Assembly (NCBI GenBank): GCA_964575605.1
Contig: CAZNRN010000008.1
Coordinates: 47,918 to 111,917, forward strand
Length of the DNA stretch: 64,000 bases
Direction: 5' to 3'
Source of the DNA: an uncultured Micavibrio sp.
GTDB lineage: Bacteria; Pseudomonadota; Alphaproteobacteria; Micavibrionales; UBA2020
Shown here: piece by piece, positions 1-64,000 of the stretch
How positions within the stretch are numbered: position 1 is the stretch's first letter
How the letters are laid out: the number at the start of each line of letters is the position of its first letter
Made by a program: the position numbers and the translations under genes
The notes under the pieces: generated by a model
Databases searched by the model: none
The model's input: only the letters and a program-made list of their open reading frames with translations
What the model was told of the DNA's origin: nothing

Positions 1-935
1 GCCGTTTCACCGGCCACGCCCCACATGCTGGCCTCGCGCCCCGCCTGCCCCGCGCCGTCGATGAGAACATCGGCGTCGGCATGCATCAGGCGCACCTGCG
101 CGCCCTGCGGGATATCCCCCGCCAGGATGACGCTGCCCTCGTGCTGGTTCACGTTCACCAGCATGCGCACGATGCCGCTGTCCTGCCGGCTGTCGCCTTT
201 CAGGATGGACAGCGGATAAAGCAGCCCGCTGGCCGGCAGCTCCGCCGCCCTGTCGCCCAGGTATTCGCGGTAGACGTTCAGCGCGGGCTTGCTGTCCAGT
301 TCATACAGCACGTTACCCGCCGCGCGCGTCACGCGGCGCAAGGGGCCGAAGGATTTCCAGCCGCAGCGCGTGCCGTGCTTGACCGTCACATGGTCGCCGT
401 AAACGCCGAAGGCGACGGCGCGCGACTGCGATATCTTGCCGTTAAACAAAGTGTAGGTATTGGCAAAACCGGCGCCGTCGCCCGCCATGCCGCCCATCAC
501 GGTCACGCCCTTGTCGAAACTGCCGCCCAGGCCTTTAGCAAATGCCGCACCGTTGACGCGCAAGCCCGGCACCAGCGCGAAAACGCCTTTCAGCTTCGGC
601 CCCGCCAGCGCCTTGCCCAGCTGCTGGCCGGCATAATAGGATTCTTCCGGCGCGTTGACCGGTGCTTCCGCCACTTTCACCTGCGCTGTGTCGAAACGGA
701 TGCCCAGCGCCGAAATGCTGTCGCTGCGCGCGCGCGGGCCCAATATTTCACCGGCGGTCGAACAGCCCAGCACCTGGCAGCCCTGCAAAATCGCGCAGGC
801 CTCTTCCATCGGCTTTTCGTCTTTCCACAGGGCGGGCGTGGCGAAAACGACGGTAACCTGCGGCTTTATCGACGAGACTTTCAGCAGAGCCTCTTTCAGG
901 CCTGCGCGCGGCGCGGTGACGGCGATTGATTTCAT
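1..935 (-). CDS. FIST-domain signalling protein (5' part; 3' end beyond window start)
   Basis: Absent from the ORF track because it is open at the window edge. Manual minus-strand translation from the ATG (complement of 933-935) reads MKSIAVTAPRAGLKEALLKVSSIKPQVTVVFATPALW...QVLGCSTAGEILGP...MGGMAGDG. The register was checked codon by codon at 3-240 and 891-935 with no stops. GAGGAGG lies 5 nt upstream of the ATG. The GCSTAGEI motif is FIST_N-like. The listed + ORF 81..929 is its antisense shadow. Confidence 0.7.
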   Translation of the reverse strand, partial: MKSIAVTAPRAGLKEALLKVSSIKPQVTVVFATPALWKDEKPMEEACAILQGCQVLGCSTAGEILGPRARSDSISALGIRFDTAQVKVAEAPVNAPEESYYAGQQLGKALAGPKLKGVFALVPGLRVNGAAFAKGLGGSFDKGVTVMGGMAGDGAGFANTYTLFNGKISQSRAVAFGVYGDHVTVKHGTRCGWKSFGPLRRVTRAAGNVLYELDSKPALNVYREYLGDRAAELPASGLLYPLSILKGDSRQDSGIVRMLVNVNQHEGSVILAGDIPQGAQVRLMHADADVLIDGAGQAGREASMWGVAGET

Positions 936-945
936 CGTCGCCTCC

Positions 946-1476
946 TCAAGCCCTTGCGGCCTGCTCCTGCATGCGGATGTTGACGACGATCGCACCATCG
1001 TCCCCCTGCGGCGTGTGGCAGCGGAAATTCAGGTGCGCGGTGCCTTCGTCGTTACTGGGTTCATTCTGCGTCTTGGCGACGACGGGGATATCCATTTCGA
1101 AATCGAAACCGCGGCCGTTCAGGAAGGCCTTCACGCGCGAGCCCACGACGTTGGCGACGGCGCAGGCCATGTCCTCACAGATGGCGTCGATCGGCAGTTT
1201 CAGGGCTTCGACGGAGTAGGATTCTTTAGCGATCGTCAGCAGCAGGTCCTGCGCGAACTGGAAGCGGAATTCGACCAGCATACCGCCTTGCGCCAGCGTA
1301 ACGCGGCTGCAGATGTCCTGGCTGTCGCCGCTCATCAGCCCGTCGGCGGATTTCCAGCCCGTGATATCGCGGCTGAACATGGTGTCGAATGTGTCCGCCA
1401 TCGTCCTGCCAACGATGTCCGACACAAACGACTTCATGTCGCGGATATTCTCCAGGGGCTTCAACTGCGATGTCAC
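946..1476 (-). CDS. CheX/CheC-family chemotaxis phosphatase-like protein
   Basis: 176-aa ORF. The pattern ...DICSRVTLAQGGMLVEFRF...ICEDMACAVANVVGSRVKAFLNGRGFDFEMDIPVV matches the CheX layout as I recall it. It overlaps the upstream receiver gene by 4 nt and abuts the FIST gene. Confidence 0.7.
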   Translation of the reverse strand: MTSQLKPLENIRDMKSFVSDIVGRTMADTFDTMFSRDITGWKSADGLMSGDSQDICSRVTLAQGGMLVEFRFQFAQDLLLTIAKESYSVEALKLPIDAICEDMACAVANVVGSRVKAFLNGRGFDFEMDIPVVAKTQNEPSNDEGTAHLNFRCHTPQGDDGAIVVNIRMQEQAARA

Positions 1477-1898
1477 GCCTGCTGCCGCGCTTTCTCGGCG
1501 CGGCGTTCCATCCAGCCGATAACCTTGTTGACGTGTTCCTGCAAGATGCCGTCGGCGACGGGCTTGACGATGTACGACGTCGCGCCCGCTTTCAGCGCCT
1601 CGATGATATAGCGTTCCTCGGATTCGGCCGAGACGATGACGAAGGCTGTGCCGTCATAGGCTTTATCCTCCCGGCACTGCTGCATCAGGTGGTAACCGCT
1701 TTTGCCCGGCATGTTCCAGTCGAGGAAAATAATGTTGTATGGCGTGGCCGCCATCCTGTCCGTCGCTTCCTTGACGTTCGAGGCCTGGTCGACATGGGCG
1801 CAGCCCATGCCTTTTAACTGGCGTTCGATGTCGCAGCGGATGAGCATATGGTCATCGACGACGAGCACTTTCATTTCTGCAATATTAGGCTTGGTCAT
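1473..1898 (-). CDS. single-domain CheY-like response regulator
   Basis: Receiver motifs are KVLVVDDH, FLDWNMPGKSG and YIVKP. I prefer the start at MTKPN (complement of 1896-1898), which has GGAGGG 9 nt upstream. The ORF track extends to 1934. Confidence 0.85.
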   Translation of the reverse strand: MTKPNIAEMKVLVVDDHMLIRCDIERQLKGMGCAHVDQASNVKEATDRMAATPYNIIFLDWNMPGKSGYHLMQQCREDKAYDGTAFVIVSAESEERYIIEALKAGATSYIVKPVADGILQEHVNKVIGWMERRAEKARQQA

Positions 1899-1966
1899 GG
1901 CTTTAGCCCTCCAGGTTAAAGCATACCCGAGCAATGCCTAATAAAGCTATAATATGATTATGTAAT

Positions 1967-3226
1967 TTACTTTTCCACGTAGTCGAGGTCGTCGTGGAAA
2001 GTCTCCTTCACCATGAAAACGCCCAGGAAGGCCAGCGCCATGACGACCGCGAAGACCGCAAGGCCCCCGCCCGTGACGCCAAGCGCCGGAATTAGCGCGC
2101 GGAAGGCCTGCGTTATGGGTATCGCAAGCCCGCGCGCCACGTTCGGCACGCTTGTCGCGGCGGTCGCGCGCAGGTTGGTGCCGAACTGCTCAGCGCCGAT
2201 CTGCACGAACATGCACCAGTACCCGGCGCCGATGCCCAGCAGCAGGCAATAGGCATTGAACTGCAGCAGCGACTGCGGCTTCACGCCCGTGAACACCAGC
2301 ATTGAAAAGACAAGGAACCCCAGCGACAGCGCAATCGCCTTGCGACGGCTTTGCAGGTACTGGCTGACCAGTCCCGTGATCATGTCGCCGATGGCAAGGC
2401 CGATGTAGCAGTACAAAACCGCATTTGCGACGGTCGGCACATCGGGCATGCCGAAATCTTTCGCGAACTCCGGCGCAAAGGTGATGAAGACGCCCACCAC
2501 GCACCAGGTCGGCGCGCCCACCAGCAGCACGGCCGCATAGCGGCGGAAGAGGTCGAGGTCCTTGAAGAACATCAGGATATTGCCGCGCTTGACCTTGGCG
2601 CCCTGTTCTTCGACCTTTTTATACATGCCGGATTCACGCACGCCCATGCGCAGGGCCAGCAGCAGGAAACCCATCACACCGCCGACAAGGTAGGCTTCGC
2701 GCCACGTCACGAAGTGGACGAGGATGCCAGCCGCCGTGGCGCCCAATACACCAATCGTCGCGATAAAGGTGGTGCCAAGGCCGCGGAGCTTGCGCGGCAG
2801 CAGCTCGGAGGCCAGCGTCACGCCCACGCCCAGTTCCCCCGCAAGGCCGATGCCGGTGATAAATCGCAGGATCGCGTATTGCGTCACATCCTGCACGAAA
2901 GAATTCGCGATATTGCCGAGCGAGTACAGAACGATAGAACCGAACAGCACGGAAAGGCGGCCGAATTTGTCCCCCGCCACGCCCCAGAGGAAGCCGCCCA
3001 GCAGCAGCCCCGCCATCTGCGCATTCAGCAGCAGCACGCCCTGGTCGAGCAGCTGAGCTTCGGGAACGCCCAGGTCTTTCAGGCTGGGCACGCGTAAAAT
3101 ATTGAACAAAAGCAGGTCGAAAACATCGACGAAATAGCCGAAGGCGGCCACCAGAATGGTCAGCACGACCATCTTGTCCGCCATCAAACGCGCGATTGCG
3201 CCCTTGTCCGCCGTGGTATCGGTCAT
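1967..3226 (-). CDS. MFS transporter
   Basis: 419 aa with about 12 hydrophobic segments and an MFS loop motif GDKFGR. Substrate unknown. Confidence 0.8.
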   Translation of the reverse strand: MTDTTADKGAIARLMADKMVVLTILVAAFGYFVDVFDLLLFNILRVPSLKDLGVPEAQLLDQGVLLLNAQMAGLLLGGFLWGVAGDKFGRLSVLFGSIVLYSLGNIANSFVQDVTQYAILRFITGIGLAGELGVGVTLASELLPRKLRGLGTTFIATIGVLGATAAGILVHFVTWREAYLVGGVMGFLLLALRMGVRESGMYKKVEEQGAKVKRGNILMFFKDLDLFRRYAAVLLVGAPTWCVVGVFITFAPEFAKDFGMPDVPTVANAVLYCYIGLAIGDMITGLVSQYLQSRRKAIALSLGFLVFSMLVFTGVKPQSLLQFNAYCLLLGIGAGYWCMFVQIGAEQFGTNLRATAATSVPNVARGLAIPITQAFRALIPALGVTGGGLAVFAVVMALAFLGVFMVKETFHDDLDYVEK

Positions 3227-3353
3227 AATAAAGCCTTTGTAAAATGAGCCGCGCCCTTATACCATAGGCTCGATAGGGCAAAAAGACACGATAAGCATCA
3301 GGGCAAGCTATTGGAATCGATTGATAATTCTATAGTAATGCTTTCGTGGTAAA

Positions 3354-3818
3354 ATGGAAAAAGAGAGAAATAGCAAGGATAAGTCCATGCAAGACGCCCC
3401 CCAATCCGACAATTCCCTGCCCCAGCCCGTGAATATTCTGCTGGTCGAGGACGACGAGGTCGACGCCGAGCTGGTCGCCCGCGTGCTCCGCCGCGAGAAG
3501 ATTTCCAACCCCTTTTTCACCGCCACCGACGGGGTCGAGGCGCTGAACCTGCTCAAGGGCCAGACCGCGCCGCAGCAACCCTGCCTTGTGCTGCTCGACA
3601 TCAACATGCCGCGCATGGACGGGTTCCAGCTGCTGGACGCCATGAAGAACGACGAGACGATGAAGAACAACGTCGTTTTCATGCTCACAACCTCCGGCCG
3701 CGACGAGGACAAGCGGCGCGCCGAGAAGATGGACGCCAAGGGATATATTTTAAAAGAAAACACCGGCGCGCTAGTCGACATTTTGCGCCGTTATTGCCAC
3801 GCCGTTAACAAGGCCTGA
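3354..3818 (+). CDS. single-domain response regulator
   Basis: Receiver motifs are ILLVEDDEVD, LLDINMPRMDG and GYILKE. Sits 24 nt upstream of the histidine kinase gene. Confidence 0.85.
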   Translation: MEKERNSKDKSMQDAPQSDNSLPQPVNILLVEDDEVDAELVARVLRREKISNPFFTATDGVEALNLLKGQTAPQQPCLVLLDINMPRMDGFQLLDAMKNDETMKNNVVFMLTTSGRDEDKRRAEKMDAKGYILKENTGALVDILRRYCHAVNKA

Positions 3819-3842
3819 CAAGCGCCTTACACCGGGGACGCC

Positions 3843-5078
3843 ATGCCGACGACACCTTCGCTGCCCGCCGAAGCCGCCAACGCCAACCCGCAACCCGCGC
3901 TCCAGCGCCTGGTCGGCGTCGTCAAGGAACTGTCGCTGGCCCGCGACCTCGACAGCATCATGAGCGTCGTGCGCATCGCCGCCCGCGAGATGACCGGCGC
4001 AGACGGCGCGACTTTCGTGCTGAAGGACGACGACAAATGTTTTTATGCCGAAGAAAACGCGATCAGCCCCCTGTGGAAGGGCCAGCGCTTCCCGCTTAAA
4101 AGCTGCATCAGCGGCTGGGCGATGCTGAACAAGCAGCCCGCGATCATCGAGGATATTTACAACGACCCGCGCGTACCGATCGAGGCCTATAAACCAACCT
4201 TCGTCAAAAGCCTCGCCATGGTGCCCATACGCAAGGAACAGCCGGTCGGCGCCATCGGCAATTACTGGGCCACGCGCCGCCAGCCGACGGAGGAAGAGAT
4301 CGGCCTGCTGCAGGCGCTGGCCGACGTCACCTCGGTCGCCATCGAGAATGTCGGGCTTTACGCCGAGCTGCAGAAAAAAGTGAAATCGCTGGAGGACTCG
4401 AACGAGGAACTGGCGCGCTTCGCCTGGATCGCCTCGCACGACCTGAAATCGCCGCTGCATTCCATCGCCAACCTGACGACATGGATCGAGGAAGACGCGG
4501 GAGACACCCTGCCCCCGCAAAGCCGGACGCACCTCGGCCAGATGCGCCGCCGCGTCCAGCGCATGGAAAAACTGCTCGACGACCTGCTGGAATATTCGAA
4601 AATCGAAAGCAAGCTGGGCGAATCCCCTATGCCGTTGCTGGACGGCGAGGAGCTGATGGCGCATGTGCGCGACTGCGTGAATATCAGGGACGGCTTTACG
4701 CTCGAGGTGTCGCCCGCCTTCAAGGGCATGCGTCTGCCCGCGATGCCGCTGGAGCGGGTTTTCGCCAACCTGATCGACAACGCCATCAAGCACCATGACA
4801 AAACATTCGGCACCGTGCGCGTCACGGCGGAAGAAACGGAATCACATTACGTCTTTACCGTCGCCGACGACGGCCCCGGCATCCCGCCGCAGTTCCATGG
4901 CAAGGTGTTCGAGCTGTTCCAGACGCTGAAGCCGCGCGACAAGGTGGAGGGCAGCGGTATAGGCCTGACCATCGTCAGGAAAATGCTGAACACCCACGGT
5001 TCCGATATCACCCTCATGTCGCAGGGGCGCGGCACGGCCTTCCGCTTCGCCTGGCCGAAACCGCTCCGCCTGACGTAA
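3843..5078 (+). CDS. GAF-domain sensor histidine kinase
   Basis: N-terminal GAF-like region, H-box FAWIASHDLKSPL, N-box NLIDNAIKH, G1 DDGPGI and G2 GSGIGL. Confidence 0.85.
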   Translation: MPTTPSLPAEAANANPQPALQRLVGVVKELSLARDLDSIMSVVRIAAREMTGADGATFVLKDDDKCFYAEENAISPLWKGQRFPLKSCISGWAMLNKQPAIIEDIYNDPRVPIEAYKPTFVKSLAMVPIRKEQPVGAIGNYWATRRQPTEEEIGLLQALADVTSVAIENVGLYAELQKKVKSLEDSNEELARFAWIASHDLKSPLHSIANLTTWIEEDAGDTLPPQSRTHLGQMRRRVQRMEKLLDDLLEYSKIESKLGESPMPLLDGEELMAHVRDCVNIRDGFTLEVSPAFKGMRLPAMPLERVFANLIDNAIKHHDKTFGTVRVTAEETESHYVFTVADDGPGIPPQFHGKVFELFQTLKPRDKVEGSGIGLTIVRKMLNTHGSDITLMSQGRGTAFRFAWPKPLRLT

Positions 5079-5085
5079 TTATCCC

Positions 5086-7143
5086 TTAAGCGCCGAACTT
5101 GCTCTTGGCGTCTTTGCCGCCGGCGTCCTGCTGGTTCAGCATTTTTGCGAGCAATACCTGCACAAGTCCGCCGCCCGAGCCGTCGGCGCCGGTGCCGTTG
5201 GCGGCGCCCGTAACCATGATGTCGGGCGTGATTTTGAGGCCCGCGACCGAGATCGATTTCATGATCTCGACCGAGGTCACGCCGGGTGCGGTAAGCGCGC
5301 TGGCCTGGTCGCGGTAGGCCTTGGCCTGCGCCTCGCCCTTCGCCTGGATGATCGAGGCTTCGGCATCACCGGTCTGTTTGATGCGCGTCGCTTCGGCCTC
5401 GGCCAGCATCCTCACCCGCGCCGCGTCGCCGCGTGCGCGTTCTTCGGTCTGTTTGGCTTCGTGCTGCGCGACCAAAATGCCGGCCTCGGCGGTGATGATC
5501 TTCACCTGCTGGTCGGCTTCGGTCTTGGTCTTTTCGAACTGGACGCGGCGCGTCTCGGCCTCTTTCTTGGCGTCGTACATCGATTTTTCCTGCTCGGCCA
5601 GGTTCTTCTGCTGCGTCGTGCGCATCAGGGCCTCGGGCAGGTGGATGTTCGTCACCATCACCGAGACGATATCGACGCGGTATTTGGTGAGGTCGTTGCG
5701 CACGGCCTCTTCGGCCATTTTCTGTTCTTCCGCGCGGTTCTGCTGGTAGGCGATGGCGGGGGAACGCGCGACCTGCGCCCTGAAGATACCGTCGATCTGC
5801 GGGTGCAGCACGTTTCCTTCCAGCTGCGAGACCGAGCCGATTTTCTGCACCACATAAGGCGCGTTTTCGGGCAGGATACGGTACTGGCAGCGCACTTCCA
5901 CCTTCATCGGGAAGCCGTCGTGCGAGACGACCTCGAAGGGATCGAAGCTTTCCGCGCCGTCGGACTGGTTGTCTTCCGCGCTCCATTCCACCGACCGCGT
6001 CACGGTCGGGATGATGATGACGGAATAGGCGAGCGGGTTGATGTTATAGGCGCCGGGCCCCAGCACTTCGCGCTGGATGCCGCGGAAACCTTTCGAGACC
6101 ACGTGCCTTGTCTTGCCCTTGTCGTCGGAGGCGTCTTCACCCGCCACGGTCTTGTATTCCGACGGGTCCTTGCCGATGTTCGAGATCATCACGCCGACCT
6201 CGCCCTGTTTCACGATCGTCTGCTTGTGGCGGGAAACCGAAAACAGGTAAGGGTTGATGTAATACATACCGGGCGTCAGGATATTTTCCTGGGGCCCTCG
6301 CTGGCCGCCGTTGTCGAGGAATTTCTGGCCGTTCTGGAAGTTTTCATGCTCGGCCGGGGTCTGCACGACGACTTCGTGCTCGTTCATGGGCAGGCCGTCC
6401 CTGGCCTCGACCACGCCGATTTCGTTCTCGCCCACCTGCACGGCGTCCTTGATCTCGACCTCGAAAATCTCGGTGTTGATGTTATAGGTGCCGGGGCGCA
6501 GGAAGTCGATCTGCGGGCCCTTTTGCCCGCCGTTTTTCAGGAAGGCCTCGGCCTTCTGGAAGTTGTCATGGCCCGCGACGCTATGGCCCAGCAGGCTGTT
6601 GAGCGGCGCGCCGTCGGCTGCCGTCACGACGCCGATCTTGCCCTCGGGGATGAAGGTTTTCTTGATCTTCGTCACCTTGAAGAGGAAGGGGTTGATCTTG
6701 AAAGTGCCGTTAGTCAGGAAGCGCAGCTGTTTGCCGCGGATGCCGCCGTTTTTAAGGAAGGCGCCGGGGTCCTGGAAGTTGTTGTGCGTGTTGCCGGCCG
6801 GGTCCTCGGCGAAAATGCGGCCCGCGGGCAGCGTCTGCCCGTCGGCGGCGTCGACGATGCCAAGCTCATCCGCGCCGATGACGAGGAACTGGGGCTTGTA
6901 TTCGACGATCATGATCGGCCATGCGATAAAATGCAGGCCGGGCGCAAGGTAAGCGGCTTTGCGGCCGACCTCGCCCTCAAGGGCGAAGACGTGGCCCGCG
7001 GCAAGCTCCTTGCCGAAGAATCGCCGCTCCAGCACCGCGATCTGGTTGGAGCCGACGTTGACGAGGAACCGCGTCAGCAAAAATATGCCGAGCGAAATGC
7101 CGATGACGATGTAGAAGAATTGCGCTGAAAGAATGTTTTCCAT
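5086..7143 (-). CDS. SPFH/flotillin-family membrane protein (YqiK-like) with repeated N-terminal modules
   Basis: 685 aa. It has an N-terminal TM helix, four repeated ~73-aa modules, and then an SPFH core with an E/A/K/Q-rich flotillin-type coiled coil (AEQEKSMYDAKKEAETRRVQFEKTKTEADQQ...). Confidence 0.8.
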   Translation of the reverse strand: MENILSAQFFYIVIGISLGIFLLTRFLVNVGSNQIAVLERRFFGKELAAGHVFALEGEVGRKAAYLAPGLHFIAWPIMIVEYKPQFLVIGADELGIVDAADGQTLPAGRIFAEDPAGNTHNNFQDPGAFLKNGGIRGKQLRFLTNGTFKINPFLFKVTKIKKTFIPEGKIGVVTAADGAPLNSLLGHSVAGHDNFQKAEAFLKNGGQKGPQIDFLRPGTYNINTEIFEVEIKDAVQVGENEIGVVEARDGLPMNEHEVVVQTPAEHENFQNGQKFLDNGGQRGPQENILTPGMYYINPYLFSVSRHKQTIVKQGEVGVMISNIGKDPSEYKTVAGEDASDDKGKTRHVVSKGFRGIQREVLGPGAYNINPLAYSVIIIPTVTRSVEWSAEDNQSDGAESFDPFEVVSHDGFPMKVEVRCQYRILPENAPYVVQKIGSVSQLEGNVLHPQIDGIFRAQVARSPAIAYQQNRAEEQKMAEEAVRNDLTKYRVDIVSVMVTNIHLPEALMRTTQQKNLAEQEKSMYDAKKEAETRRVQFEKTKTEADQQVKIITAEAGILVAQHEAKQTEERARGDAARVRMLAEAEATRIKQTGDAEASIIQAKGEAQAKAYRDQASALTAPGVTSVEIMKSISVAGLKITPDIMVTGAANGTGADGSGGGLVQVLLAKMLNQQDAGGKDAKSKFGA

Positions 7144-7265
7144 TTGCCCTTAACTCCAGAAAAGCCTGCCCTGCTCCGGCATCATGGACTTTAGACAAAA
7201 GACGTTAACAAAACCTTGTCTGCACATAACGCGCAAACAGGCGGCCGATTAAGGCAAAAGTCTTT

Positions 7266-8150
7266 TCACTGTTTCAGGATTTTCGCCAGTTTTTCACGCA
7301 GGGCGGGGGCAAGTTCGGGGCGCTGCAGGCCGTAGGCGACGCTGGCCTCGATGAAACCGGCGCACTGGCCGCAGTCGAATCGCTCGCCCTCGAACTGGAA
7401 GCCGTAGACCGGTTTGCTTTTCGCGAGGCGCGAGATGGCGTCGGTCAGCTGGATTTCTTTTTTGTCGATGCGCGTCGAACACATGTTGTCGAGGATCGGG
7501 AAGATTTCAGGCTGCAGGATATAACGGCCGATGATGGCGGTGGTGGATGGCGCCTTGTCGCGCGGCGGTTTTTCGACCAGCGATTTCACGCGCAGGTGGC
7601 CTTTTTCCGGGGTGCCATCGATAACGCCGTACAAACTCACCTGGTCCGGCGCGACGTTTTGCGCGGCGATGAGGCTGGAGCCTTCTTCCGCTTCGGCGAA
7701 TTCAACCATCTGCTTCAGCACGCCCTTGCCCTTGCACAGTATCGCATCATCGGGCAGCAGCACCGCGAAGGGGCGCGGGCCCACGACGCCCTGCGCCACA
7801 TACACGGCATGTCCCAAACCGAGCGGCTCGTCCTGATAGACGATTTTCACCGCGCTTTCGGGCAGCGAGCAGTCGCGCATCAGCTTCGCGAAGCCGCCCT
7901 TGCCGAGGCCTTCAAGATAGGCCTCAAGCTCCGGCATGCGGGAGAAATGTTTTTCGATGGCGGATTTGCGGTGCGAGGAGACGAAGACGAATTCCTCGAA
8001 CCCGGCCTCCAGCGCTTCCTCGACCGCGTATTGCAGCAAGGGCTTGTCGACGAGCGGGAACAGCTCCTTCGGCACGGTCTTGGTCGCGGGCAGGAAGCGT
8101 GTTGCCAGCCCGGCCACAGGAAATACGATTTTTTTGATTTTCTCCGCCAT
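7266..8150 (-). CDS. galU: UTP--glucose-1-phosphate uridylyltransferase
   Basis: N-terminus VFPVAGLATRFLPATKTVPKELFPLVDKPLLQY is the classic GalU signature. 294 aa. Confidence 0.9.
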   Translation of the reverse strand: MAEKIKKIVFPVAGLATRFLPATKTVPKELFPLVDKPLLQYAVEEALEAGFEEFVFVSSHRKSAIEKHFSRMPELEAYLEGLGKGGFAKLMRDCSLPESAVKIVYQDEPLGLGHAVYVAQGVVGPRPFAVLLPDDAILCKGKGVLKQMVEFAEAEEGSSLIAAQNVAPDQVSLYGVIDGTPEKGHLRVKSLVEKPPRDKAPSTTAIIGRYILQPEIFPILDNMCSTRIDKKEIQLTDAISRLAKSKPVYGFQFEGERFDCGQCAGFIEASVAYGLQRPELAPALREKLAKILKQ

Positions 8151-8277
8151 GGTTATCCCTTATACCGCAGCATCCATGCCTTTGATAAGGCGGTATAAAT
8201 TTTATTTTACATAGAATACTTGATGTAGCCGGCTGTTACGGCTAAACAAGACACTCCGGAAAATAGAAGAGGCCGCC

Positions 8278-9285
8278 ATGACATCACACAAAGTCGTCAT
8301 TTCCCGCACGTCAGAAGACACCGGTTATTTCGAGATCAAGGACCCCAGCGTCGTGAAGGCGCAGGACGGCTATTATATGTATTGCAGCCTCGGCACCTCG
8401 GTCACCCAGCAATGGGTCATCGGCCGTTTCAAGGCGGAGCACCCCGGCGGGCCGTGGCAGGAACTGCCGCATGCGAAACTGACCGGCGTCGAGGGCGGCG
8501 AGGTTTGCGCGCCCGCGGTCGTGCTGGAGGAAAAAGACGGCAAGCCCGTCTGGAAGATGTATGTGCAGAACACCTGCTTCAGCGAAAACGGCATTATCGC
8601 GCTGGCTGAATCGGAAGACGGCGAGCATTTCACCGCGCTGCCGCCCGCCATGACCGCCGCCGACGTGCCCCGGGGCGATGTGCCCGTCGTGGGGCTTTAC
8701 GATGTCGCGGTGTCTGATGTTGAAAAAGACGGCAGGGCTTATGAATGCATGGCTTTCTCCGCCTACCGCCGCGTGGGCTGCGGCGATGTTTATTTATCGT
8801 TCCGCGAAAAAGGTGCGGCCGCATGGGACGAACCTGTGCTGGCGCTGAAACAGGAAGATGTGCCCTTCCACAACCGCCCTTCCGCGCCCAATTTCGAATG
8901 GGGGCTGGAGGGCGCGAAGGTGGTGCAGCTGGCTGATGATGCCTTCCTGATGGTCGGCGTCGCCTTCCTCGACAAAAGCAACGACGAACGCGGAACGCGC
9001 CAGCGTGTTTTTCTCGCCGCATCGAAAACGCCGGGCGGGCCCTATACCGCCATGAATACGCCGATAGAGCCGACAGCATATCCTGAAGGCAAAGGCGAGA
9101 ACGGCCATCCTGACACCGTTGACATGGACGGCAAGCTTGGCCTGCTCTATCAGGAGCGCGCGGGCGAAGGCAAACCCTGGCACCTGCGCTACACGGAAAT
9201 GGACAAGGCGGAATTGCTGGCCGATGTACGCGCCGCGCTCGCGCCGAAAACCCATTACGTCAAAGCCGCCGCACCGAAGCCGTGA
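8278..9285 (+). CDS. hypothetical protein (possibly a beta-propeller glycoside-hydrolase-like fold; weak)
   Basis: 335-aa ORF with normal composition, divergent from galU. FEIKDPSVVKAQDGYYMYCS resembles the first blade of GH43/GH32-type propellers, but I cannot confirm this. Confidence 0.55.
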   Translation: MTSHKVVISRTSEDTGYFEIKDPSVVKAQDGYYMYCSLGTSVTQQWVIGRFKAEHPGGPWQELPHAKLTGVEGGEVCAPAVVLEEKDGKPVWKMYVQNTCFSENGIIALAESEDGEHFTALPPAMTAADVPRGDVPVVGLYDVAVSDVEKDGRAYECMAFSAYRRVGCGDVYLSFREKGAAAWDEPVLALKQEDVPFHNRPSAPNFEWGLEGAKVVQLADDAFLMVGVAFLDKSNDERGTRQRVFLAASKTPGGPYTAMNTPIEPTAYPEGKGENGHPDTVDMDGKLGLLYQERAGEGKPWHLRYTEMDKAELLADVRAALAPKTHYVKAAAPKP

Positions 9286-9375
9286 TCCTTTAAAAACCGT
9301 TACCCAATTTTAATAATTGGTTTGCTAGAGTAATGGCTCAGCCCCCATTCCTGCGGGGCGCGGGAGCATCAGCAC

Positions 9376-12300
9376 ATGACCACGATGGAAATCGACGAAA
9401 AGAAATCGCGCCTTGGCGGTTTTCCCATCAACTCTGTCCTTATCCTGGCCGCAGCCATGGGCGCGCTGTACAAATACCAGACAATCCCCGCCGCGGTGCT
9501 GCTGACGCTGTCGGCCATGGTGGTTCTGCTGATTATCTTCGGCGAGCGTTTCAAGGCCGACCTCTGGCTTGAATCGCGCGGCATCCCGGGGCGCGAAGCG
9601 ATTTTGCCGCTTATCGCCATGGGCATCGCGATACATTTCGGCGCCGTGCACCTCGATACCATCCCGCGCGTCTTTTTTGAAAAAATCGACATCATCGTTT
9701 TCATTTTGTCGTTTGCGATTATCGCCGAAGGCATCGGGCGCTCGGGCTACTTCGCCTTTGCCGCCTATAAAATCGTGTACAAGTGCCAGGGCAATACCAC
9801 GCGCCTGATTTTGTACCTCTTTATCCTGACCTCCATCCTCACGCTCTTCACCTCGAACGACATCGTCGTGCTGGTGCTCACCCCCATCATCATCTCCGTC
9901 TGCGTGCATGCGGGCATCCGCAACACCAGGCTGTTGCTGCTGGCGCAGTTTATGGCCGCGAATACGCTTTCCATGGGGCTCCTCATCGGCTCGCCCACCA
10001 ACATCATCCTTGGCAAGGCGCTGCATATCGACTTTTTCAGCTACCTGGGGCTGATGCTTGTGCCTGCCATTATGTCGTGCATGCTCAGCATGATCGTCAT
10101 CGACTGGATGAACCACCAGTCGAAACCCGGCACCGGCGGGTTGTTCGTCAAGCGCTGGTCCTATACCGACACCTACCGCGTGCCTGCCTTCGCCAAGTCG
10201 GCGCATTTTACCGACCAGATGCAGCGCTGGCTGGTGCTCTTCTTTGCCGCTGTGGCCTGGCTTGCCGTCGTCTCGGCGATGGAATGGTCGCTGTTCTGCT
10301 CGGCCATCCCGACCGCGCTGATTTCGCTGTTCTATATCTACAAGGAAACCGTGCAGGAAAAAGGCAGTTCGGCCGCCGCGACGAAGGATATCGTTCACCT
10401 CATCCGCTTCCTGCCCTACAGCGTTTTCTTCTTCGCCATGTGCTTCTTCGTCTTCGCGGCAGAAATGGCGCAGCTGGATTACGTCGAAACCGTGCTGCTG
10501 CCCTTTATCAAGGAGCATTTCCTGCGCGATATCGTGCATGCATCGCTCAGCATGATTTTCCTCTCGGGCATACTGGTCAACATGCTGAACGACCTGCCCG
10601 CCGCGGCGCTGCTGTCGGAAATGCTGCAGCAGATGGAAGTCACCGGCGGCGCGCTAGGCGAATACATGCGCATCGTCATCATCCAGGCCTTCCTCGTCGG
10701 CCTTAACATCGGCTGCTATGTGACGCCGATCGGCGCGCTGGCGGGCATCCTGTGGTTCGATATCCTTAAAAAAGAAGAACGCAGGCAAAGAAAATTAATG
10801 GAACAGCACGGCGGCGTCGCGCAACGCGAAATGCTGATTCCCAGCCGCATGGACATGGTGCGCTACGGCTTGATGCACTTCACCTTTGTCGCGCTGGTGC
10901 TGGGTTACCTGCTGCCCTTCTTCATCCAGGTCATCGACCTGCTCATCAGCAGCCCCGAGCAGTCCAACAACAGCCCCCTGAACGGCATGCTGACCATTAA
11001 AAAGTACCTGCCATATATCGGTTTTGGCCTTCTGGCTTTTACCTTTATCACCTTCCGCAACGTGCTGCGCCGCGGCCATGTCCTGCTGGGCCATATGCGC
11101 GAGGTTTTCGTGGTGATGACCAAGGTCACCATCTGGGCGATGAAGAACCGCGGGCTTTATTTTGCCGTCATGGCGGGCATCCTGCTGGCGGGCGCCAGCG
11201 GCCTGCTCTACTGGTCGGAGGCCGCGCATGACGCCATCTATGGTTCCGCCGGCGCAAAGCCGCTGTTCGACAGCATCTCGGGTTTTATCCTCTGGGTGAT
11301 GGTCTTTACGGGTTCCGGCATGTCGGACGCCTTCAAGCCGCATTCGACGCTGGGCCTCGCGCTCACGTCGGTGCTGCCGCTGATGGTGATCGGCGGTATC
11401 GTCATCATGGCGCGCCTCTCGACCGACAAGAGCGTGACCAAGCTCTCGAAACGCCTCGCCAACGGCGAAATCCCGAGCTACCGCATCGTCATCATCAACT
11501 ACAACAACCGCTTCGAGAGCTTCGTGCGGAACGCGCTCTATACCTCCGATGCCTCGATCCTGCTGCTCTGCGACCATGCGCAGTATGACCAGGCGCTGTC
11601 GTTCGCGTCGGAAACCAACCAGACGCACCTGGGTTCCCACCGCCTCTATGCCGCGGTCAAGCACCCAGACCCCTACCACAACTTCCACGAATACCGCATC
11701 GAGCAGGCGGACGAGATTTACCTGCTGTCCGACATGACGACTCAGGGCGAGTACGAGAAACTGCGCTATGTCACCAAGCTCGACGCGCTGCTCAATTCGA
11801 CGCGCGTCACGGCGGTCGAGGGTGTCGACGCGGGCGTCGCAGGCGCGGGGCACGAGGACGCGACCGACAAGGATATCGACGACCTGGCCGGCATGCCGCG
11901 CATCTTCATCGAAACGCCGTCCGAGCGTTTCCGTGAACTGCTGCAACGCTCGAGCAGCCCGCTGATGCTGCGCACCGCCATCCAGGCGACGTTTGACAGC
12001 GACGTGGGCGATTACCTGATGTCCGACATGGACCAGGGCCTGAGCCAGCTGAACGGCTATTACCACACCGGCCGCCCCTCGCGCCTGCCGCAGCTCTTCG
12101 CCGACGGCAAGAGCCCGCTGGAAAAATTCACGCTGCGCGATTTCGAGCTGGACGCAAAAGGCAAGGAGCTGTTCCGCAAGCACTTCTCGGGCCTCGAGCC
12201 GCAGAAGGACGGCGGCGTGCCCGTGCAGCTGCGCGCGCTGAAGCAGTTTTCCATCGGCGTGCGGGCGAAGGTGGCCGACGGCACCTTTGGCGCAAGGTAC

Positions 12301-13389
12301 ATGGAAGGCAAGCAGGCGAAGGAAATCGACTACACCCGCCTGCTGGGCATGGGCATGCGCATCGGCGACAGCCTGATGCACATCGGCATCCCCTCGGCCG
12401 CGCTCTCCATGCAGGCCATCAAGGCTGAAAAAGTCATCATGCGCATGCCCGTCGACCAGGCGGTCGACGGCGGAGCGCCGGAAATGGCGGAGGAAGGCAA
12501 GGTCTTTATCTACAACTTCACCCCGCATTCGAAGAGTTTCGTCGAGCGCCTGCTGCCCGCCTACAAGGGCGAGAAGACAGCGCGCATCGTCATCATGGCC
12601 TTCCCCGACCAGATGGTGCCGGACGGCATCCGCGAAAGCCATGCCGTGCACGTAATGCAGATGGCGCAGACGGAGGAAATGATCAACCACATCTGCCCCC
12701 TGCCCGAAGCCCGCAAGCGCGCCGCGGCGAAGCAGCCGGCCAAGGCCCCCCTGACGCCCGTGCTGGAAAAAGGCGACCGCATCTACGTCTTCCTCGACTT
12801 CGACCGGCCGAACCCCGACACGCCCAGCATCGACTTCATCGACCGCCTCGACCGTCAGCTGAACATGCTGGCGGGGCAGCCCGGCGCGCTGACGCACCCC
12901 GACCTTTATATCGTCGTGGAAACCGCCAACCTCAACAGCCGTTCGCTGTTCGAGAACTTCTTCCTCGACAAGATCATCGACAGCTCGCTGCCGCGCCAGA
13001 ACTACATGGAGGTGTTGTCCAAGGTCTTCCACCGCGCGCTGTCCGACAAGACGCTGCTGGGCTTCGCGCATGGAACGGTGTCGCACTTCCACCTGTCGGC
13101 GAAGATCGCGGCATACCTGTGCCGTTACCACGTCAAATATGCCGAGGACGTGATATTGAAGGATCAGGCGGGCTCGGAAATCCGCATCGTCGGCAAGAGC
13201 TTCGCGCAGGCGGTGCATGAAATCCGCTCCTATTCCATGCCGCCGATGCAGCTGGTGGCGCGCGTGCGCCTGGTGCCGCATGCGGAGCAGGCGGGCAACC
13301 ATGTGCGCCGCAGCTTCCGCCTGGCCGAGGTGCCGGAGACGGAGCCGCTCACCGACGGCGACCTACTGCTCAACATCCCGATGCTGTAA
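9376..13389 (+). CDS. 1337-aa fusion: ArsB/NhaD (IT superfamily) permease + extra TM/pore-like segment + two RCK-like cytoplasmic domains
   Basis: Permease motifs are IDIIVFILSFAIIAEGIGRSGYF, LFTSNDIVVLVLTPIII and LLIGSPTNIILG. The later TM pair flanks FILWVMVFTGSGMSDAF, which is placed like a pore helix and filter. Then come RIVIINYNNRFESFVRNAL and KVFIYNFTPHSKSFVERLL, starts of duplicated Rossmann-like units. Confidence 0.75.
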   Translation: MTTMEIDEKKSRLGGFPINSVLILAAAMGALYKYQTIPAAVLLTLSAMVVLLIIFGERFKADLWLESRGIPGREAILPLIAMGIAIHFGAVHLDTIPRVFFEKIDIIVFILSFAIIAEGIGRSGYFAFAAYKIVYKCQGNTTRLILYLFILTSILTLFTSNDIVVLVLTPIIISVCVHAGIRNTRLLLLAQFMAANTLSMGLLIGSPTNIILGKALHIDFFSYLGLMLVPAIMSCMLSMIVIDWMNHQSKPGTGGLFVKRWSYTDTYRVPAFAKSAHFTDQMQRWLVLFFAAVAWLAVVSAMEWSLFCSAIPTALISLFYIYKETVQEKGSSAAATKDIVHLIRFLPYSVFFFAMCFFVFAAEMAQLDYVETVLLPFIKEHFLRDIVHASLSMIFLSGILVNMLNDLPAAALLSEMLQQMEVTGGALGEYMRIVIIQAFLVGLNIGCYVTPIGALAGILWFDILKKEERRQRKLMEQHGGVAQREMLIPSRMDMVRYGLMHFTFVALVLGYLLPFFIQVIDLLISSPEQSNNSPLNGMLTIKKYLPYIGFGLLAFTFITFRNVLRRGHVLLGHMREVFVVMTKVTIWAMKNRGLYFAVMAGILLAGASGLLYWSEAAHDAIYGSAGAKPLFDSISGFILWVMVFTGSGMSDAFKPHSTLGLALTSVLPLMVIGGIVIMARLSTDKSVTKLSKRLANGEIPSYRIVIINYNNRFESFVRNALYTSDASILLLCDHAQYDQALSFASETNQTHLGSHRLYAAVKHPDPYHNFHEYRIEQADEIYLLSDMTTQGEYEKLRYVTKLDALLNSTRVTAVEGVDAGVAGAGHEDATDKDIDDLAGMPRIFIETPSERFRELLQRSSSPLMLRTAIQATFDSDVGDYLMSDMDQGLSQLNGYYHTGRPSRLPQLFADGKSPLEKFTLRDFELDAKGKELFRKHFSGLEPQKDGGVPVQLRALKQFSIGVRAKVADGTFGARYMEGKQAKEIDYTRLLGMGMRIGDSLMHIGIPSAALSMQAIKAEKVIMRMPVDQAVDGGAPEMAEEGKVFIYNFTPHSKSFVERLLPAYKGEKTARIVIMAFPDQMVPDGIRESHAVHVMQMAQTEEMINHICPLPEARKRAAAKQPAKAPLTPVLEKGDRIYVFLDFDRPNPDTPSIDFIDRLDRQLNMLAGQPGALTHPDLYIVVETANLNSRSLFENFFLDKIIDSSLPRQNYMEVLSKVFHRALSDKTLLGFAHGTVSHFHLSAKIAAYLCRYHVKYAEDVILKDQAGSEIRIVGKSFAQAVHEIRSYSMPPMQLVARVRLVPHAEQAGNHVRRSFRLAEVPETEPLTDGDLLLNIPML

Positions 13390-14780
13390 TGGCAGGCGCC
13401 CCCGCTTCATTCATGGCGAAGGGACAGCGGCGCGAGATGGCCTATAACGGCCCCATGCGCTCGGGCCTTGTCATCGACAGCCGCGCGCTGCTGGTCAGGG
13501 GCTACGAGGTCTACCAGACCGAACTGCTGAACAAACTGAACCCCGCGGGCAGCGGCCAGTGGTACGCGCCGCATATGCAGAACCGCGGCAATAAAATGCA
13601 GATCGACGTCGACACGCGCCGCGGCCGCACCATTTTGCCCGGCTATTTCATCGCGCGCGGCATCGCAGGCGATGCGCTGGCATCGCTGCTGGCGCAGCAC
13701 GGGCTGAAAGGCACGCTCGATGCCCCCGATAACGCCGCCACCTTCCACCTCACCGCCGTCGATATCAGGCTCTACGACATGGGCTATGGCTCCGCCACCT
13801 TTACGGGCGAGATCGAAGCGCACAGGGATATGGATGTCGAGGAATACCGCGAGGCGGCCGAGAAAATCGGATCATTGCTGGCCGATTTCCGCCCCGTCTT
13901 CGTCAGCACGTTTGAACAGGTGTCGGAGGCCGTCGACAATACCTTCGTCGCGCTCAGCTTTCACGGGTTGCGTCCCACCAACAGCTACTGGCGCAACAGC
14001 CACCTGGGGCAGAACATCGGCGACCTGTTCTGGGTGCATCGTCTTTTTTCCATCGAATGCCAGAACCACCAGCAGTTCACGCGCAAGAAAGATCTGTGCA
14101 AGCGCCTTGTGGTGTCGGAGGCCGCCGAGGCGCTCGAGGACATGTCGATCGAGCCCGCCATGGCGGTTTACCCCGGCAACGGCAATTCGGCGGTGATTTT
14201 CGAAAAGGGCAAGGTCAAGCCGCAGGATATCGCCGCGCTGACCAGCATGGTGCGCGCGCAGAATATATTCTATGTCGCCGCCGAAGACATCGACCGCGAC
14301 ATGTTCTACCTGTCGAACGAGCTTGACCGCCAGAAACATTCCAAAAACATGTCGCTGCTGGAAAAACAATCCGAAGTCATCGTCGATTACCAGTCCAAGG
14401 TCACGTTCTTCAGGGCGATTTACGACGATTTCGACAACAGCCTCGACCCGCAGGGCCTGAAAATCTGGCATGCGCTGGAAAAATCATGGGCGACGCGCGA
14501 CCGTTTCGCCAACATGAACACGAAACTGGAACTGGTGGAAAAAATCTATAACCGCATCCGCGAAAACCTGAACCACCTGCAGAACAAGCGCATCGGCGCC
14601 TTCATGCTGGTCTTCACGCTGATCTCGACGCTGTCGGTCATCGTCGACACGGTCGATTTCACGCAAGGCGCGGATTTGAAATACCCCAGCCTGCTCCGCA
14701 TCGGCGTGCTGGGCATGCTGCTGCTGGTGGTGGTCTTCTGCGCCGTGGCGCTGATGAAAGGCGTACGCCGGAAAGTTTAA
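13389..14780 (+). CDS. hypothetical membrane-anchored protein (large cytoplasmic domain, coiled coil, two C-terminal TM helices)
   Basis: 463 aa. The start overlaps the stop of the upstream gene (TAATG at 13387-13391). The C-terminus [21 protein letters not shown] ... [22 protein letters not shown] gives a CorA-like topology, but no GMN motif is present. Confidence 0.7.
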
Positions 14781-15055
14781 AGACGAAACTTGCCCTTCGA
14801 CGCCGGGCCGCAGCAGCGCACGTCGTCGCGGTTGCGCAGTTCGTTCACAATCGCCCAGTCGATATCCTTCACCCAGAAGGTGCCGGTCAGCGCGACGGCG
14901 ATCTTGCCCTTGCCGTGCTTGTTGAAAACTTTTTTCAGCTCGGTCACCGCCTCGCCATGCGGAATGTCCATCATGACGATGAATTCATCGGTCGGCTTGA
15001 TGGGGTTCGCCTTCTGGTATTCGGGGCGGTCGCTGGGCGTCAGGGGCAAAGCCAT
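14777..15055 (-). CDS. hypothetical small protein (92 aa)
   Basis: The composition is balanced and protein-like, unlike the overlapping + ORF 14790..15077. No family recognised. Confidence 0.5.
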
Positions 15056-15208
15056 GGCTGCAATCCTTGTTTATTGAAACACGGCGAGTATAAAGGGTTT
15101 TGGTTTCCATATCAACGCCTTTTTACCCCTTTGAAAAACCGAATCAATTGCGCCCGCAGGGGCCCTTCGGGGATACTCGGCATCATCATTTGCGAAGAAA
15201 GGCCCCGC

Positions 15209-16810
<1,602 letters not shown>

Positions 16811-16813
16811 AGT

Positions 16814-17431
16814 ATGGAATCGTCTATCCGCAGGAAGATCACCGAGCATCTTGCCAATCCTATAAATACAGAGTGTAAAGCAGTTTATTTGTTATGTGAG
16901 CTGCGAAAGCTGTACGACGGCCAAAGGGATGGAATCCCTTTTACATTGCAGATGTGTATTGATTGGGCACTTCATACGGAGCTCAATGGCAAGGGCGCAC
17001 AAAATTTTTTACTTGATGTGGATAAATTTGTAGAAAGCCACTTAAATGGCAACACGGATATCTGCCACGAACACAAAACATTTGAAAATTTTTTATTTAT
17101 TGGTGACTTTAAAGTAGCGCTCAAAGACTTTTTGCTGTCAGAGGGCATCCCCACAGAGATTTGTGATGAAGAGAGCAAGTGGTCTCAATTTATCGCGGCC
17201 TATTCAGGCGTAATTGAAGATGGCAGCTTAAAATACAAAGCCGATGCGCCCTTGAAATTTATCTCGGAAGTTAAGTTCACCAAAGGACGAGCGATAAGCA
17301 ATTCGGATCTCCCATTTGAAATGAGTTGGGAAATTAGGCTACGCGATGGAAGAAAATTAATATCTTCTTTGTCTTGCAACTCAAAGAAAGGCTTTATATT
17401 CCACGCCTCTGAGCTAATTGCCGCGGTATGA
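16814..17431 (+). CDS. hypothetical protein in the low-GC islet
   Basis: 205 aa. It starts 3 nt after the guaA stop. The region is AT-rich, and no family was recognised. Confidence 0.6.
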   Translation: MESSIRRKITEHLANPINTECKAVYLLCELRKLYDGQRDGIPFTLQMCIDWALHTELNGKGAQNFLLDVDKFVESHLNGNTDICHEHKTFENFLFIGDFKVALKDFLLSEGIPTEICDEESKWSQFIAAYSGVIEDGSLKYKADAPLKFISEVKFTKGRAISNSDLPFEMSWEIRLRDGRKLISSLSCNSKKGFIFHASELIAAV

Positions 17432-18099
17432 TTCTTTATTTTTCAAATATAAGAGCCGGACAATTCATAAAAATGAATAATAGCCTTCTCGCGGCTGGAT
17501 TTGTTCTGGTTAGCTTTGTACTTTTTTACAACTCAAGCTTCGCTGGTGAAAATGGCGAATTGACGTTTACCTATACCCATAGTGGATTAGATTGCGGCAA
17601 AGATGGCGCGGGCGAGGAAAAAGAAAACAATTTCACAATAAAGGAGCTTCCCGAATTCTCCGATTATCCCGCAGAAGAGAAATCGGACAAGCTGCTTGAA
17701 TACGCCCAGATAGAAACTCACCCCGACGAATATCACCATTTAGCTGTGCGGCCTGATAAAAAATATGGCGCAAATTTCAACGGGCACTATTTTGTAGTTT
17801 CGGGCAATGTGGCGCAATGCACAGGCTGTGCTTACGCTGAAATCTTTGACACAATCACGGGTAAAAAATTAGGAAAACTGGATAACTATCAGGGGTTCAT
17901 GCCGCCGAAATTCAATATGAACAGCAGCCTCATCATAGAGAACCTGCCGGAGCAAGGCTCCGACTTATGCGTCTTTAACTCGATGCCCCCCATCAACTTT
18001 TACCAGGTAAAAAATAACGAGCTAGTAAAAATCAAAGAAGTGAAATTATTCGAAACGGAAGAATATAAAAAACTCGTTTCTTCGCTATCAAACCAATAA
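17428..18099 (+). CDS. hypothetical exported protein in the low-GC islet
   Basis: ATGA overlap with the previous ORF; an alternative start is MNNSLL at 17473. Signal-peptide-like LLAAGFVLVSFVLFYNSSFAGE. The motif ANFNGHYFVVSGNVAQCTGCAYAEIFDTITGK resembles a recurrent periplasmic hypothetical family (FAGHY...GCG..C....D..TG). Confidence 0.6.
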   Translation: MILYFSNIRAGQFIKMNNSLLAAGFVLVSFVLFYNSSFAGENGELTFTYTHSGLDCGKDGAGEEKENNFTIKELPEFSDYPAEEKSDKLLEYAQIETHPDEYHHLAVRPDKKYGANFNGHYFVVSGNVAQCTGCAYAEIFDTITGKKLGKLDNYQGFMPPKFNMNSSLIIENLPEQGSDLCVFNSMPPINFYQVKNNELVKIKEVKLFETEEYKKLVSSLSNQ

Positions 18100-18125
18100 T
18101 CGCCCTTTTTTAGGCTCACCCCCAT

Positions 18126-18143
18126 TCCAATCGATCGATTGGA
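18126..18143. repeat. perfect 18-bp palindrome TCCAATCGATCGATTGGA
   Basis: Verified base by base. Lies 27 nt downstream of the islet's last stop codon. Confidence 0.9.
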
Positions 18144-18166
18144 CGCTGCCCCGTTTCCGGCAGCCG

Positions 18167-18233
18167 TGATGCGGTTCTTGTGCGGCGCTGATGCGGTTCT
18201 GATGGCGCGCTGATGGCGTTCCTGGGCGGTGCC
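18167..18233. repeat. degenerate 10-12 bp tandem repeat, about 6 units
   Basis: Units are tgatgcggttct / tgtgcggcgc / tgatgcggttc / tgatggcgcgc / tgatggcgttcc / tgggcggtgcc. They lie in the guaB upstream intergenic region. Confidence 0.6.
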
Positions 18234-18246
18234 AGGACGGCGCTAG

Positions 18247-19980
<1,734 letters not shown>

Positions 19981-19995
19981 GGCCGGATTCAGGTG

Positions 19996-20025
19996 TTGAC
20001 TCCGGGTGGCCGGTTATTATATAAA
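19996..20025 (+). promoter_or_regulatory. sigma70-like promoter for the mntP leader
   Basis: TTGACT (19996-20001), an 18-nt spacer, then TATAAA (20020-20025). This predicts a transcription start just before riboswitch stem P1 at 20031. Confidence 0.5.
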
Positions 20026-20030
20026 ATCCC

Positions 20031-20134
20031 TATTGGGGAGTAGCCTCCACAGCCTCCCGGTGGGATGAAGCCAACATACTTGCATTTCGATGCATGGTTT
20101 CATCAGCGGATTTATCCGCCTGGCAAGACCAATA
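20031..20134 (+). promoter_or_regulatory. yybP-ykoY (Mn2+) riboswitch aptamer
   Basis: The conserved blocks GGGGAGTAGC (20035-20044), CAACATAC (20072-20079) and GGCAAGACC (20122-20130) are in the canonical order. Helices verified by hand: P1 TATTGG/CCAATA (20031-36/20129-34), GATGAA/TTCATC (20064-69/20099-104) enclosing TGCAT-ttcg-ATGCA, and GCGGA-ttta-TCCGC (20106-20119). It lies directly upstream of mntP, the classic regulated gene. Confidence 0.85.
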
Positions 20135-20182
20135 CAGCGCGAAAGCCTTTACCGGCTTGTCTTTCGCAGGCTGTATTGTGTC

Positions 20183-20767
20183 ATGAAGCCGGCGGAGATT
20201 ACAAAAGTGGGCATCCTTTCCACCGCCATCCTCGCTTTCAGCATGTCGACCGACGCCTTCGCCGTGTCCATCGGGAAGGGCGCGGGCCTGCACAAACCGC
20301 AGCTGAAGGAAGCCTTCCGCACCGGCGCGATTTTCGGCGCGGTCGAGGCCTCGACCCCCGTGATCGGCTGGCTGCTGGGATTGGCCGCCAGCACGCATGT
20401 CGAAAGCGTCGACCACTGGATCGCGTTTTTCGTGCTGGGCGGCATCGGCGTGAAGATGATTGTCGAGGCCTTCAAGGGTTCCGCAGGCGAAAAACCGCGC
20501 AGCCACAGCATCGGCCGCCTCGCCCTGACAGCGCTTGGCACCAGCATCGATTCGATGGCGGTGGGTGTGAGTTTATCGGTTCTGGGCGCGCCGATTGCGA
20601 TCACCGCCGCCAGCATCGGCCTTGCGACCTTTACCATGGTGACGCTGGGCCTGATGACCGGCCAGTACCTGGGAAGCCGCTTCGGCAAGGGCGCGGAGCT
20701 CTGCGGCGGCGCGGCGCTGCTGTTCCTGGGCACCAAAATACTGCTGGAGCATTTGGGATACATCTAA
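20183..20767 (+). CDS. mntP: manganese efflux pump MntP
   Basis: Two DUF204-type repeats (SMSTDAFAVSIGKG and GTSIDSMAVGVS), about 6 TM helices and a riboswitch upstream. The start was moved to MKPAEI (20183). Confidence 0.85.
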   Translation: MKPAEITKVGILSTAILAFSMSTDAFAVSIGKGAGLHKPQLKEAFRTGAIFGAVEASTPVIGWLLGLAASTHVESVDHWIAFFVLGGIGVKMIVEAFKGSAGEKPRSHSIGRLALTALGTSIDSMAVGVSLSVLGAPIAITAASIGLATFTMVTLGLMTGQYLGSRFGKGAELCGGAALLFLGTKILLEHLGYI

Positions 20768-20798
20768 AGTTTACTACTCCGTCCTTACACACGGAGCA

Positions 20799-20833
20799 GG
20801 CGGGAGCGACTGGACGCGCTCCCGCCTTTTTTT
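20799..20833 (+). terminator. Rho-independent terminator after mntP
   Basis: GGCGGGAGCG (20799-20808), an 8-nt loop, CGCTCCCGCC (20817-20826), then TTTTTTT (20827-20833). An A-run on the other side could let it also serve the convergent purM. Confidence 0.85.
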
Positions 20834-20834
20834 A

Positions 20835-21839
20835 TCAGCAGCTGAAATCCTGCGTGGGCGTCTTGATAACCGCCATGCCGTTACCCGCCACGACCTGCCC
20901 GATCATCCAATAGGGTTCCTTCATATTGCGGAGTTTTTCGGCCAGTTTAGCGGGCTGCGAGGTCGCCACGACAAAACCGATGCCCATGTTGAACGTTTCA
21001 TACAGGTCCTTGCCGTCGAGGCCCGAGCGTTTGACCAGCTCGGCAAAAACCGGCGGAATTTCATCAAGCGCCGGCAGGGTTTCGATTTTGTAATCAAAGC
21101 CCATATTCATGCGCGGGATGTTCGATAAGCCCCCGCCCGTGATATGCGCCATGCCGTTCACCAGCGGCAAAATATCGCGCACCACCGGCCAGTAGATGCG
21201 GGTCGGCACCAGCGCTTCCTGCAGCCATTTCTTTTCGTCTTCTTTAAACAACTTCCGCACCAGCGAATAGCCGTTGGAATGCACGCCTGACGACGGCAAG
21301 GCGAAAAGCGTATCGCCCGCCTTCACCTTAGAACCGTCCAGCAAATCGGCCTTCATCACTTCGCCGACGCAGAAACCGGCAAGGTCGTATTCGCCTGCGT
21401 CATAAAGCCCCGGCATTTCGGCGGTTTCGCCGCCGATAAGCGCGCATTCGGACTGTTTGCAGCCCTCCACCACGCCCTTGATGATGTCTTCGGCGGTTTT
21501 CAGCTCGAGCTTTCCGGTGGCGAGGTAATCGAGGAAGAACAGCGGCTTGGCGCCCGTGCAGATGACGTCGTTGACGCACATCGCCACCAAATCGATACCG
21601 ATGGTATCGTGCTTGTTCAGCCCCTGCGCCAGTTTAACCTTGGTGCCGCAGCCGTCAGTGCCGGTGGCCAGCAGTTTGTCTGCCGCTATTTCATAGAGCG
21701 CGGCAAAGCCGCCCACGCCCGACACGACCCGGTTGTTATAGGTCGATTTGACGCGTTCCTTGATGCGCTCGACAAAGGCGTCGCCACGCTCGATATCTAC
21801 GCCGGCGTCCTTATAGGTTACTTTCTGTGTTTGCGTCAT
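20835..21839 (-). CDS. purM: phosphoribosylformylglycinamidine cyclo-ligase (AIR synthetase)
   Basis: YKDAGVDIERGDAFVERIK, GGFAALY and GTDGCGTKVKLA. Confidence 0.92.
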   Translation of the reverse strand: MTQTQKVTYKDAGVDIERGDAFVERIKERVKSTYNNRVVSGVGGFAALYEIAADKLLATGTDGCGTKVKLAQGLNKHDTIGIDLVAMCVNDVICTGAKPLFFLDYLATGKLELKTAEDIIKGVVEGCKQSECALIGGETAEMPGLYDAGEYDLAGFCVGEVMKADLLDGSKVKAGDTLFALPSSGVHSNGYSLVRKLFKEDEKKWLQEALVPTRIYWPVVRDILPLVNGMAHITGGGLSNIPRMNMGFDYKIETLPALDEIPPVFAELVKRSGLDGKDLYETFNMGIGFVVATSQPAKLAEKLRNMKEPYWMIGQVVAGNGMAVIKTPTQDFSC

Positions 21840-21840
21840 C

Positions 21841-23439
21841 TTAATGCCTGAAATGCCTTCTGCCCGTAAACGTCATGGCGATGCCGGAATCGTTGCAGGC
21901 GGCAATCACCTCTTTATCCTTCACGCTGCCGCCCGGCTGCACGATGTAACGGATGCCCGCCGCCGCCGCGACGCCGATATTGTCGGCGAAGGGGAAGAAC
22001 GCGTCCGATACCAGCACGGCCTGCGCGAGGTCTTTGTGCCCGTTTTCATGCGCCTTTTCGACCGCCTGTTTCATGCTGACGAGGCGGTTGGGATTGCCCA
22101 TGCCCGCGCCGATCATGCTGAGGCCCTTGTCATTCGCGCTGAAAATGCCGATCGCGTTGCTCTTTAAATGCTTGCAGGCCATCACGCCGAAACGCGCCAG
22201 TTCGGTGCGCTCCGCCGAAAACGGCGCGCTGGTCATCGGCTTGAATTCCGCATCGACGCCCTCGTCTTCCTGCTGCACCACCCAGCCGCCCGAGATGGAA
22301 CGCACCATCATCGATTTCTGCGTGCCGGTATAGGGAGCAAGAGCCAGCAGGCGGAGGTTGGCCTTGGCCGCAAAGACTTTCTTCGCGCCTTCGGAATAGG
22401 AGGGCGCGACAATCACCTCGACAAAGCGGTTCGAGAGCCATGTGGCGACGTCTTCGCCCACTTCCATGTTGAAGCACAAAATGCCGCCGAAGCTGCTGAC
22501 CGGGTCGCCCGCCCAGGCGGTTTCAAGCGCCTCCAGCGGCGTTTTGCCAAGGGCGAGGCCGCAGGGGCTGAGGTGCTTGATGATCGACACTGCCGCGGGG
22601 AAAGATTTGTTGCCCAGCGCCGCGATATCGCCGCAGCTGCGCCATGCCGCATCGGCATCGAGCAGGTTGTTGTAGGACAATTCCTTGCCCTGCAGCGGCT
22701 CCGCGCCCGCAAGGCCCGGATTGAAGGGGTCGGCATGCACCCATGATTTCTGGTGCGGGTTTTCGCCGTAGCGCAGCGCCTTGCCGGTCGCGGTCGGGAT
22801 GGCGACGGTGCGCTGCTCCTCGCCCCATTCGCTTTCCATGCGGGCGGCGATCATGCTGTCGTAGTTCGCGGTATGGCGGAAGGCGGCCAGCGCCAGCTTC
22901 GCCCGCGTTTCGGCGCGCACCTGGCCGCCGGTTTCGTTGAGGTCGCGGATGACCATGCCGTATTGCGAGGGTTCGGTCACCACGGCGACTGATGCATAGT
23001 TTTTCGCCGCCGCGCGGATCATGGTGGGGCCGCCCACGTCGATATTCTCGATAATTTCGGCCCAGTCCTTGCTTTTTTTCGCCGTCGCCTCGAAGGGGTA
23101 GAGGTTGCAGACGACAAGGTCGATGGGCTGGATTTTCAGTGCCTCGGCCTGCTTTTCATCCTCGGCATGGCCGCGGCGGAACAGCAGCGCCGATGAAATC
23201 TGGAAGCTGAGCGTTTTCATGCGGCCGCCGAAGGCCTCGGGGTTGCCGGTAACTTTTTCAACGGGGGTATAGGCTAAGCCGTTTTCCTGCAAAAACTTGC
23301 CCGTGCCGCCGGAGGAAATGATTTCCACCTTTTTCTCGACCAGCTTGGCCGCGAGTTCGGCGAGGCCGGTTTTATCGCTGACGCTGACCAGCGCGCGTTT
23401 TATTTCAGACGGCTTTGCGTTCATAGCTGCTTTCCTCAC
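21841..23439 (-). CDS. purH: bifunctional AICAR transformylase / IMP cyclohydrolase
   Basis: RALVSVSDKTGL, GGTGKFL and C-terminal GRRHFRH. The start is at 23439 or at MNAKPSE (23424). Confidence 0.92.
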   Translation of the reverse strand: MRKAAMNAKPSEIKRALVSVSDKTGLAELAAKLVEKKVEIISSGGTGKFLQENGLAYTPVEKVTGNPEAFGGRMKTLSFQISSALLFRRGHAEDEKQAEALKIQPIDLVVCNLYPFEATAKKSKDWAEIIENIDVGGPTMIRAAAKNYASVAVVTEPSQYGMVIRDLNETGGQVRAETRAKLALAAFRHTANYDSMIAARMESEWGEEQRTVAIPTATGKALRYGENPHQKSWVHADPFNPGLAGAEPLQGKELSYNNLLDADAAWRSCGDIAALGNKSFPAAVSIIKHLSPCGLALGKTPLEALETAWAGDPVSSFGGILCFNMEVGEDVATWLSNRFVEVIVAPSYSEGAKKVFAAKANLRLLALAPYTGTQKSMMVRSISGGWVVQQEDEGVDAEFKPMTSAPFSAERTELARFGVMACKHLKSNAIGIFSANDKGLSMIGAGMGNPNRLVSMKQAVEKAHENGHKDLAQAVLVSDAFFPFADNIGVAAAAGIRYIVQPGGSVKDKEVIAACNDSGIAMTFTGRRHFRH

Positions 23440-24193
23440 CCTTCATGATGCGCATGATATTTTCGAAAATCAGGGCGCCATCGCCTTTTTCAGGCGCGAC
23501 GCCGGTGTTTTTATAGGTCTCGCGGAAAATAAACGCCTCGGGGTGCGGCATCAGGCCCAGCACCATGCCGGTCGGGTCGGTCAGCGCGGCGATACGGCCA
23601 TACGAACCATTGACGTCTTCGGTATAGGTGAGCGGCACGAGGCCTTCGTTGATGAGCGCGTCGTAATGTTTCTTTTCCTCGCCGGGCTTGAAGGCGATCC
23701 GGCCTTCGCCATGGCGTATCGGCAGTTCGATCTGCGCTTTCTCCAACCCTTGCGTCCAGAGGCAGATGCTCTGCTGGTCGACGTTGAGGCTGACCCAGCG
23801 GTTGATGAAACCGCCCTGCTCGTTCGCGGCCAGCGCCAGGATGCGCTCTTCCGCCTTCGGATAAGGCAGAAGGCCGAGTTTCACCAGCACCTGGAAACCG
23901 TTGCAGATGCCGATGACGGGCTTGCGGCCCTCGACCATCTTGAAGAATTTATCGCCCAGTTTATGGCGGATTTTGAGCGCGAGTATCTGGCCGGAGCCCA
24001 GTTCGTCGCCGAAGGAAAAACCGCCCGGAATGGCAAGGCCGTCGGCGGTCTTGAGCGTTTCGGGCGCGGCGATGAGGTCGTTGACGTGGATGATTTTGGC
24101 TTCCGCGCCCGCGAATTCGAGCGCGAAGGCGGTTTCACGCTCGCAGTTGATGCCGTCGCCGGCCATGACCATGAATAAAGGTTTTTTCGTCAT
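23405..24193 (-). CDS. purQ: FGAM synthase glutaminase subunit
   Basis: IPGGFSFGDE, catalytic GICNGFQ and MPHPE. Confidence 0.9.
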   Translation of the reverse strand: MTKKPLFMVMAGDGINCERETAFALEFAGAEAKIIHVNDLIAAPETLKTADGLAIPGGFSFGDELGSGQILALKIRHKLGDKFFKMVEGRKPVIGICNGFQVLVKLGLLPYPKAEERILALAANEQGGFINRWVSLNVDQQSICLWTQGLEKAQIELPIRHGEGRIAFKPGEEKKHYDALINEGLVPLTYTEDVNGSYGRIAALTDPTGMVLGLMPHPEAFIFRETYKNTGVAPEKGDGALIFENIMRIMKGEESSYERKAV

Positions 24194-24194
24194 C

Positions 24195-27100
24195 TTAAAA
24201 TCCTCTCTTCCACGCGGTTAAAATGTCATCCAGTGAAATTTCGGTGTCTTTCAGCGCCAGTTTTCCCGTGGCCGCGACTGTCCCAATCTGCGTTGCGGCC
24301 GGGACGGTTTTTTCAAAGGCGGCTTTTTGCGCAGGTGACACGCTGACAACGATGCGCCCGGGCGCTTCGCCAAACAGTGTTGCGGCGTCGGTGTTGATTT
24401 CCAGCGCAGCACCCAGCCGGCCCGCCAGCATGCTTTCGGCGACGGCGACCAGCAGGCCGCCCTCCGACACGTCATGCGCCGAGCGGACAAGGTTTTGTTT
24501 AAGGGCGCTGTGGAGGGCGCGGTAGAGTGCCAGGTTTTTGGCGGGGTCGATCGCGGGGCCGTTGTCGTCGGCCACTTCGAAGGCATAGGCATATTCGGAA
24601 CCGGCGAGGCCTTGCGTGCCTTCAGTGCCCAGTACATAAATAAGGTCGCCCGCGGTGCGGAAGGCAGAACCGGTGGAGGCGCCCATCGGCACCTTCGCCA
24701 TGGCCGTGACCATCAGCGTCGGCAGGCAGCTGATGTTGATATCCATGCCGCGGCCGTCCTTGCCGCGGAAATCGTTCTTCATGCTGTCCTTGCCGGAAAC
24801 CAGCGGCGCGCCATAGGCCTTGCAGATATCGTAAAGCCCCTGGCAGGTGCGTACGAGCTGGCCGAGTTTGTACGCGCCATCGGGATTTTTGGCCGAGGTG
24901 ACAGGGTCGGGCCAGCAGAAATTGTCGAGCAGGCAGAGCATGTCGGGGTCGCCGCCCGCCGTCACGACGTTGCGTACGGCTTCGTCCACCGCGAACTGCG
25001 CCATGCGGTAGGGGTCGAGAGGCGATATGCGCGGCGCCATGCCGCAACCGACCGCAACCGCGTTTTCTTTCTGTCCGCCATGCGGGTAGAGCCAGATGAC
25101 GCCGGCATCCGAAGGGCCGTCGGCCTTTGCGCCCGCGAAGGGTTTCACATGGGTCGAGGCCTGCACCTCGTGGTCGTAGGCGCGCACCCATTTTTCTTTG
25201 GAAGTAATGTTGGGCGAGGCCAGCAGCGTCAGCAGCGCGTCGCGCGTTGCGGGCGCTGCGGTGCGTTTTGCAGACAGCTTGGTCGTTTCCGACCAGCTGG
25301 CGCGCGCCTTCGGCCCCGTCCATTCGGCTTTCAGCTGCATCTGCGGGAGCGAGTTGTGGAGGAAGTGGAGGTCGAGGATGCCGGTCAGCGCGCCCTTGTA
25401 AAACACCTCGAGCTTGCCTGTATCGGTAAATGCGCCGATATCTGTCGCTACCACGCCGCGTTTCATGGCGAGCGAGAGGAAATCTTTCAGCTTTTTCGGC
25501 GGCACGGCCAGCGTCATGCGCTCCTGGCTCTCGGATACCATCAGCTCCCACGGCGAAAGGCCGGGGTATTTGACGGGGCAGAGCGCGAGATCGAGCGACG
25601 CGCCGCCCGACATCTGCGCCATTTCGCCGACGCTGGACGACAGCCCGCCCGCGCCGTTGTCGGTAATCGCCGCATATAAACCAAGGTCGCGCGCCTCGAG
25701 CAGGAAATCAGCCATGCGCTTTTGTGTCAGCGGGTCGCCGATCTGCACCGCGGTGGCGGGCGCGTTTTCGTCCAGCTCGAGCGAGCTGAAGGTTGCGCCG
25801 TGGATGCCGTCCGCGCCGATCGCGCCGCCGACCATCACGATGCGGTCGCCGGCGGCAAGTTTCTTTTCGGATGAATCGCGGCCATCGGGCAGTTTCGGCG
25901 GCAGGACGCCGACGGTGCCGACGAACACCAGCGGCTTGCCCGCATAATCGCGGTCGAAGAAAAAGGCGCCGTTGACCGTGGGAATGCCGCTTTTGTTGCC
26001 GCCGTCCTCGACGCCCTTGTGTACGCCTTCCAAAATGCGGCGGGGCGGCTTGGGGCCAAGCGGCATGAATTGTTCTTCGCCTTTCGCCGGCATGCTGGGC
26101 GGGGCAAAGCAGAAGACGTCGGTATTGGCGATTGGGCGGGCGCCGAGGCCGCAGCCGAGGATATCGCGGTTGACGCCGAGGATGCCGGTCAGCGCGCCGC
26201 CGTAGGGGTCGAGCGCCGAGGGGCTGTTGTGCGTCTCGACCTTGATGCAGAGGTCGATGTTGTCATCGAAACGCACGATGCCCGCGTTGTCGCTGAAAAC
26301 CGACACCAGCCAGTTAAGCTTGCGCTCGGCCTCGATTTCCTTGGTGGCGCGCTTGATGTAGGTTTTGTAAAGGCTGTCGACCTGGCTGGTTTTCCCGTCC
26401 GCGCCGGTGAAATCGATTTTGGCGGCGAAAATCTTGTGCTTGCAGTGTTCGCTCCAGGTCTGGGCGAAGACCTCGATCTCGACGTCGGTCGGGTGCTGCG
26501 GCAGGCCGAGTTTTTTGCGCTCGGCTTGTGTTTCCGGCTTGCGGTAGTAGTCGCGGATATGGCGCAGTTCGGGCAGCGTCATGGCAAGGAAACGCTCCTT
26601 GCTGAGCTTTTCAAGGCCGGCGTCGTCCAGTTCCAGCGACACTTCTTCGGGCTTTGGCGGGTGGGTGAACAATGCCTTGGGCAGCTTCACGTCGTCGAAG
26701 CGTTTTAATTTAACGAATTCGGCATAGGGCCAGACGTCGATTTTCTGGATCAGTTCGTTGGCCAGCAGCTCGCGCGCAACCTTTTTCGCGCCCGCGGCAT
26801 CGACGCCGCCGAAGAGGAAATAAAGGCTGCCGCTCGCGACTTCGGCCTGCAGCCCGGTCAGCGACAGGGCTTCCTCGGCCGATCGGGCGGGGTTATCGGT
26901 GACGCCGGGGCGGTAGGTGATTTCGGCGACGAAGGCGGGCGCGTCTTTAAACGAATAATCGGCGGCACCCGTTTGCGCGCGGGCGAGGACGGGGTCGGCG
27001 AAGACCCTGCCGATTTTCACGGGTGCGTCATTGGCGGCGGAAAGCGGCGCGATTTTATAGACTTTGACTTCTTCGATGGCGGCCAAGGGCACGCCAAGGT

Positions 27101-27215
27101 ATTCCCGCGCCTCCTTCGCCCATTTGTCGAGGCGACGGTCGGGGATATGCGCTGCGACTTCTACCCTGATTGCTGCTGCGCCCATTTGTCCTTCGCCTTT
27201 TCCTTGCCGAGACAT
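24195..27215 (-). CDS. purL: FGAM synthase subunit PurL with an N-terminal PurS-like extension (PurSL-type fusion)
   Basis: 1006 aa versus about 740 for a stand-alone PurL. The PurL core begins near QTWSEHCKHKIF. The preceding ~200 aa form two short alpha/beta units, which I interpret as fused PurS. No separate purS gene is present. The start is ambiguous (27215 or 27185). Confidence 0.85.
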   Translation of the reverse strand: MSRQGKGEGQMGAAAIRVEVAAHIPDRRLDKWAKEAREYLGVPLAAIEEVKVYKIAPLSAANDAPVKIGRVFADPVLARAQTGAADYSFKDAPAFVAEITYRPGVTDNPARSAEEALSLTGLQAEVASGSLYFLFGGVDAAGAKKVARELLANELIQKIDVWPYAEFVKLKRFDDVKLPKALFTHPPKPEEVSLELDDAGLEKLSKERFLAMTLPELRHIRDYYRKPETQAERKKLGLPQHPTDVEIEVFAQTWSEHCKHKIFAAKIDFTGADGKTSQVDSLYKTYIKRATKEIEAERKLNWLVSVFSDNAGIVRFDDNIDLCIKVETHNSPSALDPYGGALTGILGVNRDILGCGLGARPIANTDVFCFAPPSMPAKGEEQFMPLGPKPPRRILEGVHKGVEDGGNKSGIPTVNGAFFFDRDYAGKPLVFVGTVGVLPPKLPDGRDSSEKKLAAGDRIVMVGGAIGADGIHGATFSSLELDENAPATAVQIGDPLTQKRMADFLLEARDLGLYAAITDNGAGGLSSSVGEMAQMSGGASLDLALCPVKYPGLSPWELMVSESQERMTLAVPPKKLKDFLSLAMKRGVVATDIGAFTDTGKLEVFYKGALTGILDLHFLHNSLPQMQLKAEWTGPKARASWSETTKLSAKRTAAPATRDALLTLLASPNITSKEKWVRAYDHEVQASTHVKPFAGAKADGPSDAGVIWLYPHGGQKENAVAVGCGMAPRISPLDPYRMAQFAVDEAVRNVVTAGGDPDMLCLLDNFCWPDPVTSAKNPDGAYKLGQLVRTCQGLYDICKAYGAPLVSGKDSMKNDFRGKDGRGMDINISCLPTLMVTAMAKVPMGASTGSAFRTAGDLIYVLGTEGTQGLAGSEYAYAFEVADDNGPAIDPAKNLALYRALHSALKQNLVRSAHDVSEGGLLVAVAESMLAGRLGAALEINTDAATLFGEAPGRIVVSVSPAQKAAFEKTVPAATQIGTVAATGKLALKDTEISLDDILTAWKRGF

Positions 27216-27907
27216 ACGATTTTCTTGTCGGTGCCGGGGATTTTCTCGAGCCTCCAGCTGCCCGCAATAAGGTGTTTCAGGAATTCCGCATAAATTTCGT
27301 ATTCCAGCTTCATGCCGCGGTCGCGGAATTTTTCAAAGGGCTCTTCCTCTTCCCGCTCGAACGCGCGCTGCAGGATGATGGGGCCGGTATCGACGCCGTC
27401 ATCGACGAAATGCAGCGTCACGCCGGAAATTTTCACTCCTGCGTTAAAGGCCTGCAAATAGCTGTCGGTGCCCGGGAAGGCGGGCAGCAGCGAGGGATGG
27501 ATATTGACGATACGGTTGATGCCGAGTTCGGCGTCATGGAAGCTTTTGACGAATTCGGGGCTGAGGATGCGCATGTAACCGGCCAGAAAAATCCACTCGA
27601 CGTTGTTTTTCTTCAGCACGTCGATGATGGATTTTTCGTGGTCTTCCTTGCTTACGCCCTGCTTGCGGGGCAGGATTTCGCACTGGGTGCCGAATTTCTT
27701 CGCGCGCTCGATGACGCCGGCGTAGGGCTGGTCGGTCAGCACCAGTATCGCCTCGATGCCGTCAAGTTTCTGGCAGTGCGTCAGGATGTTTTCTGCGTTG
27801 GTGCCGTTGCCGGAGGCGAAAACGGCGGCGCGGATGGGGTTATTTGCCCCAGAACTATTTCCCAATGTCTTTCCTCCAATGTGCGCCGTTAAATTTGATA
27901 TGGCCAA
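27161..27907 (-). CDS. purN: phosphoribosylglycinamide formyltransferase
   Basis: AVFASGNGTNAE, NIHPSLLPAFPG and HFVDDGVDTGPII. The annotated start overlaps purD by 53 nt, so the true start may be an internal non-ATG codon. Confidence 0.88.
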   Translation of the reverse strand: MAISNLTAHIGGKTLGNSSGANNPIRAAVFASGNGTNAENILTHCQKLDGIEAILVLTDQPYAGVIERAKKFGTQCEILPRKQGVSKEDHEKSIIDVLKKNNVEWIFLAGYMRILSPEFVKSFHDAELGINRIVNIHPSLLPAFPGTDSYLQAFNAGVKISGVTLHFVDDGVDTGPIILQRAFEREEEEPFEKFRDRGMKLEYEIYAEFLKHLIAGSWRLEKIPGTDKKIVCLGKEKAKDKWAQQQSG

Positions 27908-29162
27908 TGGCCTCGTAGGCGCGTTTGCGCGCCTCTTCCATCGTGGCGCCCAGCGCGGTGACGCCCAGCACGCGGCCGCCCTCGTTCGTCCAGCCTGCGC
28001 CGCCTTTTTTGGCGCCCGAGACGAAGAGCATTTTATTGTCGTTGGTGCCGCTATCCAGCAGCTTTTCAGGCAGGTCGATTTTCTGTCCTAATGTCATGCC
28101 CGTGCCGAAGGTTTCGGGGTAGCCTTCGGAGGCCATGACCACATGCACCGAAGCGCCTTCGCGCAAGGATACCTTTTCTGATTTTAACTGGCCCGCCGCG
28201 GCCGCCGCAAACAGCGGCACGATATCGTTTTCGATCAGCGGCAGCAAAATCTGCGTTTCAGGGTCGCCGAAGCGGGTGTTGAATTCAATCACCTGCACGT
28301 CGTCGCCCTCGATCATCAGGCCCGCGAAGAGGATGCCGCGGAAGGGCGTGCCGCGCGACTGCATGCCTGCCAATACCTTGCGGAAGATGCCTTCGGCCAC
28401 GAAGTTGCGCGCTTTAGCCGAAGGCCAGCCCTGCGGCGCATAGCCGCCCATGCCGCCGGTATTGGGGCCTTCGTCGTTGTCGCGTACGCGTTTATAATCG
28501 CACGCGAACCCCAGCGAGATAAATGTATCGCCATCGCAGAGCGCAAAGGCCGAGGCCTCGCGTCCGGTGATTTTCTGCTCCAGCAACAACCGGTCGCTTT
28601 TTACCTGGCATGCGGCGTTCAACATGAAATCATCGACGGTTTTTTCGGCTTGGGCGCGGTCATGCGTGACGACGACGCCCTTGCCCGCCGAAAGGCCGTC
28701 GGCCTTCAGCACCACGCCCCTGCCCGCCACATCCCAGCCCGCCAGTGCGGCCAGGGCGTCGGAGGCGGAATCGCAGATTTTATAAGGTGCGGTGGGGATG
28801 CCGAATTCGGTCATGAATTCCTTGGCGAATATCTTCGAGCTTTCCAGCTGCGCCGCCGCCTTGCTGGGGCCCAGCACAAGGAAGCCCGCTTTTTCAAGCG
28901 CATCGACAACGCCCGCGGCCAAGGGCTTTTCAGGCCCCACCATGACAAGGCCGGGTTTCAATTCCTGCGCCTTTGCGACCACAAAGGCCGCATCGGCGGG
29001 ATTGCCGGGAATGCAGGTGACTTTATCCAGCACCGCCATGCCGTCGTTGCCGGGAATGGCGTGGATATGGGTGACGCCGGGCGACTGGGACATTTTCCAG
29101 GCGAGCGCATGTTCGCGCCCGCCACCACCCAGCAGCAATACCGATGTCACCGTCTGCGTCAT
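27855..29162 (-). CDS. purD: phosphoribosylamine--glycine ligase
   Basis: VLLLGGGGREHALAWK plus an ATP-grasp region. ATGA overlap with the purC stop. Confidence 0.92.
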   Translation of the reverse strand: MTQTVTSVLLLGGGGREHALAWKMSQSPGVTHIHAIPGNDGMAVLDKVTCIPGNPADAAFVVAKAQELKPGLVMVGPEKPLAAGVVDALEKAGFLVLGPSKAAAQLESSKIFAKEFMTEFGIPTAPYKICDSASDALAALAGWDVAGRGVVLKADGLSAGKGVVVTHDRAQAEKTVDDFMLNAACQVKSDRLLLEQKITGREASAFALCDGDTFISLGFACDYKRVRDNDEGPNTGGMGGYAPQGWPSAKARNFVAEGIFRKVLAGMQSRGTPFRGILFAGLMIEGDDVQVIEFNTRFGDPETQILLPLIENDIVPLFAAAAAGQLKSEKVSLREGASVHVVMASEGYPETFGTGMTLGQKIDLPEKLLDSGTNDNKMLFVSGAKKGGAGWTNEGGRVLGVTALGATMEEARKRAYEAIGHIKFNGAHWRKDIGK

Positions 29163-30337
29163 GCCACTTTCCCGGGCTTTGCCGCAGGCGTCTTGACCAC
29201 TTCGTCAAGGTCCCAGGCGTCGGCGAAAATCGCCTTGCCGTGGAAGCGGACGGAGAGCGCCTTGGCGATGCCCTTGTAAATCATCTCGACGCGCTGCTTG
29301 ACAGCGGGCGCGAGGAGCGGCGGCGTCACCTGCAGTTCATCCATGCAGATTTTCTTCCAGTCTTTTTCGCCGCGCTGTTTCGCCAGGTCCTTGGCGGTTT
29401 CAAGGCCCTTGAGCCATGCGGTTGGGCGGTAGAAGCTGCGCAGCGCTTCTTTCGACAGGTGATGGCCTTCGCGGATCAGGCGCAGTTCGTCGGGGCCGAT
29501 GGAATCAACCAGCATGTATTCGCGGTTCCCCTGGCGGTTTTTCACGCCGAAGCCGAATTCCAGCTTGCCGTCCCACAGTTCAACGCCGATGGCGGCGAAG
29601 ACGTCTTTCAGGCGGAGCGCCGTCAGGCGCGCCAGCACGCCCAGCGCGCGGAATTCTTCAGCCGACAGCCCGGCGATTTCCTGCGCTTCCGCATAGGGCA
29701 GGTAGCGGTCGGAGGTTTCGAGCTTGGTCGAATATTCGATGACGGGAATGTCGAAAACCTCGCCGGAAACAGGAGGCTTGGAGAGCCCCAGCGCCTTGCA
29801 GTATTCGGCATTGCCCGTGCGCTGCAGAAGCGACGAGCCCTCAGGCACGCCGAAACGGAAGATGACTTCGAGCGGCACCAGCGTGTTTTCGGGCTTCGCG
29901 CGGTAGGGCGTGTAATCCCAGTGCAGCTTGCCGTCGATGACGCTGGAGGTCGGGTCGATGACATCGACCGGCGTGACCGCCAGGCAGCGCGACGGCGAGA
30001 GGAATTCGCGCTGCAGCGGAATTTGCCGCGCGTCATGGTCGACGAGACCCAGCATATGGTGCCTCAACCCCGTTTCGCGCAGGCCGCGCAATACGCTTTC
30101 CTGTTCAAACGCCGCAGGCGCCTGCCAGTTCTGCCAGTTTTCGGGCTTGCCAAGGAAGTCGAAGAAGAACCAGCCCATAAAGGCCAGCGCCGCGCCCTTG
30201 TCGGCCAGCAGGTCGGGCATCTGGCCCCAGTCGAAAATGGAATAACGGTCGGAGAATTCGAAGATGTAGGGCGACTGGCCTTCCTCGCCCCTCACGTTTT
30301 TCACGGAACCTTCGTAAATGATGGCGGGTAAAGTCAT
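29159..30337 (-). CDS. purC: SAICAR synthetase (long form)
   Basis: YEGSVKNV...FEFSDRYSIFDWG. The start was moved to MTLPAI (complement of 30335-30337), where ATGA overlaps the purE-like stop. At 392 aa it is longer than common bacterial PurC. Confidence 0.85.
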   Translation of the reverse strand: MTLPAIIYEGSVKNVRGEEGQSPYIFEFSDRYSIFDWGQMPDLLADKGAALAFMGWFFFDFLGKPENWQNWQAPAAFEQESVLRGLRETGLRHHMLGLVDHDARQIPLQREFLSPSRCLAVTPVDVIDPTSSVIDGKLHWDYTPYRAKPENTLVPLEVIFRFGVPEGSSLLQRTGNAEYCKALGLSKPPVSGEVFDIPVIEYSTKLETSDRYLPYAEAQEIAGLSAEEFRALGVLARLTALRLKDVFAAIGVELWDGKLEFGFGVKNRQGNREYMLVDSIGPDELRLIREGHHLSKEALRSFYRPTAWLKGLETAKDLAKQRGEKDWKKICMDELQVTPPLLAPAVKQRVEMIYKGIAKALSVRFHGKAIFADAWDLDEVVKTPAAKPGKVA

Positions 30338-31092
30338 GCTGCTTTCTCCTTGGAAACTTTTGCGGAAGCGCCGAGGCGCGCGACCGAGGCGACGGCGTTG
30401 CGCGTGTTGTTGCACCCGACCCAGAGGCCGCCCTTGTTCGCCCATTCTACCAGTTGCAGGTAGGATTCAGGTTTCTGCGCGTGCGATTTCGACATCAGCG
30501 GCACGTGCAGGCAAAGCTCACCCGGGTGGATATGGACGCTTTCGGCCACAAGGCGCACGTCAAACGCGCCGTCGGTCGAGGACATGTCCGTCAGCTTGAC
30601 CTCGATGCCTTTTTCTTTCGCCGCCGTGCGCGCCTTTTCAATTTCGGCGATGAGTTCGGCATCGGCCATGTATTCGGGCGAGGGCGCCACGAAATTGATG
30701 CGGGAATAATCGACGCGCGCGGTGCCGTATTGTTTCAGGAAGGCGGGGATTTCGGACGGTTTCTGCGGCCCTGCCGTCATCACCGGCACGCCGGGCGGCA
30801 TTTGCGCGATGGAGGCGAAACTGTCGAGCCCGCCGAATTGCGAGGGCACAGCGACGCCGAAGACGGGGATTTTGACCATGGCGGCAACCACACCGGGCAG
30901 CGCCGCGGCAAGGCCTGCGCCGGCCACAACCGCGTCGCCCTTCCATTCGTGCATTTTGGCGTGGAGTTTATCGAGGTCGCGGTGGGCGGAGATGGCTTCG
31001 TATTCCACTTCCGCGAATTTTTTGAGGCTTTCGACCAGCGGCAGCGCCGTCCCTTCGTCGGATTTGCTGCCGAACACTACGAATATCTTCAT
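30334..31092 (-). CDS. purE: atypical PurE-like protein (AIR carboxylase fold + ~120-aa C-terminal extension)
   Basis: VFGSKSDE, SAHRD, GAGLAAALPGVVAA, PVFGVAVP and QMPPGVPVMT match PurE blocks within the first ~125 aa. The remainder is not recognised. Confidence 0.7.
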   Translation of the reverse strand: MKIFVVFGSKSDEGTALPLVESLKKFAEVEYEAISAHRDLDKLHAKMHEWKGDAVVAGAGLAAALPGVVAAMVKIPVFGVAVPSQFGGLDSFASIAQMPPGVPVMTAGPQKPSEIPAFLKQYGTARVDYSRINFVAPSPEYMADAELIAEIEKARTAAKEKGIEVKLTDMSSTDGAFDVRLVAESVHIHPGELCLHVPLMSKSHAQKPESYLQLVEWANKGGLWVGCNNTRNAVASVARLGASAKVSKEKAA

Positions 31093-31133
31093 TACCGTCC
31101 CCCTCGTTAATTAAGAAAAAACTATGTCTAGGC

Positions 31134-32624
31134 TTACCCTGCCGCGCGCGCCTTTTTGCGTTCCTTTGAAAAATGGTCGCCTTCGGCAATCGCCGTCGGG
31201 TACTTGTTGTTGACGCAGGCCATGCAGAGCTTGCTGACGCCGATGGCCTGGCGCAAATCTTCTTCGTCGAGGTAGATGACCTTTTTGACGCCGATCATTT
31301 CGGCCAGGTCTTCCGCCGTCTTGTCATGCGCCACCAGGTCTTTCGCATCGGGGAAATCGATGCCGTAGAAACAGGGGTGGCGGATGGGCGGGCATGTGAT
31401 GCCGAGCGTCACTTCTTTCGCGCCGTGTTTTTTCAGCAGCGAGACGATGTGTTTCGACGTCGTGCCGCGCACGATGGAATCGTCAATCAGGAAGATATTC
31501 TTGCCAGCGATTTCGCCGGCGACGGGGCTCAGCTTCAGCTCCACCGCGTGCTCGCGCTTGTGCTGGCTGTTCAGGATAAAGCTGCGCGCCACGTAACGGT
31601 TTTTGATAAGCCCTTCGCGGTACGGCAGCTTGAGCGCATCGGCGACAGATATTGCCGAAGGCCGGCTGGTATCCGGCACCGGCATCACGACATCGGGCGA
31701 AATCTCGCCGGATTTGATGGCGGCGGCGGCGCGCTGGCCGAGGCGCTCGCCCAGTTTCAGGCGCACGCCGTAAACGGGGTGATGGTCGATCGAGCTTTCG
31801 GCGCCCGAGAAGTAAACCCATTCGAACATGCAATGGGCTTTTTCTTCCTTGCGCACCACGGCGCTTTGCAGCTGTCCCTTGGTGTCGATAAAGATAACCT
31901 CGCCGGGCTCGACATCGCGCAGGTATTGGTAGCCAAGGTAGGTCATGGCGATGGTTTCGGAGGCGAAGCACCAGGTTTTAACGCCGTTTTCTTCCTTCAC
32001 GCCCAGCGCCATGGGGCGGATGCCCTTGGGGTCGCGGAAGGCGACCATGCCCTGCCCAGCGATCAGGCCCAGCACGGCGTAGCCGCCGATGACGGTATCG
32101 AACATCTTCGACGCCGCCTGTTTTATATTGTCGAAGCTGAATGTTTTAGCCGAGGGCAGCGCCTCGCCGTCCATCAGGAAGTGGCCGAAGTAGTGGATCA
32201 GCGCTTCCAGGTCGTTTGCGGTCAGCAGCTGGTGGTGGAAACGCTCGGACAATTCCTGCTTGAGGCTGTAATAGTTGAGCGCATTGCCGTTATGCACCAT
32301 GCCTAGGCCGAAGGGGATGCCCTCCACCATCGGCTGGATGTCGCGGGTGCCGTCGCCGCCGGCCGTGGCATAGCGCGTATGCCCTATCGCCATGTAACCG
32401 CCCAGCTTTTCGACTTTTTCGCGGGTGAAGACATTGGCGACGAGGCCGAGGTCTTTTTCCATAGCGAACATGCGCGTGACGTTGTCATATGTCAGGATAC
32501 CCGCAGCGTCCTGCCCGCGGTGCTGAAGCGCCAGCAGGCCGCGGAACGCCTCGTAGGCGGCGGAATAGGACACTCCTCGACTCCCGTTTTCTTCAGGGCC
32601 GATAATGCCAATAATTCCGCACAT
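31134..32624 (-). CDS. purF: amidophosphoribosyltransferase
   Basis: N-terminal MCGIIGI (Ntn Cys), LQHRGQDAAG and PRTase loop LIDDSIVRGTT. Confidence 0.93.
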   Translation of the reverse strand: MCGIIGIIGPEENGSRGVSYSAAYEAFRGLLALQHRGQDAAGILTYDNVTRMFAMEKDLGLVANVFTREKVEKLGGYMAIGHTRYATAGGDGTRDIQPMVEGIPFGLGMVHNGNALNYYSLKQELSERFHHQLLTANDLEALIHYFGHFLMDGEALPSAKTFSFDNIKQAASKMFDTVIGGYAVLGLIAGQGMVAFRDPKGIRPMALGVKEENGVKTWCFASETIAMTYLGYQYLRDVEPGEVIFIDTKGQLQSAVVRKEEKAHCMFEWVYFSGAESSIDHHPVYGVRLKLGERLGQRAAAAIKSGEISPDVVMPVPDTSRPSAISVADALKLPYREGLIKNRYVARSFILNSQHKREHAVELKLSPVAGEIAGKNIFLIDDSIVRGTTSKHIVSLLKKHGAKEVTLGITCPPIRHPCFYGIDFPDAKDLVAHDKTAEDLAEMIGVKKVIYLDEEDLRQAIGVSKLCMACVNNKYPTAIAEGDHFSKERKKARAAG

Positions 32625-32763
32625 TTAGCGATTACCCGTGAATCAGATGATGGCTGATTGGTGAGCAGACTATACGAGGATTCCTGCAAGATATGCCAGC
32701 GAATTCTGATCTTATTGCGAAAGCCTGCGCCCGCGTTTTCGGAAATTTAAACGCGCCTGTTCA

Positions 32764-33411
32764 ATGCGCGGCGAAACAGGCATGATTACAAAAGAAAAAA
32801 TCACGGCAGGGAAAATCACCGACATGGCAACCGATATCACCAAAGATCCGCGCGTCTCCTCCATCGTCAACCGCGTCAAAAATATCCTGCTGACGCCCCA
32901 GACGGAATGGGACAAGATCGAGGGCGAAAGCACGACCATCCAGAAACTGTTCACCGGCTATGTGCTGATACTGGCGGTTATCCCGGCTGTTTTCACGTTC
33001 CTGTACCTGGTTTTGTTCGCCCCCAGCGTTGCCATCGGCACCGTCACGATCGGCCTGTCGATCGGCACCAAAATCGGCATCACGCTGCTGTCGTATGTGC
33101 AGAGCCTTTTGCTGGTGGCCGTGCTGGGCCTGATCTCGGAAAACCTCGCGCCCCAATTCGGCGGCAAGCAGGACCGCCTGCAGGCGTTCAAGCTGGCGGC
33201 CTATTCGCTGACAGCGTCATGGGTGGCTGGCGTGCTTTCGCTGCTGTCGCCTATCCTGGCGATGGTGGTGGGCCTTTATTCCTACTACCTTTTCTACCTC
33301 GGCTGCCAGAAGCTGCTGAAAGTTTCGAAGGACAAGGCCATCGTCTTTACGGCGATCGTCGCCGTCGTCGCCCTGATCGTGATGGGCGTCGTCATGGCGA
33401 TTGCGCGTTAA
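32764..33411 (+). CDS. Yip1-domain membrane protein
   Basis: ILLTPQTEWDKIEGE followed by about 5 TM helices is a typical bacterial YIP1 layout. The start may be MITKEK (32782). Confidence 0.7.
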   Translation: MRGETGMITKEKITAGKITDMATDITKDPRVSSIVNRVKNILLTPQTEWDKIEGESTTIQKLFTGYVLILAVIPAVFTFLYLVLFAPSVAIGTVTIGLSIGTKIGITLLSYVQSLLLVAVLGLISENLAPQFGGKQDRLQAFKLAAYSLTASWVAGVLSLLSPILAMVVGLYSYYLFYLGCQKLLKVSKDKAIVFTAIVAVVALIVMGVVMAIAR

Positions 33412-36400
33412 TCAGCGCGCGACTGACGGCTTTTTCTGCGCATTGAGGTTCGCGGCCTTGCGGCGGTATTCCGCCGCGGTGTCGAATATCTCCGACATTT
33501 TCGTGGGCTTGGCGAAGACGGCGAAGCCGTTCTGCTTGATATAGTTATACAGCGTGCCCACCTTCATCTTGCGGCCGTCGGTCGCCTTGGGCGTCCACAT
33601 CTGGTAGCCCAGCGCCTGCGCGAATTCCTCGTCGATGAGGGCGCGCGACATCAAGGACTGCGCCGTGTGTCCGCCGGTCAGCTTTTCGAATGACGTGCCG
33701 TCGCGTTTTGCCATCTGGTCGAGGCAGTAAACCGCCAGCTGCGCCAGTTCCGGCTTATGGAAGGCGCCGATATTGGGCGTGCGCAAGCTTGATTGGTGGT
33801 CGATGTTCTTGCCATAGGTCGCGCAGACCGGGCTGCCGTGCACCTTGAACTGGGCATGCGACCATTTTTCGTACGAGAGGCGCACACGGTCGTGCAGCGT
33901 TTCGATATCGTCGCTGGCGAAGTTCTTGTCCGCGCCGCATTTCTGGAAGACCTCGATCGGGTTGTTCTTGCGGTCGTCCTGCGCCGAGGGGCGGTCGTAA
34001 AGCATGAAGTGCGAGATGATATCCATCTGGCGGAAGGTGCGGCCCAGCTGGTCTTCGTCGAACTGCGTGACCTTGCCGTCGGCACTCTTCGGCTGCAATT
34101 CGGCGGAGGGGCGGTTTTTCAGCACCCAGAAGAAAGGCTGCACCGGGGCGACGCCGCCCTCGAGGCCGTACTGGAACAGCATCTGCATGTGGTCGAGCTC
34201 GCGCTGTTTATCCTTGTGCGCGTTGCCGGCGATCATGCCGCCGTGCAGGTCGCCGCCCCAGGTGGCGTAACTGTTGCGCCCTTCGTCGAGGTTGGGGTTC
34301 GAAATGGCGATTTTGTTCTCGACGTTCGAGAACAGCATGATCAGCACCTGGCGCAGGCGCGCCTGGATGTTTTCATAGGCAATCGAATGCTCGTCCTTCG
34401 CGGTCGACAGCACGTCGCCCGCGACTTCTTCAAACGTCGATTTCAACACGTGGATGCGGCGGTCGAGTTCTTCGGGCGTCGTGTCGTCCTTGCGCGTGCG
34501 CAGGATGCCCGCGATTTCCTTGCGGATTTCCGCGTCGCGTTCGTCCGAAATCTGCCCCGGGTTCACGCCCGAGAAAATTTCGGCATAGACTTCGACAAGG
34601 CGCTGCACGTTGCGGTATTCGAAGACGCCGCCGATGCCTTTATAAGCCTTGCCATCCGGCGTCACGCCGCCTTCGATAAGGGTTTTAGCGGCGCGGAGTG
34701 TATCATCGGACGAGTTATCGGTGCCCATGTAGACGCAGGTCAGCATCTTGTCCATACAGGCGTCAATCGCAGCCTCTTTCCCGCCGCTCGCATTCGCGGC
34801 GAGGATGTCCTTTTTGTATTTCAGATGACCCATCGCCTCGACGAAGCCCTCGACGCCCAGTTCGTTCATGCCGAGTTCGACCATGAAGCGCACCTTGGCG
34901 GCGTTATAGGCGGAGTCAGCGCCCCCTGATAGCGCCTGCGTCACGCCCTGTATCTTGTTCTTGCGCATATAGTCGAAGAGCCAGAGCGTTTCGTTGCGCA
35001 TCTCCTCTTCCATCTCGCGGCGGGGGCCGTGTTCCCAGGGGGCGGGGCCGTCCTGCACGGGGGCGGTATGTTTATCGGCGAAGCTATGCTCGATGGTCAC
35101 ATGCGGCGCATGGCCCTTGTCGACCGGAGGTGTCACGGTCACGGTCTGGCTGGTATAGGCCATATCCTTAAAGCTCGCGCGCACGCCTTCGGAAATGATT
35201 TTCCCGTCCTGCGCCATCAGGCGGGAGCCGAATTGCGCGAACGTCGAACCACTGCTGCCCAGGCCGTCGGTATGCACGATAACGTCACAATGGCGCGTCG
35301 CCAGTTCGCACAGCTCATAGTGCTTGTCGATTTTATTGGCCGCGGGCGGGCTGGCGTTGGGGTTGATCATGACGGTGATGTCGAAATTCTTTGCCTTTTG
35401 CGCCAGCGGGTTGTCGCGGTCGTAGTTGCTGTTGTCGGGTGCGCCGTCATAGTGCGAGCCGATCCAGTACATTTCGCAAATAATTTGGACAATGTTCGCC
35501 ACACGGCCGTTTTTTCCGCGCAATTGCGTCACGGGGGAGCCGAAGGGGATGGTTTTGGCGGGCACGGTGGTGCCGTCGTCATACGACATGCCCGGCAGTT
35601 CGATCATGATAGTGCCGTCGCGGCCCTTGCCGAACTTGTTCTCGTATTCGTTGGCTTCCTTGTCGTTCCATTCCTCGAAATGGCGTTTTTCGTAGCCCCT
35701 TTCGTAGTTGAACAGGTAGCTTTTGCACGACATCGAAACGACGTCGCCGCCCGAGAGCAGCGTCTGCACGTTGAACTGGTTATTGGTGCGGTTGAAAATA
35801 GCGTTCTTGCGGCGGTCCAGCTGGTCGGGCAGGTCTTTATCCGCGAAATACCACGGGTGGCCGACAGAAATGACGAGGTTCGGGTCTTTGGACGCCGCGT
35901 AATCCGCGATGATCTGCAGCATCTGGCGCGTCTTGGCGTTGTCGGAATAATAGAATTCGTCGCCGCGTTCATAGGCCGACAGTCCCAGTTCCTCGAGGCA
36001 CAGCAGGTCCGCGCCGTCTTCCACGGCTTTATCAATCGCCTTGCAGATATTGGCAAGGTTGCGGGGCCAGTCGCCGCCGGTCTGGTTGCAGCTAGCCGAG
36101 GCGATTTTCATTTCGAATGGAGTGGACATAGCCTGTTCCTTCTTTGTGTAATTCTCTTTCACCAGCGCGGCCGCAGCCTCGCCCAGCTTTTTGATGTCGT
36201 TAGAGCCCGCCGCCGCCAGCACATCGGCCGTCGAAATGCCGGCCTCAAGGCGCAGGCGGTCGAGGCTGAGGTCGAAAACGGTCAGGGGGATGTTGTTTTT
36301 TTCCAGCAGCGCCTTGTCGGGGTTCGCATCGCGCGCGGCTTTCGCCAATTCGACAATATAATCCGGCGCGGCCATCAGCGATTTTTGCGTATCGGTGAGT

Positions 36401-36948
36401 TTCGCAAGATCGAAGCCGCGGATTTGCGTCGCGTTCACCTCGTCATCGGCCGGGTTCTGGTTGCGGGATTCCCATGCGCCGATGCCGCGGGCGGTGAAGC
36501 CGTCGGCATACTGGCTGAGCGGGCGTATCGCGCCGCCTGCGTCTTTGGCATCCGCCGCCTTGATGCGGTAATGCACGGCGGCTTTGCCCGCAAAGGGGGT
36601 TTTTTGCAGCTGGTTGTAAAAACCGTTCAGCCAGCGCTGCTGGTTGCCGACATCGGGCAGCGTCATGACCAGCGCGTCGTCATACAGTTCCGGCACCGCG
36701 CGCTTCAGCTGTTCTTTTTGCTGTTCCAGCGTCAGCGGGTTTTTGACGGGGTCGAAGAACGCGCTGTCGGAGCCGTTGGTCGAGCCGATGAAGAAGACAG
36801 GCTTCAGGCCTGTCGCCGCAATCTCGCGCAGGCAGTCGGCATGGACACGGTGCATGGGCGCGCGGCGGCCGATGGAAATCGCGTATTCGACGCCGCCGGC
36901 TTTCAAAGCCGTCTTTACCTCGTCGCCATGTCCGCGATATATGCTCAT
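33412..36948 (-). CDS. nadE: triple fusion: NMNAT-like nucleotidyltransferase + CN-hydrolase glutaminase + NAD synthetase (NadE)
   Basis: 1178 aa. Residues ~22-110 read ISIGRRAPMHRVHADCL...FFIGSTNGSDSAFFDPVKNPLTLEQQ, which is like the NadM/cytidylyltransferase pattern IGRFQPxHxGH...IGS...NPFT. A canonical NadE would start at M274 (MSTPFEMKIASASCNQTGGDW). The PP-loop is ALSGGADS. Confidence 0.8.
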   Translation of the reverse strand: MSIYRGHGDEVKTALKAGGVEYAISIGRRAPMHRVHADCLREIAATGLKPVFFIGSTNGSDSAFFDPVKNPLTLEQQKEQLKRAVPELYDDALVMTLPDVGNQQRWLNGFYNQLQKTPFAGKAAVHYRIKAADAKDAGGAIRPLSQYADGFTARGIGAWESRNQNPADDEVNATQIRGFDLAKLTDTQKSLMAAPDYIVELAKAARDANPDKALLEKNNIPLTVFDLSLDRLRLEAGISTADVLAAAGSNDIKKLGEAAAALVKENYTKKEQAMSTPFEMKIASASCNQTGGDWPRNLANICKAIDKAVEDGADLLCLEELGLSAYERGDEFYYSDNAKTRQMLQIIADYAASKDPNLVISVGHPWYFADKDLPDQLDRRKNAIFNRTNNQFNVQTLLSGGDVVSMSCKSYLFNYERGYEKRHFEEWNDKEANEYENKFGKGRDGTIMIELPGMSYDDGTTVPAKTIPFGSPVTQLRGKNGRVANIVQIICEMYWIGSHYDGAPDNSNYDRDNPLAQKAKNFDITVMINPNASPPAANKIDKHYELCELATRHCDVIVHTDGLGSSGSTFAQFGSRLMAQDGKIISEGVRASFKDMAYTSQTVTVTPPVDKGHAPHVTIEHSFADKHTAPVQDGPAPWEHGPRREMEEEMRNETLWLFDYMRKNKIQGVTQALSGGADSAYNAAKVRFMVELGMNELGVEGFVEAMGHLKYKKDILAANASGGKEAAIDACMDKMLTCVYMGTDNSSDDTLRAAKTLIEGGVTPDGKAYKGIGGVFEYRNVQRLVEVYAEIFSGVNPGQISDERDAEIRKEIAGILRTRKDDTTPEELDRRIHVLKSTFEEVAGDVLSTAKDEHSIAYENIQARLRQVLIMLFSNVENKIAISNPNLDEGRNSYATWGGDLHGGMIAGNAHKDKQRELDHMQMLFQYGLEGGVAPVQPFFWVLKNRPSAELQPKSADGKVTQFDEDQLGRTFRQMDIISHFMLYDRPSAQDDRKNNPIEVFQKCGADKNFASDDIETLHDRVRLSYEKWSHAQFKVHGSPVCATYGKNIDHQSSLRTPNIGAFHKPELAQLAVYCLDQMAKRDGTSFEKLTGGHTAQSLMSRALIDEEFAQALGYQMWTPKATDGRKMKVGTLYNYIKQNGFAVFAKPTKMSEIFDTAAEYRRKAANLNAQKKPSVAR

Positions 36949-36956
36949 GCAGCCTT

Positions 36957-38141
36957 TTAAGGATTGAATTTACGCGTGATTGAAGATTGCGGCTTTCCCG
37001 CGTCGGCGGTAATCGCCAGTATCCCTTCGACCGTGGCCGTACCGACGTGGCGCGATTTTGCAAGGCGCTCGGGCGTGCCGTCGAGGCTGAAAGGGGTTTC
37101 CGCGCCGCCCGGGATGGGGATGCCGCGGCAGATTTCGGGGACGAGGTTGGTTTCAACCTCCATCCCGCGCATCTTGAAGTGGCCTGCCAGAAAATCGACC
37201 ACGTTGTTGGCCGAGAATTCTACGCAGAAGTTGGTGGCGAGGCCGCCGATGTTGATCTGGACATTCTCGCAGCCCTGTTTTTTCAGCGCGCGGGCGATCT
37301 GCTTGAACACGTCCCAGGCCGCCGTCATGCTGTCACCGTCGTTTTCGACGCCGATGCCGTAGCTGTCAACTTCGGAATCCGCGCCTTTGCGGATGACGTA
37401 GTATTCATTGCCGGTCGCTTCGTCCTTGTGATAGACGGTCGGGCTCATCAGGTCGTCGTTGAGCTTCGATTGCAGCCCCTGCGGCAGTTTCATGTCGGCG
37501 GGATAGAGCGCACTGTCGGTGCCCTGAACGCAATGTTTCGTCCAGAGCGTCTGGGTCGACAGCTCCGCGCCGTTCGCGCGCATGTCGTCGAAGGTTTCGG
37601 GCAGGTATTCGTCCAGCACCTTTTTGACGCGGTAGGAATTTTTCGACGACGACTGGAACGTCGCCTCGCTCGACAGCTCGACCTTGCGGATCCGGCCGTC
37701 TTCTTCCTTCACGCCGATGATCTTGCGGTCTTCGTCCAGCACAATCTCTTCAAAAGGAAACGCCGCGGGCGGGTTTTCCATGCCATTGAAGAAATGCACG
37801 GGCTGCTGCGCGCGCTGTTTCAATTCTTCGCCGTCCACGTCCGGCTGGCCGTTGGCGGCCAGGAACTTGCGGAATTTTTCCATGCGGTATTCCATCACGC
37901 CCGGATGGTTGACCATGAAGCTGATGTGGTTGGCGGGGTGGTAATCCTGCCCGAGGATGAAAACCGTGTTGCGGCCCTTCTCGATCATTTTGCCCATGAT
38001 AGGCGTTACCTGTTCGCCGCCGGGGACATACAAAACGCCGCCCTGCGCTTCGGTCAGCGTGAAGTCGAGGAAGCCGCGTTCGGGGTCGATGAAGATATTG
38101 ATGACGGCGGTTTTCTTGCCGTTTAACTGATGCAGCGCCAT
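36957..38141 (-). CDS. pncA: nicotinamidase (isochorismatase family) with a large insertion
   Basis: IFIDPERGF, QDYHPANH, LWTKHCVQGTDSA, RKGADSEVDSYG and GLATNFCV match PncA catalytic and metal motifs. The start was moved to MALHQL (complement of 38139-38141), preceded by GGGAGG and lying 1 nt after the pncB stop. Confidence 0.8.
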   Translation of the reverse strand: MALHQLNGKKTAVINIFIDPERGFLDFTLTEAQGGVLYVPGGEQVTPIMGKMIEKGRNTVFILGQDYHPANHISFMVNHPGVMEYRMEKFRKFLAANGQPDVDGEELKQRAQQPVHFFNGMENPPAAFPFEEIVLDEDRKIIGVKEEDGRIRKVELSSEATFQSSSKNSYRVKKVLDEYLPETFDDMRANGAELSTQTLWTKHCVQGTDSALYPADMKLPQGLQSKLNDDLMSPTVYHKDEATGNEYYVIRKGADSEVDSYGIGVENDGDSMTAAWDVFKQIARALKKQGCENVQINIGGLATNFCVEFSANNVVDFLAGHFKMRGMEVETNLVPEICRGIPIPGGAETPFSLDGTPERLAKSRHVGTATVEGILAITADAGKPQSSITRKFNP

Positions 38142-38142
38142 G

Positions 38143-40071
38143 TTACATGCCTCCCGCTTTGGGCAGCTGGGTATTGCCGCCCTCGAAGCGTTCTTTGTAG
38201 GATTCAACCCCCTGCCCGCCCGTGGCGTGACCGAGGTGTTTTTGTTCGCAGGCCGCGCGCTGGTCGAAGAGCTTGCGGTCGAGGTAGACGGGGATGTGCG
38301 CCTGCTCGGGCGGCAGCGACGCGTTCATCGCGGCGATATCGATATTGAGGTTTTTATCGCCCGATTTAAATGCGGCGTTAAAGGCCGCGACCAGTTTTTC
38401 CTTGAGCACTTCAGCGCGCGGGCGGCGCACCCTGCGCACGTTTTCGGGCAGGGTGTTCAGGCCGTCCTTGATACGTTTTTCCAGCACGGAAAGGTCGGTC
38501 GTGAATTTGCCGCTGCCGGGATGTGTTTCTTTCTGCGGCAGGTCGGACATCACATATTTGCCGTCTTCGTCGAAGACGGGAATCAGGCTGTCTTTTGCAA
38601 CCAGTTTACCGTCGTTCGTTTTAACGTCCTTGAAGTTGCGCAGGTTGACCATCTCGCCTTTCGGGTCGAGGCCGAGGGTTTCGTCGTAAATCACGACATG
38701 CGAGAGTTTACCGTCTTCGGTGTAGAAGCGGCGCGAGTTGATCACGCCGGGGTTCGACGATTTCACGGGCGCGTTCGACGCGACCTTCATCACCGGCGTC
38801 ATGTTGTCCTGCTTCGGTTCTTCGCCCTGCTCCAGCACATCCATATAAACGTTGGATGCCTTGTAGACGAGGCCGAGAGGCGCCACGTGGGAGCCCGCGG
38901 TGCCGATCCCCCAGCTGCGGAAGAAGGCGCCTTTCGCGCGCATTTCCTGCGCCGTGTGTTCGTCGATGCCGTCGGCGGCCGAGCAGAAGACGGTGCATTT
39001 ATCGGAGACTTTCAGCAGCTCCGCGTCGCTCATCCTATCGGCCTGCTCGCGCGTAACGCCGGGGATAAAGCCTTCCTCGGCAAAGCGTCGCAGCGCTATT
39101 TTCGAATATTCGACGATATCGCCGCTGTCGAAACGTACGCCGTAACCCGCGCCCAGCCCCAGCGCGCGAAGTTCCTTGATGACCGTGATTGCGTTTTCAA
39201 GGCCTTTCATGGGGTCGTAGGTATCGACCAGCAAAATGCCGCTTTCGGGGTGCGCGAAGGCGAAGCTGCGGAAGGCGTCTTCCTTCAGCGCCCAGCGCAA
39301 TTCGCGGATCTTGCCTTCGTCGTTCATCTTGAACATTTCGGCCAGCGTCACACCCGCGATTTCATGCCCGTGCGTCATCACCCAGGCATGGTCCATCGTG
39401 CCGGCAAAGGGCTGCGCGAAGTTTTTCGCGGCCGTGCCGGTCGAGCTTGATTTATAACCGCCGGCGCCAAGAGAGCGCGACGATTCAAGCATCGCGCCCA
39501 GGCCCGGGCCGCGGCGCATGCCCTGCGCGCTGGCGGCGCCCGTGGGGGAGCCGTTGTCGAGTTCTTCCTCGACCGCGTCGCACTGACGCGCGCCCTGCGT
39601 CATGTAGCCGCTGTGGCCGTTCATCAGGCCGAGCGCCACGGATTCCAGCATCTTCACCTGCGCGATCGGGCCCGACACGCGCAGCACGGGTTCCTGCGGG
39701 AAGAAGACGCCGCCCTCGGGCTGCGCCTCGATCTTCAGCTTGAATTCCATTTCGGAAAGGTACTGGATAAACGCCTCGGCAAAGACCGGCTTGCCGGAGG
39801 GGCGTTTTTGCGAACGCAGGAAGTTCAGGTCGTCTTCGGTAAAGCCGTGTTCCTGCCAGCGCTTGACGATATCGATGAGGCCTTCGAGGCCGCCCGCGAT
39901 GCTGTAGCCGCCGCCTAAAGCTTCCTTGCGGCCGAACATATAAAAGGTGGCGGGGTTGTCGGCGCGGCCTTCGAGCCAGTAGCCGTAGGCCGTCGTGAAA
40001 TGGTATTTGTCCGTCAAAAGCGGGGTCGTCTGATCGACATCATATGTATCAGCTATAAAACCCATCTGCAC
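38143..40071 (-). CDS. pncB: nicotinate phosphoribosyltransferase (long form)
   Basis: PLLTDKYHFTTAYGYW...ATFYMFGRK...AGGLEGLIDIV...FTEDDLNFL and GTMDHAWVM match NAPRT-type motifs. At 642 aa it is clearly longer than the ~400-490 aa typical of PncB. Confidence 0.8.
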   Translation of the reverse strand: MQMGFIADTYDVDQTTPLLTDKYHFTTAYGYWLEGRADNPATFYMFGRKEALGGGYSIAGGLEGLIDIVKRWQEHGFTEDDLNFLRSQKRPSGKPVFAEAFIQYLSEMEFKLKIEAQPEGGVFFPQEPVLRVSGPIAQVKMLESVALGLMNGHSGYMTQGARQCDAVEEELDNGSPTGAASAQGMRRGPGLGAMLESSRSLGAGGYKSSSTGTAAKNFAQPFAGTMDHAWVMTHGHEIAGVTLAEMFKMNDEGKIRELRWALKEDAFRSFAFAHPESGILLVDTYDPMKGLENAITVIKELRALGLGAGYGVRFDSGDIVEYSKIALRRFAEEGFIPGVTREQADRMSDAELLKVSDKCTVFCSAADGIDEHTAQEMRAKGAFFRSWGIGTAGSHVAPLGLVYKASNVYMDVLEQGEEPKQDNMTPVMKVASNAPVKSSNPGVINSRRFYTEDGKLSHVVIYDETLGLDPKGEMVNLRNFKDVKTNDGKLVAKDSLIPVFDEDGKYVMSDLPQKETHPGSGKFTTDLSVLEKRIKDGLNTLPENVRRVRRPRAEVLKEKLVAAFNAAFKSGDKNLNIDIAAMNASLPPEQAHIPVYLDRKLFDQRAACEQKHLGHATGGQGVESYKERFEGGNTQLPKAGGM

Positions 40072-40206
40072 ACCACTCTTTTTTAATTAAATCAGGTAGT
40101 TACTTCTTTTTCGGTGACTCTATATGATTTTCATAACCAAGTCAATCTGATTATGGTATATTGCCAGCCGAGAGTGATTCACCCCGCTATATAATAGGCT
40201 TACATA

Positions 40207-41319
40207 ATGAACAAAGCGCTAAAGCCCCTGCTCCTCGTCGGCAACAACACGGCGCCGGAAACGCGCAAGGCGCTCGAGGAAAGTGGCCAGTTCGAGGTCA
40301 TCACCGCCAGCATCGGCAAATTTGTCAGCGGCGAGCCCTTTGCCGAGCTGCACAAGGGCGAGGAAAAAGTTTACGCCGACAACCTCGCGCGCCTGAAGGG
40401 CGCGAAGGTCTATGTGCTGCAATCGACGTCGGAGCCCGTGGCCGACAGCTTCCAGCACATGCTGCTCATGGCGCATACGCTGAAATATTTCGGCGCGGGC
40501 GACGTGACCGCCATCTGCCCCTTCGCGGCGGGCTTGAGGCAGGACCGCGCGTTCAAGGACCGCTTCACATCGGTCGCGGCCGTGCTGTTCGCGCAGCAGA
40601 TGAAGGCGTCGGGTATCGACGGGGTCATCACCATGACGCCCCATTCCAAGGGCGCGATTGCGGAATACACCAAGGTTTTCGGCGACCGCTTTATTCCGCT
40701 CGCCACCACCAAGATGTTCGCGGATGACATCAAAGCGCGCTTCGGTTGCGACCCGGACCAGCTCTGCATCGGCGCGCCCGACGGCGCGGACAAGGCGACT
40801 GACGAAGGGCAGACACGCGCCCGCGAGCTTGCCAGGGCCATCTTCGGCCGCGCGGACGACGACTGCATGTTCCGCATCTCGAAAACGCATACCGGCGTGA
40901 ACAATACAAAAATCACCGCCTTCGACGGCGATGTGGCGGGCAAGGATTGCGTAATCATCGACGACATGATCGACGGCGGTTCCACCATGAACAACGCTGC
41001 CGCCATGCTAAAGGCGCAGGGTGCCCGTTCCGTCACCTGCTACGCCACGCATGGCATCCTCACGAACAACGCGCTTGAAAAACTGCTGGAGGCCAAATAC
41101 GACGGCATGCACAATGCCATCGATAAAATCGTCATCACCGACAGTATCCCCGGCGCCGCCGAGAAACTGGCCGCACTGCTGGCGCAGCAGCCCAAGCTGG
41201 CCGGCCGCGTGGAAATTTTGTCGGTCGGCGATATGGCCGTGAAACAGGTGAAGAAAGACATGGCGCCCACCGCCGTCCGTCCCGCCGCACAGGGCCCGAA
41301 GGCCGCTTTCGGCCGTTAA
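40207..41319 (+). CDS. ribose-phosphate pyrophosphokinase-like protein (divergent Prs)
   Basis: PRPP-binding loop VIIDDMIDGGSTM and a two-domain PRTase layout. 370 aa. Divergently transcribed from pncB. Confidence 0.6.
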   Translation: MNKALKPLLLVGNNTAPETRKALEESGQFEVITASIGKFVSGEPFAELHKGEEKVYADNLARLKGAKVYVLQSTSEPVADSFQHMLLMAHTLKYFGAGDVTAICPFAAGLRQDRAFKDRFTSVAAVLFAQQMKASGIDGVITMTPHSKGAIAEYTKVFGDRFIPLATTKMFADDIKARFGCDPDQLCIGAPDGADKATDEGQTRARELARAIFGRADDDCMFRISKTHTGVNNTKITAFDGDVAGKDCVIIDDMIDGGSTMNNAAAMLKAQGARSVTCYATHGILTNNALEKLLEAKYDGMHNAIDKIVITDSIPGAAEKLAALLAQQPKLAGRVEILSVGDMAVKQVKKDMAPTAVRPAAQGPKAAFGR

Positions 41320-41322
41320 GCC

Positions 41323-42021
41323 GTGGAAGAAAAGAAACCCCGCAGGAAACTGAAATACACGGTGCGCGGCATCCTTGCCGTGCTGCTTGTCTGCGTGGCC
41401 TATCTTTACCTCACCATTCCTGACGCGAAAAAACTGCCGCCGCTGAAGGACGGCGACATGGTTTTCCAGACGACAATGGACGTGCAGTCATGGGCGGTTA
41501 TCTTCGCCTCGCACAGCCCCTATACGCATATGGGCTTTATCCGCCTGACAAAGCGCGGCGCGGTGGTGGTGGAGGCCGTGGGGCCGGTCAAGGAAACGCC
41601 GCTGCAGGACTGGATGGTGCGCGGCTCGGGCATGCGCGTCAGCATCATGCGCCTCAAAGACCTGACGGAAGCTGACGCCAAGGCCGCCCTTGCCGCCGCG
41701 CGCAAGCACTACGGCAAGCCCTATGACATTTACTTCCTGCCCGGCGACGATGCGTTTTATTGCAGCGAGTTGGTCTACGATTCATTCAAGCGCACGGGCG
41801 TGACGGTCGGCGAAATGCAAAAAGTCGGCGAGCTTGGCCAGTCCTATGCGATGGACAAGATTATCGCCGCGCGCTGGCCCAGCTATCCGCCCTGCCGCAA
41901 GGATGGCATGACGCTGGATAAATGCCGCGCCATCATCATGGACCAGCCGCTGGTCACCCCCGCCAGCCTCGCCCGCGACAGCCGCGTGGAAATGGTCTGG
42001 TCGAACTATCCGTTTGAATAA
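41323..42021 (+). CDS. YiiX-family permuted papain-like (NlpC/P60) hydrolase
   Basis: GDMVFQ...YTHMGF...VVEAVGPVKETPLQDW...YGKPYD...FYCSELVY aligns well by eye with E. coli YiiX. GTG start. Confidence 0.8.
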   Translation: MEEKKPRRKLKYTVRGILAVLLVCVAYLYLTIPDAKKLPPLKDGDMVFQTTMDVQSWAVIFASHSPYTHMGFIRLTKRGAVVVEAVGPVKETPLQDWMVRGSGMRVSIMRLKDLTEADAKAALAAARKHYGKPYDIYFLPGDDAFYCSELVYDSFKRTGVTVGEMQKVGELGQSYAMDKIIAARWPSYPPCRKDGMTLDKCRAIIMDQPLVTPASLARDSRVEMVWSNYPFE

Positions 42022-42074
42022 CCTGTATATTTCCCCTCTGGCCAAGAGGTTCTGGAAATCGTAGGCTTCTGTCT

Positions 42075-43151
42075 ATGACAAAACAGGCCCTCGCCGCCGC
42101 CATCGACGCTCTGAAAAACCAGGATGATGCATACTTCGCCAACAGCATCGCCAAGCCGGACCTGTTGTCCTCCGCAAAAAAAACGCTCGCCAATTTTGAC
42201 GACGACGTCGAACGCGTGAAACGCGAAGGCGCCGTCCTCTTCGCAACGCCGCCCGCATCCGGCGATGCGCTGGCCGCGCTCTTCGATATCTGGCGCAAGG
42301 ACCCGCCCTCGACCGCCGCGGTGGTGACCGTCGCCGCGCAGGCGCTGGGCATCGATGAAGACGCGCCCGCATACAAGGCCGCACTGATGGCCGCCATCGC
42401 AGCCGACGTCGACCCCGGCCATGCCTATCACAACACCAGCCATTTCCGCGAAGTCACCTGCAGCATGGCAAGGCTGCTGACGGTGAACAACGAACTGGCG
42501 GCATCTGGCGCCAAAGGCACGGAACTGCTGGACAGCGACAGCATGGCAAAATGCCTGCTGGCCGCCGCATCGCACGACCTGTTGCACAGCGGCGGCAACA
42601 ATACCGTGGCAGGCGTCCACCAGCGTTACCGCCTGGAAGACAAGGCCATCGGCGCGGCCGAACCCTTTATGCAGCTGGCGGGCATGAAGGCGCGCGACAT
42701 CGAAGATGTGCGCGTCATGATCCGTGTTACCGATATTTCGAAAGACGCCGGCGGTTTCAGCCCGCACAACCTGCTGCGCGAAATTTACGGCGAGACTTTC
42801 GAAGACAAAGAAATCGAAAAACGCCCCGCGCGCCCGAAGGAACTCGCGCGACTTGGCAAGGATGATAGGCTGCTGGTCATGGCCGCGCTGATGAGCGATG
42901 CGGACCTGACGCCTTCGGCCGCCACGGCCTATGACTTTTCGCGCCGCCAGACGACACTGATGAACCGCGAAAATCCGGATATCAAGGATAACGACGCCTC
43001 GCTGGCGGGTTTCCTGAAGTTTCTCATGGGCGGCACCTTTACCTCCGTCGCGGGCAAAACGGCGGGACAGACGGCGCTCGACGGCATTTATCAGGATGCG
43101 CACGCAAAAGTACCGCAGAAAGACCCGAAATCCGCGCCAAAAACACCTTAA
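42075..43151 (+). CDS. class I (eukaryote-type) cyclic-nucleotide phosphodiesterase-like HD protein
   Basis: YHNTSHFREV, then HDLLHSGGNNTV. The latter fits the PROSITE PDEASE_I pattern H-D-[LIVMFY]-x-H-x-[AG]-x(2)-[NQ]-x-[LIVMFY] at every position (checked by hand). MSDADL follows later. Confidence 0.65.
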   Translation: MTKQALAAAIDALKNQDDAYFANSIAKPDLLSSAKKTLANFDDDVERVKREGAVLFATPPASGDALAALFDIWRKDPPSTAAVVTVAAQALGIDEDAPAYKAALMAAIAADVDPGHAYHNTSHFREVTCSMARLLTVNNELAASGAKGTELLDSDSMAKCLLAAASHDLLHSGGNNTVAGVHQRYRLEDKAIGAAEPFMQLAGMKARDIEDVRVMIRVTDISKDAGGFSPHNLLREIYGETFEDKEIEKRPARPKELARLGKDDRLLVMAALMSDADLTPSAATAYDFSRRQTTLMNRENPDIKDNDASLAGFLKFLMGGTFTSVAGKTAGQTALDGIYQDAHAKVPQKDPKSAPKTP

Positions 43152-43210
43152 GCCTTGGCGCGACTCGCGACGGGCTGTTAGAAGGTCTCAGGCAATAATA
43201 AAGAACCTGC

Positions 43211-44485
43211 ATGACCGCCGCCCCCAAAAAAGCCAAAACCAAATTCGACCTGAACGTGCTGAAGATACGTAACTTCCGCATGCTGCTGGCGACGCGCATG
43301 TTCATCATAATGGCGCTGCAGTCCCAATCGGTGATCGTCGGCTGGCAGATATATTCGCTCACGGGCGACGCCTTTATGCTGGGCCTGACCGGTCTGGCCG
43401 AGGCCATCCCCGCCATTTCCTGCGCCTTTTTCGCGGGCCATGTTGTGGATGTTGGAAATCCGCGCAAAATATACATCACCGCTATCGGCATCCTTGCGCT
43501 CAACACCATTACGCTCGCGGCCTTTGCGGGCGGCTATGCGCCCATCGACAAAAGCTGGCTGCTCTACCTGATTTATTTCGGCATCTTCCTGTCGGGCCTT
43601 GCGCGCGCCTTCGTCATCCCTGCGTCCTTCACCATACTGTCGCTGGTGGTGAAGCGGGAGGAAATGCCGGCCGCCGCCGCATGGCTTGGCACCGGGTTCC
43701 AGACGTCGTCGATTATCGCGCCCGCCGCCGCCGGCCTTATCTATGGCGGTTACGGCGCGCATGGCGCATGGCTGCTGCCCGCAACGCTGCTGACCTGCGC
43801 CTTTGGCGCCGTCAATGCGCTGAAGGTCGGAAGCCATCCGCGCGGCGAGAAAAAAGAAAGCGCGGTCAAATCCATCACCGCCGGCTGGAAATTCATCTGG
43901 GAGCACAAGGTGCTGCTGTCGATGATGGCGCTCGACATGTTCGCGGTGCTGTTTGGCGGCGCGGTCGCGATGCTGCCTGCGGTCGCGGAACAAATCCTGC
44001 ATGCGGGGCCGCAGGCGCTGGGCGCGCTCCGCGCCGCGCCCGCCATGGGGGCGATATTCACCACGCTCTACCTTGCGCTGAACCCGATGAAAAAAGTTTC
44101 GGCCGTCAAACTGCTCTGGGTCGTGACGGGCTTCGGTTTTTGCATGCTGGGCTTCGGCCTCTCCGAAACCTTGTGGATTTCCATGGCCTGCCTTGCGCTC
44201 TCTGGCGTTTTCGACAGCGTCAGCATGACGATCCGCGCGACGCTGATGCAGCTGCTGACCCCCGACCACATGCGCGGGCGCGTGTCTTCCATCAGTTCGA
44301 TGTTCATTATTTCATCGAATGAAATCGGGGCGTTTGAATCGGGCACGGCGGCGCGCCTGCTCGGCCTTGCGCCCTCGATCATCTTCGGCGGCATAGGCAC
44401 CTTGGTCGTGACGGGCATCATCGCCTGCCTCTCGCCCCAGCTGCGGCGCACGGTGGTCGAGGTCGAAGCGCCGAAAAACACGTAA
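43211..44485 (+). CDS. MFS transporter
   Basis: 424 aa, about 12 TM helices, NFRMLLATRMF start typical of MFS_3/EntS-like exporters. Confidence 0.8.
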   Translation: MTAAPKKAKTKFDLNVLKIRNFRMLLATRMFIIMALQSQSVIVGWQIYSLTGDAFMLGLTGLAEAIPAISCAFFAGHVVDVGNPRKIYITAIGILALNTITLAAFAGGYAPIDKSWLLYLIYFGIFLSGLARAFVIPASFTILSLVVKREEMPAAAAWLGTGFQTSSIIAPAAAGLIYGGYGAHGAWLLPATLLTCAFGAVNALKVGSHPRGEKKESAVKSITAGWKFIWEHKVLLSMMALDMFAVLFGGAVAMLPAVAEQILHAGPQALGALRAAPAMGAIFTTLYLALNPMKKVSAVKLLWVVTGFGFCMLGFGLSETLWISMACLALSGVFDSVSMTIRATLMQLLTPDHMRGRVSSISSMFIISSNEIGAFESGTAARLLGLAPSIIFGGIGTLVVTGIIACLSPQLRRTVVEVEAPKNT

Positions 44486-44604
44486 AATCAGGCACGCGGT
44501 AATAATATTATAATTGTCGTCCACAGCCCCCGGACGCGGGGTTGCCATGCTATGCTTAATCCATTAAAAACACAGAACCTGAAAATAGCGAAGGCACAGA
44601 GCCG

Positions 44605-46683
44605 ATGGATAATCGCGTCACACCGACCGAGTCCGGCACTGCTGCCGTCATGGGCGCATCCTATGACGGCAAAGGGGTAAACTTTGCCATCTATTCAAAA
44701 CATGCCGAAAAAATCGAGCTCTGCCTTTTCGACGATAAAGGCGAAAAAGAAATCGAGCGCATCACGCTCCCCGCCCGCACCGGCGACGTCTGGCACGGCT
44801 ATGTGCCGGGGCTGAAACCGGGGCAGGTCTACGGCTACCGCGTGCACGGCCCCTATGACCCCGAAAACGGCCACCGTTTCAATCCGCAGAAACTGCTGCT
44901 CGACCCCTATGCCGCGGAAGTCGTCGGGCAGATCAACTGGACCGAAGAGCAGACCAACCCGCACAAGGACAGCGCGCCCGCCACCGTCAAGGCACGCGTG
45001 GCGGAGCCCCTGCCCGCCTCGACCGTCGCAGCACCCAATATCGCACGCAACGATATGCGCATCGCCGAGATGCATGTGCGCGGAGCGACCATGCTGGACG
45101 AAAAAGTGCCGGAGGAAGTACGCGGCACCTATGCCGGCCTCGCCTCAGACGCCTTTATCGACTACGTCAAGAACGAGCTGAAGGCGAATACCATCGAACT
45201 GATGCCGGCGCATGCCAAGCTCAACGACCTCTTCCTCGTGCAGAAGGGCCTGAAGAATTACTGGGGCTATAACACCGTCGGCTATTTCGCCCCAGAGCCT
45301 GAATATGCGGCGGACAAGGACAACGCCCGCGCCGAATTCAAGGCCATGGTCGACAAGCTGCATGCAAACGGCATAGAAATCATTCTGGATGTCGTCTTCA
45401 ACCACGCGGGCGAAGGGGACGAGCGGGGGCCGACGCTGCTGTTCCGCGGCATCGACAACGCCAGCTATTACCGGCTCGACCCCCGCGACAAGCGCAAATA
45501 CGTCAATGACACCGGTTGCGGCAATACGCTTGATGCCGACAACCCCGCTGTGCGCAAGATGATTTTGGATAGCCTGCGCCATTGGGTGATCGAATACGGC
45601 ATCGACGGCTTCCGCTTCGACCTCGCTCCCGTGCTGGGGCGCAACGCCAGCGGCTATTCGAAAGACGCGCCTTTCTTCAAGGAAATCGAGGCCGACCCCG
45701 TATTGTCGAAAATCAAATTAATCGCCGAGCCCTGGGACCCCGGCCCCGGCGGCTACCAGCTGGGCAACTTCCCCAAGGGCTGGGCGGAATGGAACGACCG
45801 TTTCCGCGACGACGTGCGCAAGTTCTGGCGCGGCGATTACGACACCATCGGCTGGCTGGCGACGCGCCTTGCGGGTTCCGCCCCCGAATTCGACCGCGGC
45901 GGCCGCGTGCCCCAGGACAGCGTGAATTTCATCACCTGCCACGACGGCTTTACGCTGCACGATGTCGTCAGCTATTCGCACAAGCACAACCTGGCGAACG
46001 GCGAGGACAACCGCGACGGCACCGGCGAAAACTACAGCGCAAATTACGGGGCTGAAGGCCTGACCACCGACCACGCCGTGATCGCGCTGCGCGAACAGCA
46101 AAAACGCAACATGCTGGCGACGCTGTTCATGGCGCAGGGCACGCCCATGCAGCTGCTGGGCGACGAGCGCGGCAACAGCCAGGGCGGTAACAACAACGCC
46201 TATTGCCAGGACAACAACACCGGCTGGGTCGAATGGGACGAAACGACGGCGGAGGGCAAAAAAACCGCCGCTTTCGTTAAAAAACTCGCCGAATTCCGCG
46301 ACGAACATTCATACCTCTGCGCCGACCATTTCCTGCACGGCCGCGAAAAATGCGCCGACGGCATCCCCGACCTGCAATGGATCGCCACCAACGGCCAGCC
46401 CCGCACCGACGCCGACTGGCAAAAGCGCGACGATAAATGTTTGGGCATGCTCCTTAACGAAGGCGCCATCACCGGCAAGCCCAAAGGCCGGCGACTGATG
46501 GCGGTGTTCAACAGCGCCGCCTCCTCGACCGAATTCAAGCTTCCCGAACTGAAGGGCGGCAGCGGCTGGGTCAAGGCGCTCGACACCACACAGCCGGGTG
46601 ATGATGGCAAGACAGCTATCGCCGACGGGGCAAAAGTCACTATCCCCGCCCGCTCGGTCGTCGTGTTCGTGCAGGAACCCTGA
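44605..46683 (+). CDS. glgX: glycogen debranching enzyme
   Basis: GVNFAIYS, GYRVHGPYDPENGHRFNPQKLLLDPYA, DGFRFDLA, EPWD and CHDGFTL. Confidence 0.9.
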   Translation: MDNRVTPTESGTAAVMGASYDGKGVNFAIYSKHAEKIELCLFDDKGEKEIERITLPARTGDVWHGYVPGLKPGQVYGYRVHGPYDPENGHRFNPQKLLLDPYAAEVVGQINWTEEQTNPHKDSAPATVKARVAEPLPASTVAAPNIARNDMRIAEMHVRGATMLDEKVPEEVRGTYAGLASDAFIDYVKNELKANTIELMPAHAKLNDLFLVQKGLKNYWGYNTVGYFAPEPEYAADKDNARAEFKAMVDKLHANGIEIILDVVFNHAGEGDERGPTLLFRGIDNASYYRLDPRDKRKYVNDTGCGNTLDADNPAVRKMILDSLRHWVIEYGIDGFRFDLAPVLGRNASGYSKDAPFFKEIEADPVLSKIKLIAEPWDPGPGGYQLGNFPKGWAEWNDRFRDDVRKFWRGDYDTIGWLATRLAGSAPEFDRGGRVPQDSVNFITCHDGFTLHDVVSYSHKHNLANGEDNRDGTGENYSANYGAEGLTTDHAVIALREQQKRNMLATLFMAQGTPMQLLGDERGNSQGGNNNAYCQDNNTGWVEWDETTAEGKKTAAFVKKLAEFRDEHSYLCADHFLHGREKCADGIPDLQWIATNGQPRTDADWQKRDDKCLGMLLNEGAITGKPKGRRLMAVFNSAASSTEFKLPELKGGSGWVKALDTTQPGDDGKTAIADGAKVTIPARSVVVFVQEP

Positions 46684-46821
46684 CCCCTCTACCCGCGCCC
46701 CGTCTTTTCCCGAGTCGTCCCTACGATTCCAAAGTTTCCGCCTACTGTCAGACTTTATGAAAATCGCTCGTTTTGATTTTCTTTTTAAATTCAGTGCTTT
46801 AACAACTCCGTTAAATCATCA

Positions 46822-46879
46822 TTGACTTATACTCTGTAAGATTATAAATAATACTCTCTAAGAGCATATATTATACTCT
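46822..46879 (+). promoter_or_regulatory. putative promoter (TTGACT-N17-TAAATA) overlapped by three ATACTCT direct repeats phased 22 bp apart
   Basis: TTGACT lies at 46822-46827 and TAAATA at 46845-46850. ATACTCT lies at 46829-46835, 46851-46857 and 46873-46879 (indexed base by base). The region is AT-rich and the first operon ATG is at 46916. Confidence 0.5.
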
Positions 46880-46915
46880 TACCGATGATATTCATAATCA
46901 AGAAGAAGAAATCAC

Positions 46916-47836
46916 ATGCGCGCCATCGTCAAAAACAAAAATTCATTGGGTGTACAAAACATCCCCGCCCCGCTACTCACCGCTGACACCGACGTGATTA
47001 TCGAGGTGAAACTGGCGGGGCTTTGCCGCACCGACGTCTTCGTGGCGGAGGGGCGCATCCCCTGCAAGGAAACCCTTGTCCTCGGCCACGAATTTTCGGG
47101 CGTCGTGGTGCAGGCAGGCAGCGATGCCGATTTTTCCCAAGGCGACCGCGTGACGGCCATGCCCGTGCTGCCCTGTTTCGCCTGCGAGCGCTGCGACGCG
47201 GGCCGCGCCGACCAGTGCCAGAGAACCACCATGCTGGGCATCGACGTTGACGGCGCCTTTGCCGAGCGCGTGGCCGTGCCCGCGACCGCCGTCTACAAAA
47301 TTCCCGATACCATGTCCTACCGCCTTGCCGCCTATGCCGAGCCTGTGGCGGCCGCGCTGTCGGTGATGAAATCGGGCATCGAAAAATCGCAGCGCGGCGT
47401 GATTTACGGCAACAACCGCTTCAGCCACCTGATATTGCGCATCATGCGCGCCTATGATTTCAAAAACGTCACCATTCACGACCCGAAAACGGCGGTGCTG
47501 CAGGAATCGCGCTATGATTTTGCCGTTGAAACGCTGGCCGCCAATCAAACCATGAGCGAATTGATGACCGCCGTGAAACCCGGCGGCCGCATCGTGCTGA
47601 AAAGCCGCAAGCATGAACCCGTTGGAATTTGTTTTGCCGAGGCGGTGCGCAAGGAAATCACCTTCACCGCCGTCAACTATGGCGAATTCGGCGAGGCGAT
47701 CCGCTTGATGGCCGAGGGGTTGATTGCAGTGGATGATTTATTGGGCGAGGAATACGGCCTTGGCGATTACGCCACAGTGTTCGAGCGTTCAAAAACGCTG
47801 GAAACCCGCAAGGTTTTCTTCAACCCGGAGAAATAA
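46916..47836 (+). CDS. zinc-dependent MDR alcohol dehydrogenase-like protein
   Basis: GLCRTDVFV, GHEFSGVV and the Cys cluster CFACERCDAGRADQC (structural Zn). Confidence 0.8.
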   Translation: MRAIVKNKNSLGVQNIPAPLLTADTDVIIEVKLAGLCRTDVFVAEGRIPCKETLVLGHEFSGVVVQAGSDADFSQGDRVTAMPVLPCFACERCDAGRADQCQRTTMLGIDVDGAFAERVAVPATAVYKIPDTMSYRLAAYAEPVAAALSVMKSGIEKSQRGVIYGNNRFSHLILRIMRAYDFKNVTIHDPKTAVLQESRYDFAVETLAANQTMSELMTAVKPGGRIVLKSRKHEPVGICFAEAVRKEITFTAVNYGEFGEAIRLMAEGLIAVDDLLGEEYGLGDYATVFERSKTLETRKVFFNPEK

Positions 47837-47837
47837 C

Positions 47838-49751
47838 ATGTGCGGCATCACCGGCATCGTCTCGGCATCTCGCCCCGCAGGCATGGAACAGCTGAAACGC
47901 GGCACCGACGCGCTGGTCCACCGCGGCCCGGACGGCGAGGGTTTTTATATCGCCGCCAATAAAACGGCTGCCCTCGGCCACCGCCGCCTGTCGATCGTCG
48001 ACCTGTCGACCGGCAGCCAGCCGATTTCCAGCGAAGACGGCCGCAAGCACATCGTCGTTAACGGCGAATTCTACGGTCACGCCGACATCCGCCGCGGCCT
48101 TGAAGCACTCGGGCATGTTTTCAAGACAAAGTCCGACAGCGAGATTGCGCTGCACCTGTACGAGGAATACGGCACAGCCTGCCTCGAACACCTGCGCGGC
48201 GAATTCGCCTTTATCCTCTGGGACGAAGACAAGCAGATGCTGTTCGCCGCGCGCGACCGTTTTGGCATCAAGCCGCTGTGCTATACCCAATATAACGGCC
48301 AGTTACTGCTGGCATCCGAGGCGAAAGCCCTGTTTGCCATGGGCGCGCCCGCGGCCTGGGACGATTACAGCTTTTTCCACGCCGCCCAGCTGCAATACAC
48401 GCCGCAGGACCGCACGCTGTTTAAAAACATTTTCCAGCTGAAGCCCGGCCATGCGCTGGTGGCCAAGGGCGGCCGCACCGAAACCTTTAAATACTGGGAC
48501 CTTGATTTCCTGCCCGAAGCGCAAACCGATAAAGGCAGCGAAAAAGACCTCATCGACGCCTTCGCAGCGGAACTGGAACAATCCATCCGCCTGCGGCTGA
48601 TGGCCGATGTGCCGGTCTGTTTCCACCTGTCGGGCGGGCTGGACAGCGCAAGCGTGCTCGGCCTGGCCGCCAGCATCACGGGCAAGCAGCTGGATGCCTT
48701 CACCGTCAGCTTCGGGCATGAAGGCTACGACGAACTGCCCATCGCCGAAGAAATGGCCAAGACCCGCGGCGCGCGCCTGCACGCGGTCCACGTAACGCAA
48801 GAGGATTTAGTGCGCGAGCTGCCCGACGCTGTTTATTACGGCGAAGGCCTCGCCATCAACGGCCACCTGGCCGGCAAATACATGCTGAACCGCGCCATCC
48901 GCCGCGCCGGGTTCAAGGTTGCCTTGACGGGCGAAGGCTCTGACGAAATCCTCGCCGGCTATCCGCACCTGCGGCAGGACCTGCTGCGCGCGGAGGCGTC
49001 GAACGACGTCGCCGCCAAAGCCATGGCGAAAATCTACGCCACCAACGGCGCATCGGCCGGGGTACAAATCGCCCTTGGCGCCCAACTACCGACGCAGGCC
49101 GTGAAAGCGGCGCTGGGGTATACCCCCGCCTTCCTCGAGGCCAAGGCCTCGCTGGGTAGCCGCATGTCCGGCGTGCTCTCGGACGGTTTCGCCGCGCAAT
49201 TCACGCGCACCGACAGCTATGCCGAACTGATGGCGGCAACGCCTGTGGCCGAACAGCTGAAAGGCCGCCACCCCGTGAACCAGTCGTCGTGGATATGGGC
49301 GAAGACGGCGCTGGCCAATTACATCCTGCGCACGCTGGGCGACGGGATGGAGATGGCGCAGTCGGTCGAAGGCCGCCTGCCCTTCCTCGACCACAAGCTG
49401 TTCGAAACCGCGCGCCGCCTGCCGCTGGGCCTGAAAATAAAAGGCATGGTGGAAAAATACGTGCTGCGCGAAGCTGCAAAACCCCACATCACCGATACCA
49501 TCTACCGCCGCCAGAAACACCCCTTCATGGCGCCGCCCGTGACGTCGCATGCCAATGCCGCACTGATGGAACTGGTGGGCGATACGCTGCAATCGGCGAG
49601 CTTCGCCGCACTGCCTTTCTTCGACCGCAAGAAAGCGCTGGCAGCCCTGCACGGACTGCCCGCCATGGCAGCGCCGGAGCGCGCCGCGATGGAGCCCGTT
49701 CTGATGACGATGCTGACCGCTAACATGCTGCAACAGGAATTCGGATTATGA
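47838..49751 (+). CDS. asparagine synthetase B-like glutamine amidotransferase
   Basis: Start MCGITGIV (Ntn Cys2), HRGPDGEG and PP-loop HLSGGLDSA. The start was moved from 47724 to 47838, 1 nt after the upstream stop. Confidence 0.85.
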   Translation: MCGITGIVSASRPAGMEQLKRGTDALVHRGPDGEGFYIAANKTAALGHRRLSIVDLSTGSQPISSEDGRKHIVVNGEFYGHADIRRGLEALGHVFKTKSDSEIALHLYEEYGTACLEHLRGEFAFILWDEDKQMLFAARDRFGIKPLCYTQYNGQLLLASEAKALFAMGAPAAWDDYSFFHAAQLQYTPQDRTLFKNIFQLKPGHALVAKGGRTETFKYWDLDFLPEAQTDKGSEKDLIDAFAAELEQSIRLRLMADVPVCFHLSGGLDSASVLGLAASITGKQLDAFTVSFGHEGYDELPIAEEMAKTRGARLHAVHVTQEDLVRELPDAVYYGEGLAINGHLAGKYMLNRAIRRAGFKVALTGEGSDEILAGYPHLRQDLLRAEASNDVAAKAMAKIYATNGASAGVQIALGAQLPTQAVKAALGYTPAFLEAKASLGSRMSGVLSDGFAAQFTRTDSYAELMAATPVAEQLKGRHPVNQSSWIWAKTALANYILRTLGDGMEMAQSVEGRLPFLDHKLFETARRLPLGLKIKGMVEKYVLREAAKPHITDTIYRRQKHPFMAPPVTSHANAALMELVGDTLQSASFAALPFFDRKKALAALHGLPAMAAPERAAMEPVLMTMLTANMLQQEFGL

Positions 49752-50536
49752 CCCCCGACGCACAGGAAAGAACCAAAGCCAGCTGGTGCGAAGATTTCTT
49801 CGACGACCTTTTCGCCGAACACTGCCTTGCAACCCGCACGCCAGACGAGCTGCAGGCCATCACCACCTTCCTGCAGCGTGAGCTGAAACTTGGAACCGGC
49901 GACGCCGTTTTCGACCAGTGCTGCGGCATTGGCACGCTCAGCCTTGCGCTGGCGAAGCGGGGGTTGCGCACCTTTGGCGTCGACCTTATCCCTTCCTACA
50001 TCGACACGGCAAAAAACGCGGCGGTAAAGATGCAGGCCGCCTGCACTTTCGCTGCGGCCGACGCGGCTTTCTATTGCCCACCCGTGCCCTGCGACGCCGC
50101 TATCAACTGGTGGACCAGTTTCGGTTATTTCGAGGACGACGCCGAAAACCTGAAAATGCTGAAAGCCGCGCGCCGCAGCCTGAAGCCCGGCGCGTCCTTT
50201 GCGCTTGATTACATGAACACGCCCGAACGCCTTGCGCTGATGGGCGGCAGGCCCGTGACGTCATGGCGCGCGGAAAAACCCGGCTGCGTCGTCTCCTGCG
50301 ACACCCGCATCGACGGCCGCATGCTGGTCAAGGACTGGAAATACGAAGGCGCGGATAGCAGGAAGGTTGAAAAACGCGGCGGCGGCGTCAAGCTGTACAC
50401 GCAGCAGGAACTCGAAAGCCTGCTGGAGCAGGCCGGTTTCACCGCCGTCCGCTTCTATGGCAGTGTCAAGGGCGAGGCACTGGCCGTCAACAGCCCGCGC
50501 TGCATCGCCATCGCGCAAAACGGCAGTGCGCCATGA
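49748..50536 (+). CDS. class I SAM-dependent methyltransferase
   Basis: Motif I VFDQCCGIGTLSLALA, followed by GVDL and LKPGASF. ATGA overlap on both sides. Confidence 0.8.
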   Translation: MTPDAQERTKASWCEDFFDDLFAEHCLATRTPDELQAITTFLQRELKLGTGDAVFDQCCGIGTLSLALAKRGLRTFGVDLIPSYIDTAKNAAVKMQAACTFAAADAAFYCPPVPCDAAINWWTSFGYFEDDAENLKMLKAARRSLKPGASFALDYMNTPERLALMGGRPVTSWRAEKPGCVVSCDTRIDGRMLVKDWKYEGADSRKVEKRGGGVKLYTQQELESLLEQAGFTAVRFYGSVKGEALAVNSPRCIAIAQNGSAP

Positions 50537-51354
50537 TGCTGCCCTTTCCGCAGGCAGATAACGAAACTTTCCGCCGCGCGGTCTATGCGGGCGGCATCTT
50601 CCGCATACCCGCCACCACGCTTTCGGCGACGTTGGCGGCGGAAGTGATGGAGACGATGGCCGCGTATTTTGGCGCCCCCGGGACCGCGCATGAACGATAT
50701 ACATTTGCTGATATGCAGCCCGCCATGTCCGCTGCCCGCGCGGAGCTGGCGTCGCAACAGCGCTACCGCGATATCCAGTCGCAACTGCTGGCGGCTGCGG
50801 GTTTCACGCCTGATGAGCTTGCCGTCGACGCCTTGCGCCTGCGCTGCGTAATGAATAACGGCCACCTGAACAAGGGCGCGGAACTGGCCTATACCGCCCA
50901 CCGCGATACATGGTACGGCAACCCTCAGGCACAGCTGAATTTCTGGATGGCGCTGCATGACGTGACGCCGGCGCAAAGCTTTACCTTCTATCCCTCGCTC
51001 TTCACCCGACCGGTGGCGAATACATCGCAGGGTTTCAGCTATGCGACGTGGATGGAAAAACGCGGCTGGCAAGGCGCGAAAAGCGACGCGGCGGTGGAAT
51101 ACCCCGTCGTGCTGGAACAGCCGCAAGACACTGCCGCCTTTTCCTTCACGGCCAGTGCCGGCGATATGATCGTCTTTTCGGCCGCGCAACTCCACCAAAC
51201 CGTTAAAAATTCGAGCGGCATCACGCGTTACAGCCTCGATTTCCGCGCCGTGCACCTGGGCGACCACAAGGCAGGTTTGGGCGCGCCCAATGCCGACAAC
51301 GGCTCGCAGCCCGAGGCGCTGAAGGATTACTACACGCCGGGCAGGGCGGCATGA
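50533..51354 (+). CDS. PhyH-like Fe(II)/2-oxoglutarate oxygenase-like protein
   Basis: AHRDTWY (HxD), NFWMALHDV and AGDMIVFSAAQLHQTVKNSSGITRYSLDFR (distal His plus Arg) fit the PhyH/2OG oxygenase facial triad layout. Confidence 0.6.
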   Translation: MMLPFPQADNETFRRAVYAGGIFRIPATTLSATLAAEVMETMAAYFGAPGTAHERYTFADMQPAMSAARAELASQQRYRDIQSQLLAAAGFTPDELAVDALRLRCVMNNGHLNKGAELAYTAHRDTWYGNPQAQLNFWMALHDVTPAQSFTFYPSLFTRPVANTSQGFSYATWMEKRGWQGAKSDAAVEYPVVLEQPQDTAAFSFTASAGDMIVFSAAQLHQTVKNSSGITRYSLDFRAVHLGDHKAGLGAPNADNGSQPEALKDYYTPGRAA

Positions 51355-54300
51355 AAACGCTCTGGCAGCACATGGCGCCTTCCGCGGCCATCGCCATCCG
51401 CGACAATGGCCGCGAGATCAGCTATGCCGAAATGCTCGGCCGCGCCGCCGCGCTGGGTGAAAAGCTGAAGGCACAGGGCGTTACGTCCGAAACCCCGGTT
51501 GCGCTATCGCTGGAGAAATCGGCAGAATACATCATCGCGCTGCTGGCTGTCTGGCATGCGGGCGGGGCTTTTGTCCCGCTGCCGCCATCGCTGCCGGAGG
51601 AACGCCGCAAATTTATTATCGGCGACGCGGGCATCAGGCATTTCATTTCCCGTGAAGACGTAACGGCAGAGACAGCTTCTACCGCGCCTTTCGCTGCGCA
51701 AGCCGGTGCGCTTGCCTATATCATCTATACATCGGGCTCGACGGGCAGGCCCAAGGGCGTGATGGTCGAGCACCGCGGCTTGATGAACCTGTTTTCGGCG
51801 CAGGCGAAAGCTTTCGGCATGAAGGCCGGAAGCCGCTCGCTCTTCTGCCTCTCGGTCAATTTCGACGCTTCGGTGTCGGATATCGGCGTAGCGCTCTATG
51901 CCGGCGCGATGCTGGTGATTGATGGCAGCGACAGGCCCTTGCCGCAGGTGATGCGCACCCATGCCATCACCCATATCGACATGCCGCCCGCGCTGCTGAA
52001 ATCGATGCAGCCTGCCGATATGCCCGACAGCCTTGAAACCATCATTATCGGCGGCGAGGCCTGCCCGCCCGCGACGGTGCGCGACTTTGCCCGGAAATTC
52101 CGCGTCGTCAACGTCTATGGCCCGACCGAGGCGACCGTCTGCACCAGCCTGAATATCTGCGACGCCCAAACCTGGGACAAGCCCCTGATCGGCAACCCGC
52201 TGCCCGATGTCGAGTATGCCGTTATCGACGGTGAGCTGCAAATAGGCGGCGGCATGCTGGCGCGCGGGTATGTCAACCTGCCCGCGCTGACTGCCGAAAA
52301 ATTCATTACACGCGGCGGAAAGCGATTTTACCGCACGGGCGACAGCGTGCGCGAAACGCCGCAGGGGCTTGAATTCCTCGGCCGCATCGACCGCCAGTTC
52401 AAGCTGCGCGGCCAGTTGGTGGAACCGGACGAGGTCGAGGCACAGCTGCGCAGCCATCCGCAGGTGATGAAAGCGGCCGTTATCAAACGCGGCGAACAGC
52501 TGGTCGCCTTCGTCGCGCTGTCCGATAAATCCGCCAAAGCGGGTTTGGCGGACTGGCTGGCGGCACGCTTGCCCGCCTATATGGTGCCGCAGCATTTCGA
52601 GGTCGTTTCGCGCCTGCCATTGACGGTCACCGACAAAATCGATTATGCCGCACTGGCAACCCTGCCGCTGCAGACCGATCGCGCGCGCATCGTTCCCCGT
52701 ACCGAGACCGAAAAAAAGCTCTTCGCCATCTGGCAGGCCGTATTGAAACACGGCGATTTTGGCGTGACCGACGCCTTTTACGCCGCGGGCGGGGATTCGC
52801 TGGGCATTATACGCATGGCGATGGAATCCGAGCGGCAAGGGCTGCCGCTGTCTCCAGAGTTTATCGCGCGGCACATGACTATCGAGGCACAGGCCGCACA
52901 TATGGGGCAGAACGCCAGCGCACTTTCCGCCGCATGGCTGAAAGAAGACGTTGCTTTTTCGAAAGAAGACATTCAGTTGCTGGAAAAGGCTGCGCAGCGC
53001 CCCGCTACCCCTGCAAAACTTGAAAATATCCTGCTGACCGGCGCAACGGGTTTCCTCGGCTCGCGCGTATTGTGTGAATTGCTGGCGCAGACGAAGGCCA
53101 CCGTTTACTGCCTTGTGCGCGCACCCGATGCAGCCGGCGCGTTGCAGCGCATGATCGACGCGGCGGCGAAATTCGCCGTGCCCGCGACAGACTGGTCGCG
53201 CGTAGTGCCCGTCACCGGCGACCTGACGCAGCCATGCGGCGGACTGGACGCCGCCGCATGGCAAAGCCTTGCCGATAATATTGACGCCATTTACCACTGC
53301 GCCGCCTGCGTCAATATGGTGCTGCCCTATGCCGATATGCGGGCGGCGAATACGGGCGCGGCGCTCGAACTGCTGCGCCTTGCCGCTACGGGCAAACGCA
53401 AATCGCTGCATTACGCTTCGACCCTGTCGGTTTTCGTTGCGACGGACCAGAACACCGGCACATTGCTGGAAAGCGACCGCCTTGAAAACGTCACCACCGT
53501 TTACGGCGGCTATGCCCAGACGAAATTCGCAGCGGAATGGATGCTATTGCAGGCGCCGCATGAGGCCGTGCCTGTATCGCATTACAGGTTGGGATTGATT
53601 ACCGGCGATACAGTAACGGGCGCGGCTTCGGCCACCGATTTCCTCGCGCTGTTCTTCAAGGGCGCGCGCGAGCTGGGCGCTATGCCGGAAGAGGCGTTGA
53701 AAACCCTCTCGGTCGATATCACGCCGCTCGATTACGCCGCAAAAGCGCTGGTTTCCCTCTCCCTGGGCGGCAGGCCCGATGTTTACCACATCGCAGGCAA
53801 GGGCGTGACGCTGGAGCAGCTGGTGAAGCCGCTGAACCTGCGCGCCCTGCCGAAAACCCGCTGGCTGGAGATGATGCGCAACAAGCCGCTGGGCATGGAA
53901 GAAACCGCGGCCGCCCTGTCGCTCTGCCGCATCTTCGGCGACGCGGAATTTTCGCGCCACCGCACCATGGACCTGTTTCAGGCGACCAGCGTTATCTTTG
54001 ATACCCGCAATACAGATGCCGTCCTAGATTTCACCTGCCCGCCTGCGGATGAAAAACTGATTTCGCTTTATGCCGCGCAATCGCTGAAAGGCGCGCCGCG
54101 CGTGAAAATCTGCCTTTTCGGGCCGGAGTCGACGGGCAAGTCGACGCTGGCGGAAAAGCTGGCGGGGCATTACAAGGCGGCCTTCGTGCCCGAATACGCC
54201 AAGCAGCATATCGCGGCCAATGACGGCGATATCGGCTATGACGATATCCCGAAAATCGCGGCGGGACAGGCAAAGGCGGAATCGGCTGCGAAAACCGCAC

Positions 54301-54617
54301 CGCTGCTGTTCTGTGATACCGACCTGATCACCACCACGATCTGGAGCGACTGGCTGTTCCGCGACTGCCCGCAGTGGGTGCGTGACGCGGCCGAGGCCTC
54401 GCGCTATGACCTTTATTTGCTGATGGATGTCGATACGCCCTGGGTGGCCGATATCCACCGCTACCTGCCCGAAGACCGCGCGAATTTTCTCGCCCGCTGC
54501 GAAGACGAATTGCGCGCCCGCGGACTGCGGTATATAAAGCTGTCGGGCAGCTGGGACGATAAATTCAAAAACGCCTGCGCCGAAGTCGAGAAGGTCAGAG
54601 GAGAAAAACATGCTTGA
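51351..54617 (+). CDS. NRPS-like adenylation - PCP - thioester reductase fused to a NadR-type P-loop kinase (AAA_28-like) domain
   Basis: A domain: YIIYTSGSTGRPKGV, FDASVSD, YGPTE and YRTGD. PCP: GGDSLG (~52791). R domain: LLTGATGFLGSRV (~53031) and YAQTK. C-terminal ~175 aa: ICLFGPESTGKSTLAEKLA...FCDTDLITT...LLMDVDTPWVAD, which aligns by eye with the E. coli NadR ribosylnicotinamide kinase domain. Confidence 0.85.
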   Translation: MKTLWQHMAPSAAIAIRDNGREISYAEMLGRAAALGEKLKAQGVTSETPVALSLEKSAEYIIALLAVWHAGGAFVPLPPSLPEERRKFIIGDAGIRHFISREDVTAETASTAPFAAQAGALAYIIYTSGSTGRPKGVMVEHRGLMNLFSAQAKAFGMKAGSRSLFCLSVNFDASVSDIGVALYAGAMLVIDGSDRPLPQVMRTHAITHIDMPPALLKSMQPADMPDSLETIIIGGEACPPATVRDFARKFRVVNVYGPTEATVCTSLNICDAQTWDKPLIGNPLPDVEYAVIDGELQIGGGMLARGYVNLPALTAEKFITRGGKRFYRTGDSVRETPQGLEFLGRIDRQFKLRGQLVEPDEVEAQLRSHPQVMKAAVIKRGEQLVAFVALSDKSAKAGLADWLAARLPAYMVPQHFEVVSRLPLTVTDKIDYAALATLPLQTDRARIVPRTETEKKLFAIWQAVLKHGDFGVTDAFYAAGGDSLGIIRMAMESERQGLPLSPEFIARHMTIEAQAAHMGQNASALSAAWLKEDVAFSKEDIQLLEKAAQRPATPAKLENILLTGATGFLGSRVLCELLAQTKATVYCLVRAPDAAGALQRMIDAAAKFAVPATDWSRVVPVTGDLTQPCGGLDAAAWQSLADNIDAIYHCAACVNMVLPYADMRAANTGAALELLRLAATGKRKSLHYASTLSVFVATDQNTGTLLESDRLENVTTVYGGYAQTKFAAEWMLLQAPHEAVPVSHYRLGLITGDTVTGAASATDFLALFFKGARELGAMPEEALKTLSVDITPLDYAAKALVSLSLGGRPDVYHIAGKGVTLEQLVKPLNLRALPKTRWLEMMRNKPLGMEETAAALSLCRIFGDAEFSRHRTMDLFQATSVIFDTRNTDAVLDFTCPPADEKLISLYAAQSLKGAPRVKICLFGPESTGKSTLAEKLAGHYKAAFVPEYAKQHIAANDGDIGYDDIPKIAAGQAKAESAAKTAPLLFCDTDLITTTIWSDWLFRDCPQWVRDAAEASRYDLYLLMDVDTPWVADIHRYLPEDRANFLARCEDELRARGLRYIKLSGSWDDKFKNACAEVEKVRGEKHA

Positions 54618-55716
54618 ACGCACCGCCGAAATCGTCGAGGGCATCGAAAGCGAATTCGTGGGGCACGGCCTCGCCTTCGGCAAGTTCATGCCGCCCACCA
54701 ACGGGCATATCTACTTTCTCAACTTTGCCCGGAAATCATGCCGAAAGCTGACCATCCTCGTCTGCTCGCTGCCGACCGAACCCATCCCGGGTGAGCAGCG
54801 TTACAAATGGATCAAGGAGCTGTTCCCCGACTGCAACGTCGTGCACCATTACATCGACATCCCGCAGGAGCCCAAGGGCCCCGGCGACATCGCGTTTTTC
54901 GAGACATGGCGCGACAGTATCCACAAGCACTGCCCCGGCGAAACCTTCGACGCGCTTTTCGCGTCGGAATCCTACGGCTATAACGTCGCGAAAATCATGG
55001 ATATCAAATTCGTGCCCGTCGACGTCAAGCGCGACCTGGTGCAGATATCGGGCACCGCCATGCGTGACAACCCCTTGCAGCATTGGGAACACCTGCACCC
55101 CGTCGTGCGCCCCTATTTCCTGAAGCGCATCGCCGTGGTCGGCCCTGAATCGACCGGCAAATCGATGCTGGCGAAAAACCTGGCCGCGCATTTCGGCACG
55201 GTGCATGTCGGCGAATACGCCCGCGCCATGCTGACCGATTACGCGGCGAACATCCCGGGCTTCGATGTGTCCAAACCAACGCTGCGCGATTTTTCGACCA
55301 TTGCGCGCGGGCAGGTGGCGTCGGAGGAATCTTTATCCCGTCAAGCCAACCGTTTACTGGTCTGCGACACCGAGCTTGCCACCACCGCCTATTGGGCGCG
55401 GCATTTCTTTGGGCAATGCCCGCACTGGATCGAAAAAGCGGCTGAGGCGCGGAAATACGACCTTTACATGCTGCTCGACCCCCGCGGCATCGAAAAACAC
55501 TATGCCGATGACGCACTGCGCTTTATGCCGAAGCTGGAGGACCGTATTGCCATGTTCGACTGGTGGAAGGCGGAGCTGACCCGCCGCGGCCTGCCCTATG
55601 CCGTGATATCGGGCGATGACTGGCGCGCAAGGTTCCAGCAGGCCGTCGTCGCCGTCTACCAGAATATCCCCGGCATGATTTCGGCCGAAGGCGCAAGACT
55701 TGGCAGTGCCGCCTGA
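54610..55716 (+). CDS. NadR-family bifunctional NMN adenylyltransferase / ribosylnicotinamide kinase homolog lacking the HTH domain
   Basis: FGKFMPPTNGHIYFLNFA resembles E. coli NadR FGKFYPLHTGHIYLIQRA. ISGTAMRDNP is present. The kinase domain reads VVGPESTGKSMLAKNLA...VCDTELATT. 8-nt overlap (ATGCTTGA) with the upstream gene. Confidence 0.8.
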   Translation: MLERTAEIVEGIESEFVGHGLAFGKFMPPTNGHIYFLNFARKSCRKLTILVCSLPTEPIPGEQRYKWIKELFPDCNVVHHYIDIPQEPKGPGDIAFFETWRDSIHKHCPGETFDALFASESYGYNVAKIMDIKFVPVDVKRDLVQISGTAMRDNPLQHWEHLHPVVRPYFLKRIAVVGPESTGKSMLAKNLAAHFGTVHVGEYARAMLTDYAANIPGFDVSKPTLRDFSTIARGQVASEESLSRQANRLLVCDTELATTAYWARHFFGQCPHWIEKAAEARKYDLYMLLDPRGIEKHYADDALRFMPKLEDRIAMFDWWKAELTRRGLPYAVISGDDWRARFQQAVVAVYQNIPGMISAEGARLGSAA

Positions 55717-55733
55717 ACTGCTGTAAACTGGCG

Positions 55734-56234
55734 GTGGAGGTCCCCATGCGCCAGCGCCGTTCTGCCGGAAAATTCTTTTTTCAGCGATTGCTGATTATCG
55801 GCCTTATCATCGTCTTTGGCGCGCCTGCCGCGCTGAAGGAAATGGCGACGCTGAACCCGCTCGACCCCACGGGCCGCGTCGACAGCTATCGCGCCGCAGC
55901 CGCGCCGCGCCTGCCCGACAGCCGCCGCATCCATATCCTCTATGGCGACGACCACGGCGGCGGGCACCTGCATGGCGTGAACAGGCCCTGCAAATCCGAA
56001 TTTCCCGCCGACTGGAGCGAAAAAGACATCGTGGCCTCCGTCAAGGCAATCGCCGCCAACGACAACCTCGGCTGGCAGCGGCAGAAAAACGGGAATGTGG
56101 TGGCAGACACAGTCGACCATGGCGTGAAAATCCGCGTCGTGCTGAACAGCGACCTGACCGAAATCGTCACGGCCTATCCGCTGTCGACGCCGCGCAACGC
56201 CTGCCCGGCCGCCAACGACAACGAAAAAGATTAA
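55734..56234 (+). CDS. membrane-anchored/exported EndoU_bacteria-like nuclease-domain protein
   Basis: N-terminal hydrophobic helix FFFQRLLIIGLIIVFGAPAAL. Then HILYGDDHGGGHLHG...CKSEFPADWSEKDI...GVKIRVVLNSDLTEIVTAYPL, which matches my recollection of the bacterial EndoU toxin-domain profile. The alternative ATG start is at 55746. Confidence 0.65.
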   Translation: MEVPMRQRRSAGKFFFQRLLIIGLIIVFGAPAALKEMATLNPLDPTGRVDSYRAAAAPRLPDSRRIHILYGDDHGGGHLHGVNRPCKSEFPADWSEKDIVASVKAIAANDNLGWQRQKNGNVVADTVDHGVKIRVVLNSDLTEIVTAYPLSTPRNACPAANDNEKD

Positions 56235-57241
56235 ACTTCGTCCTTATAGGGATGCGTCACGCCGTTGAAGTCGGTGACGTCGTAACCGTCTCCGTTTTCT
56301 GCGATGCGGGCGGCGCCTGCCGGCACCTTGCCGTGGCCGCCCGGGATATCCAGCATATAATGCGGCTGAGCGATGCCCGACAGCCTGCCAAGCAGCGAAG
56401 ACACCAGCGCGCGCCCCTCTTTCAGCGTCACGCGGAAGTGCGAAGTACCCGGCGCCATATCGGGATGGTGCAGGTAATAGGGCTTTACCTTCATCGCCGT
56501 AAAGGCGCGGAACAGCTGTTCCAGCACGCCCGCGTCATTATTGACGCCCTTCAGCAACGTGGATTGAGATAATAACGGTATGCCCGCCGCGATAAATTTC
56601 TGCGCCGCCGCCTTGACCGTGTCGGTCAGTTCGCGCGGATGGTTGGCGTGGAAGACGACATAGACGGCTTTATCGGACGCCAGCGCCGCGACCAGTTCAT
56701 CGGTCACGCGCGAGGGGTCGGCCACCGGCACGCGCGTGTGGTAACGCACCACCTGCACATGCTGCATTTCGTTCAGCGCCACCATGATTTCCGACAGACG
56801 CCGCGGCGACAACACAAACGGGTCGCCGCCCGTGACAATCACTTCCCAGATGGTGGGCGTGTTGCGGATATAGGCCAGCGCCTTCTGCAATTCCTCGCGG
56901 CCCAGCATCTCGCTGCCCGGTCCCACTTTTTCGCGGCGGAAACAGAAGCGGCAATAGACGGCGCAGACATGCACGGGTTTCAGCAGCACGCGGTCCGGAT
57001 AGCGGTGCACGATGCCTTTGACGGGCGAATGCGCGTCGTCGCCGATAGGGTCGGCCAGTTCGCCGGGCGTTGTTTTCAGCTCTTCGGCCGAGGGCAGGTA
57101 TTGCTTCGCAATAGGGTCGGCGGGGTCAGTGGCGTCCACCAGCTCCATCACCTCGTCCGTCACGGCCACGGCATAGCGCTCCATCACCTCTGCGAGGGGA
57201 TCGTCGGGGGAGAGCGTTTTTGCTTGAGGTTTTGTTGCCAT
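56231..57241 (-). CDS. KamA-family radical SAM lysine 2,3-aminomutase-like protein (EpmB/YjeK-like)
   Basis: CAVYCRFCFRRE (CxxxCxxC), VIVTGGDP and YYLHHPD. 336 aa. Confidence 0.85.
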   Translation of the reverse strand: MATKPQAKTLSPDDPLAEVMERYAVAVTDEVMELVDATDPADPIAKQYLPSAEELKTTPGELADPIGDDAHSPVKGIVHRYPDRVLLKPVHVCAVYCRFCFRREKVGPGSEMLGREELQKALAYIRNTPTIWEVIVTGGDPFVLSPRRLSEIMVALNEMQHVQVVRYHTRVPVADPSRVTDELVAALASDKAVYVVFHANHPRELTDTVKAAAQKFIAAGIPLLSQSTLLKGVNNDAGVLEQLFRAFTAMKVKPYYLHHPDMAPGTSHFRVTLKEGRALVSSLLGRLSGIAQPHYMLDIPGGHGKVPAGAARIAENGDGYDVTDFNGVTHPYKDEV

Positions 57242-57381
57242 GTCCCTGCTGCCAATGGCGTTATTATGTAGAGTATTCGGGCGGCAGGGTCAACCATCCC
57301 CAGCTATACCCCTGAATTTACGCTTGCAATCCATTATTTATGTAATATACTGCCCGCCACACATTCCATGGAGAGACCAGT

Positions 57382-57738
57382 ATGAAAGCAACCGAATTCG
57401 CCTATTACCTGCAGGGCTATTTTGAAATCGACGGCAACGACCGCGCGCTGACCAACGCGCAGGCGAAAAAGGTGCTGGAACGCGCCAAGCAGTCCAAGCC
57501 CGATGGCAATGCGCAGGCGCAGTCTTTCGCCGATTACACCGCGGGCGTCCTGTTCCCCGTCACGGTCGAGGACCAGTCGGACAAATTCCTCTCCACCGTC
57601 ACGCGCGAGCTGAAAACGAAACTGAACGACCTCTTCATCCACGCGATCGACCCGAACGTGCCCGGCAACCAGGAACAGCTGCGCAACACGCACCGCCCCG
57701 ACCGTCCGGGCGGCGGCCGCATTGAAGCAATGTGTTAA
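57382..57738 (+). CDS. hypothetical protein (118 aa), paralog pair member 1
   Basis: It shares an N-terminal motif with the next ORF: EF...L.GYFE.....D..L...QA. Confidence 0.55.
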   Translation: MKATEFAYYLQGYFEIDGNDRALTNAQAKKVLERAKQSKPDGNAQAQSFADYTAGVLFPVTVEDQSDKFLSTVTRELKTKLNDLFIHAIDPNVPGNQEQLRNTHRPDRPGGGRIEAMC

Positions 57739-57745
57739 TACGGCG

Positions 57746-57982
57746 ATGACCAACGCCGAATTCCGCGTCTGGCTGACAGGCTATTTCGAACTGGCCGACG
57801 GCGACACCCCGCTGAACGCGCAGCAGGCGCTGGTGATCATCAACCACCTGAACCTGGCCGAAGCGGTCGAGGGCAAGCTGGACGCGCAGAACGACAATAT
57901 CCGCAACACCCTGCGCAGCTTCATCCAGAATAATTCCGATGCCGCCGATGTCACCGCGCGCGTGCAGGGATTGCTGACGTGA
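57746..57982 (+). CDS. hypothetical protein (~79 aa), paralog pair member 2
   Basis: MTNAEFRVWLTGYFELADGDTPLNAQQALVI parallels TEFAYYLQGYFEIDGNDRALTNAQAKKV in the preceding ORF. The ORF track starts at 57722. Confidence 0.5.
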   Translation: MTNAEFRVWLTGYFELADGDTPLNAQQALVIINHLNLAEAVEGKLDAQNDNIRNTLRSFIQNNSDAADVTARVQGLLT

Positions 57983-58536
57983 AAAACTGCCGCCTTGTCA
58001 TCCCTGCTGTTGCCTATGTGGCCAGCTATGCCGAAGCCTTGAAGGAAGGCCATCGCTGTGGCGCCGACGCCGTGCATGACGACGCCGAGATCGCGGAAAT
58101 CCTTGCCGACCCCGCCGCCTTTATCGCGGAACTGACCGGCCCCAAACCCGCCACCTTTATCGACGAACTGGGCGAGGAAGTGGAGCGCGTGCCCTCGACC
58201 ACCGTCTGGCTGCTGGAAGGAGACACGTTTATCGGCGACGCCGGCATCCGCCACCGCCTCAACGACAAGCTTTTCAAATCGGGCGGAAATATCGGTTACG
58301 GCGTGCGGCCGTCGAAACAGGGCAAGGGTTACGCGACCGAAATGCTGCGCCAGTGCCTTGTCTGGTGCCGTGATAACCTCGGGCTGGAACGCGCGCTTCT
58401 CACGTGCCGCGTCGATAACGAGGCCTCAGCCCGCGTCATGGAAAAAAACGGCGGCGAGCTGATCGATATCACCCCACACCCCTATGCCATTGGAATGATG
58501 CAGAAAAGATACTGGCTGCCCGTTCCGCCCAAATAA
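57979..58536 (+). CDS. GNAT-family N-acetyltransferase
   Basis: IGYGVRPSKQGKGYATEML...VDNEASARVMEKNGGEL is an acetyl-CoA binding core. GTGA overlap with the upstream ORF. Confidence 0.8.
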   Translation: MKNCRLVIPAVAYVASYAEALKEGHRCGADAVHDDAEIAEILADPAAFIAELTGPKPATFIDELGEEVERVPSTTVWLLEGDTFIGDAGIRHRLNDKLFKSGGNIGYGVRPSKQGKGYATEMLRQCLVWCRDNLGLERALLTCRVDNEASARVMEKNGGELIDITPHPYAIGMMQKRYWLPVPPK

Positions 58537-58647
58537 CCCTGCTCCGTGATTTTTCTTTACATAATTCTATATATTTGATACACAATCTGCTCCAAATCCC
58601 TTATTCCGCCTATCGCGGCTGCAGGAACAAGTGTTAAGAAAGCGCGC

Positions 58648-60006
58648 ATGACGACGACCGCACCGAAGAAAAAGAAGAACACCAAAGAACAGGAAGCCCC
58701 GACCGTGGGCATCGTGTCGCTCGGCTGCCCCAAGGCGCTGGTCGATACGGAGCGGATTCTGACGCAGCTGAGATCCGAAGGTTACCAGCTCTCCCCCGAT
58801 TACGCAGGCGCGGACATGGTGATCGTAAACACCTGCGGCTTCCTCGACAGCGCGAAGAAGGAATCGCTGGAGGCCATCGGCGAAGCGATGAGCGCCAACG
58901 GCAAGGTCATCGTGACGGGCTGCATGGGCGCCGAGCCCGAGCAGATTACCAAGGAATTTCCCAAGGTGCTGGCCGTGACCGGCCCGCAGCAGTACGAAGC
59001 CGTGGTCAGCGAAGTGCACAAGGTAGCACCCCCGCCGCACGACCCCTTCGTCGACCTCGTCCCGCCGCAGGGTATCAAGCTGACGCCCCGCCATTATGCG
59101 TATTTGAAGATTTCCGAGGGCTGCAACAACCGTTGCACCTTCTGCATTATCCCTAAGCTACGCGGCGACCTCGTCTCTCGCCCTGTTATTCAGGTGCTGG
59201 CGGAAGCCGAACGCCTTGTGAAGGCGGGCGTGAAGGAAATCCTTGTGATCTCGCAGGATACTTCCGCTTACGGCATCGATACCAAATACCAGGCCTATCC
59301 GTATAAAAACCGTACGGTGCGCACGAAGTTCATCGACCTGTGCAAGGAACTGGGCGAGCTGGGCGTCTGGGTGCGTTTGCACTACGTCTATCCCTATCCG
59401 CATGTGGACGAGGTTTTCGGGTTGATGAACGAGGGCAAGGTCCTGCCCTATATCGACATCCCCTTCCAGCATGCTTCGCCCGCGGTGCTGAAAAACATGC
59501 GCCGCCCCGCGCACCAGGAAAAAACGCTGGAGCGCATCAAAAGCTGGCGCAAGATGTGCCCCGACCTCACCATCCGATCGACCTTCATCGTCGGCTTCCC
59601 CGGCGAAACGGACGCGGATTTCGAATTGCTGCTGCAGTTCATGAAAGAGGCGGAGCTGGAGCGCGTCGGCTGCTTCAAATACGAACCGGTGACGGGCGCC
59701 GATTCAAACAAGATCGAGCCCCACGTCGCGCCCGAAGTGATGGAAGAACGCTACCACCGCTTTATGACGCTGCAGCAGGAAATTTCGGCCAAGAAACTCG
59801 CCGCGAAAATCGGCCGCACCCTGCCCGTGCTGATCGACAGCGTCGGCCAGGAAGGTGCGCTCGGCCGTTCATCCGCCGACGCCCCCGAGATTGACGGCAA
59901 CGTGAAAATCATGAGCAAAAACCTGAAACTCGCCCCCGGCGACCTCGTCAACGTCAAAATCACCGAAGCCGACGAATACGACCTGACCGGCAAGCTGGCG
60001 GTTTAA
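58648..60006 (+). CDS. rimO: ribosomal protein S12 methylthiotransferase
   Basis: [22 protein letters not shown], radical [11 protein letters not shown] and a C-terminal TRAM region. Confidence 0.9.
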
Positions 60007-60560
60007 AAAATCCCGAGGAAACGTTTTCTTTTCGCAGGCGGCTGTGGCTGCGGCGCTTCTACGGGCGCGGGCGCTGCTGCGGGTTGCGGTTGGGGTTTCG
60101 CGGGGAGCAGGAAATCCATTATCTCGGTACGCTTGGCGCTGCGGGCATAGCCATAGGCGGACATGCCGGTGGCGTTTTTGTAGAAGGGGTCGGCGCCTTT
60201 TTCGACCAGCAACTTAGCAACATCCATATGGCCGTGGCCGGCCGCGCCCATCAGGGGCGTGGAATTGATGCGGTTTTTGACCTCGAGCGGGATGCCTTTT
60301 TCCAGCAGGAATTCGACGGCGGCCTTGTGGCCGTACTGCGCCGCGAAAAACAGCGCGGTATTGCCGCAGTCGTCGGTGGCCAGCAGCCTTGCGCCTTTTT
60401 CCAGCTGCGCCTTCAGCGCGGACACATCGCCCCGGCGCGCGGCGTCGAGGTAAGGTTTTTCGAGCACGCCCAGCGCCCTGTCCATCGCGGCATCCGCCTT
60501 ATTGAAGGCGGCGCGCAAGGCGGCCATTTCTTCTTTCACAGCCTTGAATTCATCATCCAT
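60003..60560 (-). CDS. ankyrin-repeat protein with N-terminal coiled coil and P/Q-rich tail
   Basis: [24 protein letters not shown] and [26 protein letters not shown] are ANK repeats. The tail is [20 protein letters not shown]. Confidence 0.8.
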
Positions 60561-60562
60561 GG

Positions 60563-61213
60563 TCAGCGTCCTTTCACGGGTGCGGCGAGTTTCAGCTTGC
60601 CCAGGCCACAGTCGAAGACCTCTTCCTCGCTGCGCTTGCCGCCGCGGCGGCGGTGTTCGTCGAAGGCCTTTTGCAGCGCGCCGCGGTCGGGCAGCTGGCT
60701 GAAGGCTTCGCGCTGCAGCGCCTCGACCTCGCCGGCTTCGGATTTACGCACGAAGGTCACGCGCTCGAGGCGTTTGAAGTCGTAAATTTCCTGCATGAAA
60801 CGGTCGTCGACCTGCCAGACGTTGCTGACCTCATCGGGCAGGCGTTTCAGCGCGCGGATGCAGTTGGCATGCGACTGGTCGCGCGCATAGGCCATCGCGG
60901 TCTTGTTGTCGTTGTTCACCCGCTTGGTATCCGCGCCGCGTTCCATCAGCAGCGCTACAACCTGCGCATTACCGCGAAAGGCGGCGCACATCAGCGGGGT
61001 CGATTTCTTGGTATTGACGATATTGGGGTCGGCGCCGTTGTCGAGCAGCCATTCGACGATCAATGCATGGCCCTTGTTGGCCGCGCGCACCAGCGGCGGG
61101 TCGCCGGCACCGGTGGCGTTCACATTCGCGCCGCGCCGGACGGCGTCGATGGCGCGCTGGCCTTCACCGTTCTCGCAGGCGTCACAAAGCTCTTTATCTT
61201 CCGCCATGCCCAT
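60563..61213 (-). CDS. ankyrin-repeat protein with a conserved unknown C-terminal domain
   Basis: ANK repeats are PPLVRAANKGHALIVEWLLDNGADPN and STPLMCAAFRGNAQVVALLMERGAD. The C-terminal domain EIYDFKRLERV... is shared with the next gene. Confidence 0.8.
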   Translation of the reverse strand: MGMAEDKELCDACENGEGQRAIDAVRRGANVNATGAGDPPLVRAANKGHALIVEWLLDNGADPNIVNTKKSTPLMCAAFRGNAQVVALLMERGADTKRVNNDNKTAMAYARDQSHANCIRALKRLPDEVSNVWQVDDRFMQEIYDFKRLERVTFVRKSEAGEVEALQREAFSQLPDRGALQKAFDEHRRRGGKRSEEEVFDCGLGKLKLAAPVKGR

Positions 61214-61216
61214 GCG

Positions 61217-61909
61217 TTACAGCCTTTTGCGCGGGCCGTCGCCCTCGCGCGGCTTGAATTTCACCAGCACTTCGGGGAACACTTCCGCCTCCGCGCGCCT
61301 GCCGCCTTTTTTGACGTAGTCGTTGAAGGCATGCCGCAGCGCCGTGCGGTCGCGGATATCGTCGAAATCCTGCCGCGTCACGGCCTCGACCGGGCCGGTC
61401 GGCGATGCGCGCACCATCGAAATGCGCTCCAGCAGCTTGAAGTCGTAAATTTCTTCCAGCGTCTTGTCGCGCAGGGGGCGGGTACGCACGATTTCTTCGG
61501 GGCCTTCGGGATGCGGCGGGACTTTTTCGGCGACCAGCAAAGCCACTATCTTGTAATGGCCATGCACCAGCGCAAATTCCATCGCGTTCGCGCCGCCCTT
61601 GTGGCGCAGCTCGCGGTCGGCGCCGGCCTCGAACAGCAGGCGCGCACATTCGAGATGCCCCTGCTCGGCCGCGCCCATCAGGGGCGTCGCGAGGCGTTCG
61701 TTCAAGCCGTCGACCGGCGCGCCCTGCGCCAGCAAAAATTTCACGCAAGCCGCATGGCCGTTGTACGCGGCGTAAAACAGCGGCCCGTTGTTTTTCTGTT
61801 CGATATGCGCGCCCGCGTCGACAAGGCGTTTGACCTCCGCCAGGTCGCCGCGCTTGCAGGCCTCGGTCAGGTCATGGTCGCGCTGTTTTTGCGGATTGCC
61901 GCCGAACAT
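61217..61909 (-). CDS. ankyrin-repeat protein with a conserved unknown C-terminal domain
   Basis: ANK repeats are GPLFYAAYNGHAACVKFLLAQGAP and ATPLMGAAEQGHLECARLLFEAGAD. The C-terminal domain is EIYDFKLLERI.... Confidence 0.8.
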   Translation of the reverse strand: MFGGNPQKQRDHDLTEACKRGDLAEVKRLVDAGAHIEQKNNGPLFYAAYNGHAACVKFLLAQGAPVDGLNERLATPLMGAAEQGHLECARLLFEAGADRELRHKGGANAMEFALVHGHYKIVALLVAEKVPPHPEGPEEIVRTRPLRDKTLEEIYDFKLLERISMVRASPTGPVEAVTRQDFDDIRDRTALRHAFNDYVKKGGRRAEAEVFPEVLVKFKPREGDGPRKRL

Positions 61910-62142
61910 GTTTTTTCCCTAAAGATGAATTCCCATAGCGGTAGCACGCGGTATTTTTGGACGCAATATCGCATGATATTTTACATAACTTGATAATGAG
62001 AGGGACGACCCCTTCGGGGGGCGGTTTCTCAGAGGTTCAAGCCGCCCAAGGCACCCGTTTCCTGCCCGAATCCCTTGACGGTGATTATGAAATATACGAT
62101 AAAGATGCCAACTATAATTGAATCATTTCAAGAAGGCTGCCC

Positions 62143-63120
62143 ATGCCAGGGATCATCAAAAACCGGGTACTCGTTTTCATTACTGTTGCCATCCTCGCGG
62201 CCGGCCTCGCCGCCCCCGCCGCTGCCGGCGTCTTCGACGGCATCACGAACATCTTCTCTCCCAAGACCAAGGCCGCGGCGAAAAAAGCCGCCGAAAGCCC
62301 CGAAGCCCAGAACGCCAGCACCGGCTGCCTCGAAGGCATGCTGAACGCAGTTGCCTCGGGCATCGACAAGAAGCAGGGCTGCGCGCAGGGCATCCAGCGC
62401 AAGTTCCAGGAACAGGAACAGAAGGACCAGCAGAAGGAACAGGAACTGCTGCAGCAGAAAACCGCCGAAAGCTATAACCGCCGCATCGACCGCGTCAACG
62501 AGCGCATCATCGAGCGCCAGCCGCGCATCGAGCGCATCGTCGCCGAGAAAAAAGGCGACGCCCCCGTGCGCGACGAGGAAGACATCGTCAAGGACATGGA
62601 CAAGAAATGCCGCAACGACGCCAATTGCCGCGAAGCCGTGATCGAGGCCGAGATGGAGCAGGCGTCGCCCGGCGTATTCAAAAGCGTCTGGTACTGGATG
62701 TTCCCGGGTTCCGCCCCCAAGGCGAAGAAAGAACTGAAAGGCATCGAGCGCGACATCGCCTTCCTCGAAAAATCGATGGAGCAGATAAAGGACACGATCG
62801 ACGAGGCCGAAGAACAGTTCGAAAACGCCACCACCACAAAACAGAAGAGCGAATACGCGCGCGACAAGGGCCAGCTGGTGTCGCAATACAGCCAGGCCAT
62901 GCAGGCGCTGAAAACGCTGAAAGAGCAGCAGGACACGCTGGACAGCGGTTATTTCGCCTATGTCGCCATGTTCTTTGCGGCCATCGGCGGTACGGTGATG
63001 AAGAAATTCAGCGACCATACCGTGAACCTCTCCCTCGATAGCGCCAAGGGCATTATTTCCCGCGTGCGCGGCCGCAAGAAAAAGGGCACCAAAAAAGGCC
63101 CCGAGCATTCGATGTACTAA
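62143..63120 (+). CDS. hypothetical exported coiled-coil protein with a C-terminal TM helix
   Basis: Signal-like VLVFITVAILAAGLAAPAAAG, E/K/Q-rich heptad-like stretches, late TM FAYVAMFFAAIGGTVM and a basic tail. Confidence 0.65.
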   Translation: MPGIIKNRVLVFITVAILAAGLAAPAAAGVFDGITNIFSPKTKAAAKKAAESPEAQNASTGCLEGMLNAVASGIDKKQGCAQGIQRKFQEQEQKDQQKEQELLQQKTAESYNRRIDRVNERIIERQPRIERIVAEKKGDAPVRDEEDIVKDMDKKCRNDANCREAVIEAEMEQASPGVFKSVWYWMFPGSAPKAKKELKGIERDIAFLEKSMEQIKDTIDEAEEQFENATTTKQKSEYARDKGQLVSQYSQAMQALKTLKEQQDTLDSGYFAYVAMFFAAIGGTVMKKFSDHTVNLSLDSAKGIISRVRGRKKKGTKKGPEHSMY

Positions 63121-63142
63121 CCCTTTACCGACAGGTCTTCCT

Positions 63143-63976
63143 ATGAAAAAACTCGCCCTTCTCCTTGCCGCCCTCGTCTTCCTCGCCGCGCCCGCGCGTG
63201 CCGAACTGGTCGCGAAAGAAATCAAGTACAAGGACGGCGAAACCGAACTGGCCGGTTACTACGTCTACGACAGCGCCTTCACCGTGCCCCTTCCCGGCGT
63301 CATCGTCATCCACGAATGGTGGGGCCATAACGATTACGCGCGCCGCCGCGCCGACCAGCTGGCGGGCCTCGGCTATGCCGCCTTCGCCGTCGATATGTAC
63401 GGCACCAACAAAATGGCAAGCAACCCGCAGGAAGCAACCGCGCTGTCGAAGCCTTTTTATGACGACCGCAAGATGATGGTCGCGCGTGCCGAAGCAGGCC
63501 TGAATACGCTCCTCGCCCAGCCGCACGTCGACAAAACCCGCACCGGCGCTGTCGGTTACTGCTTTGGCGGCACCGTCGCGCTTGAAATGGCGCGCAAAGG
63601 GCTCGACCTGAAAGGGGTCGCGGTCTTTCACGCCGGGCTTTCCACGCCCGAGCGCGCCGAGCCCGCGCGCGTCAAGGCGCAGGTGCTGGCCCTGAACGGC
63701 GGCGCCGATAAAATGGTGAGCGAGGAAGAGCGCAATAATTTCGTATCGGAAATGACCGCCGCGGGCGTGACCTATAAAAACGTCGTCTACCCCGACGCGC
63801 TGCACGCCTTCACCAACCCCAAGGCGACCGAAATCGGCGAGCGTTTCAACATCCCCGTCGCCTACAACGCCGATGCGGACAAGAAATCATGGGCGGAGAT
63901 GGAGGCCTTCTTCGCGCGCCTCTTCAAGCCGAAAACCGAAACGCCTGAAACGCCCGAAGCCCCGGCCGCGCAATAA
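63143..63976 (+). CDS. dienelactone hydrolase family protein (exported)
   Basis: Signal peptide MKKLALLLAALVFLAAPARA, VIVIHEWWG, nucleophile elbow GYCFGG and ALHAF. Confidence 0.85.
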   Translation: MKKLALLLAALVFLAAPARAELVAKEIKYKDGETELAGYYVYDSAFTVPLPGVIVIHEWWGHNDYARRRADQLAGLGYAAFAVDMYGTNKMASNPQEATALSKPFYDDRKMMVARAEAGLNTLLAQPHVDKTRTGAVGYCFGGTVALEMARKGLDLKGVAVFHAGLSTPERAEPARVKAQVLALNGGADKMVSEEERNNFVSEMTAAGVTYKNVVYPDALHAFTNPKATEIGERFNIPVAYNADADKKSWAEMEAFFARLFKPKTETPETPEAPAAQ

Positions 63977-64000
63977 TGACAAACGACTCCGCCAAAACCG
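63976..64000 (+). CDS. possible start of the next CDS (partial)
   Basis: TAATG overlap with the preceding stop. It reads MTNDSAKT and then the window ends, which is too short to judge. Confidence 0.25.

What the first reader, a model, noticed from the sequence alone, without database searches (positions are those of the whole stretch)
54610..55716. HTH-less NadR homolog overlapping the A-T-R gene; second copy of the kinase domain in the same operon
The 368-aa ORF has both NadR catalytic domains, NMNAT-like FGKFMPPTNGHIYFLNFA and RNK-like VVGPESTGKSMLAKNLA. It lacks the N-terminal DNA-binding domain of enterobacterial NadR. It overlaps the upstream gene by 8 nt. The operon therefore encodes two paralogous RNK-like domains and one NMNAT-like domain. 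That is hard to explain as ordinary NAD salvage, especially since a complete salvage locus exists 15 kb upstream. Recruitment into a specialised pathway seems more likely (inference).
Basis: partly seen in the sequence, partly recalled or inferred. Interest (0 to 1): 0.6.

Follow-up and report, generated by a model that had tools for sequence, protein, structure and literature searches.

The report
NadR-type enzyme inside NRPS-like cassette
This gene is a real two-domain relative of the NAD-salvage enzyme NadR, but it belongs to a conserved and apparently undescribed operon built around an amino-acid-reducing NRPS-like enzyme, so it probably makes an NAD-like dinucleotide rather than doing routine NAD salvage.

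Summary
ORF 54610-55716 (+) encodes a 368-aa NadR-family protein with no HTH domain. It has an NMN-adenylyltransferase-like half and a ribosylnicotinamide-kinase-like half (K2). It overlaps the upstream A-T-R gene by 8 nt, and that gene ends in a second kinase domain (K1).

The gene set ADH / AsnB-like / [MTase / PhyH] / A-T-R / K1 / NadR-like recurs in about 17 non-redundant loci. They come from Micavibrio-like Alphaproteobacteria, Magnetococcales and others, and none carries the NR transporter gene pnuC. About 43 other NadR loci sit beside pnuC.

K1 and K2 are only 38% identical and have different origins. K2 has lost its Walker motifs in one sub-lineage, whereas the adenylyltransferase half is the best-conserved part of the cassette.

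In cassette proteins the NMN-binding loop is rebuilt: the tryptophan matching W90 of phage NadR Bas30_86 is always F or Y. However, the same A-T-R, with the same A-domain code DASDIGVVCK, pairs with canonical ~320-aa NadRs in Myxococcota and marine contigs.

The cassette therefore seems to need one NadR-type kinase and one adenylyltransferase. The upstream "complete salvage locus" has no adenylyltransferase. The product is unknown, and I found no literature on this cassette.

The parts
46916..47836 (+). Zn-dependent alcohol dehydrogenase-like gene (306 aa); first gene of the conserved cassette
   Evidence: Pfam ADH_N 91 bits. Weak NCBIfam matches to threonine 3-dehydrogenase and inosose dehydrogenase. 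Orthologue present in nearly all cassette loci.
47838..49751 (+). AsnB-like glutamine-dependent amidotransferase (637 aa from ATG 47838; N-terminal MCGI, SGGLDS PP-loop)
   Evidence: TIGR01536 438 bits, above the cut-off of 267; Pfam Asn_synthase plus GATase_7. Best solved relative is 7ylz 'hydroxyamidotransferase', E 8e-53. Conserved in almost all cassette loci at 44-84% identity; absent within 8 kb in the Myxococcota locus L088.
49748..50536 (+). SAM-dependent methyltransferase (262 aa); accessory member, absent from some cassettes
   Evidence: Pfam Methyltransf_25/23/31. Present or absent pattern across loci.
50533..51354 (+). PhyH-like Fe(II)/2-oxoglutarate dioxygenase (273 aa; HRD...H motif); accessory member
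   Evidence: Pfam PhyH 26.6 bits. Homologue directly upstream of the A-T-R gene in Myxococcota locus L088. No solved relative by sequence.
51351..54062 (+). NRPS-like A-T-R part of the 1088-aa protein: adenylation, carrier (GGDSL) and thioester-reductase (GATGFLG, YxxxK) domains
   Evidence: AMP-binding 207 bits, PP-binding, NAD_binding_4 189 bits; TIGR01733 325 bits (above cut-off); TIGR01746 235 bits (above cut-off). A-domain code DASDIGVVCK is nearly invariant (only I/V changes at positions 5 and 8) in all 24 cassette A-T-R proteins compared.
54105..54563 (+). K1: RNK-like (AAA_28) kinase domain fused to the C-terminus of A-T-R. Walker A GPESTGKST, Walker B CDTD and lid DTPWVADIHR are all intact.
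   Evidence: AAA_28 116.7 bits. Aligns to the RNK half of NadR 8x7f. 38% identical to K2 but 50-55% identical to RNK domains of ~320-aa NadRs. Encoded as a separate 170-183-aa gene in L005/L013 and L018 and in many metagenome proteins.
54610..54617 (+). 8-nt start/stop overlap (ATGCTTGA) between the A-T-R-K1 gene and the NadR-like gene
   Evidence: Sequence read. The orthologous junctions overlap by 4 nt in L001 and 8 nt in L003.
54610..55104 (+). NMNAT-like (nucleotidyltransferase) domain of the finding's ORF, residues 1-165. TNGH at 54697-54708; ISGTAMR.
   Evidence: It is the most conserved segment of the whole cassette: 88/79/73% identity in L001/L003/L005, against 54-74% for K2 and 40-61% for K1.
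54859..54909 (+). Remodelled NMN-binding loop (residues 84-100, IPQEPKGPGDIAFFETW). D93 and F97 replace the aromatic pair Y86/W90 of Bas30_86.
   Evidence: Alignment blocks. Residue mapping to PDB 9X6F numbering, using PMC13464706. The W-to-F/Y change is present in every cassette-type protein and in no pnuC-linked one where the loop could be parsed.
55105..55716 (+). K2: the ORF's own RNK-like domain (residues 166-368). Walker A GPESTGKS (55141-55164) and Walker B CDTE are intact, but the lid is altered (DPRGIEKHYADDALR; universal W replaced by Y).
   Evidence: AAA_28 116.2 bits. Column comparison with housekeeping RNK domains. Residues matching the Bas30_86 NR site (R167, K168, E230, D275) are kept as K172, R173, E239, D284. 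Walker A/B and lid are lost in L022, L023, L025, L027, L028 and L037.

Best explanation
The ORF is a dedicated, HTH-less NadR-family paralogue that forms the last gene of a conserved NRPS-like cassette: ADH, AsnB-like amidotransferase, [methyltransferase, PhyH dioxygenase], A-T-R, RNK-type kinase, NMNAT-type adenylyltransferase.

**Shown**
- The cassette always keeps at least one intact RNK-type kinase and one intact NMNAT-type domain, but the genes that supply them vary.
- In this genome the kinase is most likely K1, which is fused to the reductase. K1 is what remains of a canonical ~320-aa NadR that lost its NMNAT half.
- The adenylyltransferase is the N-terminal domain of this ORF. This second NadR was recruited from a different branch and has a rebuilt NMN-binding loop.
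- Its own kinase half (K2) is a redundant copy. It is drifting here and is already dead in a sister lineage.

**Inferred mechanism**
1. The A-T-R module loads an alpha-amino acid. The code DASDIGVVCK is closest to the Gln/Glu or Lys types.
2. It releases the amino acid reductively.
3. ADH, AsnB, MTase and PhyH tailor the product.
4. The resulting alcohol, either NR-like or an amino alcohol, is phosphorylated by K1 and then adenylylated by this ORF with ATP.
5. The end product is an ADP-linked, NAD-like dinucleotide.

The identity of the substrate and the product is not shown.
For: **It is a real NadR-family enzyme.** Full-length sequence and fold matches to NadR, with catalytic motifs intact.

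**The cassette is conserved.**
- It recurs at 40-98% identity with different flanking genes: L001, L003, L005, L008, L010-L012, L015/L018, L022-L028, L037, L078 and L086.
- Start/stop overlaps suggest translational coupling.
- Contexts are mutually exclusive. 17 non-redundant cassette loci have no pnuC. 43 pnuC-linked loci have no A-T-R.

**The NMNAT half is what matters.**
- It is the most conserved segment of the cassette.
- K2 has lost Walker A/B and the lid in six loci whose NMNAT motifs and K1 remain intact.
- K1 retains the full RNK consensus and groups with ~320-aa NadR RNK domains, not with K2 (38% identity).

**The A-T-R / NadR pairing is old and widespread.**
- The same A-T-R, with an identical A-domain code, is followed by a single canonical NadR in a TARA marine contig and in Myxococcota, plus eight further metagenome loci.
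- In a Saccharibacteria contig the cassette, with its own PPTase, abuts a housekeeping-type NadR-NrtR fusion.
- K1 is physically fused to the reductase across more than 40% sequence divergence, which points to consecutive steps.

**The substrate pocket is altered.** The residues matching Y86/W90, which stabilise NMN in Bas30_86 (PMC13464706), are D93/F97 in all cassette-type proteins.
Against: - No product or activity is known.
- The cassette has no ribosyl- or phosphoribosyl-transferase. An NR-like riboside substrate therefore has no evident source, unless it is NR itself.
- Canonical NadRs (HxGH, EHPxFW loop) serve the same A-T-R in other phyla. The loop change in this ORF is therefore not required for cassette function and may reflect drift or fine-tuning rather than a new substrate.
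- K1, K2 and this ORF's NMNAT half retain almost all residues that are conserved in pnuC-linked NadRs, including the mutagenesis-validated RNK residues E230/D275 of Bas30_86. This is what one expects if NR and NMN are still the substrates.
- NrtR/Nudix-, NadV- and Prs-type neighbours of relatives fit ordinary NAD homeostasis as well.
- K1 evolves faster than K2 in pairwise comparisons.
- The tree is neighbour-joining without support values.
- The reading of the A-domain code rests on codes recalled from memory.
Confidence: 0.45

Rival explanations
1. Ordinary chemistry in an unusual place. K1 and this ORF still convert NR to NMN to NAD. They sit in the cassette because the cassette is part of NAD homeostasis or depends on it. 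For example, the A-T-R branch might make or recycle an NAD precursor, or the operon might be under NAD-responsive control. No new dinucleotide is made.
For: - Canonical NadRs with an unaltered NMN loop are paired with the same A-T-R in L087, L088, L090, L112, L117 and L120.
- NrtR/Nudix-like genes lie directly upstream of the cassette in L117 and L120. In L024 a NadR-NrtR fusion is adjacent.
- The cassette-type relative P0031 lies beside NrtR, NadV and Prs.
- Nearly all family-conserved residues are retained, including the NR-site residues.
- TxGH is catalytically competent in Bas30_86, which has TRGH.
- The window's PncA/PncB/NadE set lacks an adenylyltransferase.
Against: - It does not explain why an NR kinase should be covalently fused to a thioester reductase across wide divergence.
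- It does not explain why cassette loci never carry pnuC.
- It does not explain why the NMN-stabilising W is replaced in every cassette-type protein.
- In L085 a canonical NadR and a cassette-type NadR sit in tandem, which implies non-identical roles.
- NadR-type NMNATs are NMN-specific, so they would not complete the PncB/NadE route, which needs NaMN adenylylation (established knowledge).
Confidence: 0.3
2. Kennedy/CoA-type activation of a non-nucleoside alcohol. The reductase (plus ADH) makes an amino alcohol. K1 phosphorylates it. The NMNAT-like domain forms ADP-amino-alcohol, analogous to LicA/LicC, RibF, HldE or PanK/PPAT. K2 may add a further phosphate, as DPCK does. This is the sub-case of the best explanation in which chemistry has left pyridine ribosides entirely.
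For: - The K1 fusion to the R domain places the kinase directly after alcohol or aldehyde release.
- The cassette has no ribosyl donor enzyme.
- The TNGH motif is identical to that of PPAT (sequence, plus my own knowledge of PPAT).
- The NMN loop is remodelled.
- Foldseek also finds PPAT and phosphoethanolamine cytidylyltransferase folds, at low rank.
Against: - Canonical NadRs do the job in other phyla.
- Residues at the RNK NR site are retained in both K1 and K2.
- K2 is dispensable, so a third step is not general.
- No transferase that would use an ADP-alcohol donor is conserved nearby.
Confidence: 0.2
3. The synteny has no shared chemistry. The ORF is the organism's housekeeping NadR and happens to lie next to an unrelated NRPS-like operon. 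Alternatively, the RNK-like domains act only as ATP/NAD-sensing regulatory modules of the reductase.
For: NadR RNK domains have sensing roles in enterobacteria (established knowledge). No experimental link exists. K1 and K2 evolve relatively fast.
Against: - The pairing recurs in Alphaproteobacteria, Magnetococcales, Saccharibacteria, Myxococcota and unassigned metagenome contigs. Flanks differ, and gene order, overlaps and fusion are preserved.
- The catalytic motifs of K1 and of the NMNAT half are strictly kept, even where K2 decays.
Confidence: 0.05

Closest known systems
HTH-less bifunctional NadR (NMNAT + RNK), e.g. Lactococcus lactis NadR (PDB 6GYE) and phage Bas30_86 of the NARP3 system (PDB 9X6F/9X6H); also the trifunctional E. 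coli / H. influenzae NadR (8X7F, 1LW7)
   Same: - Same two-domain fold, TM 0.7-0.83.
- Same (H/T)xGH and ISxTxxR motifs, and same Walker A/B.
- No HTH, as in L. lactis NadR and Bas30_86 (PMC7221760, PMC13464706).
- Residues matching the RNK site of Bas30_86 are conserved.
   Different: - 21-25% identity to the solved NadRs in the structure-based alignment, and below the TIGR01526 cut-off.
- Never adjacent to pnuC. It is the terminal gene of an NRPS-like cassette instead.
- The NMN loop is lengthened, and the aromatic pair Y86/W90 is replaced by D/F.
- The lid of its kinase half is altered, and a separate kinase (K1) is present.
pnuC-linked ~320-350-aa NadRs of Cyanobacteria, Gammaproteobacteria, Patescibacteria and Bacteroidota (e.g. 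Calothrix P0112, L006/P0038)
   Same: Closest sequence relatives outside the cassette: 48-56% identity over the full length. Almost all family-conserved columns are shared.
   Different: These have HxGH plus an EHPxFW loop and an adjacent NMN_transporter gene. The finding has TNGH plus a GPGDIAFF loop and A-T-R neighbours.
Single-module NRPS-like A-T-R reductases (the MxcG and AusA terminal modules, Lys2-type and carboxylic acid reductases, fungal ATRR glycine-betaine reductase)
   Same: The partner gene has the same A-T-R architecture and the same reductive-release logic.
   Different: The literature searched describes none of these as fused to, or operonic with, an RNK-type kinase or a NadR-type adenylyltransferase.
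Kinase plus nucleotidyltransferase activation pairs (RibF riboflavin kinase/FMN adenylyltransferase, HldE, LicA/LicC, PanK/PPAT/DPCK)
   Same: Same logic: an alcohol becomes a phosphate, then an ADP/NDP-ester. The transferase is of the HxGH type, and the TNGH motif is as in PPAT (my own knowledge).
   Different: The resemblance is in mechanism only. There is no specific sequence relationship beyond the superfamily, and it was not tested.

Membership tests
NadR family bifunctional NMN adenylyltransferase / ribosylnicotinamide kinase | Two-domain architecture: N-terminal Rossmann-like nucleotidyltransferase plus C-terminal P-loop RNK domain | tested here: met
   TIGR01526 covers residues 19-342. 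Full-length phmmer alignments to 8x7f, 9x6f, 1lw7 and 6gye. Foldseek TM 0.79/0.83 to 8x7f.
NadR family bifunctional NMN adenylyltransferase / ribosylnicotinamide kinase | Catalytic motifs: GxFxPx(H/T)xGH and ISxTxxR in the NMNAT half; Walker A GxxxxGK[ST] and Walker B D-T-[DE] in the RNK half | tested here: met
   FGKFMPPTNGH, ISGTAMR, GPESTGKS and CDTE are read directly in the translation.
NadR family bifunctional NMN adenylyltransferase / ribosylnicotinamide kinase | Score above the curated equivalog cut-off (TIGR01526 341 bits; NF005988 201 bits) | tested here: not met
   211.5 and 118.8 bits.
NadR family bifunctional NMN adenylyltransferase / ribosylnicotinamide kinase | NMN-binding loop with the aromatic residues that stabilise the NMN moiety (Y86 and W90 in Bas30_86; W conserved in E. 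coli NadR and in pnuC-linked NadRs) | tested here: not met
   The equivalents are D93 and F97, and the loop is 2 residues longer. F is found in 100% of cassette-clade sequences, against W in 81-98% of pnuC-type sets.
NadR family bifunctional NMN adenylyltransferase / ribosylnicotinamide kinase | RNK NR-site residues (R167, K168, E230, D275 of Bas30_86; E230A and D275A are inactivating) | tested here: met
   K172, R173, E239 and D284 in the ORF, conserved in 87-100% of the clade. The lid tryptophan is replaced by Y.
NadR family bifunctional NMN adenylyltransferase / ribosylnicotinamide kinase | Genomic linkage to NR uptake (pnuC) or the NAD regulon | tested here: not met
   No pnuC homologue in any cassette locus, whereas 43 other NadR loci have one. 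Some relatives have NAD-related neighbours (NrtR, NadV, Nudix).
NadR family bifunctional NMN adenylyltransferase / ribosylnicotinamide kinase | Enzymatic conversion of NR to NMN to NAD | not testable with these tools
   Needs enzyme assays.
Trifunctional enterobacterial NadR (repressor + NMNAT + RNK) | N-terminal HTH DNA-binding domain | tested here: not met
   The alignment to NF005988 starts at model position 66, and only ~16 residues precede the NMNAT domain.
NRPS-like A-T-R reductase (partner gene 51351-54617) | Amino-acid adenylation domain, phosphopantetheine-binding serine, and SDR-type thioester reductase with GxxGxxG and YxxxK | tested here: met
   TIGR01733 at 325 bits and TIGR01746 at 235 bits, both above cut-off. 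GGDSL, GATGFLG and YAQTK are read in the translation. D235 and K517 equivalents are present.
Kinase + nucleotidyltransferase alcohol-activation pairs (Kennedy/RibF/CoA-type logic) | The kinase product is the substrate of the adjacent nucleotidyltransferase, giving an NDP-linked product | not testable with these tools
   Inferred only from domain content, the fusion and the conserved order.

The most novel reading that the evidence does not exclude
The A-T-R / NadR cassette is an undescribed pathway that builds a new NAD-like dinucleotide from an amino acid. The product could be a cofactor, a signal or an antimetabolite.

One chemically plausible route:
1. A Gln/Glu-type residue is released reductively.
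2. Its amino-aldehyde cyclises onto the side-chain amide to give a pyridone-type ring. The precedent is Gln-derived ring formation in indigoidine and minimycin biosynthesis (my own knowledge).
3. The ring is then handled as a nicotinamide surrogate by the NadR-type kinase and adenylyltransferase.

The cassette is enriched in epibiotic predators and episymbionts (Micavibrio-like bacteria, Saccharibacteria). This would fit a role against prey or host NAD metabolism.
Probability: 0.2. Interest if true: 0.85.

Novelty: new variant of a known kind. Interest (0 to 1): 0.62.

Why it matters
NadR is regarded as a pure NAD-salvage and regulation enzyme. Here a distinct NadR subfamily, with a rebuilt NMN-binding loop, is hard-wired to an NRPS-like amino-acid reductase. 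The same reductase is paired with canonical NadRs in other phyla.

That points to an unrecognised link between thiotemplate chemistry and pyridine-nucleotide-type activation. The outcome could be a new route into NAD, an NAD analogue, or an ADP-activated amino-acid derivative. The cassette is small (5-7 genes), widespread in uncultured predators and symbionts, and directly testable by heterologous expression.

It also gives a clean natural example of domain-level displacement. One NadR was reduced to its kinase and fused to the reductase. A second NadR kept its adenylyltransferase while its kinase decays.

Tried and rejected
1. **Recent tandem duplication of the kinase domain.** Rejected. K1 and K2 are 38% identical, and each is 50-56% identical to different pnuC-type NadR groups.
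2. **'Complete salvage locus upstream'.** Rejected. It has NadE-, PncA-, PncB- and Prs-like genes only, and no second NMNAT motif exists in the window.
3. **A shared AsnB + kinase + NadR module linking the A-T-R cassette to the glycosyltransferase / radical-SAM context of P0029 and P0031.** Rejected. The L085 AsnB is only 27% identical to the cassette AsnB.
4. **My interim assumption that all ~320-aa NadRs are housekeeping.** Wrong. Several are A-T-R-linked. This weakened the inference 'changed loop = changed substrate'.
5. **H-to-T in HxGH as a diagnostic.** It is perfect in the genome set but not in the metagenome set. Two pnuC-linked loci there have T, and one A-T-R locus has T with FW. Only the W-to-F/Y change held.
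6. **Residue-level nicotinamide contacts from the L. lactis NadR paper.** The text gives none. The Bas30_86 paper did.
7. **Sequence search of the PhyH-like protein against solved structures.** No meaningful hit.
8. **Promoter/terminator scan.** Fewer sites than in the shuffles, so uninformative.
9. **Six literature searches for any NadR/RNK + NRPS-like/A-T-R link.** None found.
10. **The homologue search with R+K1.** It did not return the fused proteins because of the candidate cap. The frequency of the fusion therefore comes from the loci only.


Full report
**1. The observation**

ORF 54610-55716 (+) is real and encodes 368 aa.
- It matches the NadR NMNAT/RNK model TIGR01526 from end to end at 211.5 bits. 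The curated cut-off is 341.
- Pfam AAA_28 covers residues 173-341.
- It aligns over its full length to four solved NadR proteins, with E 2e-27 to 4e-17.
- An AlphaFold model built on 21 homologues (pLDDT 86.9) superposes on E. coli NadR 8x7f with TM 0.79/0.83. All top Foldseek hits are NadR.

There is no room for an HTH domain. The start codon overlaps the stop of the upstream gene by 8 nt (ATGCTTGA), and GGAG lies upstream. The upstream 1088-aa protein is A-T-R plus a C-terminal AAA_28/RNK-like domain, called K1 here. The ORF's own kinase half is called K2.

**2. The operon**

Six genes run head to tail with overlapping or abutting ends:

| Coordinates | Product |
|---|---|
| 46916-47836 | Zn-ADH-like |
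| 47838-49751 | AsnB-like glutamine amidotransferase |
| 49748-50536 | SAM methyltransferase |
| 50533-51354 | PhyH-like dioxygenase |
| 51351-54617 | A-T-R-K1 |
| 54610-55716 | NadR-like ORF |

The A, T and R domains carry their catalytic motifs. AsnB has the N-terminal Cys and the PP-loop.

**3. The 'complete salvage locus'**

At 33.4-41.3 kb there are NadE-, PncA-, PncB- and Prs-like genes. All are unusually long and score below the family cut-offs. None is an adenylyltransferase. The finding's ORF carries the only GxFxPx[HT]xGH motif in the window.

**4. Conservation of context**

Homologues at 59% identity or more lie in the same cassette, with different flanking genes. Homologues at 55% or less lie next to the NR transporter gene pnuC.

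I scanned one genome per species and classified every locus by tblastn.
- 17 non-redundant loci have the cassette and a cassette-type NadR. They come from Micavibrio-like and other Alphaproteobacteria and from Magnetococcales. One further locus (L086) came from a run assembly.
- 43 non-redundant loci have pnuC.
- No locus has both.

The core of the cassette is ADH, AsnB, A-T-R, K1 and the NMNAT domain. The methyltransferase and PhyH are accessory. A Saccharibacteria contig carries ADH-AsnB-MT-A-T-R-K1, a PPTase, and then a housekeeping-type NadR-NrtR fusion.

**5. The two kinase domains**

K1 and K2 are 38% identical. K1 is 50-55% identical to the RNK halves of ~320-aa NadRs. K2 is 52-56% identical to pnuC-linked ~345-aa NadRs. 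In a neighbour-joining tree K1 sequences, whether fused or free-standing at 170-183 aa, nest among the ~320-aa NadRs, well apart from K2.

K1 keeps the whole RNK consensus. K2 keeps Walker A and a D-T-E Walker B, but its lid is altered: the universal W becomes Y.

In six cassette loci that lack MT and PhyH (L022, L023, L025, L027, L028, L037), K2 has lost Walker A, Walker B and the lid. The NMNAT motifs and K1 are intact there.

Across orthologues the NMNAT half is the most conserved piece of the cassette:

| Locus | NMNAT | K2 | K1 |
|---|---|---|---|
| L001 | 88% | 74% | 61% |
| L003 | 79% | 65% | 61% |
| L005 | 73% | 54% | 40% |

**6. Active-site comparison**

Of the columns that are at least 85% conserved in both pnuC-type sets, nearly all are retained in the cassette clade. 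The exceptions cluster in one loop. EHPxFW becomes G-P-x-D-x-x-F-F, with a 2- or 9-residue insertion.

The Bas30_86 paper (PMC13464706, PDB 9X6F) identifies this loop (P84-G89) as the NMN-binding loop. Y86 and W90 stabilise the NMN moiety. R167, K168, E230 and D275 form the NR site of the RNK half, and the E230A and D275A mutants lose function.

Mapping onto the finding's ORF:
- Y86 corresponds to D93.
- W90 corresponds to F97. It is F in 100% of the cassette clade, and W in 81-98% of the pnuC types and in E. coli NadR.
- The RNK site residues are kept as K172, R173, E239 and D284.

In the genome set every cassette-type protein has TxGH and F[FY], and every pnuC-linked protein has HxGH and FW. 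In the larger metagenome set the H/T rule has exceptions, but the W rule does not.

**7. The decisive complication**

The same A-T-R is followed by a single canonical ~320-aa NadR (HxGH, EHPDFW/ERPDFW) in several places:
- a TARA marine contig, with the order ADH-AsnB-MT-A-T-R-NadR;
- a Myxococcota contig, with the order PhyH-A-T-R-NadR;
- eight further metagenome loci.

Its A-domain code DASD[IV]GV[VI]CK is nearly invariant in all 24 proteins compared. Two of these loci have an NrtR/Nudix-like gene just upstream.

A cassette-type NadR also occurs in tandem with a canonical NadR, beside NrtR, NadV and Prs.

So the old and general association is A-T-R plus NadR-type kinase plus adenylyltransferase. 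The window shows a derived state:
- the original NadR was cut down to its kinase (K1) and fused to the reductase;
- a second NadR from another branch took over adenylyl transfer;
- that second NadR's own kinase is becoming redundant.

'Two RNK domains and one NMNAT domain' is thus a transitional redundancy. It is not evidence that two kinase steps are needed.

**8. Mechanism**

*Shown:* dedicated cassette membership; one kinase plus one adenylyltransferase as the invariant requirement; a remodelled NMN loop in this ORF.

*Inferred:* the A-T-R loads an alpha-amino acid. D235 and K517 equivalents are present, and the code is nearest to the Gln/Glu DA[QK]DLGVVDK or Lys DAESIGSVCK types, which I recalled from memory. 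It releases the amino acid reductively. ADH, AsnB, MT and PhyH tailor it. K1 phosphorylates a primary alcohol, and the ORF adenylylates the phosphate to give an ADP-linked, NAD-like product.

I cannot decide whether the phosphorylated intermediate is NR/NMN itself, an NR analogue, or a non-nucleoside phospho-amino-alcohol.
- Against a riboside analogue: the cassette has no ribosyl donor enzyme.
- Against a non-nucleoside substrate: canonical NadRs serve the same A-T-R, and the NR-site residues are retained.

**9. Novelty**

Six full-text searches found no paper linking NadR, RNK or AAA_28 with an NRPS-like or A-T-R enzyme. The protein itself is a new subfamily of a known family. The cassette appears to be undescribed.

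**10. Caveats**
- The tree has no support values.
- Context counts depend on which loci the pattern scans returned.
It did reproduce the published PheA code DAWTIAAICK at the ten positions.
- The substrate reading of the code is from memory.
- No whole genomes could be inspected for other NAD genes.

Noticed in passing
window 33412-41319: NAD-related genes of odd size: NadE-like 1178 aa, PncA-like 416 aa and PncB-like 642 aa on the minus strand, and Prs-like 370 aa on the plus strand. All score well below their NCBIfam cut-offs, and their extra regions match nothing. No adenylyltransferase is among them.
   Followed up: partly
window 55734-56234 (+): An EndoU-like nuclease ORF (166 aa, Pfam EndoU_bacteria 50 bits) lies immediately downstream of the cassette. 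A homologue also lies a few kb from the cassette in L001.
   Followed up: no
window 56231-60006: KamA/AblA-like radical-SAM aminomutase (minus strand, TIGR03822 485 bits), a GNAT acetyltransferase (57979-58536) and a RimO-like methylthiotransferase (58648-60006). The same trio is syntenic in L001.
   Followed up: no
window 57382-57982 (+): Two tandem, overlapping small ORFs (118 and 86 aa) that look paralogous, sharing 'GYFE.DG...L...Q'. No family was assigned.
   Followed up: no
window 60003-61909 (-): Three consecutive ankyrin-repeat ORFs. The orthologous block in L001 has four. Ankyrin arrays are unusual for free-living bacteria and fit a host- or prey-associated lifestyle.
   Followed up: no
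window 16001-18000: GC drops to 0.50 against about 0.60 elsewhere. This could be foreign DNA.
   Followed up: no
L087 8001-11728; L088 7168-11719; L117 and L120: The same A-T-R (code DASDIGVVCK) is directly followed by a canonical ~320-aa NadR in a marine TARA contig and in a Myxococcota MAG. In L117 and L120 an NrtR/Nudix-like gene sits just upstream of ADH-AsnB-MT-A-T-R-NadR.
   Followed up: partly
L085 2199-15189 (and the P0029 contig): A cassette-type NadR lies in tandem with a canonical 312-aa NadR. On one side are radical SAM, NrtR, NadV and Prs genes. On the other, running divergently, are AsnB-like, UDP-glycosyltransferase, two radical-SAM (one fused to an FkbO-like N-domain) and PIG-L deacetylase genes.
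   Followed up: partly
L044, L053, L059, L060, L067, L070 (Chitinophagaceae and other Bacteroidota): pnuC-NadR loci that carry an extra free-standing AAA_28/RNK-like gene just downstream. A second RNK-like domain next to NadR is therefore not unique to the A-T-R cassette.
   Followed up: no
L024 2271-11572 (Saccharibacteria MAG): A complete ADH-AsnB-MT-A-T-R-K1 cassette with its own PPTase in a reduced-genome episymbiont, next to a 539-aa NadR-NrtR/Nudix fusion. This is probably horizontal transfer.
   Followed up: partly

Follow-up and report, generated by a model that had tools for sequence, protein, structure and literature searches.

The window analysed here, a 64-kb stretch of DNA, carries three adjacent genes for ankyrin-repeat (ANK) proteins, designated A, B and C, and the C-terminal (CT) domain that follows the repeats in A and B is a real, undescribed family of about 80 residues. 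The proteins belong to a tandem, clade-specific and vertically inherited family that is confined to uncultured relatives of Micavibrio, and their uncharacterised fold adds to the domains that are fused to ANK repeats. Micavibrio-type predators kill Gram-negative pathogens by a mechanism that is little understood, and in the type genome roughly half of all genes lack an assigned function (PMC3189940). The family is a testable candidate for lineage-specific biology, be it prey interaction, cell-cycle switching or self-protection.

The three minus-strand reading frames lie exactly where the preliminary description had placed them (Table 1), and all exceed the Pfam Ank_2 cut-off of 27.3 bits, with scores of 87.5, 59.4 and 86.5 bits for A, B and C (E values of 9e-25, 5e-16 and 2e-24, respectively). 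Gaps of 3 nt (CGC) and 2 nt (CC) separate A from B and B from C, Shine-Dalgarno-like AAGG/AAAGGA motifs occur within the 3' end of each preceding gene, and terminator-like sites are not enriched (8 versus 4.5 +/- 2.2 in shuffled sequence), a layout that is consistent with the single operon proposed earlier. The stop codons of gene C and of the convergent rimO gene overlap by 4 nt.

Table 1. Coordinates of the ANK genes, their domains and associated sequence features in the window.
Feature	Position	Strand	Description
Promoter-like block TTG - 17 nt - TGCTAC, then CTATGGGAA...TTTAGGG	61917..61968	-	
Gene A	61217..61909	-	230 aa; four-repeat ANK module, linker, CT domain and basic tail PRKRL
ANK module of A	61520..61909	-	Residues 1-130
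CT domain of A	61247..61498	-	Residues 138-221; four beta-strands, helix, GG turn and short helices (predicted)
Gene B	60563..61213	-	216 aa; ANK module, CT domain and basic tail KLKLAAPVKGR
ANK module of B	60848..61213	-	Residues 1-122; Pfam Ank_2 over residues 41-122
CT domain of B	60584..60835	-	Residues 127-210
Gene C	60003..60560	-	185 aa; N-terminal helix, ANK module, Pro/Gln-rich spacer and KRKRFLGIF tail
Deletion junction in gene C	60090..60095	-	In-frame; about 68 codons (CT domain) gone
Polybasic-hydrophobic end of gene C, KRKRFLGIF	60006..60032	-	Subfamily-conserved (KKRRWGLF, KKKRLGLF)

The N-terminal 120-130 residues resemble generic bacterial ANK and DARPin-like modules (PF12796, PF00023) and form a canonical ANK stack, with Pfam E values down to 1e-25. 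In the AlphaFold model of gene A (pLDDT 92.6), four helix-pair repeats are predicted (residues 6-31, 43-61, 76-94 and 109-126), and Foldseek places this module on four-repeat DARPins with an rmsd of 1.0-1.6 Å over about 120 residues (TMt 0.85-0.92); designed ANK proteins are 33-43% identical to it. The ANK modules of A and B share 36% identity, and the full-length proteins 37% over 214 aa (BLASTP, E 2e-40). What distinguishes these proteins from generic bacterial ANK proteins is an obligate, conserved alpha+beta domain of about 80 residues at the C-terminus, which is without family assignment, and the clustering of their genes, in tandem and in a set order, at a single site on the chromosome. 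The pTM of the full-length A model, 0.70, is compatible both with a free CT domain and with one that packs against the ANK groove.

The EIYDF...EVF core of the CT domain is identical in A and B at 31 of 59 residues, in agreement with an earlier hand count, and the mapped ranges lie near those first given; compared alone by BLASTP, the two domains share 44% identity over 82 aa (E 6e-24). Both match the CT profile strongly (E 3e-42 for A and 3.5e-38 for B), and an exhaustive search with this profile recovered 273 cluster representatives at E<=1e-3, 151 of them at E<=1e-10, whereas a word-indexed search returned 4 proteins, a figure that reflects a limitation of the index. Family members are 180-370 aa long and carry the CT domain nearly always at the extreme C-terminus; Pfam detects ANK repeats in 132 of 150, and no second domain recurs among them (one weak, single match). 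They were found in metagenomes only, the clusters being metagenomic singletons. The CT domain of A was modelled confidently by AlphaFold, with a pLDDT of 89.7, and is predicted to fold as a four-strand beta-meander (strands 2-9, 12-19, 24-30 and 37-44 in domain numbering) and a helix (51-63), followed by an invariant GG turn.

The domain had been called unrecognised, and profile and structure-prediction searches led to no well-known family: the CT domain alone matched 0 Pfam families at E<=10, matches in NCBIfam and PADLOC were confined to ANK residues, and the PDB gave neither a sequence match nor a significant fold match. Membership of a defence system was rejected on the PADLOC result, and the anti-phage ANK components MzaA and PDC-M72A gave no full-length match (MzaA, 57-72 bits versus a cut-off of 800). 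A phage origin was likewise rejected, as IMG/VR held no relative of the family and BFVD no viral fold neighbour of the CT model. Two further candidates were set aside. The helix-GGK segment of the CT domain aligned with residues 66-89 of SutA from P. aeruginosa at E 0.16, and a post-hoc hhalign comparison of the fragment reached 91%, but the likeness was treated as chance, since a broader, 66-sequence profile gave E 0.64 and ranked it behind designed proteins and a superantigen. A 670-aa protein (P0172) with 10 partial matches, considered as a repeat version of the CT domain, proved to be of low complexity, with spurious Pfam matches.

Gene C is a member of a third subfamily that has lost its CT domain through an in-frame internal deletion. 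It is 73% identical to L003_3, which still has the domain, and in an alignment with the orthologues from L003, L009 and L007 a gap between P156 and Q157 covers the whole CT domain. The preliminary description had an N-terminal coiled coil and a basic tail take the place of the domain in gene C; an N-terminal helix and the tail are present, but they do not replace the domain, since the orthologues share this helix and a Pro-rich KKRxGLF tail and have a CT domain in addition. MinD-type amphipathic tails serve in membrane targeting, and by resemblance to these the tail of gene C may target the membrane.

Tandem arrays of 1 to at least 10 copies occupy the same chromosomal site in 10 related genomes, which are Micavibrio-related alphaproteobacterial MAGs. 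The array is adjoined by rimO in every locus whose contig extends that far, and its other flank is a dienelactone-hydrolase gene in most loci and the gene for a protein of about 1,160 aa in L006 and L010. The rimO of the window is 79-89% identical to that of MAGs labelled Alphaproteobacteria, Bdellovibrionales or 'Micavibrio sp.', the last of which has the same locus; Micavibrio is placed under Bdellovibrionales by NCBI. The array is a core, syntenic locus of genome-typical GC content and not an island. A neighbour-joining tree separates old subfamilies whose order is conserved between arrays, a pattern more suggestive of paralogues kept for distinct functions than of a recent amplification. 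Gene B and its orthologue L003_2 are 63% identical.

We tentatively read the array as a set of intracellular adaptors in which variable ANK binding modules are mounted on a constant docking domain, an explanation that we regard as possible, if short of probable. Mean pairwise identity is 40% for the CT domain and 29% for the ANK module, in which conservation is limited to repeat-framework positions. The variable surface of ANK repeats is usually the protein-recognition surface, and the four-repeat module, variable outside its framework, would play that role here. A short linker joins it to the constant CT domain, which is followed by the short basic tail. Judging from this pattern of constant and variable parts, the CT domain would act as a docking or assembly handle that brings ANK modules of different specificity to a shared partner or intracellular site, and the paralogues of an array would be interchangeable adaptors. 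Along the strands of the CT domain, conserved polar residues (E16, E24, R25 and R42) are interleaved with core residues, as is expected of a binding face; the difference in charge between the CT domains of A and B (pI 9.2 and 5.5) is odd for a single common partner. The site of action is probably cytoplasmic. A hydrophobic N-terminus was looked for in A, B and C, and none was found; a hydropathy scan of 150 members identified one with a signal-like and five with a TM-like stretch, those inspected lying within ANK-type sequence. Members of the third subfamily, with their N-terminal helix and polybasic-hydrophobic C-terminus, would probably act at the cytoplasmic membrane, and in this genome the third-subfamily adaptor, gene C, would be without the handle as a result of the deletion.

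The main rival to the adaptor reading, which we consider unlikely, is that these are effectors delivered into bacterial prey, in which case the ANK modules would bind prey proteins and the CT domain and basic tail would be a shared export signal. Substrates of VirB/D4-type systems carry bipartite C-terminal signals, and the conserved C-terminal module and positive extreme C-terminus of the family (median net charge of the last 15 residues +3; at least +2 in 82% of members) may be likened to these. The likeness extends to the bipartite T4SS signal of Bartonella Beps and relaxases, where a C-terminal domain with a short positive tail is combined with N-termini that differ among paralogues. The BID domain of Bartonella is, however, helical and about 100-140 residues long, whereas the CT domain is predicted to be a beta-meander with a helix, and no sequence relation between the two was found. 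The absence of a Sec signal from the family also favours delivery into prey, as does the kinship with Micavibrio, an epibiotic predator of bacteria that is said to inject proteins into its prey (PMC3189940). Moreover, A-type orthologues are only about 44% identical, versus 79% for RimO and 69% for the hydrolase, and this rapid evolution relative to neighbouring genes, together with the tenfold range in copy number, would be no less expected of exported or arms-race proteins than of adaptors.

Several observations stand against delivery into prey. No secretion-system gene was found within the window or in the flanks of the 10 related loci, and the type genome of M. aeruginosavorus, ARL-13, is reported to encode secretion systems of types I and II but none of types III or IV, and no T4SS is known in the Micavibrio lineage (PMC3189940); the supplementary tables of the same genome paper hold no 'ankyrin' entry. 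ANK domains, being stably folded, also make poor substrates for type I secretion. The locus is core and syntenic, with old, ordered paralogues, and not a variable island, and gene C has been retained without the CT domain that would carry the signal. That the CT domain and basic tail form a new translocation handle, by which diversified ANK proteins pass from a Micavibrio-like predator to its prey, is decidedly unlikely in our estimate; if true, bacterial predators would possess a hitherto undescribed family of effectors, which would imply an undescribed route of delivery too.

It is very unlikely that the proteins provide self-protection, each paralogue neutralizing one toxin or lytic enzyme of the cell's own. 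The precedent is Bd3460 of Bdellovibrio bacteriovorus, likewise a small ANK protein (about 23 kDa) that acts by protein-protein binding in a bacterial predator, where it inhibits the predator's own DD-endopeptidases (PMC4686830). In addition, a stand-alone EndoU-type nuclease gene, conserved in the neighbourhood, lies 4 kb from the array. Diversified paralogues in tandem arrays, as found here, are typical of immunity genes. Bd3460, however, has a signal peptide, is periplasmic and is encoded beside its endopeptidase target, whereas the present proteins have neither a signal peptide nor an enzyme partner encoded next to them, and epibiotic predators are noted to lack the Bd3459/Bd3460 synteny (PMC4686830). 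No peptidoglycan hydrolase gene adjoins the arrays, nor is a toxin gene adjacent in any of the 10 loci, and immunity would leave the CT domain, an extra relative to Bd3460, unexplained.

The preliminary description had raised the idea of effectors aimed at eukaryotic hosts, and the evidence leaves this idea highly improbable. On this reading the organism would live inside or alongside a eukaryote and would translocate the ANK proteins so as to manipulate processes of its host. Bacteria that live inside eukaryotic cells are enriched in ANK proteins (PMC4686830), members of the family come from metagenomes only, and the best weak NCBIfam matches include models of Legionella Dot/Icm Ank effectors. 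The Legionella and Coxiella effectors (T4SS_AnkG/H/X/Y) do resemble the family in combining ANK repeats with a non-ANK region and in having no Sec signal, but they differ in lineage, genome context and C-terminal domain, and the NCBIfam matches cover ANK repeats only, with 12-33 bits against cut-offs of 450-1400. The lineage is Micavibrio-like, and neither Dot/Icm nor other secretion genes were seen in the window, which contains a de novo purine pathway that is nearly complete, genes for NAD biosynthesis and further housekeeping functions around the core, syntenic locus. This purine pathway and the 3.3-Mb chromosomes of the relatives, with about 60% GC, misfit a reduced endosymbiont, and the isolate names of the MAGs indicate groundwater and lake samples. 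The family is a counter-example to reading every bacterial ANK protein as the sign of a eukaryotic host.

A role as nucleic-acid-binding regulators, with the CT domain as a PUR-, Whirly- or AP2-like DNA/RNA module and the ANK part recruiting partners, draws on conserved arginines, the basic tail, the PUR-repeat topology of four antiparallel strands and then a helix, and the presence of PUR-alpha and AP2 in the Foldseek PDB list (ranks 5 and 19; probabilities 0.63 and 0.54), but it has a very slim chance of being right and these folds were rejected, as the Foldseek matches are non-significant (E 0.2-0.7, TM <= 0.43, rmsd 9-13 Å), hhalign probabilities against AP2, PUR and PC4 comparator sequences entered by hand are 0.07-0.4% (all <1%), the Pfam PurA and AP2 models gave no match at E<=10, and the CT domain of B is acidic. 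The order and approximate lengths of secondary-structure elements are the same in the PUR repeat, for which Foldseek gave E 0.2 with an rmsd of 12.5 Å and hhalign a probability of 0.07%, values that offer no evidence of homology. One PUR repeat pairs with another, and CT-CT association could be modelled on this.

A conserved promoter-like block with a palindrome is present upstream of the first array gene only. In the window this block is followed by CTATGGGAA...TTTAGGG, a degenerate version of the inverted repeat CTATGGCAAAT-N5/6-ATTGCCATAGG that precedes the first array gene in relatives. An RNA hairpin found no support in a covariation test of the palindrome (77.8% of cells paired versus 76.9% in shuffles, with one compensatory change), and a sigma-54 reading of TGGCAA...TTGCC was rejected, as GG and GC lie 14-15 nt apart rather than 12 and the GG is missing from L007. 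In 9 of 11 loci the inverted repeat has exactly one match, which invariably lies immediately 5' of the array's first gene; this suggests a putative, promoter-proximal operator at which a dimeric DNA-binding regulator would control the operon.

What is new in the ankyrin-repeat (ANK) genes A, B, and C of the window is an undescribed domain carried on ankyrin proteins, the ~80-residue C-terminal (CT) domain that follows the ANK module in A and B. A seed alignment of the ~85 C-terminal residues from A, B, and eleven homologues was gap-free with 71% mean column identity, and the CT profile, scored against all 1.84 billion cluster representatives, matched 273 proteins at E ≤ 1e-3, of which 151 reached E ≤ 1e-10. 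The domain nearly always occupies the extreme C-terminus of proteins of 180–370 residues; Pfam ANK repeats were found in 132 of 150 representatives, most of the remaining 18 being short and probably fragmentary, and no other recurring Pfam domain was seen among the 150. Taken alone, it matched nothing in Pfam even at E ≤ 10 and gave no significant match in a profile search of PDB sequences, while NCBIfam and PADLOC matches of the full proteins covered ANK residues only, far under cut-offs. The unrecognised shared domain reported in the preliminary description is thus a real family without a name. A and B can be aligned over their full lengths (37% identity, E 2e-40), their CT domains compared alone give E 6e-24, and 31 of 59 residues of the EIYDF...EVF core are identical, bearing out the earlier count of 31.

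The CT domain was modelled confidently (pLDDT 89.7 alone, 92.6 in the full-length model), with a predicted fold in which four antiparallel strands are followed by a helix of 13 residues, an invariant GG turn, and a pair of short helices. Foldseek searches with this model yielded no PDB neighbour (best E 0.06, TM ≤ 0.46) and none among viral models (best E 0.011). Two candidate relationships were rejected: a SutA helix likeness, for which the best narrow-profile PDB match (E 0.16) weakened to E 0.64 with a broader profile, and one to the PUR repeat, which is similar in topology but gains no support from hhalign. The ANK module is ordinary; A, B, and C widely exceed Pfam ANK thresholds, and A as modelled by AlphaFold (pLDDT 92.6) contains four helix-pair repeats, which overlay designed ankyrins of four repeats at 1.0–1.6 Å.

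When one genome per GTDB species was scanned, the CT domain was detected in nine genomes, all MAGs, labelled Alphaproteobacteria, Proteobacteria, or Bdellovibrionales, the last because NCBI places Micavibrio under that order. Profile searches of their loci (given here by L numbers) showed the genes to stand in tandem arrays of two (L006), three (L003, L010), four (L009), five (L004, L005), or at least 10 members (L007). This last array, the largest found, fills nearly its whole 8-kb contig and contains A, B, and C subfamily copies, ordered relative to one another as they are in the window. One kept flank is a dienelactone hydrolase gene or the gene for a ~1,160-aa unknown protein; the other is convergent rimO, then in most loci a GNAT gene, then an epmB-like radical-SAM gene. 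RimO of the window is 79–89% identical to RimO of the CT-domain MAGs and shares 84% identity with RimO from a MAG named 'Micavibrio sp.', whose same locus holds one ANK-CT gene; with the NCBI filing, these sequence data identify the organism as a Micavibrio-related alphaproteobacterium. Some family members occur outside the rimO locus, as two longer relatives with weak or no ANK Pfam signal adjoin rpmE on a short metagenomic contig (L014), the CT domain being present in the 364-aa protein. An mscL-like mechanosensitive-channel gene lies within the array in L010, and mscL is a near neighbour in L012.

Genes A and B lie 3 nt (CGC) apart and B and C 2 nt (CC), and AAGG and AAAGGA motifs lie within the 3' end of each upstream gene; terminator-like hairpins are no more frequent in the region than in shuffled sequence, and a promoter-like element is kept among relatives upstream of A only, not of B or C. 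A single operon, as originally proposed, is therefore the natural reading of the sequence. The element, TTG-N17-TGCTA and then an inverted repeat, CTATGGCAAAT-N5/6-ATTGCCATAGG, directly precedes the first array gene in 9 of 11 loci; the window, L003, and L012 have a degenerate right arm. An RNA hairpin was rejected, pair counts being unsupportive and covariation absent, so the repeat is more probably a protein-binding operator for some regulator.

Coordinates of genes and elements in the window and in related loci
Feature	Location	Strand	Size
Gene A	window 61217–61909	−	230 aa
Gene B	window 60563–61213	−	216 aa
Gene C	window 60003–60560	−	185 aa
Promoter-like block and inverted repeat	window 61917–61968	−
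Same	L004:6758–6800
Same	L005:6755–6797
Same	L007:77–120
Same	L008:6796–6838
Same	L009:7502–7545
Same	L011:6798–6840
Largest array	L007:1–8009
Longer relatives	L014:574–2930	+	372 and 364 aa
mscL-like gene	L010:8853–9275	+
Conserved soluble protein	L012:15946–19437	+	~1,160 aa
Same	L006:3973–7536	−	~1,160 aa
Same	L010:4025–7525	−	~1,160 aa
Same	L009:2443–5925	−	~1,160 aa
Coiled-coil ORF	window 62143–63120	+	325 aa
EndoU_bacteria protein	window 55734–56234	+	166 aa
Inserted block	window 49748–55716	+
Low-GC segment	window 16001–18100	+
Overlapping ORFs	window 16814–17431, 17428–18099
yybP-ykoY riboswitch	window 20023–20121	+
MntP-type gene	window 20090–20767	+
Transporter-like ORF	window 9376–13389	+	1,337 aa
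Antisense ORF	window 10795–13302	−	835 aa

In an NJ tree built from 40 array members, old subfamilies separate, and their order is constant from array to array: A falls with L003_1 and the L004_3/L005_3/L008_2/L011_2 clade, B is placed with L003_2 and the L004_4-5/L005_4-5 clade, and C joins L003_3, L009_4, and L007_08. The preliminary description had the CT domain of C replaced by other segments, which does not hold, since its orthologues possess an N-terminal helical extension, ANK module, CT domain, Pro-rich spacer, and terminal KKRxGLF motif together. Window C aligns with them at the ANK module and tail and lacks ~68 residues corresponding to the CT domain, and is thus a family member that lost it by in-frame deletion. 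In L003, the closest relative, the C-type copy is already degenerate (E 4e-14 versus about 1e-35 for others).

Across the 150 representatives, mean pairwise identity is 40% in the constant CT domain and 29% in the variable ANK module, where conservation is confined to repeat-framework positions. Conserved E16, E24, R25, and R42 form a charged/polar run alternating with core hydrophobics along the strands, consistent with a conserved binding surface on the sheet. Signal peptides and TM segments are virtually absent, and in 82% of members the last 15 residues have a net charge of +2 or more. ANK-CT proteins are best pictured as modular adaptors, joining variable recognition modules to a single constant docking domain, lacking Sec signals, and transcribed and regulated together, with one subfamily probably membrane-tethered through its polybasic-hydrophobic tail. 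Such an intracellular adaptor or scaffold role is tentatively rated the likeliest, because this is a core locus with conserved synteny, its paralogues are old and keep their order, and export machinery is not evident. GC at the array equals the window average, and the 64-kb window holds no secretion-system genes; it encodes purF/D/C/L/H, guaA/B, prs, NAD synthase, a glycogen-debranching enzyme, asparagine synthase, and an NRPS-like reductase. M. aeruginosavorus ARL-13, an obligate epibiotic predator of bacteria, is reported to have type I and II and to lack type III and IV secretion systems (PMC3189940). We infer that the window organism may itself be a predator.

The main rival, which we consider rather unlikely, is that the constant CT domain and basic tail form an export handle for proteins acting in bacterial prey; it is favoured by copy-number variation of the arrays and by fast evolution, A-type orthologues being about 44% identical against 79% for RimO and 69% for the hydrolase. 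Immunity proteins like Bd3460 (the ankyrin self-protection protein of Bdellovibrio bacteriovorus), nucleic-acid-binding regulators, and eukaryote-directed effectors are each highly improbable. The literature searched made no mention of the CT domain or its obligate linkage to ANK repeats, nor of ordered tandem arrays next to rimO or the family's restriction to Micavibrio-like genomes. As a lead in a predatory lineage that is little understood, the finding is solid and testable.

Several neighbouring genes stand out as well. The ~1,160-aa protein (34–54% identity between loci) is encoded next to the array in relatives, with its gene immediately beside the array and pointing away from it in L006 and L010, and is a possible functional partner; its window counterpart would fall beyond position 64000. 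Three of the four copies were run against NCBIfam and had no match, and the L012 copy had no PDB-sequence match and no Pfam match in its precomputed record. Between hydrolase gene and array, the coiled-coil ORF (hydrophobic N-terminus, long charged coiled-coil region, no Pfam family, only weak coiled-coil-type PADLOC matches to LmuB and JetC) is missing from that position in every related locus, indicating a lineage-specific insertion. The stand-alone EndoU_bacteria nuclease-domain protein (E 3.5e-13) shows no trafficking domain or adjacent immunity gene, and its gene is kept beside the epmB-like gene in L004, L005, L009, and L012. In L004 and L005 a glycogen-debranching-type gene directly follows it, so the intervening window block, encoding a methyltransferase, a PhyH-like dioxygenase, a 1,088-aa NRPS-like adenylation-thiolation-reductase fused to an AAA_28 domain, and a second AAA_28 protein, is an insertion in the window lineage.

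Elsewhere, two overlapping ORFs between guaA and guaB (GC3 0.44–0.47, no Pfam match), in a segment of low GC (0.50 versus about 0.60), are probably acquired. CitMHS/ArsB transporter models match only residues 75–466 of the 1,337-aa ORF, the remainder of which overlaps an antisense ORF with no Pfam match. The MntP-type manganese efflux gene is immediately preceded, with overlap of its called start, by a manganese (yybP-ykoY) riboswitch that scores 53 bits and exceeds the gathering score, an ordinary arrangement.
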